From Alphaproteobacteria bacterium (GTDB taxonomy: Bacteria > Pseudomonadota > Alphaproteobacteria > Bin95), in the NCBI GenBank assembly GCA_963665325.3, contig CAXXWS020000003.1:160001-224000 (forward strand): a stretch of DNA of 64,000 nucleotides, read 5' to 3'. Shown one piece after another: positions 1-64,000 of this stretch (position 1 is its first letter; each line of letters opens with the position of its first letter). The notes under the pieces were generated by a model. The model ran no database searches, had not been told where the DNA came from, and worked only from the letters and a program-made list of their open reading frames with translations. The position numbers and the translations under genes are program-made.

Positions 1-328
1 AGCCCGAGAGGGCGGCGAAGAACGTGCATCCGAGCACGGCCACCAGGCCGAGACTGCCCATGTAGTTGCCGATCAGCGACTGGGCGATCGCCACGATCCT
101 TAGCGCGAGGCCACCGCGCTCCATCAGGGCGCCGGCGAGTACGAACAGGGGCACGGTCAGGAGCGGGAACGGTTCGACCCCGGTGTACATGGCCTGGGCC
201 AGCGCCACGACCGGAATGTCGATCAGGAAGTAGCCGACGAGCGTCGCGATCGCCACCGCGATCGGGATCGGAATGCCGAACGCGATGGTGGCGACCAGCG
301 TCCCGAACATGTAGAGCGCTTCAATCAT
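1..328 (-). CDS. dctM: TRAP transporter large permease (N-terminal part; runs off the window)
   Basis: Manual translation from ATG at 328: MIEALYMFGTLVATIAFGIPIPIAVAIATL...EPFPLLTVPLFVLAGALMERGGLA...FFAALSG, typical DctM motifs; start overlaps the dctQ 3' end. Confidence 0.93.
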   Translation of the reverse strand, partial: MIEALYMFGTLVATIAFGIPIPIAVAIATLVGYFLIDIPVVALAQAMYTGVEPFPLLTVPLFVLAGALMERGGLALRIVAIAQSLIGNYMGSLGLVAVLGCTFFAALSG

Positions 329-848
329 GGAGAACCGCCCCGTCTTCGGGGACTGCCGTCGGCAGGATGCCGTCCCGGGCCCAATGGTAATAGACCTGGA
401 TGAGACGGACCGTCATCAGGGCGAAACCGACGACCAGGCACAGATACGGCCACTTCTGGGCAACGCCCAGCACCGGCGAATTGAAGGGGAGTTCCCACAT
501 CGAAAGATGCAGCAGGAAACTCTGCCAGGTCAGGTATATGGCGAACACGAACCAGACCAGGTCGCTCAGCACGGCCAGGCCGAGCGCCATCCGGCCCGGG
601 AAAAGTTGGATCAGGTTCATCACCCGTATGTGGGTGCGTTCGCGCACCGCCCAGGAGGCCGAAATATAGACGGACCAGAGCATCGCATAGACGGCGATTT
701 CGTCCGACCAGGAGGTCGGCGCGCTGAACACATAGCGCATCACGACCTGGAAAAAGACGAGCACCGCCATGACGGTGACGCAGACGCCCGCAACGACTTC
801 TTCGGCTCGCCGCTCAAGGAACGCGAAGACTGTGCTGAGTGAAGGCAT
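321..848 (-). CDS. dctQ: TRAP transporter small permease
   Basis: 175 aa, 4 hydrophobic segments, QVVMRYVF...WSDEIA...HIRV motif, between dctP and dctM. Confidence 0.92.
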   Translation of the reverse strand: MPSLSTVFAFLERRAEEVVAGVCVTVMAVLVFFQVVMRYVFSAPTSWSDEIAVYAMLWSVYISASWAVRERTHIRVMNLIQLFPGRMALGLAVLSDLVWFVFAIYLTWQSFLLHLSMWELPFNSPVLGVAQKWPYLCLVVGFALMTVRLIQVYYHWARDGILPTAVPEDGAVLHD

Positions 849-949
849 GCAGCCCGCCGTGGAATGAGAACCCGGGTGGAGGGCGAGGGCCGCGGCGGGC
901 TCGATGAACCTCCGCCCCGCCGCGGCCGCTCGCTTGCCGAAGTGTCAGC

Positions 950-1942
950 CTAGTTGGCGAGTGCGTTGATCGCCTCGATCAGTTCGACATATTCGGCGCC
1001 GCGTTCGGCCGCGAAGGCCTCATGCACCTCGGCGGCCGCCTCGATGAAGGGTGTGGTGTCCGGAGTCGTGAACTGCACGCCGGACTCCTTGAGCTTTTGC
1101 GTAAACCCTTCGTTGCCGATCCTGACATGCGCCCGCGCCGCCGCCGCCGCGATATCGGCGGCCATGTAGAGCGCTTCCTTCTGTTCGTCGGTCAGCTTGT
1201 CCATGAACTTGGTACTGACGAAGAACGGCGGCGTCAGCGCAAAATGGCCCGTCAGCGCGATATGCTTGGCGACCTCGTGGAATTTCTGAGTGAAAATGCC
1301 GTCAAGCGGGAGGTCGCCGCCATCGACGGTTCCGGTCTGCACGGCGGTCAGGGTTTCTGACCAGGCCATAGGGACGGGGTCGGAGCCGAACGCCTTGTAG
1401 GTGTCGACCATCACGACATTCTTGGGGACCCGGTATTTCAGCGGCCTGAAATCCTCGATGCTGTTGATCGCCTGCTTCGAGTTGTAAAGGTGCCGGAACG
1501 AGACCAGCACGATCTTCACCAGGTGGACGCCCGCTTCTTCCGGCATGGCGCCCCAGACCTTCTGGCCGACCTCGCCATCGACCACCTTGTAGGCATGTTC
1601 GAGATTCTGCAGCATGTAGGGCAGGACCAGCAGGTCGATCTTGGGATAGAACGGGCCGGCATTGTTCTGCGCGATCAGGGTGCCGTCGAGCGTGCCGAGC
1701 TGCAGCTTCTTTAACATGTCCTGCTCGCCGCCCATCTTGAAGCAGCAATGGACCTTGACCCGGACTTCGCCGCCGGTGAGCTTGTTCAGACGGTCGGCGA
1801 AGGTGTTCATGAATGTGCCGTAGGGATTTATTTCGGCCGTCGCGTAGCCGATGTTCATCAATGTCGCTGCAAGCGCAGAGCCCGTCGAAATTGCCGTGAC
1901 AACGGCCATCATGGTCGCCGCCAGAAGCGTTCTCTTGATCAT
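950..1942 (-). CDS. dctP: TRAP transporter substrate-binding protein
   Basis: Signal peptide MIKRTLLAA...ALA; GGEQDMLKKLQLGTLD, LKYRVP, PVPMAWSETLTAVQTGTVDG motifs; GAGGAAG RBS before ATG 1942. Confidence 0.93.
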   Translation of the reverse strand: MIKRTLLAATMMAVVTAISTGSALAATLMNIGYATAEINPYGTFMNTFADRLNKLTGGEVRVKVHCCFKMGGEQDMLKKLQLGTLDGTLIAQNNAGPFYPKIDLLVLPYMLQNLEHAYKVVDGEVGQKVWGAMPEEAGVHLVKIVLVSFRHLYNSKQAINSIEDFRPLKYRVPKNVVMVDTYKAFGSDPVPMAWSETLTAVQTGTVDGGDLPLDGIFTQKFHEVAKHIALTGHFALTPPFFVSTKFMDKLTDEQKEALYMAADIAAAAARAHVRIGNEGFTQKLKESGVQFTTPDTTPFIEAAAEVHEAFAAERGAEYVELIEAINALAN

Positions 1943-2232
1943 TTCTTCCTCCCGGTTCTGGAAACGGAGTCCTCTTTGCAACGGCGCATGGAACGATCTC
2001 CCCCCATGTCCGCAACGCGGTAGTCGCGCCCAACGGGCGCGGCCGGACTGGCCAAGCCGCCCTTACGGGCGGGTCAATAGACCGAGTGTTGCACGATGGT
2101 GCGAGGGACGCCAGTGCCATGCAATCGTGCTCCCCGGGCCGTGTGCGGACGCCTCCCGGGATGCAAGCCTGTATCGCCTCCGTGTCTTCGCCGCTCGACA
2201 TTCCGGGACATGGCGGCGACCCCCGGAAACAA

Positions 2233-2589
2233 TCAGTCCGTAAGGGTTCGATCAATGTCCCCGGTCACGTTCGTTTCCGGGTCGTATTTCCCGGCCCAGG
2301 CCATTATCGCCAGCATCATCGGCCGCAGATCTTTTCCCTTGTCGGTGAGCTCGTACAAGACCTTGCGTCCGTCGGCCGGGTCTTTTTTCCGGCTGACAAT
2401 CTGTTGGGTTTCGAGCTGGCGCAGACGGTCGGACAGTACGTTCGACGAAATGCCCTCGCCGGCATTCATGAAGTCCTGAAACCGGGTAAAGCCGCGAAAC
2501 ATCATGTCGCGGATAACCAGCAGCGACCAGCGATCCCCGAATGTGCCCAGCCCGAACCGGAATGGGCATCGATTGGGCTCGTAAATCAT
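2233..2589 (-). CDS. HxlR-family winged-helix transcriptional regulator
   Basis: CP...GDRWSLLVIRD...RFQDF...GISSNVLSDRLRQLE...YELTDKG HxlR signature; divergent from the DMT gene. Confidence 0.9.
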   Translation of the reverse strand: MIYEPNRCPFRFGLGTFGDRWSLLVIRDMMFRGFTRFQDFMNAGEGISSNVLSDRLRQLETQQIVSRKKDPADGRKVLYELTDKGKDLRPMMLAIMAWAGKYDPETNVTGDIDRTLTD

Positions 2590-2694
2590 CTTCCCAGCAT
2601 ACCGGCTCAGGAATTCCTTGCAAACAGCAAGTGATTGTGTCCCTTTACTTGCAAAATGCAAGCGATGGGCGCCGCCGTCGAAGAGGCCGACTCC

Positions 2695-3621
2695 ATGAAT
2701 CGAGCGATGAATGCAGCCGACTGGGGCCTTCTGCTGACGACAGCAGTGCTTCTGGGCAGCACCTTTCTGTTCCTCAACATCGCCGTCGCCGAAGTGCCGC
2801 CGCTGACCGTTGCGGTATCGCGGGCGCTGATCGCGGCGCCCATCTGCTGGGTCATGATGCGCGCATTCGGCGCGCGCATGCCACGGACCCGGCAGGAATG
2901 GGTCGCGCTCTTCTGGCTTGGGCTGCTGACGGGCGCGATCCCGTTCGGGTCGCTCTCCTGGGGCCAGCAGCATATCGAAAGCGGCATGCCCGGCATCCTG
3001 TTCGGCACGATGCCGGTCCTGTCGGTCGTTCTCGCGCCGCTGTTCCTGGCCGAGGAGACATTCACGCGCCGGCGTCTGATCGGCGCCGCGGTCGGGCTGG
3101 CGGGCGTCGTGCTGGTGATGGGTCCGTCGGTGCTGGTCAATTCCGGCGATCGGGCGCTCGCCGTCTTCATCACCTTTCTCGCCCCCTTGAGCCACACACT
3201 GGGCGCGATCTACGCCCGCCGGCAGCCCGGCCTCGCGCCGCCGGCCATGGCCACCGGGCAGATGATCTTCGGCGCCCTGATCCTGACGCCGCCGGCATTG
3301 ATCCTGGAAGCGCCGCTCGGCCTTACGCCCAGCATGGGAGCGCTCGGCGCGATCCTCGTCACCGGCGTTGCCTGCACCGCGATTGCGATGAGCCTGTATT
3401 TCGTCGTCGTCCGGCGCATCGGCGCCACCCGCAGCTCCCTCGTGCCGCTCTTCTTTCCCCCGGTTGCCGTGTTCCTGGGCGCGGCGGTCCTCGGCGAACG
3501 GCTGCCGGTCGAGGCCTTTATCGGTCTGGCGCTGATCATGGCCGGTGCGCTGGCCGTAGGCGGCGCAACGGCCAAATCGCCCGAACCGGCCGCCACCGCC
3601 GCCCGGGCGGAAAGGGTGTAG
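2695..3621 (+). CDS. DMT/EamA-family transporter
   Basis: About 10 TM segments in two EamA repeats (LAPLFLAEE; VFLGAAVLGERL). Confidence 0.9.
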   Translation: MNRAMNAADWGLLLTTAVLLGSTFLFLNIAVAEVPPLTVAVSRALIAAPICWVMMRAFGARMPRTRQEWVALFWLGLLTGAIPFGSLSWGQQHIESGMPGILFGTMPVLSVVLAPLFLAEETFTRRRLIGAAVGLAGVVLVMGPSVLVNSGDRALAVFITFLAPLSHTLGAIYARRQPGLAPPAMATGQMIFGALILTPPALILEAPLGLTPSMGALGAILVTGVACTAIAMSLYFVVVRRIGATRSSLVPLFFPPVAVFLGAAVLGERLPVEAFIGLALIMAGALAVGGATAKSPEPAATAARAERV

Positions 3622-3708
3622 ATGCCGGCGTGACCTGCGCCGGATAATGTGCCGACCCTGACGCGGCCGGGGATGCCGGTCGCTAACCGCGCCGAACGGT
3701 CCTGCGCC

Positions 3709-4251
<543 letters not shown>

Positions 4252-4262
4252 CGAAGGCTTCC

Positions 4263-4688
4263 TCATCCGACCTGGGTGCCGTAGGTGCCGCGCCCGACCG
4301 CGACCAACCTGCCCTGTTCGTCGTAAACGTCGATATCGACTACCGCGACCGTCCGTCCCGCCCGGCGCACCTTCGCCTTGCCGGTGAGCGCGGTGTTCGA
4401 GGCCGGGCGCAGGAAATCCGTGCGGTAGTTGATGGTCGGCACGCCGCCGCCCCGGTTTATCACCAGCGCATAGTCGCCGACCGTGTCGATGAAGGCGGAA
4501 ATGACCCCGCCGTGATACTGGCCCGTGCCGTGCGCGCGCTCGAACTCCGGGCGCATCTCGATGCGCATGGCGATCTCTTCGGCCTCGGCGTCGGCGTGGG
4601 TCACGGTAATGCCCATGCCGGCGTTGAAGGGCGAAGCGTCGATCTTGGCCTGGAGCGCAGCGACGGTGAGCGGCAGCGTGTCTGTCAT
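4263..4688 (-). CDS. PaaI-family hotdog thioesterase
   Basis: SPFNAGMGI...[11 protein letters not shown]...[13 protein letters not shown]...[11 protein letters not shown]. Confidence 0.9.
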
Positions 4689-4811
4689 GGGCCGAGGCGA
4701 ATAGCACGCGGGACCGGGCCGCGCCAGCGGGTGCGGCAGTCCTGCGCAGGCCGGGACAGGCCTGCCGTCAGCGGCTATTCTCCCGCGCCGGCAGGAAGGG
4801 GGCAGGCATCC

Positions 4812-6320
4812 ATGCGCATCAATCTCGGCGACCTTGCGGACCGGAACAAGGACCCGGACCTGCCCGCCATTGTCGACGCGGCAGACTGGGAGCACGCGCC
4901 CGTGCGCTCGCACCGCTGGCTGGAGGAGCGAACCTGCGGCGTCGCCCGCGCGCTGCTCGGCCGAGGCCTCGCGCGAGGCGACCGCGTCGCCATCTTCGCC
5001 GCCAACAGCGCCGACTGGCTCGCCGTCTATTTCGGCGCCATGCGCGCGGGCCTCATCGCGGTGCCGGTCAACTGGCGCTTCCCGGACGAGACCGTGGCCC
5101 ATGTCCTGAAGGACAGCGGCGCCAGATTCCTGTTCGTGGACGAGGACCGCCGGAATCGAGCACCAGGCGGCCTGCCGACCGTCGAATTCGGACGGGATTT
5201 CGAGGCGTTCCTCGATCCGGGCGCGTTCGAGACGGTCGCGCCGGAAGCCGGCGAGGTGGCGCAGATCCTCTACACCTCCGGCTCGACCGGGCTGCCCAAG
5301 GGCGTGCCGCTCACCCATGCAGGCCATCTCTGGGTGATCGAAATGCGCTTCCGCGCGACCCCGGAGATCGACCGCCACCGCTACCTTGTCGCCGCGCCCC
5401 TCTACCACATGAACGCGCTCGCCAGCTCCAAGTTCCTGATCGCTGGCCATGCGAGCATGGCGCTGCTGGGGCAGTTTTCCGGCCGGCGCTACCTGGAGGC
5501 GGTGCCGCGCTTCGGCTGCACATGGCTCACCTCTGTGCCGACCATGATCGCGCTCGCCCTCCAGGAGCGGGAGACGATCGCCCGGCTCGACCTGTCCTCG
5601 GTGGAGGTGGTGACGATGGGCTCGGCGCCGGCCACGGCCGGGCTGTTCGCCGAGACCCGCCGGGTCTTCCCCAATGCCCGCATCGCCTACAGCTACGGCA
5701 CCACGGAGGCCGGCCCCTGCGTGTTCGCGCCCCATCCGGACGGGCTGCCGACGCCCGATCTCGCGCTCGGCGTGCGGCACAATGAGGTGCAGCTCCGCCT
5801 GGCGGCCGGCGGCGACCTCGATGCCGAGGAAGGCGAGCTCCAGATGCTGTGCCCCGCCAACATGCCGGGCTATCTCAACCTTCCGGCCAAGACCGCCGAG
5901 GCGGTGACCGGGGAGGGGTATTACTGCACCGGCGACGTCATGCGCCGCGACGCCGAGGGCTTCTACTATTTCGTCGGCCGGGTGGACGACATGTTCACCG
6001 TCAACGGCGAGAATGTCTGGCCGTCCGAGGTCGAGAAGGTGCTGGAGGCGCATCCGGACATCGCCCAGGCCTGCCTTGTGCCGGTGCCGGACCCGGTGCG
6101 CGGCAACATGCCGGTCGCCTTCGTCGCGGCCAGGCCGGGCGCAAGTCTCGATGCCGACGGGGTCAAGGCCCATGCGCTCGCGATGGCGCCCGCCTACATG
6201 CACCCCCGCCGCGTGCATTTCCTGCCCGAACTGCCGCTCGCCAGCACCAACAAGGTGGACCGCTCGGCGCTCGCCGCCCGCGCGGCCCAGGCGGAGGGCG
6301 GCGCAGGCGCAGCCCTGTAG
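4812..6320 (+). CDS. Acyl-CoA synthetase / AMP-dependent ligase (ANL superfamily)
   Basis: YTSGSTGLPKG, YGTTE, TGD, GRVDD...GENVWPSEVE, PLASTNKVDR motifs. Confidence 0.93.
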   Translation: MRINLGDLADRNKDPDLPAIVDAADWEHAPVRSHRWLEERTCGVARALLGRGLARGDRVAIFAANSADWLAVYFGAMRAGLIAVPVNWRFPDETVAHVLKDSGARFLFVDEDRRNRAPGGLPTVEFGRDFEAFLDPGAFETVAPEAGEVAQILYTSGSTGLPKGVPLTHAGHLWVIEMRFRATPEIDRHRYLVAAPLYHMNALASSKFLIAGHASMALLGQFSGRRYLEAVPRFGCTWLTSVPTMIALALQERETIARLDLSSVEVVTMGSAPATAGLFAETRRVFPNARIAYSYGTTEAGPCVFAPHPDGLPTPDLALGVRHNEVQLRLAAGGDLDAEEGELQMLCPANMPGYLNLPAKTAEAVTGEGYYCTGDVMRRDAEGFYYFVGRVDDMFTVNGENVWPSEVEKVLEAHPDIAQACLVPVPDPVRGNMPVAFVAARPGASLDADGVKAHALAMAPAYMHPRRVHFLPELPLASTNKVDRSALAARAAQAEGGAGAAL

Positions 6321-6333
6321 AGCCGCTCGACCG

Positions 6334-7590
6334 TCAGGCGACGATGCCGTTGAGCGCGTAGTCGAACGCTTCGTAGCTGTGCAGCCGCCCCGCCTCGGCG
6401 CGGCGCGCATAATCGTCCTTGACCGGGCGGCTCAGGATAATCGGCACATCCGCCTCGTGGAGGCTGCCATGGGTGCGCAGCCGGTGGCCCTTGAGGCCGC
6501 TCAGGTCGTGGTCCGCCTCGCGGGACCCGATGACGGTGTGCGCGTCGGCGAGCACCGCGAGGTCGCCTTCGCGGTCGAAGGGCAGGTCCAGCTCCCGCGA
6601 CGCCCCCTCGCGGGACAGAACCCGCTCCACGCCCGGCGCGTCCGCGATGGCCTCGATGGCCTGCTCGACCCGGAGCCCGTCGCGGCAATAGACGCGCACG
6701 AAGCCGCCGAGCGAGCCGTGGTGGCCCACGAAGGCGTCGGTGATCGGGCAGATGACGGTGCTCGCGCCCGCGCCGAACTCGCTGTCGAGCATGTCCTGCA
6801 GCCACACGACGCGGGGGTTGCCGTCCTCGTCGGACTTGTCGTTCATGCCGTGGTCGGCGGTAAGCGCCACGGTCGCGCCCAGCTCCTCCAGCCTGCCGAA
6901 GCGCGCGTCCATTTCTGCATAGAAGCTGTCGGCCTCGGGATGGCCGGGCGCATAGGCGTGCTGGATATAGTCGGTGAGCGAGAGGTAGAGAATGTCCGGG
7001 CGGCGCTCTTCTAGCAGCTTCAGGCCGGCGTCCAGCACGAAGAGAGAGAGGTCGGCGGAATACATGTCCGGCAGCGGCTGGCCGACGAAGTCGAGCGCGT
7101 CCTCGATGCCATTCTCCTCCATGGTGCAGCGGTCGGCATGCTGCGAGGAGAAGCTGACCGAACCGTTCGAGAGGTCCATGCCCTTCTGGAGCTGCTGGCG
7201 GAGCTTGTCCTTGGCGGTAACCGAGACGACCCGTGCCCCGGCCCGCGAGAACGCGCTCATCACCGAGGGAGCCCTGAGCAGTTCCGGGCCCGTCATCACC
7301 ACCGGCTCGTCGGTGGCGCGGTCGAGGTAGAAATTGCCGGAGATGCCATGCACCGAGGCCGGGCGGCCGGTGACGATGGACATGTTGTTGGGACAGGTGA
7401 AGCTCGGCATGATGCCATCTGCCACCGTGTGGAAGCCGTCCTGCATGTAACGCGCGATATTGGGCAGGATGCCCGCCGCGAGCCCGTGCTCGATATAGGC
7501 CGGGTCCCCGCCGTCAATGCACACCACCGCCAGCGGCCGCTCCGGTCGGCTGTATTCGGTGCCGTTCACTTCCAGTCTGTCGGTCGCCAT
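6334..7590 (-). CDS. phnA: Phosphonoacetate hydrolase
   Basis: VVCIDGG, MPSFTCPNNMSIVTG, YLSLTDYIQH, LTADHGM, CPITDAFVGHHGSLG, LRTHG: alkaline-phosphatase-superfamily PhnA motifs. Confidence 0.92.
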   Translation of the reverse strand: MATDRLEVNGTEYSRPERPLAVVCIDGGDPAYIEHGLAAGILPNIARYMQDGFHTVADGIMPSFTCPNNMSIVTGRPASVHGISGNFYLDRATDEPVVMTGPELLRAPSVMSAFSRAGARVVSVTAKDKLRQQLQKGMDLSNGSVSFSSQHADRCTMEENGIEDALDFVGQPLPDMYSADLSLFVLDAGLKLLEERRPDILYLSLTDYIQHAYAPGHPEADSFYAEMDARFGRLEELGATVALTADHGMNDKSDEDGNPRVVWLQDMLDSEFGAGASTVICPITDAFVGHHGSLGGFVRVYCRDGLRVEQAIEAIADAPGVERVLSREGASRELDLPFDREGDLAVLADAHTVIGSREADHDLSGLKGHRLRTHGSLHEADVPIILSRPVKDDYARRAEAGRLHSYEAFDYALNGIVA

Positions 7591-7594
7591 GTCG

Positions 7595-8539
7595 CTACTC
7601 CTGCGCCGCCAGGTACTTCTCGGCTTCGAGGGCCGCCATGCAGCCGAGGCCGGCGGCGGTGACGGCCTGGCGGAAGATCTTGTCCTTGACGTCGCCCGCG
7701 GCGAACACGCCCGGCAGGGACGTGACCGTGCTGTCAGGGCGGGTGATGAGATAGCCCTCCTCGTCCATCTCCAGCAGGCCCCGGAAGATGTCCGTGTTGG
7801 GCCGGTGGCCGATGGCGATGAACACGCCGTCCAACGTGCGCTCGGTCACGGCGTCCGTCTTCACATTTCGCAGCCGCGCGCCGGTCACGCCCGGCGGTGC
7901 GCCCCCGCCCAGCACCTCGTCCAGCACCGTGTCCCAGACCATCTCGACCTTCTCGTTCCGGAAAAGGCGCTCCTGCAATATCTTCTCCGCGCGCAGGCTG
8001 TCGCGCCGGTGGACCACCGAGACCTTGCTGGCATGGTTGGTGAGGTAGAGCGCCTCTTCCACCGCCGTGTTGCCGCCGCCCACCACCAGCACCTCGCGGT
8101 CGCGGAAGAAGAAGCCGTCGCAGGTGGCGCAGGCGGAGACGCCGAAGCCCCGGAAGCGCTCCTCGCTCGGCAGGCCCAGCCACTTTGCCTCCGCGCCCGT
8201 TGAGACGATGACCGTATCGGCCGTATAGACCGCGCCGCTGTCGCCCTTGCAGACCATCGGCCGGGCCTCGAAGTCGCATTCGACGATCATGTCGAAATAG
8301 GTCTCCGTGCCGACATGCCGGGCCTGCGCCTCCATCTGCTCCATCAGCCACGGGCCCTGGATCACGTCGGCGAAGCCCGGATAGTTCTCCACGTCGGTGG
8401 TGATGGTGAGCTGCCCGCCCGGCGCCATGCCCTGCACCAGCCCGGGCTTGAGCGCGGCGCGGGCGGCGTAGATCGCGGCCGTGTAGCCGGCGGGGCCGGA
8501 GCCGAGGATCAGCACCCTGTGATGGATGGGGTCGGCCAT
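7595..8539 (-). CDS. trxB: Thioredoxin-disulfide reductase
   Basis: GSGPAG, CATCDG redox motif, GGGNTA, AAGDV...QAVTAAG. Confidence 0.97.
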   Translation of the reverse strand: MADPIHHRVLILGSGPAGYTAAIYAARAALKPGLVQGMAPGGQLTITTDVENYPGFADVIQGPWLMEQMEAQARHVGTETYFDMIVECDFEARPMVCKGDSGAVYTADTVIVSTGAEAKWLGLPSEERFRGFGVSACATCDGFFFRDREVLVVGGGNTAVEEALYLTNHASKVSVVHRRDSLRAEKILQERLFRNEKVEMVWDTVLDEVLGGGAPPGVTGARLRNVKTDAVTERTLDGVFIAIGHRPNTDIFRGLLEMDEEGYLITRPDSTVTSLPGVFAAGDVKDKIFRQAVTAAGLGCMAALEAEKYLAAQE

Positions 8540-8625
8540 GTCTTCTTACCTTGCTTTCGGGCTGCCGGACTGGCGCCGCCGGCCCGCTCATGTAGCATGG
8601 CCGGAAAAGGGAGGCACGGGGACAG

Positions 8626-9411
8626 ATGAGGACCATCGTGACGGGCGCGGCGCGCGGGATCGGGCGGGCGGTTTGCCAGAGACTCGCCCGCGATGCTCGG
8701 CGCAGCAACCGACCGGCGCATATCGCGGCCGTGGACCGGGCGCATGAGGACGAGCTGGACACGCTGCTTGCTGAACTGCGCGCGGAGGGCGTTGAGGCGA
8801 CGCCCTTCATGGGCGATCTCGGCGACCCCGACGCGCCGGCGCGCATCGTCGCGGAGGCGGCGGACGCAATGGGCGGCATCGATGCGCTGGTCTCCAATGC
8901 CGGCCTCGCCGCGCCTGCGCCGCTGACCCGGCTCGGGCTCGACGAGTGGGACCTCACCATGAATGTGAACACCCGCGCGACCTGGCTGCTCGGCAAGGCC
9001 GCGCATCCCCACCTGAAGGAAAGCCGGGGCGCCATTGCCGTCACCGCCTCCATGTCCGGCATGAACCCGCATAGCTGGATGGGTGCCTATTCGGCCAGCA
9101 AGGCCGGCGTCATCATCCTGGCGAAGCAGATGGCGCAGGAATGGGCGGCGGACGGCATTCGCGTCAACTGCGTCTCGCCCGGCCTCGTGCGCACCATGAT
9201 GACCGAGGCGATGTACGAAGACCCGGAGATCAAGGCGGGGCGCGAGGCGCTGGTGCCGATGGGCCGGGTCGCCGGCCCGGACGATATCGCCGACATCATC
9301 GCCTTCCTGCTCGGCCCCGACTCCCGCTATGTCACCGGGCAGGTCATCCTGACCGACGGCGGGCTGTCGGAGTCCATGTACAACCACATCCCGGGCCGGC
9401 CGCGCTCCTGA
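8626..9411 (+). CDS. Short-chain dehydrogenase/reductase
   Basis: TGAARGIG, SNAG, YSASK catalytic motif, IRVNCVSPG. Confidence 0.93.
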   Translation: MRTIVTGAARGIGRAVCQRLARDARRSNRPAHIAAVDRAHEDELDTLLAELRAEGVEATPFMGDLGDPDAPARIVAEAADAMGGIDALVSNAGLAAPAPLTRLGLDEWDLTMNVNTRATWLLGKAAHPHLKESRGAIAVTASMSGMNPHSWMGAYSASKAGVIILAKQMAQEWAADGIRVNCVSPGLVRTMMTEAMYEDPEIKAGREALVPMGRVAGPDDIADIIAFLLGPDSRYVTGQVILTDGGLSESMYNHIPGRPRS

Positions 9412-9428
9412 CCGCTGCGGGCGGCGCC

Positions 9429-11399
9429 ATGACCGACAACTTCCCCAACCTGTTCAGCCCGGTCGCCGTCGGGTCCTATACGCTCCGGAACCGGATCATG
9501 AACACCGGTCACGCGGCGCACCACCAGTCGGGGGACGGCACGCCTACGGAAGCCTATGTCCACTATCTGCGCGAGCGGGCGAAAGGCGGGGCCGGCCTCA
9601 TCGTCACCGCGCACACTGTGCCGGTGTACGATGGCGAGACATCCCTGTCGCTGACGAATTTCCACGACGATATCGTCCCGATTTACCAACGCATCGCCGA
9701 GGCCGTGCACGAATTCGACGTGCCGACCCTGGCGCAGCTGGGACATCGCGGTCGGCGCGTCGCCGACGATTCCGCCTTTATCGGCCGGCCGGTCGTGGCC
9801 CCCTCGGCCGTGCCGCCGCCCGATTTCTCTGTGCCGGTTTATATGCCGCACGAACTCACCACTGGCGAGGCGGAGGCCCTGGTCGGGAATTTCGCCGACG
9901 CCGCGCGCCGCATGCGCCGGAGCGATTTCGACGGCGTCGAACTAGCGGTGGGCATGGACTACCTGTTCGCTAACTTCCTCCATCCGCACGGCAACCGCCG
10001 GACGGACAAATACGGGGGCGGCACGACGGCCGAACGCATGACCTTCCTGCGCGAGACCCTGGCGGCGATCCGGTCCGAATTGGGCGCGGAGCGGATCCTC
10101 GGCATCCGCCTTTACGACGACGTGATGGACTACAGCCTCAAGCTGTCGGACCTGGTCGAGCTTGCGCGCCTTCTGGACCGGGAAAACCTCGTCGATTACT
10201 TCAACATCTGGCACGGCATCGTGCCGAGCCCGAAGCAGGGCCGCATGCACTGGCCGAGCTACTATTACGAGCCGGGCGCCTTCACCTATTTGCCAGAAGC
10301 CGTGAAGTCCGTCGTCTCGCGGCCCGTGGTCGGCACAGGGCGGATGGATTCGCCGGCCGTCGCCGAGCGCGTCCTTGCGGACGGCAAGGCCGATATCGTC
10401 GGCATGGCCAAGACGCTGATCGCCGACCCCCACTTCCCGAACAAGGCGCGGGCAGGACGGGTGGACGATATCCGCCCCTGCATCGCCTGCACCCAGGCCT
10501 GCGTCGGGCATGTGGATATCGGGCTCGGCGTGGGGTGCATCTACAACCCGGTCACCGGGCGGGAGCAGGACTGGGCCGAACTGCGCACGGCCGAAAGGAA
10601 GAAGAAGATCGTCATCGTCGGCGCGGGACCGGCCGGCATGGAGGCCGCCCGCATTGCCGGCCAGCGGGGCCACGATGTCGTTCTCATGGACCGCAACAGG
10701 CGGCTCGGAGGCCAGATCGACCTGGTCATGAAGGCGCCGGACCGGGGCAGCTTCGAAGAAATCATCCTCTGGTTCGAACGCCAATTGCCGAAACACGGCG
10801 TCGAAATCCGATTGGGGATCGAGGCCACTTTGGAAACCGTCCTGGCCGCCGATCCCGACGAGATCGTCCTCGCCACCGGCTCCACGGCATATTTCCCGGA
10901 AATCGAGGGGGTGGAGCGGTCCCACGTCTTCTCCGCCCGGGACGTGCTGGCCGGCCGCGCGGCGCTCGGAGAAAGCGTGCTCGTGGTCGATACGCTCGGG
11001 CGGGCCGAGGCCGCTACGACCGCCGACTATCTGGCGATGCGCGGGCACAAGGTCGAGCTCCTGACCGGGCTGGAGACCGTCGCCCCCTTCATGCCCTCGC
11101 CGACGCGCCACCACCTGCTGGAAAGGCTGATGAAGGCCGGCGTCGCGCTGACGACCCACACCGCGCTCTGGGAAATCGGGGAGGCCGGCGCCGAGGCATA
11201 TAATACCGTCACCTGGGAGCCCCGGACGATCGGGGGCTTCGACAGCGTCGTGTTCGGGTCCGGCGGCAAGGCCGATACAAGGCTTTACGAAGAGCTTTCG
11301 GCGCATCGTGGATCGCTTCACCCGATCGGCGACTGCTTCCAGCCGCGGGATATCGAAGTGGCGGTCGTGGATGGACACAGGGTCGCGCGCGGCCTCTGA
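9429..11399 (+). CDS. Old-yellow-enzyme-family FMN/FAD/[4Fe-4S] oxidoreductase (FadH/TMADH-like)
   Basis: TIM-barrel motifs NRRTDKYGG and ADPHFPNK, CIACTQAC-x11-C cluster motif, GAGPAG FAD site. Confidence 0.9.
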   Translation: MTDNFPNLFSPVAVGSYTLRNRIMNTGHAAHHQSGDGTPTEAYVHYLRERAKGGAGLIVTAHTVPVYDGETSLSLTNFHDDIVPIYQRIAEAVHEFDVPTLAQLGHRGRRVADDSAFIGRPVVAPSAVPPPDFSVPVYMPHELTTGEAEALVGNFADAARRMRRSDFDGVELAVGMDYLFANFLHPHGNRRTDKYGGGTTAERMTFLRETLAAIRSELGAERILGIRLYDDVMDYSLKLSDLVELARLLDRENLVDYFNIWHGIVPSPKQGRMHWPSYYYEPGAFTYLPEAVKSVVSRPVVGTGRMDSPAVAERVLADGKADIVGMAKTLIADPHFPNKARAGRVDDIRPCIACTQACVGHVDIGLGVGCIYNPVTGREQDWAELRTAERKKKIVIVGAGPAGMEAARIAGQRGHDVVLMDRNRRLGGQIDLVMKAPDRGSFEEIILWFERQLPKHGVEIRLGIEATLETVLAADPDEIVLATGSTAYFPEIEGVERSHVFSARDVLAGRAALGESVLVVDTLGRAEAATTADYLAMRGHKVELLTGLETVAPFMPSPTRHHLLERLMKAGVALTTHTALWEIGEAGAEAYNTVTWEPRTIGGFDSVVFGSGGKADTRLYEELSAHRGSLHPIGDCFQPRDIEVAVVDGHRVARGL

Positions 11400-11439
11400 G
11401 GCCCCTGCAAGCCCGAACACCCTTGGAAGGAACCGGCAC

Positions 11440-12639
11440 ATGAAGATTACCGCGCTCGAAACCGTCAGGCTCGACGAGTTTCCCAACGTGCTGTGGGTGC
11501 GGGTGCACACGGACGAGGGGCTGGTGGGCCTCGGCGAGACGTTTTTCGGCGCCCGGGCGGTCGAGGCCTATCTGCACGAGTCGGCGGCGACGGTGGTGCT
11601 CGGCCGCGATCCGCTCGCCATCGAGCGCATCGGCCGCGACCTCACGCCCTATATCGGCTTCGCGGGCACCGGGGCGGAGGCCCGCGGCCGGTCCGCGGTC
11701 GACATCGCGCTCTGGGACCTGTTCGGCAAGGCGACGGGACAGCCGGTCTACCAGTTGCTGGGCGGCCTCAGCCGGGACCGCATCCGCACCTACAACACCT
11801 GCGCGGGCTATCGCTATGTGCGCAGCCGCCCGGACTGGGGCACGGACGACTGGGGGCTGGAGGGCGCGGACGAAGGCCCGTACGAGGACCTCGATGCCTT
11901 CCTCCACCGCGCCGACGAACTGGCGCTGAGCCTGCTGGAGCAGGGCATCACCGGCATGAAGATCTGGCCGTTCGACCATGCGGCGGTAGCCTCCGAGGGC
12001 TACTACATCTCCGCCCGAGATATCGACAAGGCGCTGGAGCCGTTCCGCAAGATTCGGGGCGCGGTCGGCGACCGCATGGACATCATGGTGGAGCTGCACT
12101 CGCTCTGGCGCCATCCGGCCGCGGTCAAAGTCGCGGCCGCCATCGAGCCCTTCGACCCCTTCTGGTACGAGGACCCGATCCGCATGGACAGCCTCTCGGC
12201 GTTGACCGACTACGCGGCCAAGACCCGCGTGCCGATCTGCGTCAGCGAGACGCTCGGCGGCAAGTGGGAGTTCCGCGACCTGCTGGAGACCGGGGCCTGC
12301 GGCATCGCCATGCCCGACATTTCCTGGTGCGGCGGCCTGACCGAGGCCCGCAAGATCGCCGCGCTGGCGGACACCTACCACCGGCCGGTGGCCCCGCACG
12401 ATTGCTCGGGGCCGGTCGCATTCATGGCCTGCGTGCACCTGTCGCTCAGCGTGCCGAACGCGCTGGTGCAGGAATCGGTGCGCGCCTTCTATGACGGCTG
12501 GTACCGGGAGCTGGTGACGACGATCCCGACCGTCGAGAACGGCTGGATCCTGCCCCCCGAAGGGCCGGGGCTGGGCACCGACCTGCTGCCCGGCCTGGAG
12601 CGGCGCAAGGACGCGCATGTGACGGTGAGCCGGGGATAG
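11440..12639 (+). CDS. Mandelate racemase/muconate lactonizing enzyme (enolase superfamily) protein
   Basis: GLGET, SAVDIALWDLFGKATGQPVYQLLGG, MVELH, WYEDP, APHD motifs. Confidence 0.9.
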   Translation: MKITALETVRLDEFPNVLWVRVHTDEGLVGLGETFFGARAVEAYLHESAATVVLGRDPLAIERIGRDLTPYIGFAGTGAEARGRSAVDIALWDLFGKATGQPVYQLLGGLSRDRIRTYNTCAGYRYVRSRPDWGTDDWGLEGADEGPYEDLDAFLHRADELALSLLEQGITGMKIWPFDHAAVASEGYYISARDIDKALEPFRKIRGAVGDRMDIMVELHSLWRHPAAVKVAAAIEPFDPFWYEDPIRMDSLSALTDYAAKTRVPICVSETLGGKWEFRDLLETGACGIAMPDISWCGGLTEARKIAALADTYHRPVAPHDCSGPVAFMACVHLSLSVPNALVQESVRAFYDGWYRELVTTIPTVENGWILPPEGPGLGTDLLPGLERRKDAHVTVSRG

Positions 12640-12709
12640 CGCGGGATAGTGCCGCGGGGACGGGCGTCCTATAGTCCGGCGGCGATTTTCCCGACTGGAG
12701 CGAGAATTT

Positions 12710-13426
12710 ATGGAACTCGTCTTCCGCGACGACGCCTATGCGAGGGCCTGCGATGCCGTGGTGACGGCCGCGACCCCGGCCGGCGTCGCGCTCGACCGCA
12801 CGGTGTTCTACCCGACTGGCGGCGGCCAGCCCGGCGACACGGGCCGCCTGGTGGATGAGAGCGGCGCGGTCGTCGCCGTGCTGCCGGCAACGAAGGGCGA
12901 CGGGGACACGGTTCTGCACCCCCTCCCGGAGGGCAACGCGCCGCCCCGCGTCGGGGCGAGGGTGCGGGCCGAGATCGACTGGGAGCGCCGCTACCGGCAC
13001 ATGCGCATGCACACCTGCCTGCACCTGCTCTCCGCCATCGTGACGGGCGGCGTCACCGGCGGCGCGGTTGGCGAGTCGAAGAGCCGGCTCGATTTCGACC
13101 TGCCGGACACAGCCCTCGACAAGGAGGCGCTGGACGCGGCGCTAAACGCGCTTATCGAAGCCGACCATCCCGTCGCCGCGCGCTGGATCGACGAGGCCGA
13201 ACTCGACGCCAATCCCGAGCTGGTGCGCACCATGTCGGTGCAGCCGCCGCGCGGGGCCGGGCGGGTGCGGGTGCTGGAGGTCGGCGCGAGCGTGGACCTG
13301 CAGCCCTGCGGCGGCACCCATGTCGCGCGCACCGGCGAGATCGGGCGCGTGCGCATCGGCAAGATCGAGAACAAGGGCCGGCGCAACCGGCGCATCAATG
13401 TCCATCTGGAGGAGGAGGGCGCATGA
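12710..13426 (+). CDS. alaX: Alanyl-tRNA editing protein (AlaX-M type)
   Basis: TVFYPTGGGQPGDTG, HTCLH and CGGTH zinc motifs. Confidence 0.92.
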   Translation: MELVFRDDAYARACDAVVTAATPAGVALDRTVFYPTGGGQPGDTGRLVDESGAVVAVLPATKGDGDTVLHPLPEGNAPPRVGARVRAEIDWERRYRHMRMHTCLHLLSAIVTGGVTGGAVGESKSRLDFDLPDTALDKEALDAALNALIEADHPVAARWIDEAELDANPELVRTMSVQPPRGAGRVRVLEVGASVDLQPCGGTHVARTGEIGRVRIGKIENKGRRNRRINVHLEEEGA

Positions 13427-14229
13427 GCGCGCTGATTTCCACCGGCGAACTGGCGGCGCGGCTGGGCCAGGTCGTCCTGCTGGACGGCAGCCACCACCTG
13501 CCGACCGCCGGCCGCGACGCGGGCGCGGAGTTCCTGGAGGCGCATATTCCGGGCGCACGCTTCTTCGATATAGACGGCGTGTCCGATCATGCCTCCGACC
13601 TGCCGCACATGCTGCCCGACGCAAAGGGCTTCGCGCTCGCCATGGGAGCGATGGGGATTACCCGAGATGACGAGGTCGTGGTCTATGACACGGTCGGCAC
13701 GACCGGCGCGGCACGCGTCTGGTGGACCTTCCGCGCCTTCGGCCACGAACGGGTAAGTGTGCTGGACGGCGGCCTGCCCAAATGGCGCGCTGAGGGCCGG
13801 CCCGTCGAGGCGGGATATGCCGCCGAAGCGCGGCCGGAGCTGGTGCGCGCGCGCGACGACATGCTGGCCAATATCGGGAGCCGCGCCGAGCAGGTGCTGG
13901 ACGCGCGCAGCGCCGGGCGCTTCGCCGCGACCGAGCCGGAGCCGAGGGCCGGTATGCGCGGCGGGCATATCCCCGGCAGCCTCAACCTGCCCTACACGGA
14001 GCTCCTAGACCCGGCGAGCCGCACTTTTCGAGACAAGGCTGCGCTCAAGGCCGCGTTCGAGGCGGCGGGGCTCGACCTGGACAAGCCCGTCGCGACGACC
14101 TGCGGGTCCGGCGTTTCGGCCGCCGTGCTGGCGCTCGGGCTTTACGAATTGGGACGAACCGATGCGGCCGTCTATGACGGCTCGTGGAGCGAATGGGGAT
14201 CGCGAGAGGACACGCCGGTAGAGACATGA
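13423..14229 (+). CDS. sseA: 3-mercaptopyruvate sulfurtransferase (tandem rhodanese)
   Basis: HIPGA, LDGGL, GHIPGS, CGSGVS active site, YDGSWSEW; ATGA overlap with alaX. Confidence 0.93.
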   Translation: MSALISTGELAARLGQVVLLDGSHHLPTAGRDAGAEFLEAHIPGARFFDIDGVSDHASDLPHMLPDAKGFALAMGAMGITRDDEVVVYDTVGTTGAARVWWTFRAFGHERVSVLDGGLPKWRAEGRPVEAGYAAEARPELVRARDDMLANIGSRAEQVLDARSAGRFAATEPEPRAGMRGGHIPGSLNLPYTELLDPASRTFRDKAALKAAFEAAGLDLDKPVATTCGSGVSAAVLALGLYELGRTDAAVYDGSWSEWGSREDTPVET

Positions 14230-15401
14230 AAAACGGAAAACGGCCGGACACGGTCCTGACGCATGCGGGGCGCCACCCGCATGACTATTTCGGCGTGGTC
14301 AACACGCCGGTCTTCCACGCCTCGACGATCCTCTCGCGCACGGTCGCCGAGCGGCTTGCGCCGAAGGGCCCGCGCGACCCGGCCTACGGACGGCGCGGCA
14401 CGCCCACCATGTTCACCCTGGAGGACACGGTGGCGGAGATCGAGGGCGCGGAGGGCGCGGTCATATGCCCGTCCGGCATGGCGGCGGTCGCGCTCGGCTA
14501 TTCGTCCATGCTGTCGGCCGGCGACCATGTGCTGGTGGCGGACTGCGTCTATGCCCCGGCGCGGCGCTACGCCACCGAGGCGCTGCCGCGCCACGGCATC
14601 CAGGCGACCTTCTTCGACCCCGGTATCGGCGCCGGCATCGCGGAGCTGATGCGCCCGGAAACGAAGCTGGTCTATCTGGAGGCGCCCGGCTCGCAGACCT
14701 TCGAGATGCAGGACGTGCCGGCGATCGCGGCGGCCGCCCATGCCGGCGGCGCGCGTGTGGCCATAGACAATACCTGGGCGACGCCGCTCTTCTTCAAGCC
14801 CTTCGAGCATGGCGCAGACATCTCCATCCACGCAGCCACCAAATATATCGTCGGCCATTCCGACGCGATGCTGGGCGTCGTCACCTGCGGCGACACCGAG
14901 ACGCTGGACATGGTGCGCGCCTGGTGGAACATGACCGGGCTCTGCGCCGGCCCCGACGACATCTATCTCGGCACGCGCGGCATCCGCACGATGAGCGTCC
15001 GCCTCGCCCGCCACCAGGAGAACGCGATGCGGGTCGCGACCTGGCTCCAGGAACGCCCGGAGGTCGAGCGGGTGCTCTATCCGGCGCTGCCCGACGATCC
15101 GGGCCACGCGCTCTGGAAGCGGGACTTCACCGGCGCGTCCGGCCTGTTCGGCGTCGTGCTGCAACCGGCGGACGCGGACGCCGTGGCGGCGATGCTGGAC
15201 GGGCTGGAGCTGTTCGGCATGGGCTCCAGCTGGGGCGGCTTCGAGAGCCTGATCGTGCCGAGCGACCCGACCGCCTGGCGCACCGCCACGGTCTGGAACC
15301 CCGCCGGCCCGCTGCTCCGCCTCCATATCGGCCTGGAGGACACGGACGACCTGATCGCCGACCTCGACGCCGGCTTCGCAAGGCTGAAGGCTGCGGGGTA
15401 G
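14226..15401 (+). CDS. metC: Cystathionine beta-lyase
   Basis: VNTPVFHAST, YGRRGTPT, DNTWATP, ATKY PLP lysine, SWGGFESL, LRLHIGLED; ATGA overlap with sseA. Confidence 0.93.
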   Translation: MKNGKRPDTVLTHAGRHPHDYFGVVNTPVFHASTILSRTVAERLAPKGPRDPAYGRRGTPTMFTLEDTVAEIEGAEGAVICPSGMAAVALGYSSMLSAGDHVLVADCVYAPARRYATEALPRHGIQATFFDPGIGAGIAELMRPETKLVYLEAPGSQTFEMQDVPAIAAAAHAGGARVAIDNTWATPLFFKPFEHGADISIHAATKYIVGHSDAMLGVVTCGDTETLDMVRAWWNMTGLCAGPDDIYLGTRGIRTMSVRLARHQENAMRVATWLQERPEVERVLYPALPDDPGHALWKRDFTGASGLFGVVLQPADADAVAAMLDGLELFGMGSSWGGFESLIVPSDPTAWRTATVWNPAGPLLRLHIGLEDTDDLIADLDAGFARLKAAG

Positions 15402-15421
15402 GACGGGCTTGGAGACAGCCT

Positions 15422-16108
15422 GTGACGGAGCGCGATACCCCCGGCGGGCCCGCTCCGCAGCGCAAGCACAATGAGGACCGGATGCGCCGCGCCCGTTCCT
15501 GGCTCGCACGGAGCCGGCGGGCGGGGGCAGAGGAGGTCGAGCGGTTTATGTTCCTCTGGATCGCGTTCAACGCGGCTTACGGGAACGAGGCCGCGCTTCG
15601 CGATTTCGTTGAGCGGGAGGACGAGAGAGGCGGCGAGTCCTACCGTTTCCGGACATTCCTCCGGAACATCGTCGAGAAGGACGCGAACCGGATTCTGGAA
15701 AGGATCGTCTGGGACGAGTTCTCCGGGCCGATCCGCGTGCTGCTGGCGAACCCTTATGTGTTCCGTCCCTTCTGGCGGTCAGTCTGGAGTTCGGAGCAGG
15801 ACAGGGACTGGCGGCTGAGTCTTGAGGGCAGCAAGAAGGTCGCCGGGGCGGCGTTGACCAGACGGGACATCTTCACTGTCCTCTCCGTCGTCTTCGACCG
15901 TCTCTACACGCTGCGCAACCAGATCTTCCACGGCGGCGCGACCTGGCCGGCGGGCTTCGGCAGGGACCAGATCCGGGACGGCAGCCGCATCATGGCCTCC
16001 CTCGTGCCCGCGATCCTCGACATCATGCAGGCCGACATCGAGCAGAACCCGGACTCGGAACTCTGGGGAAAGGTCGCCTATCCGCGCATCAATCCGGAGC
16101 CCGAATAG
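15422..16108 (+). CDS. HEPN-domain protein (putative RNase)
   Basis: GTG start after GGAG; RARSWL...FMFLWIAFNAAYG...LYTLRNQIFHGG containing the R-x4-H HEPN motif. Confidence 0.72.
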   Translation: MTERDTPGGPAPQRKHNEDRMRRARSWLARSRRAGAEEVERFMFLWIAFNAAYGNEAALRDFVEREDERGGESYRFRTFLRNIVEKDANRILERIVWDEFSGPIRVLLANPYVFRPFWRSVWSSEQDRDWRLSLEGSKKVAGAALTRRDIFTVLSVVFDRLYTLRNQIFHGGATWPAGFGRDQIRDGSRIMASLVPAILDIMQADIEQNPDSELWGKVAYPRINPEPE

Positions 16109-17358
16109 GCGCGGCAGCGCCCGGCGAGGTGGCGGGCGACGCTGCGGGCATCTTCGCCGACGCCGTAGAGGATGCCGGACTTGCGCCACGTCATCCAGTT
16201 GAGGCCGACGAAATAGAGGCCGGGACAGGCGCTCACACCGCCCGGTGCAACCGGATATCCCGTTTCGTCGAGCACCGGGGCCTCGATCCAGGAGAAGTCG
16301 CAGCGGTAGCCCGCGGCCCAGACCACGCTCGCGATGCCGGCCCCGGCGAGGTCGAGCTCCCGCAGCACTTCAGGCATGGCGCCGTCTTCGGGCGGGCCGC
16401 CGGCAAGCTCCTCCGGCGTCGGCGGCGGCGCGTCGATGCCGCGCTCCGCGATGTGCCGGTCGAACTCGCCGGCGATCCTCTCGCAGAACTCGTCCGCGAA
16501 GCGCATTTCCTCATGCAGCCCGCCATCGAGGCGCGCCCGCTCGCCCTCGCAGCCGATCAACCGGCCGAGAAGGCGGACGCCGCGACGGTGGACACCGTGC
16601 AGGCTGAGCGTGTAGCCGCCGTTCCGGCCGGTAAGGTGCGGGTCAGCCCGGAAGCGCATCTCAGGACTTTCGAGCATGTCCGGGGTCCGGTCGAGATAGC
16701 CCATGTCGCGCTGCCAGGCGATGCAGTCACGCCCCCGCCAGCGCCTCGGTAGCCGGCCGGCGCGTCCGACGCAAAGCCAGACATCGCGGCCCGCTTCGTG
16801 CAGTTCCTCGGCGACTTGACAGCCGGTCTGCCCGGCGCCGACGACCAGGACGCCGCCCGGCGCCAGCATGTCCGGGCGCTTGTAACCGTCGGCGGCAAGC
16901 TGCTTCAGGCGGCGCGGCAGGCGTTCGGCAACGGGCGGGACATGCGGCGCCTGGTAAGTGCCCGTCGCCACGACGACATTGCGCGCGTTGTAGCGGCCGT
17001 CGCCTGTCTCCACCTCGTATCCGTCGTCCGAGCGCCGCACGGCCCGCACCTCGACCCCGCAGCGCACCGGCGCGTCGAAGGACTCCGCCCAGCGCTCGAA
17101 ATGGCGCACGAGGTCGTCGCGCGAGAGGAAACCGTCCGGGTCGCCGCCCGTATATTCCGCGCCGGGCAACGTAATCGACCAGTTGGGTGTGACGGTGCAA
17201 AACGAGTCCCAGCGGCGGTCACGCCAGCTTGACGCGATGCTTGAGCGTTCCAGCACGACATGCCCGATGCCGAGCTCCCGGAGGAAGTAGCTGACCGCGA
17301 GGCCGCCCTGCCCGGCCCCGACGATGACAGCCTCGTAGCGCGGCGCGCGCGCCGCCAC
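16078..17358 (-). CDS. Flavin-containing monooxygenase / FAD-dependent oxidoreductase
   Basis: GAGQGG, RWDSF..VTPNW, VATG, GAGQTGCQVAEEL, PGLYFVGL. Confidence 0.88.
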   Translation of the reverse strand: MAARAPRYEAVIVGAGQGGLAVSYFLRELGIGHVVLERSSIASSWRDRRWDSFCTVTPNWSITLPGAEYTGGDPDGFLSRDDLVRHFERWAESFDAPVRCGVEVRAVRRSDDGYEVETGDGRYNARNVVVATGTYQAPHVPPVAERLPRRLKQLAADGYKRPDMLAPGGVLVVGAGQTGCQVAEELHEAGRDVWLCVGRAGRLPRRWRGRDCIAWQRDMGYLDRTPDMLESPEMRFRADPHLTGRNGGYTLSLHGVHRRGVRLLGRLIGCEGERARLDGGLHEEMRFADEFCERIAGEFDRHIAERGIDAPPPTPEELAGGPPEDGAMPEVLRELDLAGAGIASVVWAAGYRCDFSWIEAPVLDETGYPVAPGGVSACPGLYFVGLNWMTWRKSGILYGVGEDARSVARHLAGRCRAYSGSGLMRG

Positions 17359-17365
17359 TGCCGGG

Positions 17366-17860
17366 CTACTCGCCCGCGCTGAACTTCACGAAGTCGAGCG
17401 GCGGCGGGTCCTTGCCCGCATGCGAGAGCATGTGGTGGGTCTGCCCGCGATGGTGGATCTGGTGCTGGAACAGGTTGGTGAGGCAGCGCCGGAGCGGCAG
17501 GCTGAAATACTCCCCGGTCTCCACCGTGTCGAAGGAGAGGGTGCCTTCGAGCTCGGCCGGGTCCAGCCCGTCGGAGTAGCCGATATACCAGCGGTCCTGG
17601 GCTGTATGCGCGTTGCGGAGCGGCTCGAACTCCTCATGGAGGATCTCGTCGAGGCGGGTGAAGGTCGTCGGCTTCTTTTCCAGCCGCTCGCGGTAGATGA
17701 GGTCGGACAGCAGGATGTGGTTCAGGGTCGCGTGGATCGAGCGGAAGAAGCCCCGCCGGTCGAGAACGCGCTCCTCATGCGAAAGCTCCGCGCACGCCGC
17801 ATACAGCCGCTCATTGGCCCAGGCGTTGTAGCGCGCGGCGGTGGGTAGATCGACAAGCAT
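17366..17860 (-). CDS. DinB-family protein
   Basis: YNAWANERLY, SIHATLNHIL, HQIHHRGQ. Confidence 0.9.
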   Translation of the reverse strand: MLVDLPTAARYNAWANERLYAACAELSHEERVLDRRGFFRSIHATLNHILLSDLIYRERLEKKPTTFTRLDEILHEEFEPLRNAHTAQDRWYIGYSDGLDPAELEGTLSFDTVETGEYFSLPLRRCLTNLFQHQIHHRGQTHHMLSHAGKDPPPLDFVKFSAGE

Positions 17861-17892
17861 GGGAAGACGTCTCCAGCCCCCGAGGCAGGGGA

Positions 17893-18909
17893 CTATACGG
17901 GTGGCATCCGCCCGGTGGCAACGCGCCGCCATGCCGAGGGCGTCCGGCCGGTCACCCGCCGGAACTCGCGGTTGAAATTGCTCTTGGTGTTGAAGCCGGA
18001 GGCCAACATCGCCTCTGTCGCGGTCGCGCCGCCTTCGAGCGCCCGGCAGGCCTCGCGGATTCTGTAGGCGTTGACGTAGCGGGAGACATTGCCGCCGGTG
18101 CTCCGGTTGATCGCGGCGGAGAGCCGCTTGACCGGGACGTGAAGCACGCGCGCCAGCCGGGTGAGCGTGAGTTCCGAATCGAGATAGAGCCGCCGACTCT
18201 CCAGCAGCGCGTCGAGCCGGGCGATAAGCGCACGGTCCTCTTCCGGGTCGTACGGTATCTGGGGAACTTTCGGGGTCGGATCGCGCTCGCTCCGGGCGAG
18301 GCTCCACACCAGGACCAGACCGCCGACCGCGAGCAGGGATGCCGAGGACCAGACGGCGACGACCCACGGCAGCCAGCCGGCCCGGCCGCCGAGCATGGCC
18401 GCTACGAACGCCACGTCCCCAAGCGCTGACAGGATGAGCGACACCGCGATAACCTTCCAGACCAGCCCGGGCGCATCGCCCGTATCGAACGGCAGACGCG
18501 GCAGGGCGTCCGCGCCGCGCCACGCGGCCGCCAGGATGGTTCCCCCATAACCCAGAAAGAGCGCCGGAATGAGCGCGTCCAGCAGCGCCGGAGCGAACGC
18601 CGACGCCGCGAGCGCCAGCGTCGGCCCGGCGAGATGAACGAGGTCGCGCGGCAGACGGGGCCGCACCACGGCGCTGAACTGGAAGGCCGCCCATGCAAGC
18701 GGCGGAATCGCCGCGGCGGTCACGGGCTGCAGCGACCTGAAGGCGGCAATCCCGTAATGTTGCGCGAGCGCGATCACCGCCGCCTGCACGGCGCACAGCC
18801 CGACAAGGGCGACGAACAGGGCGGGCCGGTCGCGGCGCAGCAGAAGAACCGCCAGCAGGAACGCCAGGACGAGCGCGGAAATGAGAGGCAAGGGCAGGCT
18901 CGGCGTCAT
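17893..18909 (-). CDS. Membrane-anchored AraC-family transcriptional regulator
   Basis: N-terminal TM helices; C-terminal LTLTRLA...LSAAIN...YVNAYRI...SGFNTKSNFNREF HTH_18. Confidence 0.9.
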   Translation of the reverse strand: MTPSLPLPLISALVLAFLLAVLLLRRDRPALFVALVGLCAVQAAVIALAQHYGIAAFRSLQPVTAAAIPPLAWAAFQFSAVVRPRLPRDLVHLAGPTLALAASAFAPALLDALIPALFLGYGGTILAAAWRGADALPRLPFDTGDAPGLVWKVIAVSLILSALGDVAFVAAMLGGRAGWLPWVVAVWSSASLLAVGGLVLVWSLARSERDPTPKVPQIPYDPEEDRALIARLDALLESRRLYLDSELTLTRLARVLHVPVKRLSAAINRSTGGNVSRYVNAYRIREACRALEGGATATEAMLASGFNTKSNFNREFRRVTGRTPSAWRRVATGRMPPV

Positions 18910-19021
18910 GGCGCCCTTTGTGGCCTAAATCCGGATGCCGGACGACCTGAAACCGGTTCGAGGACGCCCCCGCCCCTTCCGGCGCCCATGTTCGGTCGGG
19001 CTCGAACGGCATGGGAGACAA

Positions 19022-20044
19022 ATGTTGAGACATCCATTGGCGGCAGTGTTCCTGCTCCTGGCGCTCCAGACAGCTTCGGCCGAACCCGCCGGCTTTCGCG
19101 GCGTGACCATCCCCGCGGAGCATCACGGGCGCGGGATGACCGGCGCCCTCTGGTATCCGTCCGCCGGGGGCGGCGAAGCGGTTTCATTCGGCGAGAACGG
19201 CGTCTTCCACGGCACCCGGGTACTGGACGGCGCCCGGATGGCGGAGGGGCCGTTCCCCGTGATCCTGGCGAGCCACGGCCTCGGCGGCCATATCGGCGCG
19301 CTCGGCTGGCTCACCGCCGGCCTGGCGGAGGCCGGTGCGCTCGTCATCTCCGTCAACCATCCGAACAGCACGCGGGAGGATTTCGACCTCCAGGAAGGGC
19401 TGAAGCACTGGACGCGGACGGAGGACCTTCGGGCCGCCCTCGCCTGGCTGGCCGCTGAGCCGCAACTCGCCGCCATTGCGGACCTTTCCCGGATTTACGC
19501 GGTCGGCTTCTCCGCCGGCGGCTGGACGGCGCTCTCCCTCGGCGGGCTGCGCGCCGATCTGGAAGGCTATGCCGCCCACTGCAACACCGCGCCGCCCTCG
19601 CCCTGGCAGTGCGCCGACCTGACAAGGCGCGGAGCGGACCTCACCGCCTATTCCCCTACGGAATGGAACGCCGGGCGCAAGGACGGCCGCGTCCGCGCCG
19701 TGGCCGCCATCGACCCGGCGCTGACCTACGGCCTCGGCGAGGACCATGCGCGCGAGCTCGTGGACAAGGTGCTGCTGGTCGGCCTCGGCACGGCCGAAAC
19801 GCGCCTCCCGGCGACCGACTTCAGCGAGACGGGAAGCGGCCTGGCCGCCCGTCTCCCCCATGCCGAAATCGAGATCATGGCCCCGGCGGCGCATTTCTCC
19901 GCGCTCCTGCCCTGCAAGCTGCGCGGGGCCGCGATCCTGGCTGCCGAGGGCGACGATCCGGTCTGCGACGACCCGCCGGGCACGGACCGCGCCGCGCTGC
20001 ACAAACGTATCGTGGCCCGCATCGCGGCGTTCCTTGGCCTGTAG
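19022..20044 (+). CDS. Exported alpha/beta hydrolase (dienelactone-hydrolase-like)
   Basis: Signal peptide; LWYP, SHGLGG, GFSAGG nucleophile elbow. Confidence 0.85.
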   Translation: MLRHPLAAVFLLLALQTASAEPAGFRGVTIPAEHHGRGMTGALWYPSAGGGEAVSFGENGVFHGTRVLDGARMAEGPFPVILASHGLGGHIGALGWLTAGLAEAGALVISVNHPNSTREDFDLQEGLKHWTRTEDLRAALAWLAAEPQLAAIADLSRIYAVGFSAGGWTALSLGGLRADLEGYAAHCNTAPPSPWQCADLTRRGADLTAYSPTEWNAGRKDGRVRAVAAIDPALTYGLGEDHARELVDKVLLVGLGTAETRLPATDFSETGSGLAARLPHAEIEIMAPAAHFSALLPCKLRGAAILAAEGDDPVCDDPPGTDRAALHKRIVARIAAFLGL

Positions 20045-20219
20045 GCGACAAGACGGAATCCCGTAGGGCAGCGATAATATGTCACTATATCCATGGTGGA
20101 AGGCCGCCGCGCCGCGGGGGCCCTGCGCTGCGGTCCTCGACCGGGAACGCGGGAGGGGATGAGCAGCAGCGTCCGACGGCGCGGCAAGCCGGACCGGATG
20201 ACGCGAGAGGAACTCTCCC

Positions 20220-23200
20220 ATGGTGGTTCAGCCGGATACGCAGCAGGCCGAATTGTTCGAGGAAATCGCCGTGCTCGCTCGCGAGCGGCTGGGCAGCAAG
20301 GACCTCGATGCCGCGCTCCCCTTCATCGCCCTCTACTATGCCGGCGCCTCGCTGGAGGACCTGGCCGAGCGCCGGCCGGACGACCTCTACGGCGCGGCGG
20401 TGGCCCATCTCAACCTCGCCCGCCGGCGCACGCCCGGCCAGCCGAAGGTCCGCGCCTATAACCCCCAGATCGAGCAACATGGCTGGCAGTCCACCCACAC
20501 CATCGTCGAGATCGTCACCGACGACATGCCGTTCCTGGTCGATTCCGTGCGCATGGTGCTTAACGGGCGCGGCTATACGAGCCACCTCGTCATCCATCCT
20601 GTTATGCGCGTCCGCCGGGGGCAGGAGGGGCGCATCGAGGCCATCCTGCCCGTGGAGGACCCGGACGAGGAAGGGGCCGCCGTCGAGGCGCTCATCCATA
20701 TCGAGACCGACCGCCAGACGGAACAGGCGGCGCTCGACGGTATCGCGGCCGAGATGCTCTCCGCGCTCGGCGATGTGCGGGCCGCCGTGGAGGACTGGGG
20801 CACCATGCGCGAGCGGATGCGCGGGTGCATCGAGGAGCTCTGCGCGCTGCCGCCGTCGGTCGGGAGCGCGGAACGGGACGAGGTAATGGCCTTCCTCGAA
20901 TGGCTCGAGGACGACCATTTCACCTTCCTCGGCTACTGCGCGAGCCGCGTCGAGCGCACCTGCGGCAGAGCCGGCCTCTCACCGGAGCCCGGCGCCGGGC
21001 TCGGCCTGCTGCGCGGCGAGGGCGAAGGCATGCCGCAACCGGTGCGGGACCTGACGCCGCCCGGTCCGGGCGGCGCGGAGGCTGCCGAGCTCCTGGCGAT
21101 CACGCGCGCCGATGCGCGCTCGCGCGTGCACCGGCCGAGCCATCTGGACTGCATCGCCGTCAGGCAGTTCGACGCCGACGGCAATCTTGCCGGCGAACAC
21201 CGTTTCCTCGGTCTCTACACCTCCGATGCGTTCAACGGCGTGCCGCGCGACATTCCGCTGTTGCGGCTCAAGGCCGACGACCTGCAGCGCCGCGCCGGCT
21301 ACCCCCCGAACAGCCACGCCGCCAAGGCGCTGCAGAACATCGTCGACACCTTTCCGCGCGAGCTCCTGTTCCAGATCCCGGTCGAGGAACTGTTCGAGAC
21401 GGCGACCGGGATCCTGCATCTGCAGGAACGCCAGCGTATCCGCCTGTTCGTTCACCCGGACCGGTTCGGGCGCTTCTATTCCTGCATCGTGTTCGTGCCG
21501 AGGGACCGGTTCACCACCCGGATCCGGCTGGTGATCCAGGGGATTCTGGAAGAGGCGCTCGGCGCGACGGACACCGAGTTCACGGTGCACCTGTCGGAGT
21601 CGGTGCTGGCCCGGCTGTTTTTCGTCATGCGCGTCGATGCCGCGCGCGCGCCGCAATACGACCTCGCGGACCTCGAAAGGCGGCTCAGGGTCGTCAGCCG
21701 CAGTTGGGCCGACGAGCTGCAGGACGCCCTGCTCGACCGTTTCGGCGAGGAGAAGGCCGCGGGGCTGTTCCGGCGCTACGGAGAGGCCTTCCGCGCGGAC
21801 TATCGCGAGGCCTACACCGCGCGGGTCGCCGTGCTCGATGTCGAGAAGATGGAGCGTATCCGGGAGAACGGCATCGAGATGAGCCTCTACCGCCCGCTCG
21901 AGGCCGAGGAAGGGCGGCTGCATTTCAAGCTCTTCCAGCTCGGACGAAAGCCGGTCGCGCTGTCCGATGCGCTGCCGATGCTGGAGAATATGGGCCTCAA
22001 GGTCGAGGACGAGCATCCCAGCAAGATCAAGCGGACCGACGCGCCCCGGGTGTGGCTGCACGATTTCGGGCTGCTGCACGGGGAGGGACCGGAATTCGAC
22101 CCGAACCGCATCGACGGGATATTCCGCGACGCCTTTGCCCGCATCTGGTCGGGCGAAGTGGAGAATGACGGCTTCAACCGGCTCGTGCTGAGGGCGGGGA
22201 TCGGATGGCGCGAGATCGTCGTCCTGCGCGCCTATTGCAAGTATCTGCGCCAGGCCGGGACTGCTTTCAGCGAGGCCTACATCCAGAATGCGCTGGCCGC
22301 CAATCCCGAAATCGCCCGCATGCTGGTGGAACTGTTCGAGGTCCGCCTCCACCCCGCCCGGCAGGACGAACCGCCGGGAGCGAAGGATGCGGCGGCAGCC
22401 CGGCTCGACAAGTCGCTTGAAGTCATGGCCCGGATCGAGGCCGCCCTCGAAGCCGTGGCGAATCTCGACGAGGACCGGATCCTGCGCAGCTATCTCGGCG
22501 TCATCGGCGCCACCTTGCGCACCAACTACTACCAGCCCGGCGCCGACGGCGCGCCGAAGCCCTACCTTTCGTTCAAGCTCGACCCGCATCGGATTCCCGA
22601 GCTGCCGGAGCCGCGGCCGAAATTCGAGATCTTCGTTTATTCGCCGCGCGTCGAGGCCGTGCATCTGCGCGGCGGCGGCGTTGCGCGCGGCGGCATCCGC
22701 TGGTCCGACCGGCGCGAGGATTTCCGCACCGAAGTGCTGGGGCTCGCCAAGGCCCAGACGGTGAAGAACGCGGTGATCGTGCCGGTCGGCTCGAAGGGGG
22801 GCTTCGTGCCGAAGAAGCTGCCGCTATCGGCGGGCCGCGAGGCCGTACAGGAAGAGGGGGTCGCCTGCTATCGGACCTTCATCCGGGGGATGCTGGACCT
22901 CACCGACAACCTGGTCGGGGGCCAGGTGGTTCCTCCGCCGCAGGTGGTGCGCCATGACGGCGACGACCCCTATCTGGTGGTCGCGGCCGACAAGGGCACC
23001 GCGACCTTCTCCGACATCGCCAATGCGCTGGCCGGGGAATACGGCTTCTGGCTCGGCGATGCCTTCGCTTCCGGCGGCTCGCAGGGCTACGACCACAAGG
23101 GCATGGGCATCACGGCGCGCGGCGGGTGGGAATCGGTCAAGCGCCACTTCCGGGAACTCGGGATCGATTGCCAGGCGACCGATTTCACGGCCGTCGGCAT

Positions 23201-25085
23201 CGGGGACATGGGTGGGGACGTGTTCGGGAACGCGATGCTGCTCTCCCCGCATATCCGGCTCGTGGCCGCGTTCAACCACATGCACATCTTCATTGACCCG
23301 AGCCCGGACGCCGAGAGCACCTTCGCCGAGCGCCAGCGCCTCTTCGCGCTGCCGCGCTCAACTTGGGACGATTTCGACCGCTCGCTCCTGTCGCCGGGCG
23401 CCGGCATCTACCCGAGGAGCGCCAAGTCCGTCCCGCTCGGCGCGGAAGCGCGCGAGGCGCTGGGCACCGATACCAAGGCCCCCACGCCGAACGAGCTGAT
23501 CGCCCTCATCCTCAAGGCGCCCGTGGACCTGCTCTGGAACGGCGGCATCGGCACCTATGTCAAGTCGCAGCAGGAAAGCCATGGCGATGTCGGCGACCGG
23601 GCCAACGACGCCGTGCGCGTCAACGGCGAAGACCTGCGGTGCCGGATCGTCGGTGAAGGCGGCAATCTGGGCTTCACCCAGCTCGGGCGCATCGAATATG
23701 CGGCGAAGGGCGGGCGGATAAACACCGACGCCATCGACAATTCCGGCGGGGTGGACTGCTCCGACCACGAGGTGAACATCAAGGTGCTGCTGAACGAGGC
23801 GGTGTCCGCCGGCGACATGACCGGAAAGCAGCGCAACCGCCTCCTGGAGGAGATGGCCGGCGAGGTGGCGGAACTAGTGCTGCGCAACAACTATCTCCAG
23901 AGCCAGGCCCTGAGCGTCGCGGCGAGCCAGGCGTCCTCCATGCTGGAAGTGCATGCCAGGCTCATCCGCCGGCTCGAGCGCGACGGCGAGCTCGACCGCG
24001 AGATCGAGTTTCTTCCGGGGGCGGAGGAAATGGGCGAACGCCTGGAGGCGAAGGGCAGGCTCTTCACCCCGGAGCTTGCCGTGCTGATCGCCTATGTGAA
24101 AATCGGCCTGTTCCAGCGTCTGCTCGCCTCCGACCTGCCGGACGAGCCATTCGCGGCCAATGAGCTCCGCGCCTATTTTCCGACCGCGCTGCGCGAGCGT
24201 CACGGCGGCCTTATGCCCTCCCACCGGCTTGCGCGCGAAATCGTCGCCACCCAGGTCGCCAACGAGATGGCGAACCGCTGCGGCATGACCTTCGCGTTCC
24301 GGCTGGGCGAGGAAACCGGGGCCGACGATGCGGACATCGCCCGGGCCTATCTCGTCGCTCGGGAGGTTTACGGCATACGCGAGACCTGGGAGGCGATCGA
24401 GGCGCTGGACGGCCAGGTGGGAGCGGATATCCAGATTTCGATGCTGCAGGAAACCCGCAAGCTGGTGGAGCGGGCCGCGCGATGGCTGCTCCGGAACCGG
24501 CCGCGCCCTCTCGACATCGCGCGCGACATCGAGCATTTCGCCGTCGGCGTGACGGCGTTCCGGGAAGGGCTGAGGGACCTCGTCGCCGCCTCGAGCCGGG
24601 GCGCCATCGACGCGGCGGCGGACCGCTTCGTCGAGTCCGGGGTTCCCGAAGGCCTGGCGGCGGAGGTGGCGTGCTGCGACGACATGCTCTCGGCACTGGC
24701 TGTCGTGGAGGTCGCGGCGAGCGCGGCCATCCCGGTCGAGACCGCAGCATCGGTCTATTTCGAGCTCGGCGAGAAGCTCGATCTCCACTGGCTCCGGGAC
24801 CGGATCGCAGCCCTGCCGCGCGACAATCGCTGGCAGGCGCTGTCCCGCGCCGCGCTGCGCGACGATCTCTACGCCCAGTTGAGCGCGCTTACCCTCGACT
24901 CGCTCAGGCTCGACGCCGGCAAGGGGGCGCCGGCCGGCCGCGTGGATGCCTGGCTCAGGCGGAACCGCATCCCCGTGGCCCGCTGCCGGCAGATCGTCGG
25001 CGACCTGATGAATGCCGGGCAGACCGACTTCACCATGCTCTCGGTCGCGATGGGCGAGATCCGGACGCTGCGCCAGACGGACTGA
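20220..25085 (+). CDS. gdhB: Large NAD-specific glutamate dehydrogenase
   Basis: 1621 aa; ARGGIRWSDRREDFRTEVLGL, YLVVAADKGTATFSD, GYDHKGMGITARG, DNSGGVDCSDHEVNIK. Confidence 0.97.
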   Translation: MVVQPDTQQAELFEEIAVLARERLGSKDLDAALPFIALYYAGASLEDLAERRPDDLYGAAVAHLNLARRRTPGQPKVRAYNPQIEQHGWQSTHTIVEIVTDDMPFLVDSVRMVLNGRGYTSHLVIHPVMRVRRGQEGRIEAILPVEDPDEEGAAVEALIHIETDRQTEQAALDGIAAEMLSALGDVRAAVEDWGTMRERMRGCIEELCALPPSVGSAERDEVMAFLEWLEDDHFTFLGYCASRVERTCGRAGLSPEPGAGLGLLRGEGEGMPQPVRDLTPPGPGGAEAAELLAITRADARSRVHRPSHLDCIAVRQFDADGNLAGEHRFLGLYTSDAFNGVPRDIPLLRLKADDLQRRAGYPPNSHAAKALQNIVDTFPRELLFQIPVEELFETATGILHLQERQRIRLFVHPDRFGRFYSCIVFVPRDRFTTRIRLVIQGILEEALGATDTEFTVHLSESVLARLFFVMRVDAARAPQYDLADLERRLRVVSRSWADELQDALLDRFGEEKAAGLFRRYGEAFRADYREAYTARVAVLDVEKMERIRENGIEMSLYRPLEAEEGRLHFKLFQLGRKPVALSDALPMLENMGLKVEDEHPSKIKRTDAPRVWLHDFGLLHGEGPEFDPNRIDGIFRDAFARIWSGEVENDGFNRLVLRAGIGWREIVVLRAYCKYLRQAGTAFSEAYIQNALAANPEIARMLVELFEVRLHPARQDEPPGAKDAAAARLDKSLEVMARIEAALEAVANLDEDRILRSYLGVIGATLRTNYYQPGADGAPKPYLSFKLDPHRIPELPEPRPKFEIFVYSPRVEAVHLRGGGVARGGIRWSDRREDFRTEVLGLAKAQTVKNAVIVPVGSKGGFVPKKLPLSAGREAVQEEGVACYRTFIRGMLDLTDNLVGGQVVPPPQVVRHDGDDPYLVVAADKGTATFSDIANALAGEYGFWLGDAFASGGSQGYDHKGMGITARGGWESVKRHFRELGIDCQATDFTAVGIGDMGGDVFGNAMLLSPHIRLVAAFNHMHIFIDPSPDAESTFAERQRLFALPRSTWDDFDRSLLSPGAGIYPRSAKSVPLGAEAREALGTDTKAPTPNELIALILKAPVDLLWNGGIGTYVKSQQESHGDVGDRANDAVRVNGEDLRCRIVGEGGNLGFTQLGRIEYAAKGGRINTDAIDNSGGVDCSDHEVNIKVLLNEAVSAGDMTGKQRNRLLEEMAGEVAELVLRNNYLQSQALSVAASQASSMLEVHARLIRRLERDGELDREIEFLPGAEEMGERLEAKGRLFTPELAVLIAYVKIGLFQRLLASDLPDEPFAANELRAYFPTALRERHGGLMPSHRLAREIVATQVANEMANRCGMTFAFRLGEETGADDADIARAYLVAREVYGIRETWEAIEALDGQVGADIQISMLQETRKLVERAARWLLRNRPRPLDIARDIEHFAVGVTAFREGLRDLVAASSRGAIDAAADRFVESGVPEGLAAEVACCDDMLSALAVVEVAASAAIPVETAASVYFELGEKLDLHWLRDRIAALPRDNRWQALSRAALRDDLYAQLSALTLDSLRLDAGKGAPAGRVDAWLRRNRIPVARCRQIVGDLMNAGQTDFTMLSVAMGEIRTLRQTD

Positions 25086-25164
25086 CGCCGCCGGGGGCCG
25101 CCCGCCCTTGGCAAGCGGAGATTTGCGGGGTTTCCTGTTGCGCCCGATTCCAGGGAGCGTTCCC

Positions 25165-26562
25165 ATGAAGGTCGATCCCATCAAGTTCGAAGTCCTGCGC
25201 AACGGCTTTCTCGAGGCAACGGAGGAGATGGCGCTGGCGCTGCGCCGCAGCGCCTATTCCACCAACATCAAGACCCGGTGCGACTTCTCGTGCAGCCTGT
25301 TCGACAGGGACCTCCGTCCGATCGCGCAGTCGTTCAGCCAGCCCAACCACCTGGGCTCGATGGTGGGGACGGTGCGCCAGGCAGTCCTCGAATACGGGCC
25401 CGGGAACCTCGGCCCCGGCGATCAGCTGGTCGTCAACTATCCCTACCCGAGCGGCGCTCACCTTAACGACATCGTGGTGATTGCGCCGTTCCACTACCGG
25501 GGCGAAGTCCACGGCTATTTCGGCAATCTCGCCCATCATGTCGATGTGGGCGGCGGCGCGCCGGCGAGCGTGGGGGCATTCCGGGAAATTTACCAGGAGG
25601 GCGTGATCATCCCTCCGGTGAAGATGGTGAAAGCCGGCGAGATCGTGGACGACGTGTTCCGGCTGATCCTTTGCCAGATCCGCTCGAAGCGCGAGACCGC
25701 CGGCGATTTCCGGGCGCAATTCGCAGCCAACAATACCGGCGTCCGACGGCTGACCGCGCTGTTCGACCGTCACGGCCCGGATACGGTGAACTTCTACATG
25801 GACGAGCTCATCGAATACACCGACCGGCACACGGCGGCCGAGCTCGCGAAGCTGCCGAGGGGCGAGTATGCCGCCGAAGGGTATGTGGACAATGACGGAT
25901 TTACGGACCGGCCGGTGCGCCTGGCGGTCCGGGTGGCGGTGGACGACGACGGCGTGCTGTTCGACTTCACGGGATCGGACCCGCAGCGGCGCGCGCCCGT
26001 GAACTCGACCTGGGCCCAGACCTATTCCGCCGCGGCCTACGCGCTGAAATGCGTGGCGGACCCGGACCTGCCGGTCAACGCAGGCTTCTACCGGCATGTG
26101 CGGCTGGTGGCCCCGGAGGGGACGGTCGTGAACTGCGTGCATCCCTTCCCGGTGGTGGCCGGTTGGGAGACCCAGGTCCGGCTCAACGACACCATCTTCA
26201 AGGCGCTGGCTCAGGCCATACCCGAGCGCATGATCGCCGGCACCAAGGCGATGCAGTGCCATGCCGGGTTCGGCGGCGCCGACCCCCGCACGGGCTCGTA
26301 TTACTGCTACCTGGAGACGCTCGGCGGCGGCTATGGCGCCCGGGCGCAGAGCGACGGCCCGGACGCGGTCCAGACGCACGGGCAGAACACCGAGAACGCG
26401 CCGGTCGAGGAAACCGAGATCAACTATCCCGTGCGCATCCTGCGCTACGAGCTGGTGGAGAATTCGGAGGGCGCCGGCCGGCAGCGGGGCGGCCTCGGGG
26501 TGCGGCGCGACTACCGGTTCGACGACCACGAGGTGACCTTCACCATCCTCGCCGACCGCGAT
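25165..26562 (+). pseudogene. Hydantoinase B/oxoprolinase, 3'-truncated
   Basis: MKVDPIKFEV..., RSAYSTNIK, HHVDVGG, GGGYGA, PVE..E..YP motifs; family similarity stops after TILADRD and the usual C-terminal region is absent; frame reads on to 27078 through unrelated DNA. Confidence 0.8.
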
Positions 26563-27077
26563 CCCCAGAGCCGCACACGCCGCCAGCAAGACACTGCCTG
26601 GCTTGGTCAATTCAGTCCTCCCGTCCGGGCGCGGCCCGGACCTGTTTACGGCATCGGCCCTGCAAAGGCAGGGAGCGGTCACGAGACCAGCGAAACCGTG
26701 GCGCTTAGACTCCGGTTTTCGCCGAGGCCGTTGTTCCGCAGCAATTGCACGGAAACCCTTCCCGTGGAGGCGCCCGCCGGAATCGTCAGCCGCACGGGTT
26801 CATCGGCGAAATCCTGGCCCGGAACGGCCGGCTTTTGCGCCGGCCCCGGGCACAAGACGAACTTCGACCGCGATATCCTCGGGCGCCGGGGACGACAGCA
26901 CGACTTCCAGAAGGATCGAGTCGCCGCTTTCGACGTTGTCCTGCAGGAACCGGACTTCCGCGACGGCGACAGGTCCGGAGACGGTGTCGCGGGCAACGGT
27001 CCTGATTCGGCCGTCGCCTTCGACGGGCCGCCACAACTCGGAAGCGTCCGGCGCGGAACCGCCGGCCGCCACGCCTA

Positions 27078-28123
27078 GAGCGTGATGATTTCATACGGAA
27101 GCATATCCAGCGTTTTGTAGGTAGTTGGCGCATTCACGGGGTGAGAAGCGTTCGAGGAGGGTGCCGATACGCTGCCATGTGGTTTCGGTGGTTCGTTCGG
27201 CGGCGTCTCGCAACAGATGTTTGAGTTTGGCGAAGACCTGCTCGATCGGGTTCAGGTCGGGACTGTATGGCGGCAGGAACAGCAAGTGGGCGCCGGCATT
27301 TCGGATGGCCTTTCTGACGGTTGCGTTTTTGTGGCTGGCAAGATTGTCCATAACGACCACATCGCTTGGGGCCAGCGTGGGGACGAGGAAGTGTTCGACA
27401 TAGGTTTGGAAGGCCTTGGCGTTGACCGGTCCGTCGAGGACGCAAGGCGCGTCGATCCGGTCGACGCGCAGTGCGGCGATGAAGGTCATGGTACGCCAGT
27501 GGCCGTGCGGCGCGCGCCCGATCAGGCGTTTGCCCTTCGGCGCCCAGTCGCGCAGCGGAGCCATGTTGGTTTTGGCCCAGGTCTCGTCGATGAAGACCAG
27601 CCGGCGCGGATCAACCCGTTTCTGGTGGCGTTTCCAGCGCGTCCGTCGGCGCGCGACGTCCGGGCGGCATTGCTCGCTGGCCAGCGCGGTTTTTTTTGAA
27701 CGAGTAGCCCGCCCGATGCACCGCCGACCAGACCGTGCGGTAATCCACCCGGAGGCCGCGCGCGGCCAACTCGCTCACCAGACCACGCAGGGTGAACGGG
27801 GTTTCGATCCGCTCCAGAAGCCAGTCCTCATACGCCCCGACGATCTTGCGCGGACGCCGCCCGCCGATCTTCGCCGGCGCGCAACTGCCGGTCGCCCGCA
27901 GACGCTGCGACCACTTCACGATACTCGACGGCGCCACAGAGAGCGCCGACGCCACCTGACGGACGCTCTGTCCCTCGGCCAACCGGACCATCGCGCGTTC
28001 GCGCAAGTCCATCGAAATTGCACGGCTCATCGCCCAAGCCTCCACTGTCGGAAAAACAACAGTGAATCAGCTCAAGCCTGAAACCGGAATCCCCTTGCGA
28101 TTCTCAATTAAATCATCCCGCTC
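27078..28123 (-). mobile_element. IS630-family insertion sequence (1,046 bp)
   Basis: IRs GAGCGTGATGATTT / AAATCATCCCGCTC; TA duplication at 27076-77 and 28124-25. Confidence 0.95.
27091..28045 (-). CDS. IS630 transposase (OrfA/OrfB joined by -1 frameshift at A8 run 27690-27697)
   Basis: OrfA HTH SMDLRERA...; OrfB VFIDET, VVMDN..HK, LPPYSPDLNPIE (DDE_3). Confidence 0.93.
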
Positions 28124-28737
28124 TAGCCCTTCCCACCTCGGCGGTTTCGCCCGGCTTCCGAGCGGCATCCTGAAACCAACGCGGAACGACACCCCGTCCG
28201 CGCCCGTGCCGGAACGGTCGTAGCTTGCGTCGAGATGCAGCCAGTGATGGGGCCGCCATCCGAAGCCCAGACGCATGCCGTCGGTACGGCGCCCGGATGC
28301 TGTGCCGGACTCTCGGAGATAGGCGGCACTCATGCCAAGCGTGGTGGTGAGGCGCAGGCGCGCTGACAACTCCGTACCCCCGAGCGCCCGTTCCTCCCAG
28401 CCCCGGCGGCCGGGGCGCCAGCTCGTGGTCGGGATGAAGTGGCGGAGCGAACCGCTTCCCCATCTGCCGGCATAGTCGATCCCGGGAACGAGAACCTTGT
28501 GCCGCCGTTCGGCATTGTGCAGCTGGAGCAGGGAGAGCCCGAGAATGCCGGCATCGGGCGCCTCCGAAACCCTGAAGCGATAGAGGGGGCCGTAACGAAA
28601 ATCGTTGCGTTGCGCGCCGTCGCCGTCGCGCCAGTCGGTAACGCCCTGCTGAAGGAACAGCGCCGATCCGGACGGTTGCTCCGCTGCCGCCGGTTCCCCA
28701 CCGGCAAACGGAATAACGATGTCGAGGTCGCCGGTTA

Positions 28738-29583
28738 GGGTCGGGACTCAATTGGCCCACCAGGCGAGAGTTGCGGCGATGAAGACGGCCGACAAGAATG
28801 TATCGGCGCGTTTGTCGTAGCGGGTTGCGATACGGCGAAAGTCTTTGAGGCGACAGAACATACGCTCGATGCGGTTACGGAGCTTGTAGGCTGTGGCGTC
28901 GAAGGAGTGCGGGTTCTTCCGCGTGGACTGGGGCGGTATCACCGGTTCGCAGCCGCGGTCGGTGAGCCAGTTACGGAACTTGCGGGCATCGTAGGCCCTG
29001 TCGGCGATCAATCGCTTTGGTGCGGGGACCTGCTTCAGGAGAGCCCCGACCCCGGCAAGATCGTGGGCCTGGCCGGGCGTAAGGGTGAATGCCACGGGCC
29101 GGCCGGCCTCATCGGTCAGGGCGTGAATCTTGGTCGTCCGTCCGCCGCGAGATCGTCCGATCGCGTGTTCATATTCCCCCCTTTTGCGCCGGCAGCCGAA
29201 CGGTGAGCCTTTACGTGGGTGGAATCGACAGCGGTCGTGCTGATCACGCCACTTGAGCCCGACAGGGCGTAGAACACATCCTCCCACACACCCTGTTTGC
29301 TCCACCGGTTGAACCGATTGTAGATCGTCGTATAGGGGCCATACTCCGCCGGACAATCCCGCCAGCGCGCTCCGGTCTTCAACATGTGGACAATCCCAGA
29401 GATCACCCGGCGGTCATCAACCCGGTGTGCGCCGCGACGACCATGAGGAAGCCAAGGTTCGATCCGTGTCCATTCCTCCTCGCTCAACCAAAACAGCGTC
29501 CGCGCCATTCAAACCTCCATATCGTTTGGAAACTTGAATCACATTCCAGACTCTGTCGGAATCCCCTAATCGAGTACAGACCC
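28738..29583 (-). mobile_element. IS5-family insertion sequence, IS427-like subgroup (846 bp)
   Basis: IRs GGGTCGGGACTCAATT / AATCGAGTACAGACCC; TA duplication at 28736-37 and 29584-85. Confidence 0.93.
28748..29508 (-). CDS. IS5 transposase (two ORFs, frameshift at AAAAGGGGGG about 29176-29185)
   Basis: WLSEEEW..IEP, DDRRVISGI, WRDCP..YG..TTIYNRF.RW; GRSRGG.TTKIH, IADRAYD, YKLRNRIERMF.RLKDFRRIATRYDK. Confidence 0.93.
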
Positions 29584-29984
29584 TAGCCTGATCCCGTCCG
29601 GAGCAAGCGAATAAGCCGGCTTTCCGACCAGCCGGAAGCGCGGTCCGAAGGCCTCCTTGTCGTATTCGTTCGCCAAACCTGCGCCTTCGTCGAACAGCAC
29701 GGTCAGGCCGGCGCCCAGGAGGCAGCGTGCACCCTGCGAAAGCGATCCGTTTGCCGCCGTTCCGCATCCGTCCGCACGAACTTGCAGTTCGTCCCAAAGC
29801 CGGTCGGCCGGATTGGCCCGCGCGGCCGAAATGTCGGCGACGGCCGCAGCGGAAAGGGCAGCGGCGACCAACAGCGCAAACATCTTCTGCGGGATACAAG
29901 GCGGCACAAGGAGGTCTCTCATGTCATTGCCTGCCAAAACACTGTTCAAATCGAACTCCCGGCCCGTCAGAGCCGTGCGCTGGG

Positions 29985-30089
29985 CCCTACGCCTGGCTCA
30001 AGGCTACGCTGGAGAAAATCGCCGCCGACCAACCCTACTGCCGAGTCGAAGAACTCCTGCCCTGGAATTTCAACCCGCCGTCAAGCTGA
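29985..30089 (+). pseudogene. IS66 transposase (TnpC) C-terminal remnant
   Basis: PYAWLKATLEKIAADQPYCRVEELLPWN* matches the IS66_C pattern; no intact CGCTTAC end found. Confidence 0.65.
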
Positions 30090-30269
30090 AAGCCGCTTGC
30101 CTCTCCCGCACCGCTAGGACGAGCGATGAGTTTGGGAAGCCACGTGCGAACCAGCGCAACCGGCCGCGGTTAGCGTGGAAGCCGCCGCAGCGGAGGCAGA
30201 GAGAAACTGTCGTCTGGAAATACTCAAAGATGGTCCTTTCCTTGTCCGGCCCCAGGGGCCCACTCCAGC

Positions 30270-30298
30270 GCCGGTACATTCTTGCTCCACCGTTGACA
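30270..30298 (-). mobile_element. Orphan IS21-type terminal inverted repeat
   Basis: Reverse complement TGTCAACGGTGGAGCAAGAATGTACCGGC; 24/29 identical to the end at 45497. Confidence 0.6.
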
Positions 30299-30534
30299 GC
30301 TACGGCTTCGCGGCGTTCGGCGACCGCTTCACCTCGGTCCCGGAGCTGGGCTTCGGGATGTCGGAGGGCCACCGGGAATACAGCCTCGGCTGGCGGCTGG
30401 TGCGCGACCCGCGCCCGGGCGACATCGGCTCACTGGAGTTAGCCCTGGAGGAAGGCCTCCGCAAAGCCGTCAACGACAATGCGGACGCGCCGCCGGCGCA
30501 CAGCGTCGAGCTCCGGGTGACGGCGCGCTGGTGA
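30299..30534 (+). pseudogene. C-terminal fragment of an autotransporter beta-barrel gene
   Basis: YGFAAFGDRFTSVPELGFG...REYSLGWRL...ANDN-like...HSVELRVTARW* aligns with the C-terminus of the giant adhesin; begins exactly at the IS-type end. Confidence 0.7.
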
Positions 30535-30661
30535 GGCGCGGGATGGTGCGGCGACGAGCGGACCGGAGGAGACGCAACGCGCCAGCGCGCCGCCATCGCT
30601 GTTCGAGCAGCCCGATCCGAGAGACGGCAAGCTCGTCGAGGCCGTCGGTAACCATCGCCTG

Positions 30662-31465
30662 TCAAAAGTGCATCCGCACCCCGATTTCGAACAGGTGCGC
30701 CCGCAGATCTGTCTTTACGTCGATCGCATTGCCGAGGGCGTTCCGGCCGTTGAACTCCAGGTCGTTTGCAGTCTGCAGGCGGTAACCGAATTGCAAGGTT
30801 GTCCTGTCGTTGAGCCGGTATCCCACCCCCACGCCGAAATGGTAGGCGATCGAGGTGTCCGTCGATGAAATCTCCGGCACGAAGCCGGGAGGCAAGGTTT
30901 GTGGCAAGAATGCGTTTGCCAGCGCGTTGGCGTCGTATTCCAGATCGCCCTGGTCCACCCGGATGAGGCCGACGCCGCCGCCGATATAGGGGGTCCAGTC
31001 GGAGCCCGTCTGAATGTCGAGCCAGACATTCGCCATGGCGCCCGTCTGGCTGGCGCTGCCGGAGATCGGGACATCTACCTTGCCGAGCCCGGGAATCGCC
31101 TGGCCCCCGACGGTCACGCTGCCATAAGTCTGCTTGTCCACCCTGGCCCGCGCGAAGAACAGCTCGCCCTCGACGCGCAGGTTCCCGCCGAGCCTGTAGC
31201 CCACCACGCCGGCGAGCTTGAAACCGGCCTTGTATTCGGAGGTGGCCTTCGCGCTGTAAGGCGCCGGGTTGCCTGCGATCATGTTGCTGCCGGTCGTCTT
31301 CGACTCCGTGTCGTCGATGAACATGACCGGAACCTGAAAGCCGAGATACCAGGGCGAGTCCGCCGCCTGCGCCTGTGACAGGGAAGCGCACGGGGCAAGG
31401 AGCGCAAGGGTTGCAATCGCGGAAATCCGAAAGGCAGGTCTTTCAACAAGGCGGCGGCCTGTCAT
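30662..31465 (-). CDS. Outer-membrane beta-barrel protein (Opa/OmpW-like 8-strand family)
   Basis: Signal peptide; VGYRL...LRVEGE, MANVWLD, WTPYIGGGVG, AYHFGVGVGY, terminal GVRMHF. Confidence 0.85.
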   Translation of the reverse strand: MTGRRLVERPAFRISAIATLALLAPCASLSQAQAADSPWYLGFQVPVMFIDDTESKTTGSNMIAGNPAPYSAKATSEYKAGFKLAGVVGYRLGGNLRVEGELFFARARVDKQTYGSVTVGGQAIPGLGKVDVPISGSASQTGAMANVWLDIQTGSDWTPYIGGGVGLIRVDQGDLEYDANALANAFLPQTLPPGFVPEISSTDTSIAYHFGVGVGYRLNDRTTLQFGYRLQTANDLEFNGRNALGNAIDVKTDLRAHLFEIGVRMHF

Positions 31466-31871
31466 GCGCTGTTTCCTCCCGACATGTACGATTTTCCACA
31501 TTCAACCATTTTACAGTTGCATGATTTGTGGCCGTTTGTGATGCGACATTGCTGCTGCGCTTGGCGTTCTTGTTGCTGGAGGACCACTGCGGGATTTCGG
31601 AAGACCTGTGCGAGGCAGAGCTACTCGACCGCAATTCTTTGGCCGGTCTCGACCGACAACGACAACGCAACGGGTTGTACGGACCCCTCTACGGGGAGAT
31701 CAAGATCGACCCCGGCAAACTGCGGCTCTCCCGGCGTTAGCGTGCATTTCTGCACGAATCTGGCTCATACCCTCGTGCCAATCATCGGGATTCGCGTCGG
31801 CATGCGACTCCAGTTGACGCGGTGGGGGTCCGGACCGTATCCCGGCCGTCGCGGAAAGGGAGGGTAAACCG

Positions 31872-34193
31872 TTGAACGGCAACGACGAGCCGACCGCGCC
31901 GGACGCGCGCATCGGGGAGAGCCCCGACCTCGATACGCTGCTCACCGAGGCGCTGGTGGAGGTGCGCGCGCTGACCGGCGCCCGCTACGGCGGCGTCGCG
32001 ACCCTGGAGGGGGGCGGGCAGGCGCACCGGTTCGTGACCTCGGGCCTCGCGGAAGAGGAGCGCGCCCGGCTCGCGGCGTGGCCCGACGGTCCGCGCCTCA
32101 TCGAACATCTCCGGGAGATTGACGGACCGCTGAGGCTCGCGGACGCCGCTGCCTATGCAGACTCCCTCGGCCTGGCGTCGGACGGGTCGCTGCTGCCGAA
32201 GAACTTTCTGGGAATGCCGCTGCGTCGCGGCGGCGCCGACGCCGGATACCTGTTTCTCGCGGACAAGGAAGGGGCGTTCACGGAGGAGGACGAGAGGGTC
32301 CTGCTGCAGGTCGCCTCGCACGCCGCGGCCATCGTCGCCGATGCCCCCGGGGAAGGCGCCGCCGGGCGCCTGCGGGCCACTCTCGAGGCGGTGATCCAGA
32401 CCGCGCCGGTCGGCGTCGTGGTGTTCGACGCTGCGACCAGCAACGTGCTGTCGATCAATCAGGAGTGCAAGCGCATCGTCGAGGGGCTGCGCACGCCCGG
32501 CCGCAGCTCCGAGCAGATGCTCGAGGTCATCACCGTCCGGCGCGCTGACGGCGCCGAGATCGACCTCGCCGAGTACCCGCTCGCGAGCGTGCTGCTCGGC
32601 GCCGAAACGGTGCGCGGGGAGGAAATCGTCGCCTCGACCCCCGATGGGCGCAAGGTCACCATGCTGGTCAGCACCACCCCGGTCCGGTCCGCCGCCGGCG
32701 ACATCGAGCGGGTGATCGTCACCATGCAGGACCTCGCGCCGATCCAGGAACTCGAACGCCTGCGCTCGGAGTTCCTCGGCATGGTGAGCCACGAGCTGCG
32801 CGCGCCGCTGACCTCGATCAAGGGCTCGGCCACCACCCTGCTGGAGACCGGCCCGGATCTCGACCCGGCGGTGATGCGTGAGTTCCACCGCATCATCGCT
32901 GCTCAGGCCGATCACATGAACGGCCTCATCAACGACCTGCTCGACGCCGGGCGCATCGATGCGGGCACACTCTCGGTGTCGCCCGAGCCCTCGGAACTGG
33001 AGGCTCTGGTGGACCGGGCGCGCAACACGTTCCTTTCCGGCGGCGGGCTGCACACCGTGCTGGTCGATCTGCCGCCGGATCTGCCCCGGGTGATGGCCGA
33101 CCGCCGGCGCATCGTGCAGGTGTTGAACAACCTGTTCGCCAACGCCGCCCGGCACGCCCCGGAGTCCTCCCCGATCCGGGTCGCGGCTCTGCGCGACGGG
33201 GTGCATGTCGCAGTCTCGGTCTCCGACGAGGGCAAGGGCATAGCGCCGGAGCGGCTGCCGACGCTGTTCCAGAAATACACCGGAGCGGGCGACGGCGGGC
33301 GCGAGCTCTCGGGCACCGGCCTCGGGCTCGCCATCTGCAAGGGGCTGGTGGAAGCGCATGGCGGGCGCATCCGGGCCGAGAGCGGCGGGCCGGGGCAAGG
33401 TGCGCGCCTCACCTTCACCCTGCCGGTGGCCGAGGAGGTGGCCGCGGGCGCCGCCGCCGCGCCGAGCCGGGCGGCTCCGTCCCGCGATGCGCGGGAAGGG
33501 ACCCGCATCCTGGTAGTCGACGACGATCCGCACATGCTGCGCTATGTGCGCGACGCTCTTATGGACGCGGGCTACGCGCCGCTGGTGACCGGCGACCATC
33601 GCGAACTCGCGCGCATTCTCAGGACGGAGCGGCCGCAACTGGTCGTGCTCGACCTGGTGCTGCCGGAGACCGACGGCATCGAGCTGATGGAGACCGTCCC
33701 GGATCTGGCAGACCTGCCGGTGATCTTCATCTCCGCCTACGGGCGGGACGAGACGATCGCACGGGCCTTCGAGGCGGGCGCGGTCGATTACATCGTCAAG
33801 CCGTTCTCGACGACGGAACTCACGGCGCGGATCCGGGCGGCGCTGCGCCGCCGCGCGGAGCCCGAGGCGTTTGTCCTGGGCGACCTTGCCATCCATTACG
33901 ACGAACGCCGGGTAAGCGTGGCCGGCCGCCCGGTCGAACTGACCGCCTCCGAATTCGAACTCCTGCGTGTGCTCTCGCAGGGCGCGGGACGGGTCCAGGA
34001 CTACGGGACCCTGCTGCGCCGGATCTCGGGCAAGGAGGACGACCGCGACGCCAGGAACGCCCTCCGAACCCTCGTCAAGGGCGTTCGCCAGAAGCTCGGC
34101 GAATCGGCGGACAACCCGGCCTGCATCCTGACCGAGCGCGGCGTCGGCTACCGCATGCCCCGGCCGGGGTCGATTCCGGCAGGGGGCAGGTGA
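31872..34193 (+). CDS. Hybrid sensor kinase/response regulator with DNA-binding output (GAF-PAS-HisKA-HATPase-REC-wHTH)
   Basis: SHELRAPLTSIKG, NNLFANA, DEGKGI, GTGLGLAI, ILVVDDD/LDLVLP/KPF, LTASEFELL...LTERGVGYRM; TTG start with GGGAGG RBS. Confidence 0.9.
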   Translation: MNGNDEPTAPDARIGESPDLDTLLTEALVEVRALTGARYGGVATLEGGGQAHRFVTSGLAEEERARLAAWPDGPRLIEHLREIDGPLRLADAAAYADSLGLASDGSLLPKNFLGMPLRRGGADAGYLFLADKEGAFTEEDERVLLQVASHAAAIVADAPGEGAAGRLRATLEAVIQTAPVGVVVFDAATSNVLSINQECKRIVEGLRTPGRSSEQMLEVITVRRADGAEIDLAEYPLASVLLGAETVRGEEIVASTPDGRKVTMLVSTTPVRSAAGDIERVIVTMQDLAPIQELERLRSEFLGMVSHELRAPLTSIKGSATTLLETGPDLDPAVMREFHRIIAAQADHMNGLINDLLDAGRIDAGTLSVSPEPSELEALVDRARNTFLSGGGLHTVLVDLPPDLPRVMADRRRIVQVLNNLFANAARHAPESSPIRVAALRDGVHVAVSVSDEGKGIAPERLPTLFQKYTGAGDGGRELSGTGLGLAICKGLVEAHGGRIRAESGGPGQGARLTFTLPVAEEVAAGAAAAPSRAAPSRDAREGTRILVVDDDPHMLRYVRDALMDAGYAPLVTGDHRELARILRTERPQLVVLDLVLPETDGIELMETVPDLADLPVIFISAYGRDETIARAFEAGAVDYIVKPFSTTELTARIRAALRRRAEPEAFVLGDLAIHYDERRVSVAGRPVELTASEFELLRVLSQGAGRVQDYGTLLRRISGKEDDRDARNALRTLVKGVRQKLGESADNPACILTERGVGYRMPRPGSIPAGGR

Positions 34194-34421
34194 GCGCCGT
34201 TTTTCCCGGCCCATGCCGCCAGGCGCGCGGGCCGCACGCTCAGCCGCGGAACGACCCGTGCTCATCCACCCATTCGCCGACCCGCCTCAGACCCGGTTCC
34301 CTTGCCTGTTGTTAAGCGTGGAAGATTGACCCCCTGTTGGGGGTTATCGGCGTCCAAAATTGACCCCCCATGGATTGTGTCCATGAACACGCCCTGTCGT
34401 TGGACGGACGGGGTGGGGGAG

Positions 34422-35936
34422 ATGCTGGTTGTGGAGACGATAGCGCGGATCCGTCGGGATCATCTGGTGAAGGGCGTTCCGATCAAGAAGCTGGCGCGGG
34501 ATTTGAGGGTTTCGAAGAACACGATACGCAAGGTGGTTCGGGGCGATACGACCTCGCACAGCTATGAGCGCAAGATCCAGCCGATGCCGAAGCTTGGGCC
34601 TTGGGTGGCAGAGCTTGAGCGCCAGCTGGAGGCCAACGAGAAGAAGAAGCGCCGGGATCGCCTGTCCCTGCTGCAGATCCATGAGGACCTTGGCGAGCTG
34701 GGCTACAAGGGCGGCTATGACGCGGTCCGGCGCTACGCCAGGGCGTGGCGGCGCCGACGCCGTCTGTTATCGCCGTCGCAGGCCTATGTGCCGCTGATCT
34801 TCGATCCGGGCGAGGCCTACCAGTTCGACTGGAGCCACGAGTATGCGCGTCTGGCGGGAGCGACGACCAAGGTGAAGGCGGCGCACATGCGGCTGTGCCA
34901 CAGCCGCATGTATCTGGTGCAGATCTTTCCCCGCGAGAGCCAGGAGATGGTCTTTGAGGCGCACGAGCGTGCCTTCCGCTTCTTCGGCGGGGTCTGCCGA
35001 CGGGGCATCTACGACAACATGAAGACGGCGGTGAACACGATCTTCGTCGGCAAGGAGCGTGCCTACAACCGCCGCTTCCAGGAGATGTGCTCGCACCATC
35101 TGGTGGAGCCAGTGGCGTGCACGCCAGGGGCGGGCTGGGAGAAGGGGCAGGTTGAGAAGCAGGTGGGAGACCTTCGCGGGCGTCTGTTCGCGCGCAGCCC
35201 GCGGGGCCGCTCCTACACCGAGATCAACGAGTGGCTGATGGATCGGTGCATCGAGGAGGCCAGGAAGCAGCCGCATCCGACGATCGAGGGCAAGACGGTG
35301 TGGCAGGTATTCGAGGAGGAGCGGCCCTTCCTGATGGCATACCGCGGTCCCTTCGACGGCTTCCATGCCAGCGAGGTGTCAGTCTCGAAGACCTGCCTGG
35401 TGCGCTTCGACAACAACCAGTACAGCGTCTCTGCCCGCGCGGTGGGACGGCCGGTGGACGTGCGGGCCTATGCCGAGCGGATCGTCATCCGCCAGGACGG
35501 CGAGATCGTCGCCGAGCATCCCCGGAGCTTCGGGCGCGGTCGGTTCGTCTACGATCCGTGGCATTACGTGCCGATCCTGACGAGGAAGCCCGGCGCACTG
35601 AGGAACGGCGCACCCTTCAAGGACTGGCAGTTGCCCAACGCGCTGGGCCGCCTGCGAACCCGGCTCGCCGGCCACGACGACGGCGACCGGCAGTTCGTCA
35701 AGATCCTCGCGGCGGTGCTGGAGGACGGGCTGGAGGCGGTCGAGGCGGCCTGCGCCGAGGCGCTCGCCTGCGGCGCCTGCAGCGCCGACGTCGTGCTCAA
35801 CATCCTCGCCCGGCAGCGCCAGCCGGCACCGCCGGCAATCATCCCGACGCCCGAGGGCCTGAAGCTCCGCCACCAGCCGGTGGCCGACTGTCAGCGCTAC
35901 GACAGCCTGAGGGAGGCCGGTCATGGAGCGTCATGA
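34422..35936 (+). CDS. istA: IS21 transposase
   Basis: [26 protein letters not shown] motifs. Confidence 0.95.
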
Positions 35937-36651
35937 TGTGCTGGAGATGATGACCCAGCTGAAGCTCGCAGGCATGCGAGCCGCCTATGACGACATCCTC
36001 GCCGACGGGCTCAAGCGCCGTCATCCGGTGCAGCAGATCATCGGTACGCTGCTGCAGGTCGAGATCGCCGACAAGAGGGCACGCTCGATCAAGTACCAGA
36101 TGGCGTCCGCCAAGCTGCCCACGGCCAAGGAACTGGCCGACTTCGACTTCGCCGGCTCGCCGGTCAACGAGCCCCTGATCCAGGAGCTCGCCGGCGGCGG
36201 CTTCCTCGAGGGCCAGCGCAACATCGTCCTGGTCGGCGGCACCGGCACCGGCAAGACCCATCTCGCCGTCGCCGTCGCGCGCTCCTGCATCCGCAAGGGC
36301 GCCCGTGGCCGCTGCTACAACGTCGTCGACCTGGTGAACCACCTCGAGGCCGAACTCCGTGCCGGGCGCCAGGGCCGCACCGCAGACCAGCTCGTCCGAC
36401 GCGACTTCGTCATCCTCGACGAACTCGGCTACCTGCCCTTCGCCCAAGCCGGCGGACAGCTCCTCTTCCACCTCATGAGCCGGCTCTACGAGCGAACCTC
36501 GATCGTCATCACCACCAACCTCGCCTTCGGCGAGTGGCCGTCCGTCTTCGGCGATCCCAAGATGACCACGGCGTTGCTCGATCGTCTCACCCACCATTGC
36601 GAGATCATCGAGACCGGCAACGAGAGCTGGCGCTTCAAGAACCGCTCCTGA
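35923..36651 (+). CDS. istB: IS21 helper ATPase
   Basis: [35 protein letters not shown]. Confidence 0.95.
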
Positions 36652-36852
36652 CCCGCCGCCGGCCTCCCCTGCGGCCCGGTTGCCCCGGTGGGTCAACAGG
36701 GACCCCCCACGCGGCTTCGCTCCGCGTAGCGTGAGACGCTACACGAAGCCGCGCGGGTCCCCCCTATTGACTACCGGGACAACCTCCACCGTGCCTCTCA
36801 GGGGGTCAATTTTGCACGCCGATAGGGGGTCATTATTGAAAGCCGATTGACA

Positions 36853-37461
36853 CACCGGGTCGTGGGTGATGATGACGACGGCAACCCGCTCCTCCCGGTT
36901 GAGCCGCATCAGCAACTGCATCACCTCGTCGGCAGTGTCCGAATCGAGCGCCCCGGTCGGCTCGTCCGCCAGCACTGCCGAAGGCGTCCCCACCAGCGCC
37001 CGCGCGATCGCCACGCGCTGTTTCTGCCCGCCGGAGAGCTGGTCCGGCCTGTGGTCCAGCCGGTCGCCCATGCCGACCTTTTCGAGCACGTCCCGGGCGC
37101 GCCGGCGTATCTCCCGGCGCCCAAGGCCGCGATAGACCAGCGGCAGCGCGGCGTTCTCCAGCGCCGTCAGGTGTCCCAGCAGGTTGAAGGACTGGAACAC
37201 GAAGCCGATATGCTCGTTGCGAAGGGCCGACAGCTCCCGGTCGTTCAGGGTGGAGACGTCGCGGCCGTCCATGCGGTAGGAGCCCGAGGTCGGGCGGCCC
37301 AGCAGGCCCACAATGTTCATCAGCGTGGACTTGCCGCTGCCGGACGGTCCCATGATCGACATGAAATCGCCCGGCTGTACATCCAGGCGGATGCCTTTCA
37401 GCACCTCGACCTCGACGGGCCCCAACCTGTAAGTCTTGCGAATATCGACGAGTTCCAGCAT
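36853..37461 (-). pseudogene. MacB/LolD-type ABC ATP-binding protein, C-terminus cut off by IS21
   Basis: GPSGSGKST, LSGGQKQR, LADEPTG, ITHDP then reads into the IS21 end. Confidence 0.82.
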
Positions 37462-37545
37462 GGCGCGACACCTATCCCTCGGACCGCCGACGGGTTTCGC
37501 CTGCCTCGCGGGCGTCGAGCGCCCCGCGGCGGATGTGCAGGTTCC

Positions 37546-38940
37546 TCATCGTCCCACCCGTTCGATGCCTATGTCCCACCGGTCGAGCGTCGTGCCGAGC
37601 GTCCGGTCGAGCCCGTCCAGCGCATTGCGGTAGCCCACCACCGCATCCAGCTCGCGCCTCTGGGCGGCCACCAGGTCGTCCTCGAACCGGCCGAGCTGGA
37701 ACGCGGAAGACAGGCCCTGCTGCAGCTTGCTGCGCTCGACATCGAGCTTGCGCTCCGCCAGGTCGCGCCCCTGCCGGGCGAGGTCGATCTGGCGCAGCGC
37801 CACCGCCACGCCATGCACTGCCTGGCGTACCTCGATACGGATCGACTGGGCGCGCTCGGCAAGCTGCATCTCGGCCCGGCGCACATCGTTCCTGGCGCGA
37901 ATGAGAGCCCGCCTCGGCTCGTCGTCCTGTAGCGGCACGGTCAGATTCAGGCCCCCGCTCCAGACCGTCAGATCCTGCCCGCTGCTGTGCGAGGCCGAGG
38001 CGCTCAGCGAGAGATCCGGGAGCAGGCCGTTCTGCGCAATCCGCAGGCCCATTCGCGCCAGCTCCATCCCGATCTCGGCGGACAGCCAGTCCGTGCGGCG
38101 CGCAAAGGCCGTCTCCAGGCTCTGTTCGAGGCCCGGCCGTTCCGGCTCCACCGGAGGCTCCTCCTGCAGATCGAGACGGGTTCCCTCCTCCACGTCGAGG
38201 ATGTTCGCGAGCGACGAGTTCGCCGTCTCCAACGCATTCTCGCTGTCGCTCAGCTCGTATTCCCTGTTCGCGACCTCCGCCTCCGTCTGGAGCAGGTCCT
38301 GCGGCGCCATCCGGCCGGCTTCCACCAGCGTCCGGTTGATCTCGAGCTGCCGTTGCGCCCTCTCCAGCGCCTCGCGCGCGATCGCGGCCCGGCGCCGGGC
38401 GCTGAGCGCGCCGCGATAGGCGGAGATGACCGAACCGACGATGCCGGCAACCGTGTCCCGGTAGGCGCGAAGGTCTATCCGCTCCTGCAGCCGCGCCCGG
38501 CGGAGCGGCGCGGTGTCGATATCCGCCCCGAACCCCCTCAGCAGCGGCTGCGAGAACGACAGGTTTGTGCTCGCCTCCCGGTCCCGTTCGCCTGCCAGGG
38601 GCTTGCGCAGGCTCAGCTGGAAGGAGCCGCCGGTCGGCACCCGCAGGCTCGGCCCGATGGAAATGTCTGCCGTCTCGTCGCCCCGGCTGTGGGTGTTCGC
38701 ACCCGCGCTCAGGCTCGCCACCGGGTCGTAACGCTCTTCCGCGCTCTCCAGCGAGAGCTTCTGTTCCTCCCTGCCCAGCCGGGCCGCAATCGCGGCCCGG
38801 CTGCTCTCGAGCGCGAGCCCGATCGCCTCGCCGATCGTCAGTGGGACCGCGCCGCCGGCGGCGGGCTCCTGCGCTCCCGCAGCCTGGGCGCCCAGCAGAA
38901 GGCAGGCGGCGGCAAGAAGCGGAACCCGGCAGAGTATCAC
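37546..38940 (-). CDS. TolC-family outer membrane efflux protein
   Basis: Signal peptide after AGGAG RBS and GTG 38940; LTIGEAIGLALE, SQPLLRG, LLPDLSL, coiled-coil repeats. Confidence 0.87.
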   Translation of the reverse strand: MILCRVPLLAAACLLLGAQAAGAQEPAAGGAVPLTIGEAIGLALESSRAAIAARLGREEQKLSLESAEERYDPVASLSAGANTHSRGDETADISIGPSLRVPTGGSFQLSLRKPLAGERDREASTNLSFSQPLLRGFGADIDTAPLRRARLQERIDLRAYRDTVAGIVGSVISAYRGALSARRRAAIAREALERAQRQLEINRTLVEAGRMAPQDLLQTEAEVANREYELSDSENALETANSSLANILDVEEGTRLDLQEEPPVEPERPGLEQSLETAFARRTDWLSAEIGMELARMGLRIAQNGLLPDLSLSASASHSSGQDLTVWSGGLNLTVPLQDDEPRRALIRARNDVRRAEMQLAERAQSIRIEVRQAVHGVAVALRQIDLARQGRDLAERKLDVERSKLQQGLSSAFQLGRFEDDLVAAQRRELDAVVGYRNALDGLDRTLGTTLDRWDIGIERVGR

Positions 38941-39093
38941 GGCACTCTCCTGTGCGGTCCTCCGCAACCGGTAATTCCGCCCGCCGCACCCTGTTTCCTT
39001 CAATCGAAGGAGTTGAACGAATGTCGATGAGATATTGGACCGGCTTTCCCGCATTCGGGGGAATCTCCGCGTCTCAACGACCATGATGAGAAG

Positions 39094-39114
39094 TCTACAT
39101 TATACGATTGTAGA
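39094..39114. promoter_or_regulatory. Palindrome TCTACA-N9-TGTAGA overlapping a minus-strand TATAAT upstream of the TolC-family gene
   Basis: Seen directly in an AT-rich patch; function inferred. Confidence 0.35.
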
Positions 39115-39144
39115 ATGCTTTGCAGGCCTACCGTCGAAGCCCGG

Positions 39145-39440
39145 TTATTTCTCCTGGAGGACGACGATGGGATCGAGGCGCCGGGCCCGATAGGTCGGCT
39201 GGAAGCCGAAAAAGAGACCCATCGCGGACGAGACGCCGACGCCCGCCACCACTGATATCGGCGAGGCGAAGAACTTCCAATCGAAGAACCGGCAGACGCC
39301 GCCCGCGCAGATCACGATACCGGCGATCCTGCCGGCCACCGCCAAGTTCAGCGTTTCCAGCAGGAACTGCGGCGCATGACTGCCATGCCGCAGCAAGGGA
39401 CGCCGAATGCACTAGACGGTCGATGAGGATCGACATGGCA
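39145..39440 (-). pseudogene. Degenerate C-terminal fragment of a MacB-type permease
   Basis: QFLLETLNL...FFDWKFFASP...GLFFGFQPTYRARRLDPIVVLQ parallels the end of 41418..42632. Confidence 0.78.
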
Positions 39441-39464
39441 AACCCGAGGTCCGCGCTTGCGAGG

Positions 39465-39935
39465 TCAGGCAGCCCCGTCAGGGAAGGCGAACACCACGCC
39501 GATTTTGGGACCGATTATGTCAAGTGCAATCTGCAGTGCTTCCGCGGCGGTCATTCCCACCGGATTCAGACTGCGCTCCAGGGAGATCCCGTCAATGACC
39601 GCACTGACGCCGATTGCGAGCTTTCTGGCATCGTCCGGAGTCAATGTCTCGCTGCGCCCGGCATGGATATCGGCGATCCAGCCGCTCAGTGTCTGGATGC
39701 ACAGATCGCGGTTTGCGGTCTCCGTCCCCGTCGCATCGTTGCCCGCCGGATTGAAGAAAACGGACCTCGCAAAAGCTTCCAACCGTTTGGCTGGATCGGG
39801 TCCGGCGCCCGCCGCCTCGCGCAGATGAACTTCGGGGGCGGTCCGGCTGAAATAGCAGTAACGTTCGCTCAGCGGTCATGCCTCCCTTCGAATTCGTGTA
39901 TCGGCGGGCCGATTCAAACGGCGTTTGAGCCAAGT
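39465..39935 (-). pseudogene. Degenerate TetR (BetI-like) regulator copy
   Basis: AGPDPAKRLEAFARSVF...ADIHAGR...EALQIALD parallels 40413..41075; HTH region frameshifted. Confidence 0.72.
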
Positions 39936-40412
39936 TGACCGTACGCTACCTCATATTTCGTAATGTTGGTGTACGAATATCGACACAGACAGTGAGAATT
40001 CGATGACATTCTATGATCAAATGTAAGCGACGCGCGGCTCGCACCCTTGATTTTCACCGGCCATACATTGGCGGCAACGCGAAGAGACAGTGTATGAGCG
40101 GGGCGGAGGCGCGTCGATTCTCGATCGGGAATGCGAGACGGCGAACGCTTGCCGAGTGCGGCCCCCGGCAAGGTCCTCGACCTCCAGCGCCATCGCACGC
40201 TTGGCCGTGAACCCAACCGTGTCGCGGGGCAGGTCCGCGTCGCGGAATTCCTTTGCGACAGCGCCCGCGGGGTCATTATGTCGTTGGCGGTCGTGGTCTT
40301 CCTCGGGTCAGGCGGACTATGCAAGCCCAATCCTAACCGGCGTCGCGATGGTTTCCGCTATGATTGAGGGGGGCCCGCCGCCAGACTCCGGACGGTCGCT
40401 GCGGCGGGCCGC

Positions 40413-41075
40413 TTACCCGCAGCTACCGGCGGGTGCCTCTGCTCCTACTCCGCGCGTGGGGACACGACCCGAGAAGCGGATATCGAGCCTTGCCTCCATG
40501 AAATCCAGAGCAATTTCGAGAGCGTTCTCGGGCGACATGCGCGATGGGTGCAGGCTGCATTCCAGCCAAAGGCCATTGAATAGAGACTCGATTCCGACCG
40601 CAATTTGTCGAACCCGCTCCGGCGCGATGGCTTCCTCTCTCCCAGCATGTATCTCTGCTACGCAGTTACCTATCTCCTGAAGGTACAGGTCATACATTCT
40701 CAACCGCTCGGATGAAACTTCCGGGTCTGTTAACACCAATTCCAGAAAGCCGGTCCAGATCTTCATTTTGTTCGGGCACCTGGGGTCGACAGAAAATACA
40801 GCTCTCGTAAAAGCCTCTAACCTATTGACAGGATCCGGTCCGGCACTGGTTGCGTCGTAGAAATACGTCATGAGCACATTACGCAAATAATGTCGATACG
40901 CCTCTGCCATCAACTCGGATTTTCCAGGAAAATAATATCGAAGAAGACCTGCGGTTACACCGGCAATTCTGGCGATTTCCCGCACCGAAGAACGATGATA
41001 TCCATATTCTGCAATGCAATCCAAAGCCGCATCTATGAGCAGCTGACGTCCGCCTCCTTTGGGCTTCCCTGCCAT
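40413..41075 (-). CDS. TetR-family transcriptional regulator (BetI-like C-terminus)
   Basis: LIDAALDCIAEYGY..SSVREIARIAGVTAGLLRYYFPGKSEL. Confidence 0.9.
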   Translation of the reverse strand: MAGKPKGGGRQLLIDAALDCIAEYGYHRSSVREIARIAGVTAGLLRYYFPGKSELMAEAYRHYLRNVLMTYFYDATSAGPDPVNRLEAFTRAVFSVDPRCPNKMKIWTGFLELVLTDPEVSSERLRMYDLYLQEIGNCVAEIHAGREEAIAPERVRQIAVGIESLFNGLWLECSLHPSRMSPENALEIALDFMEARLDIRFSGRVPTRGVGAEAPAGSCG

Positions 41076-41417
41076 GAGCCTCTATTTCCTGTCCCTTACG
41101 GGTTCGGACAGCGCCTTCCATTACTCGGAACGAGTGCCTTCGTGTCAAGCCATCATGCAATTCGTGCATGCAATCAATCGAATTTTCATACCAGCTATCA
41201 CATTATATGGACGTTCACCGATTATATGGGCATATTTCGTGAAGATGACAGCATGAAAGCAATATTCCTATATATACGTATAGCATCAACGCACGGCTCG
41301 ATCATCGGTTGGCTGCAGGATTCAACCAAGCTGATCGATCCCAAAGGCCGATGGGCGTCTACCCGACAATGGCATCCTCGGCAGGAACACGTCCCAACCC
41401 TCCGTTGGGGTATGCCA

Positions 41418-42632
41418 TCACCCTTGCAAGGCCGCAACCGGGTCGAGGCGAGACGCCTGATAGGCCGGTTGAAACCCGAAGAAGAGCCCGGCCATGGTCG
41501 AAACGCTCACCCCGACGACGATCGACAAGGGAGAAAGGAAAAAGTCCCACTCATAGAATCCGCAAATTACATAGGCCCCGCCGGTGCCTGCCGCGACCCC
41601 GGCGATACCGCCGCCGAGGGTCAAGATTAACGCCTCGATCAGGAATTGGCGCTGGATGTCTCCTCGCCGAGCGCCTAGCGCCCGGCGGATACCGATCTCA
41701 TGACGCCTCTCGGTCACCGAAATGAGCATGATGTTCATCACGCCGATCCCCCCGACAATGAGACTTACGCTGCCAACAGCGCCAAGCAGAAGTGTCATGA
41801 GACTCAGTTGCGATTCCATTTGCTCAAGCAGCTGCTCGGCGCTCACGACCTCAAGCTGGAGGTCCGTGGACCGCTCCGAAAAATACGCCAATATCTGTCG
41901 GGCGGCATCTGTGTAGTGAACGCCTGTTGCCGCGCGGGCGATGATAAGCTCGATCTGCGCTTCCGGATGGATACGCCGCATGGTGGTAATGGGTAGGAAC
42001 GCCGAACGGTTGGCGTCCAGGTGAAAGGGCAGAGCGTACGTCTCCGGCGCCGGTTCCAATACGCCTATAACCGTGTAAAGGCGTTCCCCGATCTCGAGAA
42101 TCTCGTCTACGACGGCGCCGGAGCCGAGCCGGCGCATATCGGCGGCCACATCGCTGCCGACGACGGCGAAGTAGCGGCCGGTATCGAGATCGGATACAAA
42201 TCGCCCCTCGGCCATACGGAGCCTGTTCACACTTGCAAATGCAGCAGATACACCCTGGACCGACCCGCCGCCGACGGTCTTGCCTGCGTGTTGCAAGGAG
42301 CCTCCGGCCTGGATTCTTGGCGCCGCCTCCGAAATAGTCGGCACTGCGTCCGCCAGCCCGAATGCGTCCTCCAGTCCGATGGTAGTACGCCACGATGTGG
42401 GCTCGCCCCTCGAATGTTTCGGCGCCTTGATGGTGACGATGTCGGTGCCGAGGGCTTCGAAGTCTTTGCGCGATTGGGCTTTGGCCACCTCGCCAATCGA
42501 GATCATCGTAATTACGGAAGCGATGCCGATCATGATTCCGAACAGTCCCAGAATCGTACGCAACGGAGCGCCGTAAAGGCTGCGCATCGCCTCGCGAAGG
42601 ATGGTGGAATGAACCGAACGAAAGTTCCGCAT
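41418..42632 (-). CDS. MacB/FtsX-type ABC permease
   Basis: LGLFGIMIGIASVI, periplasmic core, GGIGVMNIMLISVTERRHEIGIRRALGA, QFLIEA, PAYQASRLDPV. Confidence 0.93.
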   Translation of the reverse strand: MRNFRSVHSTILREAMRSLYGAPLRTILGLFGIMIGIASVITMISIGEVAKAQSRKDFEALGTDIVTIKAPKHSRGEPTSWRTTIGLEDAFGLADAVPTISEAAPRIQAGGSLQHAGKTVGGGSVQGVSAAFASVNRLRMAEGRFVSDLDTGRYFAVVGSDVAADMRRLGSGAVVDEILEIGERLYTVIGVLEPAPETYALPFHLDANRSAFLPITTMRRIHPEAQIELIIARAATGVHYTDAARQILAYFSERSTDLQLEVVSAEQLLEQMESQLSLMTLLLGAVGSVSLIVGGIGVMNIMLISVTERRHEIGIRRALGARRGDIQRQFLIEALILTLGGGIAGVAAGTGGAYVICGFYEWDFFLSPLSIVVGVSVSTMAGLFFGFQPAYQASRLDPVAALQG

Positions 42633-42678
42633 CGAATCTTACAGTCTGCCAGTCACCGGCGGAACTCTATGCAGTAAA

Positions 42679-43026
42679 TCACCGGTCATCGCGGTTTCTT
42701 GCCGGATTCCTGGTCGAATCGCCTCGCGCCATTTGCCGATCTAACGAGTGGGGCGGCTGCAATACGAACCCGATATGCGTGTCGTGAAAAGCCGGGAGGT
42801 TCCAACGCTTGGCTAATGTGGCGTCGCGTCTGTTCAAGGGACGCGAAACTGCCGCTAAAGCGCGCGGCGATCCGACGGTGCATGCCGGCCAATGCTCTCC
42901 GTTTCGGGCTCGCGACGCGGTTGGCGCCAATGCTCCCTTTGCCATCTCTGAAACGGCTCCCTTCAGGACGTCAATATTGACCTTCCCCAGCCCCATGGAC
43001 TTCTTCACATTTGACAATCGCTGCAC
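42679..43026 (-). pseudogene. Degenerate ABC ATP-binding protein remnant
   Basis: LSNVKKSMGLGKVNIDVLKG...RDAT...HIGFVLQ aligns with the N-terminus of 36853..37461, but Walker A and the C-terminal half are lost. Confidence 0.65.
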
Positions 43027-43041
43027 CGAGAGGACCTTCGC

Positions 43042-44832
43042 TCAATGGATTGGGACCGCAATTTCCTCGCCGGCTTGCAACCCCGCAAGGATCTCGACCG
43101 AGTGCCGGGTAGTGGGACCCACCTGCACTTCGCGCTCTCCCGACTTGCCCGTCGACGGGTCGATCACACGTACCCATCGGGTATCCGCGCGTACTTCCAC
43201 AGCATCGAGCGGCACCATCAATGCGGCTTCCTTGCTGTAGACCACAATCCGCAGCCGGCACGACATACCGGCCCGTATTTGCTCCTTCTGCGCCTGGTTG
43301 AGCGGATTCAGCGTGACCGCTACCTCGAAACGCGGCGGGCCCCGTAACTGCGTATCCGGTTGCGATGCGACGTGAGTCACCGTCCCGCGCAACTTGAGGT
43401 CGGGGAACGCATTACCGGTCACGGTTACTGCCTGACCGAGCGACAGCCGAGCCACATCGACCTCATCGACCTTCGCGGTTGCCGCCATGCGGCTGAAATC
43501 TCCGATGCTCAACAGCGCCTCACCCTTGGAGACCTTCCTGCCGACCGTCACGCGCGCCATGCCCCGGGGGGAAGGAAGAATCACGCCTGTCAGCGACGCG
43601 ACGATGCGGTCCTGATCCGGGCCCTCGGCCAGTTGCCGCATTTCCTGCTCCGCGGTCTTCAGCTCCAGCGCCGCTTTCTCCAGCGCCTTCTCTCCTCCTC
43701 TAGCCCGCGCAGTATTGAGTTCCTCGCGCGCCGATTCGAAGTCCAGGACCTGGCTCCGATACTGGCGCTCGGCCTCTTCATGTTCGGACGCGGGAATGAG
43801 ACCTTGCTCCAGCAGAAACGCAACCCGTTTCAATCGGGTCTCCTGGCTTTCAAGGGCCATCTTCGCTCGCGCGAAAGCCCGCCGCGCTTGCGCCATCTCG
43901 GGACTGTTCTCCCAGTCGCTGACGGTCTCGAAGGAATTTAACGCATCGATGTATTGCACCTGCGCATCGCGGTGCATTCGAGCCGCCTCAAACGTATCCA
44001 ACTCCATCAGAAGGTCGCCACGCTCGACTCTTTGACCGTATTGGAAGTGCCTGGCCAAGACACGGCCTTCAGTGGAACTGGTTATGGTGATCGTCCTCCA
44101 CGGCGCGAGCCTCCCCGACAACAAGATCGTCTCGCGCACGGGCTCGGCGGACACCGTCATGGTCTGAAGGCCATCGCCGGTATCGGCACCCGCTTCAGCG
44201 ATCGCGACGTCTCCCGACAAGCCGGAGAACATCGATCCGCCCAGGACGTCGAACGGCCGCCAGACATATACGCCTGCGCCGAGAAACACCCCGATCACCA
44301 GCACCGTTGCCGCGATCCGCGCCATCTGAACTTTCTTGAGCGTCTGAGCCAGGGTCTCGTTGCGTTCTTCGATTTGCCGATAGGCCCTCTGCAACTCGTC
44401 ATGTTGCGCCTCGGCCGCCTTCGCCATCCGCAGCTCGGTTTCCCGCAGTTCCTTTAGCTCAGTTATGTCGCTGAATACTGCAATCAACGCCACGGGCAAG
44501 GCTTCGCCGTCGGCGCGTTGCACCCTGATGTACGACGTCCCCACCGACAACAAGCGCGTGTCGCCGCCGACATCGACAGTGACCACCTGCCGGGCATCGT
44601 CGCCCTCGCCGGTGACAGCATCCAAGACCACTTCGCTGAGCTCCGCCAATCCCTCGCGAGCAACGAAATACTCTGCAAAGCTGCCTCCCGTTACCTCGTC
44701 GGGTGAGAGACCGAGGATACGCCCCGCAGCCTTATTGAAGGCCGAAACGATGCCGCCGTGCTCGACCACCAACACTCCGTCGAGCAAATTCTCCAGTACG
44801 CTGCCTTGGATATCGGTTTGTCCGGCTGTCAT
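43042..44832 (-). CDS. Periplasmic adaptor (membrane fusion protein) with N-terminal PAS domain
   Basis: PAS (VLENLLDGVLVV...FNKAAGRILG...VFSDITE), coiled coil, one TM, then GQRVERGDLL, IVASLTGVI, VDEVDV..L.LGQ.V, AGMS, VPLDAV, GLQAGE MFP motifs. Confidence 0.87.
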   Translation of the reverse strand: MTAGQTDIQGSVLENLLDGVLVVEHGGIVSAFNKAAGRILGLSPDEVTGGSFAEYFVAREGLAELSEVVLDAVTGEGDDARQVVTVDVGGDTRLLSVGTSYIRVQRADGEALPVALIAVFSDITELKELRETELRMAKAAEAQHDELQRAYRQIEERNETLAQTLKKVQMARIAATVLVIGVFLGAGVYVWRPFDVLGGSMFSGLSGDVAIAEAGADTGDGLQTMTVSAEPVRETILLSGRLAPWRTITITSSTEGRVLARHFQYGQRVERGDLLMELDTFEAARMHRDAQVQYIDALNSFETVSDWENSPEMAQARRAFARAKMALESQETRLKRVAFLLEQGLIPASEHEEAERQYRSQVLDFESAREELNTARARGGEKALEKAALELKTAEQEMRQLAEGPDQDRIVASLTGVILPSPRGMARVTVGRKVSKGEALLSIGDFSRMAATAKVDEVDVARLSLGQAVTVTGNAFPDLKLRGTVTHVASQPDTQLRGPPRFEVAVTLNPLNQAQKEQIRAGMSCRLRIVVYSKEAALMVPLDAVEVRADTRWVRVIDPSTGKSGEREVQVGPTTRHSVEILAGLQAGEEIAVPIH

Positions 44833-45442
44833 CGGTAATCTATTCGACCGTGGCGTTACAGATCATGACCGGTGTGGCGAGCCTCCGGTGCGGCAAGGTC
44901 GGGCCCGATCCTGGATGCCGGCGGAACTGCGCCGCGCGGCGACACGATCGAATTGCGAAGACAGCCGAGTACGGACCCTCCGGCGACAACGCTTGAAAAC
45001 CGCGCAAGAACCTTACGTCTGCCCAAAATCTATCGGTCCGCGGCGCCGACCGGATCGGGTCATCCAACACGAGCGTGCACTCCCACTCCGCCTTCGCGCT
45101 GCCCGCCGGGACGCATGCCGATGTTCATGGGGTCGCAGCCGGCACGACACGAACATGGTCCTGCGAACTTGCGTGCCGGGTTCTTGCCGCGTAGCAACGC
45201 CGGTGCCTGTCGGTCACGTACCCGCGTTGAGCTGACGCAGCGCTGTTCAATTGCCGGTGCGACACCACGCGGGCCCCTTCATTGTCCTCGAACGCACCGA
45301 CGCCCGCCAGGTACGACGGAACTCTGGGCGGCGACGCGGAGAAGATGGCTGCACAACGGACCTTGACGATCGTTCGCGCGTCGGTAGCGCCCGTATTCTC
45401 GCTGTTATGTGGGCTTCGAAGCTGACCGAGATTCAACCTACA

Positions 45443-45471
45443 TTGAGCATATTTTATTACGATTGTATAGT
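45443..45471 (+). promoter_or_regulatory. Sigma70-like promoter TTGAGC-N17-TATAGT with no downstream + strand gene
   Basis: Near-consensus boxes and 17-bp spacer in an AT-rich patch. Confidence 0.4.
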
Positions 45472-45496
45472 GATTTGCCCGATCACGTGTGAGGAC

Positions 45497-45553
45497 TGTT
45501 AACGGCGGAGCAAAATTGTACCGACGGCGCAAAATTGTACCGGCGGCGCAAAA
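45497..45553 (+). mobile_element. Orphan IS21-type terminal repeat
   Basis: TGTTAACGGCGGAG followed by two CAAAATTGTACCG direct repeats (45511, 45530). Confidence 0.62.
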
Positions 45554-48500
45554 GAGAGTGTATCACGGGCTTGATGGCGGAAGCCGGCGTCGCAACCGGC
45601 GAGGACGACTCTGCCGCCAAGCCCGGTTCTGCACCGGTCACCGGCTGCGCCCGGCGCCCGCCCGCGTCCCGCGCCTACCAGCGCAGCGCGCCGCGCAGCA
45701 TCACGCCGTGCTCGGCCTTGCCGGCTCCGTTGTCATTGGCTGCCTCGTGGCGGGTGGCCTCGACGCCCAGCGAGAACGAACGCAGCCGCTCCGATGAGAA
45801 CCGCCAGCCGAGGCGCCAGTCACGCGCCCCGGCATCGCCGAACCCGAAGCCCGCATAGGGCGTGCCGGTCAGGCCGTCCGACAGGGACAGACCATAGCCG
45901 AGTTCCGTGTCGAGGCGTACGCCCGGCTGCTCCCTGTCGCCGTCCCCGGCCAACCCGCCGGGCGCCGCATCCCACAGCCGCCCGGCCTGGTCCCGGGCGC
46001 CCCATGACGGCGTCATCGACAGCGACAGCCCGCGGCCCGACGCACCCGGAACCATCCGCAGCGAACCGCTCGCTCCCCATTCGTCGTAGCCGCCCGCCTC
46101 ATGCGCCGCCAGGCCGTAGAGGCGAAGGTCCGAGGTCAGACCGGCTGCCGGCGCGGACCATGTGAGCCCGGCGCCCACCTCCACGCCCGAACCCGTCTCC
46201 GCATCGCCGCCGTCATGGCGCAACCCGAGCGACAGCGACGGCGCCAGCGCCCCGCCGTCCGCCAGCGCGAACGCCCGCGACCCTTCCAATACGGCCCGCA
46301 CGCGGCTTGCATCGCCCGTCGCAGCCCCGAGATTGCCGACACCGGGCGTCGATACCCGCGCCGACACGCTCCGCACGAAGAACGCATCCGTCTTCAGCGC
46401 CAGCGCAAGCCCGCCATCGGCCCCGGGACGCAGCAGCTCTGCGCGCCCGCCCGCGGCCGCAAGCTGCACGGCGATGTCCGCCGTCTGCCATCCGTCGCCC
46501 CGCGAGAGCGACATGGAGCCGCTCCCCGAACCGACCACGCTCCAGAACGACAGCCGCTCGCCCGCCTGCACGTGCATATAGGGCGTAACCATCGAGAGCG
46601 CGCCCTCGATGTCGTATTGCAGACCCGTTTGATCGAACGCCGCGCTACCCTTCTCGACGCTCCGCGACAGCGCCACTCCGACCAGAAGCCTGTCCCGCTC
46701 CCAGTCCATGCCGAGCACGCCGGTCGCCGTCTCGCTCGTAAACGACAGCCCGCCGCCAGACGAACTGCTCGACCCGCCCGACAGCACCTTGCCCCAGCCG
46801 GTCATCGCGCCCCCCAGGCCCGACGCCTCGCCGGTCGTGAAGTGGAACGAACTCCCGAGCAGAAGATCGCGCCCCGTAACCGGCTGCGCCGGCGCCAAGG
46901 CGACGGCCTCGTTCCAGGATCCGCCGATCCCGTGCCGCGCGAACCGGTCGTCGTCGTTCGCCACCGGCGCACCCGGCGCGCCCGGCGCGCCGAACGTCCG
47001 CGCAAGCCCCGTCATCGTCTCCGCCAGCGCCTTGTCGTCGCCGATCCGCGAGAGGTCCATGCTCTGGCCCGCCACCGTCATCGTCATGCGCGGCGAGGCG
47101 TCCGACCCGATGGCGAAGCGCCCCTCCAGAGCCTGGATTGTCTGGAGGGCCACCGTGCGCCCGAAGCGCGAGAGCCACATCTTCTGGAGCGGATCCGAGT
47201 TCGTGATGGTCCCTGTGGCCGTGGCGTCGGAGAGCCACGCCCCCGACGGGTTCGACAGCGTCAGCGTCAGCGTCTCGCCGTCGTCGTCATGGGCGTCGTC
47301 GAGCACCGGCACCGACACCGTCTTCGACGTCTCGCCAGCCGCGAAGCTGAGCGTGCCCGACGCCGCCGTGTAGTCGTCGCCCGCTACCGCCGTCACGTCC
47401 GACGTGGCGTAGTCCACCGTCACCGTGCCCGACGCCGCGCGCGACAGCTCGACCGTAAAGGCCAGCGACGCGTTCAGGCCCTCGTCCGCCTCCGCGTCCT
47501 GAACCGCAAGCGAAGGTGGGCCCTGGATCGTGGCCGTCACCGGCCCCGTGAGCGAACGTCCGCCGCTCGCGCACACCGCGCCCGGCTGGCCGCAGGCCGG
47601 CAGCGGCGTCGCCAACGCCAGCGTCACCGCTGCGTTGCCCGACGGCTCGATCGTCAGCTCGAAACCCTGCTCCGAGCCCTGCTCGGTGCGCTTCGCGCGC
47701 TCGATCCTGCCGCCGCTCACCGTGAACAGGCTGTCGCGCACTGTCCGGAAGCCCACCCTCTCCGGCTCCTCGCTGAACGCGAGCTTCAGCGTGAACGTGC
47801 CCGACCCGTCATGCTCGGTCGGCACGTTCTCGAACGACGCCGTGAGCGGCGTCACCGTCGGACCCGCGATCTCCGCGCTCGCCGCGGCCGACAGCTTGAG
47901 TCCCCCGGCCGCGCAGATGGCACCGGTCCCATTGCACGCGCCGGTGGTCGCCGGCAGGTGCACCGTCACCGGACCGGACCCGGAGGGCTCTACGCGGATC
48001 TCCCACAGATCGCTCCGACCGTCCACACGCCTCGCGCCAGTCACCGCCCCGCCGGTCACAGAGAACGCCTCGTCGCGCAGCACTCGGAAGCCGGTCACGA
48101 TCGCCTCGCTGAATTGCAGGCGCAGCGTGATGGTGCTGCCGGCCCCGGAATGGGCATTGGGAACGACCGGCCAGCTCGCCGTCAATGGCCCCTCCGCAGC
48201 CGGCCGGGTGACCTTCGTGACGCCGGGATGGTCAAGCGCCACCGTGGGTCCGTTGAGGCTGCGGATTTCGCCGCCGTTCGTGGAAAGACTGTCGGCCACC
48301 AGGGCGACCTTGCGAAGCGGACTCTGCGCCGTCGTCACCACGTGCTCGAGCACCAGCCGGTACGCGCCCGAAACCCCGGAAAACGACGCTCTCGCCTCGG
48401 TCTCCCGATCGCCGAGCTTCAGCGTGACACCTGGAATGCCGTTGGTTGTCGTCACCGTGATTCGTTCATCGAACTCGAGTGTCACGCGGATACGCTCTCC

Positions 48501-51500
48501 GGTCGTCCACTCGCCGTTGCCGTCGTCGTCATCCAGGACTTGTGCAGTAGTCACTCTGGATCGGACTTCGACCTCCGGGCTGGAGCTGTCGCAATCGGTG
48601 GCGTCGGATGTATCGCGCCGGAATTCGGCGGACGCCAGATTGCCCGCCGCGGTGACGGCATGGGTCACCGCGGCGGCCGGGACACTCACCGTCACGGGCT
48701 GGCCCCACGTGGTGGGCGTGACCCGCACCCGGTAGCCCAGCATACGGTCGTACGGTCGATCGACGAGGTATGCCGTGGCATTGGCGAGGATGACGTCGTC
48801 GCCCGGATCGAATCCCTGCACGGGCTCGTAATGAAGGATTCCGTCGCGCCTCGTCGTGAAGCCGATGGTGACAAAGAAGGAACCCTGTTCGTCCGCGGTC
48901 GTCGCCGGATCGTCGAAGTCGCGGCAAACCGGGTCCGGCACCGGCGTGTCGCCGGACAATCCGCTGTCTCCCGCGCGCACCACTGTCCGGTGCGGCCTGG
49001 ACAGATCGACCGACACAGCGTAGGCGTCGTTCGAGACGACCCAGCTACCGCCGTTGCGTGCGCGCATTCGCAGGGCATAGCGCTGATTCCCGATCACCGA
49101 CAGGACGCGGTAGCCGAGGCCGTCCACGCATTCGACATCGGAAGAGCCGGTCCCCATGGGCTGCCAATGCGTGCTGTCCCAATCGATCGGGCTCGAGGGA
49201 TCGACGGCGATCATCTTCATCCCGATATCGCGCAACGCGCTCGCCTGCACACCGTCGGGCTTCCAGCAAACGTCGATCGCCGTACCGCCCTGCGCTGTGT
49301 CCCGAGGGGACAGCCCGATTGCGGTCAGCCCCGTCGCTTCGGTCGTGACTTCGGCTGCCACCGCAGCCGACGGCGGGCTCGCGCCGTTCGCTCCGATGGC
49401 CGACACGCGGTAGTGACGCGTCTCGCCGGTGTTCAGGCCCGAACGATGCACGTAGACGGTGTCGGCGCTGCCGGTATCGCCTTCCACCTCGGCCCATACG
49501 GCACCTCCGTCGTAGGATGCTTCGATCCTGTAGCCCAGAACGGCACCCGGCGGCGCCGTCCAGCGCAGCGTGACCCGCCCCGCGGTCGCCGCGACGCTGT
49601 CGATGACGACTCGACCCGGATTTGGCGACGCCGGCTCGTCGTCCAGGACCGTCACCGACAGGTCCATTCTCTCCGAGCCGTAGCCCCCGCCCGAGGCGAC
49701 GTGCGTCAGCGCCGCGGTGTCGTTCGTCGAATCGGCATCATGGCCCGCCGTCACCTCCACCGTCTGCGCTTCATCCCAGTTCGACGGGGTGAAGGTCAGG
49801 TTCGTCCTGTCGAGCTCCAGCTCCGTCGCCGCCGTCCCCGCGATCGTCACCGTCACCATCGCCGTCGGCTCCGACCTCAGCGCCACCGTGTAGCTTCGGC
49901 TCTCGCCCTCATCGACCGCCAGCGACGACGAGCCGATCGCCAGACCCCGCTCGTCGTCGTCCACGATCGTCAGCGTCGTCCCCATGACCGTCAGCCCCAC
50001 CGTCGCCGTCATTCCCGACATCGTCAGCATCTCGTCGGCCTCGGCCACGTCGTCGGGCGTCGGTGTCAGCGTGAATGTTGCCGTTCCCGAGGTCTGTCCG
50101 GCTGGAATGGTGAGCGTCAGATCGTTCACCGTCGCGTAGTCCGTTCCCTCCGCCGCGGCGTCACCGCTCGCGCCTACCGAGACCGTCAACACCGTGTCCG
50201 TTGCGTGGGAGGAATTGTTCAGGGTTCCCGTCACGGTCACGGTGGTCGCGGCTGCGTCCTCGGCCACAACCGACGGGGTCGTCGACAGGCTCACCGTCGT
50301 CGAGACGATCTCGTCGTCGTTCACGGTCACCGGGACGTCGTCCGCCTCCACCGAGGCATAGTCCGCGCCCGAGACCGCGTGCGTCACGGTCGCCGTGTCA
50401 TTCTCCGGATCATCGTCTTGGGCCGCCGACACCGTCACCGTCTTTACGTCGTTCCAGTCGTCGGTCGTGAAGGTCAACGTCGCGGGCGACACCGTGACGT
50501 CCACGTTGTCGCTCACCGCCGGCGTCACCGTCACCGTCCCGGTGGGCCGGGTGCCGAGCCTGATGTGGTAACGACCCGAATCTCCTTCGTCGATCGCGAG
50601 CGAATCGGCGCCAATCAGCACTCTCGCGTCATCCGGGGGCGTCAGGCTTCCGTCCACCTTGTGGTCGGACACATTCCTCAGCGACCCGTGAGCGAGTGAA
50701 GCGTTCGTGCCATCAGCATCGCGAATGGTCCCTCGGCGGAGCTTGAGAGAATTGACATTGATGGTGATGCCGTCGTCGTCCGCGTCGCCGCTCTGTACCG
50801 TGTAGCGGAACACCAGTGTGTCGGTTCCGCTGCCGTCGGCGTAGTCTAGGAACGGCTTGGAGACCGATCCCGAGCCCGTCGACCGAAGCGAAAACCTCAA
50901 CCGGGGCGTGCCGCCGCCAGTGTCCACGTAGACCGCCTTGCTGAACCGGACGCTCGCCTCGATCGTCTCACCCGCCCCGTAGGTGCCGACCCCCGCGGCA
51001 GGTATCGAGGACGGGGAGACCCCGCCCGCGACGATGACCGGCCGCGCGGCATTGATCGCATGGCCGGCCTGCGAAGAAAGCGCCACAGTGGAGTACGACT
51101 CGCGATCGACCTCGGCCGCGATGGCGTCGTTTACTTCCCTTCGCGTGATCATCCCGCCGTTCAGCGACAAGGCCGAGGAGGTCGCCATGGGCCCAAGGGG
51201 GGCATAGTCGCCGGTGGTCACCGCGTAGTCGAAAAGCGCGGTCCTGTCGCCTGACATGCCGCTGTAGGTGGCATTCGCGGTCAGGCCCGCGTGCAGGTAG
51301 AAGCGAAACGTCGGCATGCCGCCATCGGTCACGAACCGAACGTCCCGGTCGAAGGTCACCGCGAAGCGAATCGTCTCGCCCGTGGCGTAGCTGCGGCCGC
51401 TCGTCGGGGTCGAAGCGACACTCGTGCCGGCCACGAGCGGCGCGACATGCACCTTGTGCGCCGACCTGTTCGTCAAGGCGTCATGCGACAATTCCGCATT

Positions 51501-53095
51501 CTTGCCGTTCGATGTGCCCGTGATCGACCCGGCATTCAGCGCCAGGCTGCTTGCCACGACGCCGACCCCGTCATGATCGTAGTCACCCGCCCCGACCTCG
51601 TAGGAGAACACCAGGTCCGTCGTCGTGCTCTCGGAGGCGACGTAGCTCGCTTTCCTGGTCTCGTTAAGCTGGAGTTCGATTTGCGGCGTGCCGGCGACCG
51701 TGACGGCCCTCGAGAATCTCAGTCGGATCTTGATGTCGTCTCCGGCCACATACTCGCTGTCTGCGCCGGCCTGCGAGATGATGGCAACCCCGTCCGCAAC
51801 GATTTTCGGCGGCGTGTCGGGATCCACCGCCGCCTCCACCGTCACCGTGTAGGGCGCACTCGCCGCGGCGTTCCAGTCCGCCGACGCCGCCGCCGACGCC
51901 GTCACCGGGCACGACCCCACCCCCACCAGCGTCAGCACCCCGGTCGACGCCGCCACCGAGCACACCCCCGACGCCGAGGCCGGCACCGAGTAGCTCACCA
52001 CCGTCTCGGCACCGCTCGGCGCCGTCACCGTCGGCGCGCTCGCGCCCAACGTCACCGTCGACGCGCTGTAGGCGAACCCCGACAGGTCCTGCTCCCCCTT
52101 CGCCACCGCCGGGAACGTGATGTCCACCGCCGCCGGGTTGCCCGCCGCGTCGAGCACCGTCACCACCGCCTCCGACGCGGACGCGGACGCCGCCGTCGGC
52201 GTGCCCGACACCACCCCCGTCGACGCCGCGATGGCCAGCCCCGCCGGCAACCCCGACGCCTCATACCCGGCGATGTCCGCACCGTCCGTCGGGCTCAGCG
52301 CCGCCATCGCCTCGCCCACCTGCAGCGCCGCCGGCGCCACATATGTCGGCGCCGTCGGACCGCTCAGGTCCACAACCACCGTGCGCGTCACATCCGCCGA
52401 CGTGTACCCCGACTTCTGCGCCGACACCGTCACCGTCACGCTCGCGCCCGTCACATAGGACGCGTCCGCCGGCACCCGCACCGACCACCGCGCCGCACCC
52501 GACACATCCGCCGACGTCGCCGTCAGCGTCGTCCCGCCAATCTCAACCTCCACGCCCGCACCCGTCACCGTGCCCGTGCCGCCCGAAATCGCGAACCCAG
52601 ACGCCTTCTCCGCGATGTTCACCGTGTCGTCGCCCGCCACCTTGTCGACCGTCAGCTCCAGCGACGGCGGCGTCTCGTCGTCGGCGAGCCCGAGCGTCGT
52701 CCCGGTCACCGTGAGATCGTCCTCGCGGCCCGACACCGCGATCGTCTCGGCCCCCTCGTAGACAGCGTCGTCGGTCGGCGTCAGCGTGAACGTCGCCTCG
52801 CCCGTCGGCGCGCCGGCGGCGATGAGTGTGCTCTCGGTATCTGATGGCGGGATGGTCACGTTGTTCGATGGTTTTCAGGCGTCGGGCCGGGCGTGACGGC
52901 GGGGGTGTCGGACGGCCGTCGGCGCGTCAAGCCGCTTCGCGGCTCCTGCGCTGCGCTCCGGCCCTTCGGGTGACCCGCCGCCGTCCCTCCGACGGAGTGC
53001 ATCCATGGCCGTAAGCAAGCTTCCGGCCACGGGCCGGCCGCTTTACGCAGTGTGACAATGGGAGCGGTGTTACCCGTTACCGTTACCCTCTCTCC

Positions 53096-54094
53096 CTAGG
53101 GGTTCGAGGCGGTAACGGTTTTCGGTAACGTGTCCCTGCGGTCGTTGCCGTTGAGGGCGGCGAGGCGGTATCCGCCTTCGGATGCGCGCTCGACGCGTCC
53201 TTCGCGGACGAGCCTGTGCAGCGCCTCGGCGACGGTTGCGGGCCGGGTTGCCGCGCGCTCGCGGATCCGGCGCTGGGAGAGCGGCGCGTCGGCGTCGGCG
53301 AGGGCCTGCAGGATGCGCCGTTCGGGGGTATCCGGCTCCGGCGCCTGGTCTTCCGGCGTCTCGCGCAACCGCAGGGCGGGGCGCTCGTCGTCGTCGGCGA
53401 GTTCGATCTCGAGGTCTTCGAGGCCAGGGGCGTCGCGATGCTCGACGGTCATGAGGATCTGGCGGTCTCGCCGGCGCAGGTACAGATTCGAATCGCCCCA
53501 GGCGTGAAGTTCGCTGCTGCCGCGCAGCGCCTGCCCGGGCCGGGAGCCGCCGCTCTTTCGTGCGTGATGGACGAGGAGGACGGCGGTTTCGAAGCGGCGC
53601 TGTATGTCGCGCAGGAAGCCCAGCATGGGGGCGACCTCGGCGACGGTATTTTCGTCGACGCCGTGCAGGCGCACGAGGGGGTCGAGGACGACGAGGCGGG
53701 GTGAGACGCGCTCCACCGTCTCGACCAGGCGCTGGCGATCGGCGCGATGGTCGAGACGCAGCGTGGGCACGTCGATGACGGCGATGTCGAGGGTCTCGAA
53801 CGCGGTGCCTGCCGCCTTTGCGATGCCCTGGAGGCGTGCGCGCACGATATGGCCGGCGTCCTCGGCGGCGAACAGCAGCACGGGGCCGCTTGCGGCGGGA
53901 CGGAAGTGGCGCAGGCAGGGGACGCCGGCGGCGACCGCGACGGCGATGTCGAGTGCGAGGAAGGATTTGCCGCACTTGGGCTCGCCGCCGACGATGCCGA
54001 CGCCCTGCTCGGACCACAACGCCTCGACCATCCAGCGGCGCGCCTGGGGGCGCTCTTCGAGCTCCGCCGGCGCCCGTGTCGGGAAGCCCTTCAC
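53096..54094 (-). CDS. AAA_25/RecA-family (RepA-like) ATPase with C-terminal winged helix
   Basis: GGEPKCGKS, AAED, VVLDP, VHHARK, LRGSSELHAW; GTGA overlap with the upstream gene. Confidence 0.85.
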   Translation of the reverse strand: MKGFPTRAPAELEERPQARRWMVEALWSEQGVGIVGGEPKCGKSFLALDIAVAVAAGVPCLRHFRPAASGPVLLFAAEDAGHIVRARLQGIAKAAGTAFETLDIAVIDVPTLRLDHRADRQRLVETVERVSPRLVVLDPLVRLHGVDENTVAEVAPMLGFLRDIQRRFETAVLLVHHARKSGGSRPGQALRGSSELHAWGDSNLYLRRRDRQILMTVEHRDAPGLEDLEIELADDDERPALRLRETPEDQAPEPDTPERRILQALADADAPLSQRRIRERAATRPATVAEALHRLVREGRVERASEGGYRLAALNGNDRRDTLPKTVTASNP

Positions 54095-54924
54095 CGCCGC
54101 GCCCTCCTCGGCTTGGCGGGTTCGCCCAGGGTCTCGATGAAGAGCTTCTCGTCGAGGACCTCGCGCTCCTTCTCGGCGGCGGCGGCGAGCAGGGCGTCGG
54201 CCATGACGGTGAGCGCCCGCGGGTTGCCGTCGGCATGGGCGACCAGGGTGTCCTTGAGGCCCGCGGTCATGAGGCCGGGATTGCCGGCCTGCTCGATCAG
54301 ATGGTCGAGCAGGGCCGCGAGGTCGCCGGCCTCGGCCTTGGTCATGACCAGGCGCTGGCGGATGCGCGAGGCGATGGGCTGCAGATCGGGCTGGCGGAGC
54401 TTGTCGAGCAGGCGCGTGTCGCCGGCGAGGACGACCGAGAGGATGGCGCGCGAGTCGAAGTCGGTCGAAGCCAGCAGGCGGATCTCGGAGAACACCGAGG
54501 GCAGCAGCTCCTGGGCCTCGTCGACGAGCACGACGGGGCGCATGCGGGTATCGTCGACATGGGCGAGCCAGCGCTCGCGCAGGCTTTTGAAGCTGGCCCA
54601 GCGGTTGTTGTACATCAGGTCGACGCCGAACATCTCGCCGATCTCGCGGTAGAAGTCGGACAGCCGGGAGGAGGGATGGGTGATGGCGGCGATGCTGAGC
54701 CCCTCGCAGCGGCCGAGACGGTCGGCGAGCAGGCGCAACGCCACACTCTTTCCGGCGCCGGGCTCGCCGGCGATCAAGGCGAAGCCGCCCTGGCGCACCA
54801 GGTGGCGCTCGATCCTGAGGCAGAAGCTGTCGACGGCAGGCGTCGCCATGAGACTGTCGACCGGCAGGTCGGTGGCGAAGGGGTTCCACTTGAGCCCGTA
54901 GAAGGTGAGCAGTTCCCGGTTCAT
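54091..54924 (-). CDS. ExeA-family AAA ATPase (putative transposition helper)
   Basis: YGLKWNPF, GEPGAGKS, VLVDEAQ, GNPRAL; ATGA overlap with the transposase. Confidence 0.87.
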   Translation of the reverse strand: MNRELLTFYGLKWNPFATDLPVDSLMATPAVDSFCLRIERHLVRQGGFALIAGEPGAGKSVALRLLADRLGRCEGLSIAAITHPSSRLSDFYREIGEMFGVDLMYNNRWASFKSLRERWLAHVDDTRMRPVVLVDEAQELLPSVFSEIRLLASTDFDSRAILSVVLAGDTRLLDKLRQPDLQPIASRIRQRLVMTKAEAGDLAALLDHLIEQAGNPGLMTAGLKDTLVAHADGNPRALTVMADALLAAAAEKEREVLDEKLFIETLGEPAKPRRARR

Positions 54925-56396
54925 GGCGCATCTCCCCGATCTTCGTCCTCGCCCGGACCGGGCGTCTTGTCATGGGGCAGCCAGGCCGGCGGCAGGCCGG
55001 TTGCGGCCTGGGCGTCGAGCATGCCCTTGAGCAGCGGCGGAAGTTCCCCCGTCCCCGCGCCGCCATTGCCATCGTTGCCGCCGGGGCCGGCGGGACGGCG
55101 CACGCCATCGGCGTTGCCGCGCTTGTCGAGGGGGTACAGCGTGCACAGGCGCTCGCCGCCTCGACCGTCGATCAGATCGACGCTGGCGAGGTTCCAGCGC
55201 GCGTAACGGATCCAGGCCTCGCGCAGGTGGCGCCACGGCTGTGGCACCTGGTAGCGGATGCCCTCGACCGAGACGGTGCCGTCCGAGCGCCTGAGCGTGC
55301 GCTTCCTGGTGATGCGGAAGGCCGCCTTGAGCTCGGCCGAGCCGGGGCAGGATCTCGACGCGTCGACGCTCCCGGCCAGGCGTTGATGCGGCGTCATGCC
55401 GAGCTCGCGGTGCTTGCGGCGGTGATAGTCCTGCTCCAGCCAGGCGATGGTGGCGTCGTTGAGCATCTTCAAGGTAAGCGCGTCGACGCCTTCGAGCTGA
55501 GCCATCAGGCGCGATTCGACCGTGCCCCAGAACGACTCGATCTTGCCGTTCTGATGGGGGCTGTAAGCGAGCGTCGTGACCCCCGCGATGCCGAGCCGGT
55601 GCAACCCCTCCTCGACCTCGCCCGCGGTCATCGCCGCGCCGTTGTCGGTCAGCAGGGACCTCGGCAGACCGCGCTTCATGAAGGCCTGGCAAAGGCCGTG
55701 GACGAACACCTCGGCGGTCTCGGCGAGGTACCACTGAAGGTGGCAGCCGAGGCGCGAGTGGTCGTCGAGGAAGCCGAGCAGGATCGGCGTCTTCCACTCG
55801 CCCGAGGCGGTCAGCACGCGACGCTTGGCGCTGTGCATGTCGGCGTGCCACAGGGCGTGAGAGCGCGAGACCTCGTAGCTCAATACCTCGCGGGCTTCGA
55901 CCGCCGGCCTGGCCTCGCTCTCATGCCACTTGCGCCGGCGCTTGCGTACCAGCCCGCGAGCCCGCATCGCCCGGGTCAGCGTCGCGTAGGACGGTATCGG
56001 GCCGAGCTCGGGATCGGCCTCGACCCGCGCGGCCAGATTCTCGTGATGAAGCTGCGCCGACCACGACGGATGCGCCCGGTACTGCTCGTGCAGCGCCTCG
56101 ATCAGCGTCGGCGACATCGCGCGCGGGCGCCCGGCATCGGCGCGCGGGCGCCGCTTGAGCGCCCCCACCGGATCGTTGTCCGCCGCCCGCGCCTGGTAGT
56201 ACCAGCGCTCGATCGTGGACACCGCGAAGCGCACCCGGCCCTTGCCGGACGGGTGATCCCACTCGCGTTCGGCAAGCCGCTCAAGCTCGGCGTGCAGCCG
56301 CCCCGCCGGCGGCGGCGAGGCCAGAAGCGGCCCGACCACCGCGAAGCGCAACCGCGCCCACCGGTCGCGACGCTCGCTCCCGTCGTTGCTGTTCAT
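54921..56396 (-). CDS. DDE transposase (rve core with Mu-like C-terminal domain)
   Basis: HTH STIERW; WHADMH, FLDDHSR, LTDNG, QNGKIE; DGTVSVEG.RY.VP. Confidence 0.9.
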   Translation of the reverse strand: MNSNDGSERRDRWARLRFAVVGPLLASPPPAGRLHAELERLAEREWDHPSGKGRVRFAVSTIERWYYQARAADNDPVGALKRRPRADAGRPRAMSPTLIEALHEQYRAHPSWSAQLHHENLAARVEADPELGPIPSYATLTRAMRARGLVRKRRRKWHESEARPAVEAREVLSYEVSRSHALWHADMHSAKRRVLTASGEWKTPILLGFLDDHSRLGCHLQWYLAETAEVFVHGLCQAFMKRGLPRSLLTDNGAAMTAGEVEEGLHRLGIAGVTTLAYSPHQNGKIESFWGTVESRLMAQLEGVDALTLKMLNDATIAWLEQDYHRRKHRELGMTPHQRLAGSVDASRSCPGSAELKAAFRITRKRTLRRSDGTVSVEGIRYQVPQPWRHLREAWIRYARWNLASVDLIDGRGGERLCTLYPLDKRGNADGVRRPAGPGGNDGNGGAGTGELPPLLKGMLDAQAATGLPPAWLPHDKTPGPGEDEDRGDAP

Positions 56397-56444
56397 TCCG
56401 GCATCCCCCTCGCTGCTTCGTGGAGGTGCCGATGATGCGGTGCC

Positions 56445-57059
56445 CTATCCGTGCATCATAGAAACGCTTTCTGCGGGCGAAGCCGGACCTGCGCCGAGCG
56501 CGCAAAAGCCGGTCCACGGCATCAGCCAGACCAGGCTCCGCAGCAGCCGCGAGCGGAAGCCACGGCCCCGCATGATGCGCAGCAGCCGGCGCAGCGGCGC
56601 CTCTTCGGGCGGCGCCGCCAGCTCGCCCCGTCTCGCCTGCCACTCCCGGGTCAGCGGGAAGGCTTCCAGCCACCAGCGCCGCCAGCGCTTCAGCGTCGAG
56701 GCCGGAACCCCGCACCGCCGCGCGATCGTCTGCAACCGCGCGCCGCCGGCCACAGCCAGCGCACTCACCACAAGGAACAGCGCCCCGACGTAAAAGCGCC
56801 TGCCGAAGAAACGCACCGACGGCGGCTTCACGCGGCGTCGGCACACCGAACAGCACAGGCTGAAGCGCCGAACGTCGTTCCGAAGATTCGCCGCCAGACC
56901 GTGCGGCTTGCGCGGGTAGCTCGCGCTGTGAAGCGCGCCGCCGCAGCGCGGGCAACCCGCCGCCCGGCACGCCTCCGCCTCGGCCGCGTCGACCTGCTTC
57001 AGAAAATCCCAAACCCGGGCGTTGGAGAGATTGGAGTGCCGGAACAGCTTGTGCGACAT
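56445..57059 (-). CDS. Zinc-finger plus HTH protein of the transposon
   Basis: CPRCGG...H...RKP...CCSVCRRR, then LQTIARRCGVPASTLKRWRRWW HTH. Confidence 0.75.
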   Translation of the reverse strand: MSHKLFRHSNLSNARVWDFLKQVDAAEAEACRAAGCPRCGGALHSASYPRKPHGLAANLRNDVRRFSLCCSVCRRRVKPPSVRFFGRRFYVGALFLVVSALAVAGGARLQTIARRCGVPASTLKRWRRWWLEAFPLTREWQARRGELAAPPEEAPLRRLLRIMRGRGFRSRLLRSLVWLMPWTGFCALGAGPASPAESVSMMHG

Positions 57060-60000
57060 TGGGGCCGTCTCAGGTTGATGTCACTGTCACCGAGACAAGC
57101 CCTCCGGCGGCCTTCTTGCAAGATCGCCGGGGGGCACCCAATCCAAAACCTCGATTAATCCGAGCCGATCAGCCCCTGATCGCCGCTGAAAGCCTGCGCC
57201 CGCTCAGCGATGGTCAGCGACAGCGCCCCGACCGTCGCGTAATCGGTGCCCTCGGTCGCGGTGTCCGACGCCGACCCGACCGCGACCGTCACGCTGGTGG
57301 CGCTCGCGCGCGGCGCGTGGTCCAGCGTGCCCGTCACCGTCACCACCGTCGCACCGGCGTCCTCGTCGACACTCGTCGGCTCGACCGACAGCGCCACCGC
57401 CGTCGACGCCGTCTCGTCGTCGTCGACCGTCACCTCGACCGCGGCCACCGTCACCGACCCGTAGTCGCCCCCCGAGACAGCGTGCGTAACCCGCCCGCTG
57501 TCCGCGTCCCCGTCCGGGTCGTGCTTCGCGCTCACCGTCACCGTGCGCGCCATGTTCCAGTTCGACGGCGTGAACGTCACCGTCGCCGGCGCCACCGACA
57601 GGTCGGCATTGCTCTGCGCCGACGGCGTCACCGTCACATCGCCCGTGGGCTCGGAGGCCAGCACCAGGGTGTAGGTCGCGGAGCTGCCCTCCGGCACCCC
57701 CAGCGTCGCGACGCTCGGCGTGACGCCGCGCACATCGTCCTCGCCGATCGTCAGCGTCGCGCCCGTCACGCCCAGCCCGGTGACCGTCGTGGCTCCCGTC
57801 ACCGACACCGTCTCGTCGCCCTCGTCCACCGCGTCGTCGCTCGGCGTCAGCGTGAACGTCCCCGTGTGCGACACGCTGCCGGCCGGAATGGTCAGCGTGA
57901 AGTCGTCCACCGCCGTGAAATCCGTCCCCGACGTCGCCGTGTCCGAGCCGACGCTCACCGTCACCGGCGTCGCCGCGTCACGGACGCCCGCATCCAGCGA
58001 CGCCGTCACCGTCACCACCGTCGCGCCGGCGTCCTCCGCCACCGTCGTGGGAGCAAGCCCCAGCGACACCGTCGTCGAGGCCGCCTCCACCGTCACCGTG
58101 TAGGGCGCACTCGCCGCGGCGTTCCAGTCCGCCGACGCCGCCGCCGACGCCGTCACCGGGCACGACCCCACCCCCACCAGCGTCAGCACCCCGGTCGACG
58201 CCGCCACCGAGCACACCCCCGACGCCGAGGCCGGCACCGAGTAGCTCACCACCGTCTCGGCACCGCTCGGCGCCGTCACCGTCGGCGCGCTCGCGCCCAA
58301 CGTCACCGTCGACGCGCTGTAGGCGAACCCCGACAGGTCCTGCTCCCCCTTCGCCACCGCCGGGAACGTGATGTCCACCGCCGCCGGGTTGCCCGCCGCG
58401 TCGAGCACCGTCACCACCGCCTCCGACGCGGACGCGGACGCCGCCGTCGGCGTGCCCGACACCACCCCCGTCGACGCCGCGATGGCCAGCCCCGCCGGCA
58501 ACCCCGACGCCTCATACCCGGCGATGTCCGCACCGTCCGTCGGGCTCAGCGCCGCCATCGCCTCGCCCACCTGCAGCGCCGCCGGCGCCACATATGTCGG
58601 CGCCGTCGGACCGCTCAGGTCCACAACCACCGTGCGCGTCACATCCGCCGACGTGTACCCCGACTTCTGCGCCGACACCGTCACCGTCACGCTCGCGCCC
58701 GTCACATAGGACGCGTCCGCCGGCACCCGCACCGACCACCGCGCCGCACCCGACACATCCGCCGACGTCGCCGTCAGCGTCGTCCCGCCAATCTCAACCT
58801 CCACGCCCGCACCCGTCACCGTGCCCGTGCCGCCCGAAATCGCGAACCCAGACGCCTTCTCCGCGATGTTCACCGTGTCGTCGCCCGCCACCTTGTCGAC
58901 CGTCAGCTCCAGCGACGGCGGCGTCTCGTCGTCGGCGAGCCCGAGCGTCGTCCCGGTCACCGTGAGATCGTCCTCGCGGCCCGACACCGCGATCGTCTCG
59001 GCCCCCTCGTAGACAGCGTCGTCGGTCGGCGTCAGCGTGAACGTCGCCTCGCCCGTCGGCGCGCCGGCGGCGATGGTCAGCGACAGCGCCCCGACCGTCG
59101 CGTAATCGGTGCCCTCGGTCGCGGTGTCCGACGCCGACCCGACCGCGACCGTCACGCTGGTGGCGCTCGCGCGCGGCGCGTGGTCCAGCGTGCCCGTCAC
59201 CGTCACCACCGTCGCACCGGCGTCCTCGTCGACACTCGTCGGCTCGACCGACAGCGCCACCGCCGTCGACGCCGTCTCGTCGTCGTCGACCGTCACCTCG
59301 ACCGCGGCCACCGTCACCGACCCGTAGTCGCCCCCCGAGACAGCGTGCGTAACCCGCCCGCTGTCCGCGTCCCCGTCCGGGTCGTGCTTCGCGCTCACCG
59401 TCACCGTGCGCGCCATGTTCCAGTTCGACGGCGTGAACGTCACCGTCGCCGGCGCCACCGACAGGTCGGCATTGCTCTGCGCCGACGGCGTCACCGTCAC
59501 ATCGCCCGTGGGCTCGGAGGCCAGCACCAGGGTGTAGGTCGCGGAGCTGCCCTCCGGCACCCCCAGCGTCGCGACGCTCGGCGTGACGCCGCGCACATCG
59601 TCCTCGCCGATCGTCAGCGTCGCGCCCGTCACGCCCAGCCCGGTGACCGTCGTGGCTCCCGTCACCGACACCGTCTCGTCGCCCTCGTCCACCGCGTCGT
59701 CGCTCGGCGTCAGCGTGAACGTCCCCGTGTGCGACACGCTGCCGGCCGGAATGGTCAGCGTGAAGTCGTCCACCGCCGTGAAATCCGTCCCCGACGTCGC
59801 CGTGTCCGAGCCGACGCTCACCGTCACCGGCGTCGCCGCGTCACGGACGCCCGCATCCAGCGACGCCGTCACCGTCACCACCGTCGCGCCGGCGTCCTCC
59901 GCCACCGTCGTGGGAGCAAGCCCCAGCGACACCGTCGTCGAGGCCGCCTCCACCGTCACCGTGTAGGGCGCACTCGCCGCGGCGTTCCAGTCCGCCGACG

Positions 60001-63000
60001 CCGCCGCCGACGCCGTCACCGGGCACGACCCCACCCCCACCAGCGTCAGCACCCCGGTCGACGCCGCCACCGAGCACACCCCCGACGCCGAGGCCGGCAC
60101 CGAGTAGCTCACCACCGTCTCGGCACCGCTCGGCGCCGTCACCGTCGGCGCGCTCGCGCCCAACGTCACCGTCGACGCGCTGTAGGCGAACCCCGACAGG
60201 TCCTGCTCCCCCTTCGCCACCGCCGGGAACGTGATGTCCACCGCCGCCGGGTTGCCCGCCGCGTCGAGCACCGTCACCACCGCCTCCGACGCGGACGCGG
60301 ACGCCGCCGTCGGCGTGCCCGACACCACCCCCGTCGACGCCGCGATGGCCAGCCCCGCCGGCAACCCCGACGCCTCATACCCGGCGATGTCCGCACCGTC
60401 CGTCGGGCTCAGCGCCGCCATCGCCTCGCCCACCTGCAGCGCCGCCGGCGCCACATATGTCGGCGCCGTCGGACCGCTCAGGTCCACAACCACCGTGCGC
60501 GTCACATCCGCCGACGTGTACCCCGACTTCTGCGCCGACACCGTCACCGTCACGCTCGCGCCCGTCACATAGGACGCGTCCGCCGGCACCCGCACCGACC
60601 ACCGCGCCGCACCCGACACATCCGCCGACGTCGCCGTCAGCGTCGTCCCGCCAATCTCAACCTCCACGCCCGCACCCGTCACCGTGCCCGTGCCGCCCGA
60701 AATCGCGAACCCAGACGCCTTCTCCGCGATGTTCACCGTGTCGTCGCCCGCCACCTTGTCGACCGTCAGCTCCAGCGACGGCGGCGTCTCGTCGTCGGTA
60801 ATCGTCCCGGTTGCCGTCGCCTTCGTTCCCAGCACGGCATTCGACGAGGGGCTCGAGAGCGTCAGCGTGAAGGTCTCGGCGTCTTCGTCGGTGCTGTCGG
60901 CCAGGGTGGAGATCGAGATGGTCGCGCTCGTCTGACCGGCAGCGATGGTCAGCTCCGCATTGCTCGCAGGTGGCGTGTAGTCCGTCTCGGCCGTCGCCGT
61001 CACGTCCGTGGTCGCGTATTGCACGGTCACCGCCGACGAAGCCGGCGGATTGAGGGTCACCGTGAATTCAATCGGACTGCCCTCGGTCGCCGAGGCATCG
61101 GAAACCGTCAGCGTCGGTGTGTCGTCGTCGGTGATGGTGGCCGTGGCCGTCGCGACGCCGATACTGGCGTTGATTGCATTGCTGAGTGTCAGCGTGAAGG
61201 TCTCGGCGGACTCGATGAGGGTATCGTCGGTGATCGCCACCGAGACGGTCTTGCTGGCCGTGTTCGCGCCGATGGACAGGGTGCCGGACACACCGGTGTA
61301 GTCCGAACCGGCGACGGCCGTGCCGTTGGCGGTCGCGTAGTCCACGGTCAGCGCTTCACCGCTCACCACGTCCAGCGCCACCTCGAATACGGCGCTGCCG
61401 GCATTTTCCGACACGGTCAGGTTCCGGACCGAGAGCACCGGCTCGGGACTGTCGTTGCGCACCGCACGGAAGTTTATGTGGCCGGCCTCGTTGCCCCACA
61501 GGTCCTGGATGGGGTTCGTGCCCGGGGTATAGGACACCTTGGTGCCGCCGTAGGCGTGGCCCAGGGCGGAGTCGAGTGTGAGGGTCAGCGTCGCGCCGTC
61601 GATCTCGACGGCCGACACCGTCGCAACGCGTCCGCCCTCCAGGACAACGACGAAGTCGCCGGAATCCGGAACCGAGCCCGGGTCCAGATGCTCGGCAACT
61701 CCGCTCGCGCGTTCGAAGGTGAGCACCAGCGCGGCGCCGTTGACCACCGCGCCCGAGGCATCGCTCACGAGCACCGGCGCGGTGGTGTCCGCCTGGACGC
61801 CGGTGGTGAATTTCCCGTGGCGAAGATTGACCGCCCCATTGGTCGAGTCGCTGATGCTGCCGCCCCTCAGGATCAATCCGCGATCGGTGAGCATCGTGCC
61901 GTCCGAGCCGGCATTGGACGGGACGCTGATTGCGGATTCGGTGCCGGGAACGTCCGTCTGTACCGTCCAGCTGAACTTCAGCGTCGTGCCGCCCGAGCCG
62001 CTGGCATACGCCGCTTCCTGCAGGGCGCCGTCGCTCGCGCTGAACTTCAACGCCGGCGTGCCGCTGCTCGTGTCGACGCTCACCGCCTCGGAAAAGGTGA
62101 CCGTGAACTCGACGACCTCGCCCGCACCGTAATAGCCCGCCGGCGTGCCGACCGACGGGCTCGACGTGACCGCGATACTCGAAATGACCCGTGTGTGGAT
62201 GCTCCCGCCGGTCGCGGCGGCATGACCGATATTGGCAGCGACGGTGGTGTCCTTGTTGAATATGCCGCCGCCGTTCAACTCCAGTGCGTTGGCGGCCACT
62301 GTCACGCCGTCGGTGTCGTCATCGTCCGACTCGGTCACCGATCTGCGAAACACCAGCACCGTATCCGTGCTGGCACTCGCGCTGTAGCTCGCGTAGCTGT
62401 TTGTCGAGGCCGTACCATCGAGTTGCAGCGCCAGCCGCGGCGAGCCGGTCACACCCACCGCCTGGTCGAAGGTCAAGCTCACTTCCACGACATCGCCGAC
62501 GCCGTAATCACCGCCCGATGGCGCGTTGGTGAAGGCGACCCCCGTGATCGTGGCCCTGGCCGAATCGTCGTTCACGATGGTGCCGGTGGCCGTTGCCGTT
62601 CCGATCACGGCGTTCGACGTCGGGTTCGAGAGCGTGACCGTGAAGGTTTCATCCTCCTCATCGATCACATCGTCCCCGGTGACGATGGATATCGTTCCAC
62701 TGGTCTGACCGGCGCCGATCGTCAGGGAGGCGCCGGACGCGGGTGGCGTGAAGTCCGCCCCGTCCGCGTGCATCGTGTCCGAGGTCGCCGTGCCGTCGGT
62801 GGTGGCATATTCGACCGTCACGGCGCCCGAAGCCGCCCGGTCCAGCTTCACCGTGAATTCGACCGCGGCGCCCTCGGTGGCCGAAGCATCCTCGATGGTG
62901 ATCCTGGGCAGTCCGGGCGTGGCCGAGACCTCGTCGGAAGGCGTGCCGTCGGATGACCCGCTTCGCGTGGCAATCACGCGCACCGTGTAGCTCGTACCGT

Positions 63001-64000
63001 CGGTGAGAGCGGGGATCATGTGGCTGACGGTCGAGCCTGACGAAACGGTCGCTTGACGGGCGTCGGTCGCCGCATCGGCAAAGGATTCGGCGCCGGATTT
63101 CCATTGCACCTTGTAGCCGCCGGCGCCGGCGACCGCCGACCACCTGACAGTCAATGAACCCTGGTCGGGCGTGGCCGTCACGCCCATCACCTGCGACGGC
63201 GGACTCTCGTCGTCGGCGATGGTCACCTGCGCGGTACAGCCGTTCGTGCATACGGCCACACCTGGCGGCACCCCGCTGTCGAGAACCAGTACCTCGAAGT
63301 TCTCGTCACCTTCGACATCCGTGTCATCGATCAATTCGAGATCGAGTGCCTTGGTTGCCACGTAACGGTCACCTGAAGCCGCGAAATCTGAGGCCGCGAA
63401 GCGCACTAGCTGCTGTTGTGGAAAGTTGTAGTCCTGAGTTCTCGTGGCGGATCCCGCGTTGCTGCGCACGATGAGTCTCAGGTCCGCCATGTTCGTCGGC
63501 TCGGGCACGCCCGCTGCCGTTTCCGCAACGAGATTGAGCGTCACCGTGCCGGCATTCTCGAGAAAACCGTAGCTGCTGCGGTCAAGGGTGATGTCGAGGG
63601 CCGGATTGGCGGCCACCATGTTGACGGTGGATGAATCGTTGCTGCCGGAATCGTAGCCGACGCCGGATGCGATGGTGGCAGTCAGCGTGCCGTCGGCGTC
63701 AACGCCAGGTCTGAAGTCGTCGAGCCCGAGGGTGAGAGTCGCAGATGCCTGGTTGGCCGGAATGGTTACGGTTTGCGACAGTCTGGAAGCCGTCAGAAAC
63801 TCCTGGCTCTGAGTGAGGGTGACGGCCACCTCGAGCGGTGCGGCGCCGACCGGCGTTCGCGTCACGGTGAAACCCACGTCTTCGAGGACGAAGGGGACGC
63901 GCGAGTCGACACTGGCAATCGAGACGGTCGATGATTCGCGCGTCACCGTCAGGGTGTAGGTGCTCTCGGGCCGGGGCGGTCTTGCCGCCTTGACGGTGAT

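What the first reader, a model, noticed from the sequence alone, without database searches (positions are those of the whole stretch)
52823..57206. Four-gene transposon combining Mu/Tn7-like transposition genes with a RepA-like ATPase
Seen: boundaries proven by the empty sister repeat; very short IRs (TGAGTGTGC / GCCCGCTCA); GCGA duplication (a 6-bp GCGATG reading is also possible); operon of Zn-finger/HTH, DDE transposase, ExeA-type ATPase and AAA_25-wHTH, the last three coupled by overlaps. Established: transposase plus ATPase pairs occur in IS21, Mu and Tn7, but I know no named family with this four-gene set. Inference: recently active, possibly undescribed class, perhaps with its own replication or targeting function.
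Basis: partly seen in the sequence, partly recalled or inferred. Interest (0 to 1): 0.8.

Follow-up and report, generated by a model that had tools for sequence, protein, structure and literature searches.

The report
Tn6049-like transposon carrying a helicase module
This is a recently active 4.4-kb jumping gene, a relative of the little-studied transposon Tn6049, that also carries a swappable module resembling a DNA-replication helicase plus a conserved folded DNA/RNA element, which may help it copy itself.

Summary
Window 52823-57206 is a 4,384-bp transposon with TG..CA ends. The empty sister site lies at 59061-59088. The genome holds 24 copies, 21 of them identical. Target duplications are 4-6 bp, most often 5.

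It is not an unnamed class. ORF1, the DDE transposase and the ExeA/MuB-like ATPase are 40-52% identical to those of Tn6049 (Cupriavidus metallidurans CH34) and lie in the same order. Tn6049 has an unrelated 71-aa fourth ORF.

The fourth gene here is an AAA_25 RepA-like ATPase fused to a wHTH. It belongs to a portable module: the gene, inverted GGTAAC repeats and a structured block of about 110-150 nt.
- The module is about 78% identical in a second transposon lineage whose transposase and ATPase are only 26-29% identical to ours.
- Of 80 related loci, 67 carry the block and 10 carry a DUF3991-Toprim primase-like gene in its place. None carries both.
- The block's fold has strong covariation support, matches no Rfam family, and belongs to a wider motif found near other mobile-element genes.

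Best reading: a Tn6049-lineage copy-and-paste transposon with a replication-helper module. The replication role is inferred, not shown. Rated a new variant of a known kind; interest 0.65.

The parts
52823..57206 (-). Whole transposon, 4,384 bp; all genes on the minus strand
   Evidence: Empty site at 59061-59088; 24 copies with identical ends in the own genome
52819..52822 (.). Target-site duplication GCGA, copy 1
57207..57210 (.). Target-site duplication GCGA, copy 2
57198..57206 (.). Terminal inverted repeat at the gene-proximal (left) end; reads TGAGCGGGC on the gene strand
52823..52831 (.). Terminal inverted repeat at the right end (TGAGTGTGC on + strand); agrees with the other tip at 7 of 9 positions
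52835..52871 (.). Two subterminal direct repeats, CGGTATCTGATGG (52835-52847) and CGTTGTTCGATGG (52859-52871), 24 bp apart. Candidate transposase-binding sites; the same arrangement is seen in relatives
   Evidence: Sequence; alignment of right ends. The binding role is inferred
56445..57059 (-). ORF1, 204 aa: zinc-ribbon-like CxxC...CCxxC plus HTH. Homologue of Tn6049 ORF1 (40% identity)
   Evidence: (1,624 representative clusters)
54921..56396 (-). DDE (rve) transposase, 491 aa
   Evidence: Pfam rve/rve_3/HTH_32; NCBIfam IS481 model E 8e-36, below its cut-off; phrog_310 E 2.4e-40; 51% identical to the Tn6049 transposase
54091..54924 (-). AAA_22 ATPase, 277 aa (ExeA/GspA-like, MuB-like helper)
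   Evidence: Pfam AAA_22 E 5e-20; TIGR03015 E 3e-27, below its cut-off; phrog_296 'DNA transposition protein' E 1.4e-23; 52% identical to the Tn6049 ATPase
53096..54094 (-). ORF4, 332 aa, GTG start overlapping the ATPase stop (GTGA): RecA-fold AAA_25 ATPase (RepA/DnaB-like) plus C-terminal wHTH
   Evidence: RSF1010 RepA, E 2.4e-8; Walker A GGEPKCGKS and LDP invariant
53070..53130 (.). Inverted hexamer repeats around the ORF4 stop codon: GTTACC x3 (53070-53089) and GGTAAC x2 (53112-53130). Candidate wHTH binding site or iteron-like site
   Evidence: Sequence. Equivalent repeats with lineage-specific hexamers (GGGAAC, GGAAAC, GGAACC) in relatives. The binding role is inferred
52893..53048 (-). 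Conserved structured block. A hairpin (about 53003-53048) is followed by a three-way-junction fold (52893-53002) with the core GGGTCACCCGAAGGGCCG, three GNA-loop hairpins and a CTTGAC
   Evidence: searches (covariation; 24 hits, only in the 24 copies), 91/92; no Rfam match
59061..59088 (.). Uninterrupted sister target site in the neighbouring repeat of the same giant gene

Best explanation
An autonomous DDE transposon of the Tn6049 lineage. The rve transposase cuts at the TG/CA tips and joins them to a target cut with a 4-6 bp stagger; there is a weak palindromic preference, nCnGn. The AAA_22 ATPase is the MuB/TnsC/IstB-type helper that presents target DNA. ORF1, a zinc-ribbon plus HTH protein, is a conserved DNA-binding accessory or regulator.

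The element has no TnsA-like second nuclease and no resolvase. It has amplified to 24 near-identical copies, so copy-and-paste (replicative or copy-out) transposition is most likely.

At its 3' end it carries a portable module:
- a RepA/DnaB-like RecA-fold ATPase fused to a wHTH;
- inverted GGTAAC repeats that the wHTH probably binds;
- a conserved folded element of about 110-150 nt.

I propose this is a replication-helper module. The helicase is loaded at the element, and the folded element (or, in sibling elements, a DUF3991-Toprim primase) provides priming. DNA synthesis across the transposition intermediate, or of an excised copy, would then not depend on host restart proteins.

Shown: the anatomy, the copies, the homologies, module exchange between lineages, the mutual exclusion of block and primase gene, and the fold's covariation. 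Inferred: copy-and-paste, wHTH binding, helicase activity and the priming role.

My odds: Tn6049-lineage transposon with an added helicase module, about 0.9. The module serves replication of the element, about 0.4.
For: Mobility:
- Empty site.
- 24 copies, 21 identical.
- Multi-copy bursts in other genomes, with identical copies and 4-6 bp duplications.

Lineage:
- Against Tn6049, ORF1 is 40% identical (E 1e-28), the transposase 51% (E 7e-161) and the ATPase 52% (E 2e-93), in the same order.
- Tn6049 has TG-initiated 12-bp IRs and 4-bp repeats (PMC4739549, passages).
- The transposase matches phrog_310 and the ATPase matches phrog_296 'DNA transposition protein'.

Module:
- DNA homology between the two lineages starts about 10 bp before ORF4 and ends about 80 bp before the right end: element coordinates 3103-4306, 76-80% identity.
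- Over the same pair of lineages the transposase and ATPase are only 26-29% identical.
- All 80 loci found with ORF4 have an AAA_22 gene directly upstream. 78 of 80 also have a transposase; the other 2 are cut by the contig end.

Helicase kinship:
- AAA_25, E 5e-36.
- RSF1010 RepA (1g8y), E 2.4e-8.
- PHROG helicase parts of primase-helicases, E 1e-22 to 1e-9.
- Foldseek hits to RadA, DnaB and KaiC.
- Walker A and B invariant in 26 sequences.

Primase alternative:
- Of the 80 loci, 67 have the block after ORF4, 10 have a DUF3991+Toprim gene there, 0 have both, 2 are cut off and 1 (L049) has neither.
- Counted by genome and lineage, that is about 13 with the block against 7 with the primase gene.

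Fold:
- 88.6% of cells are paired, against 27-41% when partners are slid.
- 20 of 33 pairs change on both sides.
- Covariation score is 0.297, against 0.03-0.06 for slid partners.
- 0 of 500 shuffles reach the observed value.
Against: - No experiment or read-level data shows replication, helicase activity, circles or cointegrates.
- The ORF4 model is poor (pLDDT 58.9), and the fold search cannot tell a helicase from a RadA- or KaiC-type ATPase (TM about 0.42).
- Tn6049 itself reached 12 copies in CH34 without ORF4 (PMC2864759). One type-B element (L049) has ORF4 but neither block nor primase gene behind it. The module is therefore not needed for transposition as such.
- The 80 loci were chosen through ORF4 and many are copies within one genome, so the counts overstate independence.
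- The block in ORF4-bearing elements has a conserved -35-like TTGAC but no -10-like hexamer (2 of 6 matches in most). A Frpo-type single-strand promoter is therefore not supported for it.
- Strand and chemistry are unresolved: G-T against A-C mispairs are 17:6 in the ORF4-type block but 14:15 in the wider family. The folding z-score is -2.7 on one strand and -1.6 on the other. RNA or DNA cannot be decided.
Confidence: 0.6

Rival explanations
1. ORF4 is a target selector or regulator of transposition, the functional analogue of TniQ, TnsD or TnsE. Its wHTH would recognise a DNA feature and its ATPase would recruit the AAA_22 protein. It would not be a replication protein.
For: - Mu, Tn7 and Tn5053-type systems normally pair the AAA+ helper with a selector (established knowledge; Tn7 survey PMC10293859, terms searched).
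- ORF4 is translationally coupled to the ATPase by a GTGA overlap.
- It has a DNA-binding wHTH.
- Seven of 24 copies cluster in 120 kb of contig C1.
Against: - The same module serves two lineages whose ATPase and transposase are only 26-29% identical. That argues against co-evolved protein contacts.
- The 24 insertion sites share only nCnGn.
- Tn6049 works without it.
- A primase-like gene travels with ORF4 in 10 of 80 loci.
- The Tn7 target-selector survey has no occurrence of RecA, RepA, AAA_25 or primase.
Confidence: 0.2
2. The ORF4 module is cargo or a selfish hitch-hiker. It could be a remnant of a small plasmid or integrative-element replicon, or an anti-defence or defence gene, captured by two transposon lineages and irrelevant to their movement.
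For: - The module is portable and sits at the 3' end, where transposons carry cargo.
- AAA_25 plus Toprim pairs are typical of plasmid and phage replication modules (PHROG names).
- The wider structured motif also occurs next to ArdC and at the ends of ISL3 elements.
Against: - ORF4 homologues at 69% identity or more were found only inside these transposons: 80 of 80 loci.
- ORF4 is translationally coupled to the transposition operon.
- No PADLOC defence family matches it.
- It is kept intact through recent bursts in several genomes.
Confidence: 0.15
3. The conserved block is an RNA (3'-UTR stabiliser or terminator, small RNA or antisense regulator) or an outward promoter element, not a single-stranded-DNA priming signal.
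For: - It lies in the 3' untranslated region on the sense strand, and G-T pairs favour that strand 17:6.
- RNA-library contigs cover the region, although DNA carry-over cannot be excluded.
- Members of the wider family have a TTGAC followed by a -10-like hexamer after 15-19 nt, matching 3-5 of 6 in several.
Against: - No T-run follows the fold, so it does not look like an intrinsic terminator.
- All three hairpins have C-GNA-G triloops, which I recall as typical of very stable DNA mini-hairpins. That is recalled, not tested.
- It is replaced by a primase-like gene in sibling elements.
Confidence: 0.35
4. It is simply an ordinary IS481-family insertion sequence with passenger genes, and so already known.
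For: The best NCBIfam hit of the transposase is the IS481 model (E 8e-36). RefSeq labels the Tn6049 transposase 'IS481 family transposase'.
Against: - The score of 123.9 bits is below the model's cut-off of 224.
- IS481 elements are single-gene. Here four genes are conserved as a unit in 47 type-A loci.
- The ATPase matches a MuB-like phage family.
Confidence: 0.05

Closest known systems
Tn6049 of Cupriavidus metallidurans CH34 (also on Pseudomonas plasmid pHS87a)
   Same: - Same order of ORF1, DDE transposase and 'gspA'/ExeA-like ATPase, at 40%, 51% and 52% identity.
- TG-initiated short IRs and a 4-bp duplication (PMC4739549).
- Multi-copy: 12 copies in CH34 (PMC2864759).
   Different: - Tn6049 is 3,517 bp (L009 4195-7711).
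- Its fourth ORF is an unrelated 71-aa protein.
- It has no AAA_25 gene, no structured block and no GGTAAC repeats.
Mu (MuA/MuB), Tn552, Tn5053/Tn402 (TniA/TniB) and Tn7 (TnsB/TnsC)
   Same: - An rve DDE transposase paired with an AAA+ helper.
- TG..CA tips and a modal 5-bp duplication.
- Repeated subterminal motifs.
- phrog_310 and phrog_296 hits. The type-B transposase has a Mu-transpos_C domain.
   Different: - No TnsA, TniQ or resolvase was detected.
- Pfam TniB was not matched.
- The element is far smaller, and its duplication length varies from 4 to 6 bp.
IS481 family
   Same: Nearest curated transposase model; short IRs and short duplications.
   Different: The score is below the model's cut-off. 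The element is a multi-gene operon with an ATPase and a helicase-like gene.
IS21 (IstA/IstB)
   Same: A two-protein logic of DDE transposase plus ATP-dependent helper.
   Different: The helper is AAA_22/ExeA-like, not IstB. The IS21 transposase model scores only E 9e-12, below its cut-off.
IncQ (RSF1010) replication module: RepA helicase, RepB' primase, RepC initiator, iterons, ssiA/ssiB hairpins (recalled knowledge)
   Same: - ORF4 matches RSF1010 RepA (1g8y, E 2.4e-8).
- Short repeated hexamers lie next to it.
- A folded element, or a primase gene, follows.
   Different: - The wHTH is fused to the helicase.
- The primase in relatives is of DUF3991-Toprim type.
- There is no evidence of autonomous replication.
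- The module is embedded in a transposon.
Frpo/ssi single-strand promoters and priming signals of conjugative plasmids (PMC11541004, passages; Masai and Arai 1997 seen only as a cited title)
   Same: - A long imperfect hairpin carrying a -35-like TTGAC.
- One member of the wider motif family lies directly upstream of an ArdC gene, on its template strand, with a TAGAAA bubble at the -10 position.
   Different: - The block in ORF4-bearing elements lacks a -10.
- It has a three-way junction.
- No sequence similarity to known Frpo was tested.
- The function is untested.

Membership tests
Tn6049 family | Homologous DDE transposase | tested here: met
   51% identity over 472 aa, E 7e-161; tblastn against plasmids
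Tn6049 family | Adjacent gspA/ExeA-like ATPase downstream of the transposase | tested here: met
   52% identity over 278 aa, E 1.6e-93; 4-bp overlap with the transposase, as in L009
Tn6049 family | Small upstream ORF1 (Cys-rich plus HTH) | tested here: met
   40% identity, E 1e-28; the family has 1,624 representative clusters
Tn6049 family | Short TG-initiated IRs and a 4-bp direct repeat | tested here: met
   TGAG..CTCA; GCGA here; 4-6 bp across 24 copies; Tn6049 values from PMC4739549
Tn6049 family | Fourth gene is the small 71-aa ORF; total length about 3.5 kb | tested here: not met
   No similarity between the 71-aa ORF and ORF4; the element is 4,384 bp. It is therefore filed as a variant of the lineage, not as Tn6049
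IS481 family | Transposase reaches the curated NF033577 cut-off | tested here: not met
   123.9 bits against a cut-off of 224
IS481 family | Single transposase gene | tested here: not met
   Four conserved genes
Tn7 / Tn5053 family | TnsB/TniA-type transposase with TnsC/TniB-type AAA+ helper | tested here: inconclusive
   rve plus AAA_22 and Mu-like PHROG hits, but no TniB or TnsC model was matched at E 0.01 or better
Tn7 / Tn5053 family | TniQ/TnsD-type selector; TnsA (Tn7) or resolvase (Tn5053) | tested here: not met
   No such Pfam or NCBIfam hit in the four proteins. The ORF1 model has no PDB match at E 0.001 or better
Tn7 / Tn5053 family | 5-bp target duplication | tested here: inconclusive
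   5 bp in 10 of 24 copies, 4 bp in 8, 6 bp in 2
IS21 family | IstA transposase and IstB helper | tested here: not met
   NF033546 scores 45 bits against a cut-off of 160; no IstB_IS21 hit
RepA/DnaB-type hexameric helicases (AAA_25) | RecA-fold core with Walker A and B; similarity to a solved helicase | tested here: met
   AAA_25 at 124.6 bits against a cut-off of 27; 1g8y at E 2.4e-8; invariant GKS and LDP motifs
RepA/DnaB-type hexameric helicases (AAA_25) | Hexamer formation and unwinding activity | not testable with these tools
   Needs biochemistry. A six-copy complex exceeds the complex predictor's size limit, so no job was sent
Rfam RNA families | The structured block matches a curated covariance model | tested here: not met
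   0 matches at E 1 or better on the element. On 7 loci of the wider motif the only hit was an unrelated group II intron
Frpo/ssi single-strand promoters | Hairpin that rebuilds both -35 and -10 boxes | tested here: not met
   A -35-like TTGAC is conserved, but the best -10 match is 2 of 6 in most of the 23 ORF4-type sequences. Some members of the wider family reach 4-5 of 6

The most novel reading that the evidence does not exclude
A widespread group of small DDE transposons carries its own replication starter. It consists of a RepA-like helicase tethered by a wHTH to repeats inside the element, plus either a Toprim primase or a new folded single-strand priming signal. Two unrelated transposase lineages have exchanged it as a cassette. 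This would make them 'self-priming' replicative transposons and would explain their explosive bursts across bacterial phyla. The folded signal would be a new, broadly used motif of mobile DNA, also seen beside ArdC and at ISL3 ends.
Probability: 0.3. Interest if true: 0.85.

Novelty: new variant of a known kind. Interest (0 to 1): 0.65.

Why it matters
Replicative DDE transposition, as in Mu, is thought to rely on host restart proteins to build a replisome on the strand-transfer product. An element that brings its own helicase and primer source would change that picture.

It would also give a simple system for studying how replication is handed over. It could explain why these elements reach dozens of identical copies and cross phylum boundaries: ORF4 is 70-80% identical in genomes labelled Alphaproteobacteria, Chloroflexota, Acidimicrobiales and Acidobacteria.

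Separately, the covariation-supported motif, which has no Rfam family, is a candidate new class of structured nucleic acid linked to mobile elements.

At the least, the finding ties an abundant, unannotated metagenomic gene family to a defined transposon. That family gave 7,823 of 8,000 scored candidates at E 0.001 or better.

Tried and rejected
- Plasmid megablast with the whole element: no match.
- ORF1 fold: the model has pLDDT 72.8. Foldseek against PDB gave 0 matches at E 0.001 or better; the best were zinc-ribbon fragments at E 0.5 or worse. ORF1 could therefore not be tied to TniQ or any solved protein. The protein atlas gave only a lead, DUF6431 on 32-44% of members of some neighbouring clusters.
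- ORF4 fold: the model is too poor (pLDDT 58.9) to separate helicase from recombinase or KaiC.
- PADLOC: only a 30-residue P-loop hit of the ATPase to 'mad8', and a partial hit of the relatives' primase to a DnaG-like DRT model. Judged not meaningful.
- Orientation against replication direction: cumulative GC skew of contig C1 rises monotonically with no turning point, so replichores could not be assigned. The idea was dropped.
- Frpo-type promoter reading of the block: rejected for the ORF4-type block because it has no -10. Kept only as a lead for the wider family.
- Protein-coding reading of the block: rejected. Relatives differ by a 1-nt indel and an in-frame TAG, and the changes are compensatory in stems.
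- RNA evidence: four RNA libraries, available only as contigs, from 3 studies. They cover 29, 22, 29 and 15 of 30 bins at 90% likeness or more. Contigs show no ends, strand or level, DNA may be present, and many pieces are relatives. No claim of transcription is made.
- Class-wide sample: 3 of 400 other genomes have a transposase match at E 1e-40 or better (50-57% identity), all on contigs too short to see a fourth gene. One of the three, G240, is unpublished, and that count rests partly on it. The same-genus genome G312 had no match with this query.
- An unbiased, transposase-first census of the fourth gene was not achieved.
- Literature: Tn6049 gave 7 papers; passages were read in 5. 'AAA_25 + transposon' gave 25 papers, listing only, and the hits are accession-like strings. 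'ExeA + transposase + IS481' gave 2 papers, listing only. 'DUF3991 + transposon' gave 2 papers, listing only. A sponge-symbiont IS search was seen as a listing only. The Tn7 target-selector survey was searched for six terms. None describes this four-gene set. ISfinder and TnCentral could not be queried.
- Sources not seen: Supplementary Table S5 of PMC3414803 (Tn6049-related transposons) was closed and may list relatives with other gene sets. The original 2009 description of Tn6049 is not in the library and is only recalled.

Full report
1. OBSERVATION

The interval 52823-57206 is a discrete 4,384-bp insertion in a giant repeat-rich surface-protein gene. Joining its two flanks with one copy of GCGA gives a sequence that occurs once more in the window, at 59061-59088, in the sister repeat. 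It matches with no mismatch and appears in 0 of 100 shuffles.

The window's own genome (5 contigs, 5.58 Mb) holds 24 copies with exactly the same ends, TGAGTGTGC...GCCCGCTCA.
- 21 copies are identical.
- One has a 1-bp deletion in a G-run of the transposase gene.
- One has a 1-bp deletion in the 5' untranslated region.
- One carries another 2,070-bp IS.

Exact target duplications are 5 bp in 10 copies, 4 bp in 8 (including this one), 6 bp in 2 and absent in 4. Of those 4, two are 5 bp with a single mismatch. The other two, C2:25283 and C4:930514, have reciprocally swapped flanks.

The target shows only a weak palindromic nCnGn preference.

2. GENES

All four genes are on the minus strand.

| Gene | Coordinates | Size | Main evidence |
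|---|---|---|---|
| ORF1 | 56445-57059 | 204 aa | CxxC...CCxxC plus HTH_23 |
| Transposase | 54921-56396 | 491 aa | rve DDE |
| ATPase | 54091-54924 | 277 aa | AAA_22, ExeA-like |
| ORF4 | 53096-54094 | 332 aa | AAA_25 (E 5e-36) plus wHTH; GTG start |

The ATGA and GTGA overlaps couple the last three genes.

3. LINEAGE

A tblastn of the transposase against plasmids found 21 records with at least 80% coverage, all at about 50% identity, in Cupriavidus, Paraburkholderia and Pseudomonas.

The annotated pMOL30 locus shows a small 'transposase' (181 aa), an 'IS481 family transposase' (479 aa), an AAA ATPase (277 aa) and a 71-aa hypothetical protein. This is Tn6049:
- 3.5 kb, 12 copies in CH34, all carrying the 'gspA' ATPase (PMC2864759, passages);
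- 12-bp imperfect IRs beginning TGTGC and a 4-bp direct repeat (PMC4739549, passages);
- in L009 the IRs delimit 4195-7711, which is 3,517 bp.

Our ORF1, transposase and ATPase are 40%, 51% and 52% identical to those of Tn6049. The 71-aa ORF has no similarity to ORF4.

The transposase's best curated model is IS481, but below its cut-off (123.9 against 224 bits). Among phage families, the transposase and ATPase match phrog_310 'transposase' (E 2e-40) and phrog_296 'DNA transposition protein' (E 1e-23). The core is therefore a Mu, Tn552 or IS481-like transposase-plus-helper pair. The element is a member of the Tn6049 lineage, not an unnamed class.

ORF1 belongs to a large family of about 190-aa proteins, with 1,624 representative clusters. 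It has invariant Cys positions and no solved structural relative.

4. THE FOURTH GENE IS PART OF A PORTABLE MODULE

ORF4 has thousands of close relatives: 7,823 of 8,000 scored candidates at E 0.001 or better, and the best 120 are 72-100% identical.

A genome scan with ORF4 returned 80 loci. They come from metagenome-assembled genomes labelled Alphaproteobacteria, Chloroflexota, Dehalococcoidia, Acidimicrobiales and Acidobacteria, many with dozens of copies per genome. In all 80 an AAA_22 gene lies directly upstream. In 78 a DDE transposase does too; the other 2 are cut by the contig end.

The loci fall into two lineages.
- Type A, 47 loci. ORF1, transposase and ATPase are 63-91% identical to ours, and the ends are TGAG..CTCA.
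- Type B, 33 loci. The transposase and ATPase are only 26-29% identical. A different Cys/His-rich 214-aa first ORF is present, and the transposase has a Mu-transpos_C domain. The ends are TGTTGT..ACAACA, the length is about 4,380 bp, and the duplications are 4-6 bp.

ORF4 is nevertheless about 78% identical between the two types. DNA similarity between A and B begins about 10 bp before the ORF4 start and stops about 80 bp before the right end (element coordinates 3103-4306). ORF4 and about 190 bp behind it are therefore a cassette exchanged between two distant transposon lineages.

This argues that ORF4 acts on DNA or host factors, rather than through co-evolved contacts with the transposase or ATPase.

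5. WHAT THE MODULE CONTAINS

(a) ORF4.
- It matches the RSF1010 RepA helicase among solved structures (1g8y, E 2.4e-8).
- It matches the helicase parts of phage primase-helicases.
- It matches RadA, DnaB and KaiC by fold, although on a poor model.
- Walker A (GGEPKCGKS) and the LDP Walker B motif are invariant in 26 sequences.

(b) Inverted hexamer repeats flank its stop codon: GTTACC x3 at 53070-53089 and GGTAAC x2 at 53112-53130. Relatives have lineage-specific versions of these repeats. Binding by the wHTH is my inference.

(c) A conserved block at 52893-53048.
- An alignment of 40 sequences supports a fold consisting of a long variable closing stem around a three-way junction. The junction carries the invariant core GGGTCACCCGAAGGGCCG, three hairpins with GNA triloops and a CTTGAC.
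- 88.6% of cells are paired, against 27-41% when partners are slid.
- 20 of 33 pairs change on both sides.
- The covariation score is 0.297, against 0.03-0.06 for slid partners.
- 0 of 500 shuffles reach the observed value.
- It matches no Rfam family.
- A covariance model (R1) finds it 24 times in the own genome, only in the 24 copies.

6. THE BLOCK ALTERNATES WITH A PRIMASE-LIKE GENE

| Arrangement behind ORF4 | Loci (of 80) |
|---|---|
| Structured block | 67 |
| DUF3991+Toprim gene in the same place | 10 |
| Both | 0 |
| Cut off by the contig end | 2 |
| Neither (L049) | 1 |

The 10 primase-bearing loci are L039, L041, L047, L050, L051, L068, L069, L071, L082 and L090, all of type A.

Many loci are copies within one genome. 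Counted by genome and lineage, the split is about 13 to 7. A helicase-like gene that travels either with a primase-like gene or with a folded element is the main reason I favour a replication-helper role.

The analogy is the IncQ replicon: RepA helicase, RepB' primase, iterons and ssi hairpins. That is recalled knowledge, not tested here.

7. THE WIDER MOTIF

Scanning metagenome contigs for the 18-nt core gave 80 loci.
- About 25 are the ORF4-type block.
- About 20 more share the core, the hairpins, the TTGAC and a co-varying closing stem, but have no ORF4 nearby.
- The remainder are chance 18-mers.

Where neighbours could be named, the motif lies in three kinds of place:
- about 95 bp upstream of an ArdC gene, on its template strand (L129);
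- beside ISL3 transposase genes (L133, L146);
- in intergenic DNA (L111, L128).

Single-strand promoters and priming signals (Frpo/ssi) are documented for plasmid leading regions (PMC11541004, passages). However, the ORF4-type block lacks a -10 box. Strand and chemistry, RNA or DNA, remain open. I therefore report a new structured motif of mobile DNA with unknown function, and a priming role as hypothesis only.

8. MECHANISM

Shown:
- a mobile element with TG/CA tips;
- a 4-6 bp staggered target cut;
- four coupled genes;
- recent amplification.

Inferred from established knowledge of Mu, Tn7 and Tn5053 (recalled):
- With a single DDE nuclease, no TnsA-like second nuclease and no resolvase, transposition should be replicative or copy-out.
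- The swapped flanks of two copies on different contigs would fit recombination between copies or a cointegrate history. Misassembly is not excluded.

The module's role in replication is the least secure step, at about 0.4. Three points count against it being essential. Tn6049 multiplies without it. L049 lacks both block and primase gene. No functional data exist.

9. NOVELTY

The core is known (Tn6049 lineage). New as far as my searches reach are:
- the four-gene form with a RepA-like ATPase-wHTH;
- its exchange between two transposon lineages;
- the alternation of block and primase gene;
- the structured motif itself.

ISfinder, TnCentral, the 2009 Tn6049 paper and Table S5 of PMC3414803 could not be consulted.

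Verdict: a real, recently active transposon and a new variant of a known kind. Interest 0.65.

Noticed in passing
L072 3973-8352 (also L038, L049, L052, L088 and others): A second four-gene transposon lineage, 'type B': about 4,380 bp, ends TGTTGT..ACAACA, 4-6 bp duplications. It encodes a 214-aa Cys/His-rich ORF with no Pfam hit, a transposase with a Mu-transpos_C domain, and an AAA_22 ATPase. It carries the same ORF4 module and coexists with type A in the same genomes, with many copies of each.
   Followed up: partly
L109, L111, L115, L120, L122, L124, L125, L128, L129, L131, L133, L140, L146, L151, L172, L173: A wider family of the structured motif (same core, hairpins, TTGAC and co-varying closing stem) occurs without ORF4. 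It lies upstream of an ArdC gene (L129), beside ISL3 transposase genes (L133, L146) and in intergenic DNA. No Rfam family matches it.
   Followed up: partly
G000 C1:2290596-2297053 (a copy of the element): A different 2,070-bp IS, with 12 identical copies in the genome and ends CCCAAGTTTAAC../..GTTAAACTTGGG, is inserted with a CTAG duplication exactly at the ORF4 stop codon of one copy. It separates ORF4 from the structured block.
   Followed up: partly
G000 C2:25283-29666 and C4:930514-934897: These two copies lack matching duplications but have reciprocally matching flanks (GGTCG and CCGT). That suggests recombination between copies on two replicons, a cointegrate history, or a misassembly.
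   Followed up: no
G000 C1:1.98-2.10 Mb: Seven of the 24 copies lie within about 120 kb, in a region with unusually strong local GC skew (about 0.10). Cumulative skew of contig C1 rises monotonically, so no origin or terminus could be read.
   Followed up: partly
window 45675-52859 and 57155-63946 (minus strand): The element splits a giant repeat-rich, adhesin-like gene of about 4,600 aa whose C-terminus looks autotransporter-like. The downstream fragment's longest ORF starts at a GTG inside the element's right end (52859), so a truncated product could in principle be read out of the element.
   Followed up: no
G000 C1:503215-507597 and C3:175650-180032: Two copies have 1-bp deletions in G-runs. 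One frameshifts the transposase (equivalent to window 55134). The other lies in the 5' untranslated region (equivalent to window 57134).
   Followed up: yes
G312 (same-genus genome): The only same-genus genome searched (3.6 Mb, 2 contigs) has no transposase match, whereas the window's genome is 5.58 Mb. In the class sample, 3 of 400 other genomes matched, all at 50-57% identity.
   Followed up: no
L140 2217-2439 (minus strand): A group II intron (Rfam RF02005, 138.6 bits) lies about 2.6 kb from a copy of the wider motif. There is no overlap.
   Followed up: no
window 52823-57206, runs X1-X20: Twenty public runs from 10 studies hold the element or part of it. Some are labelled sponge, coral or marine metagenome or metatranscriptome. 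Contigs from four RNA libraries cover relatives of all four genes, but give no transcript ends or strand.
   Followed up: partly
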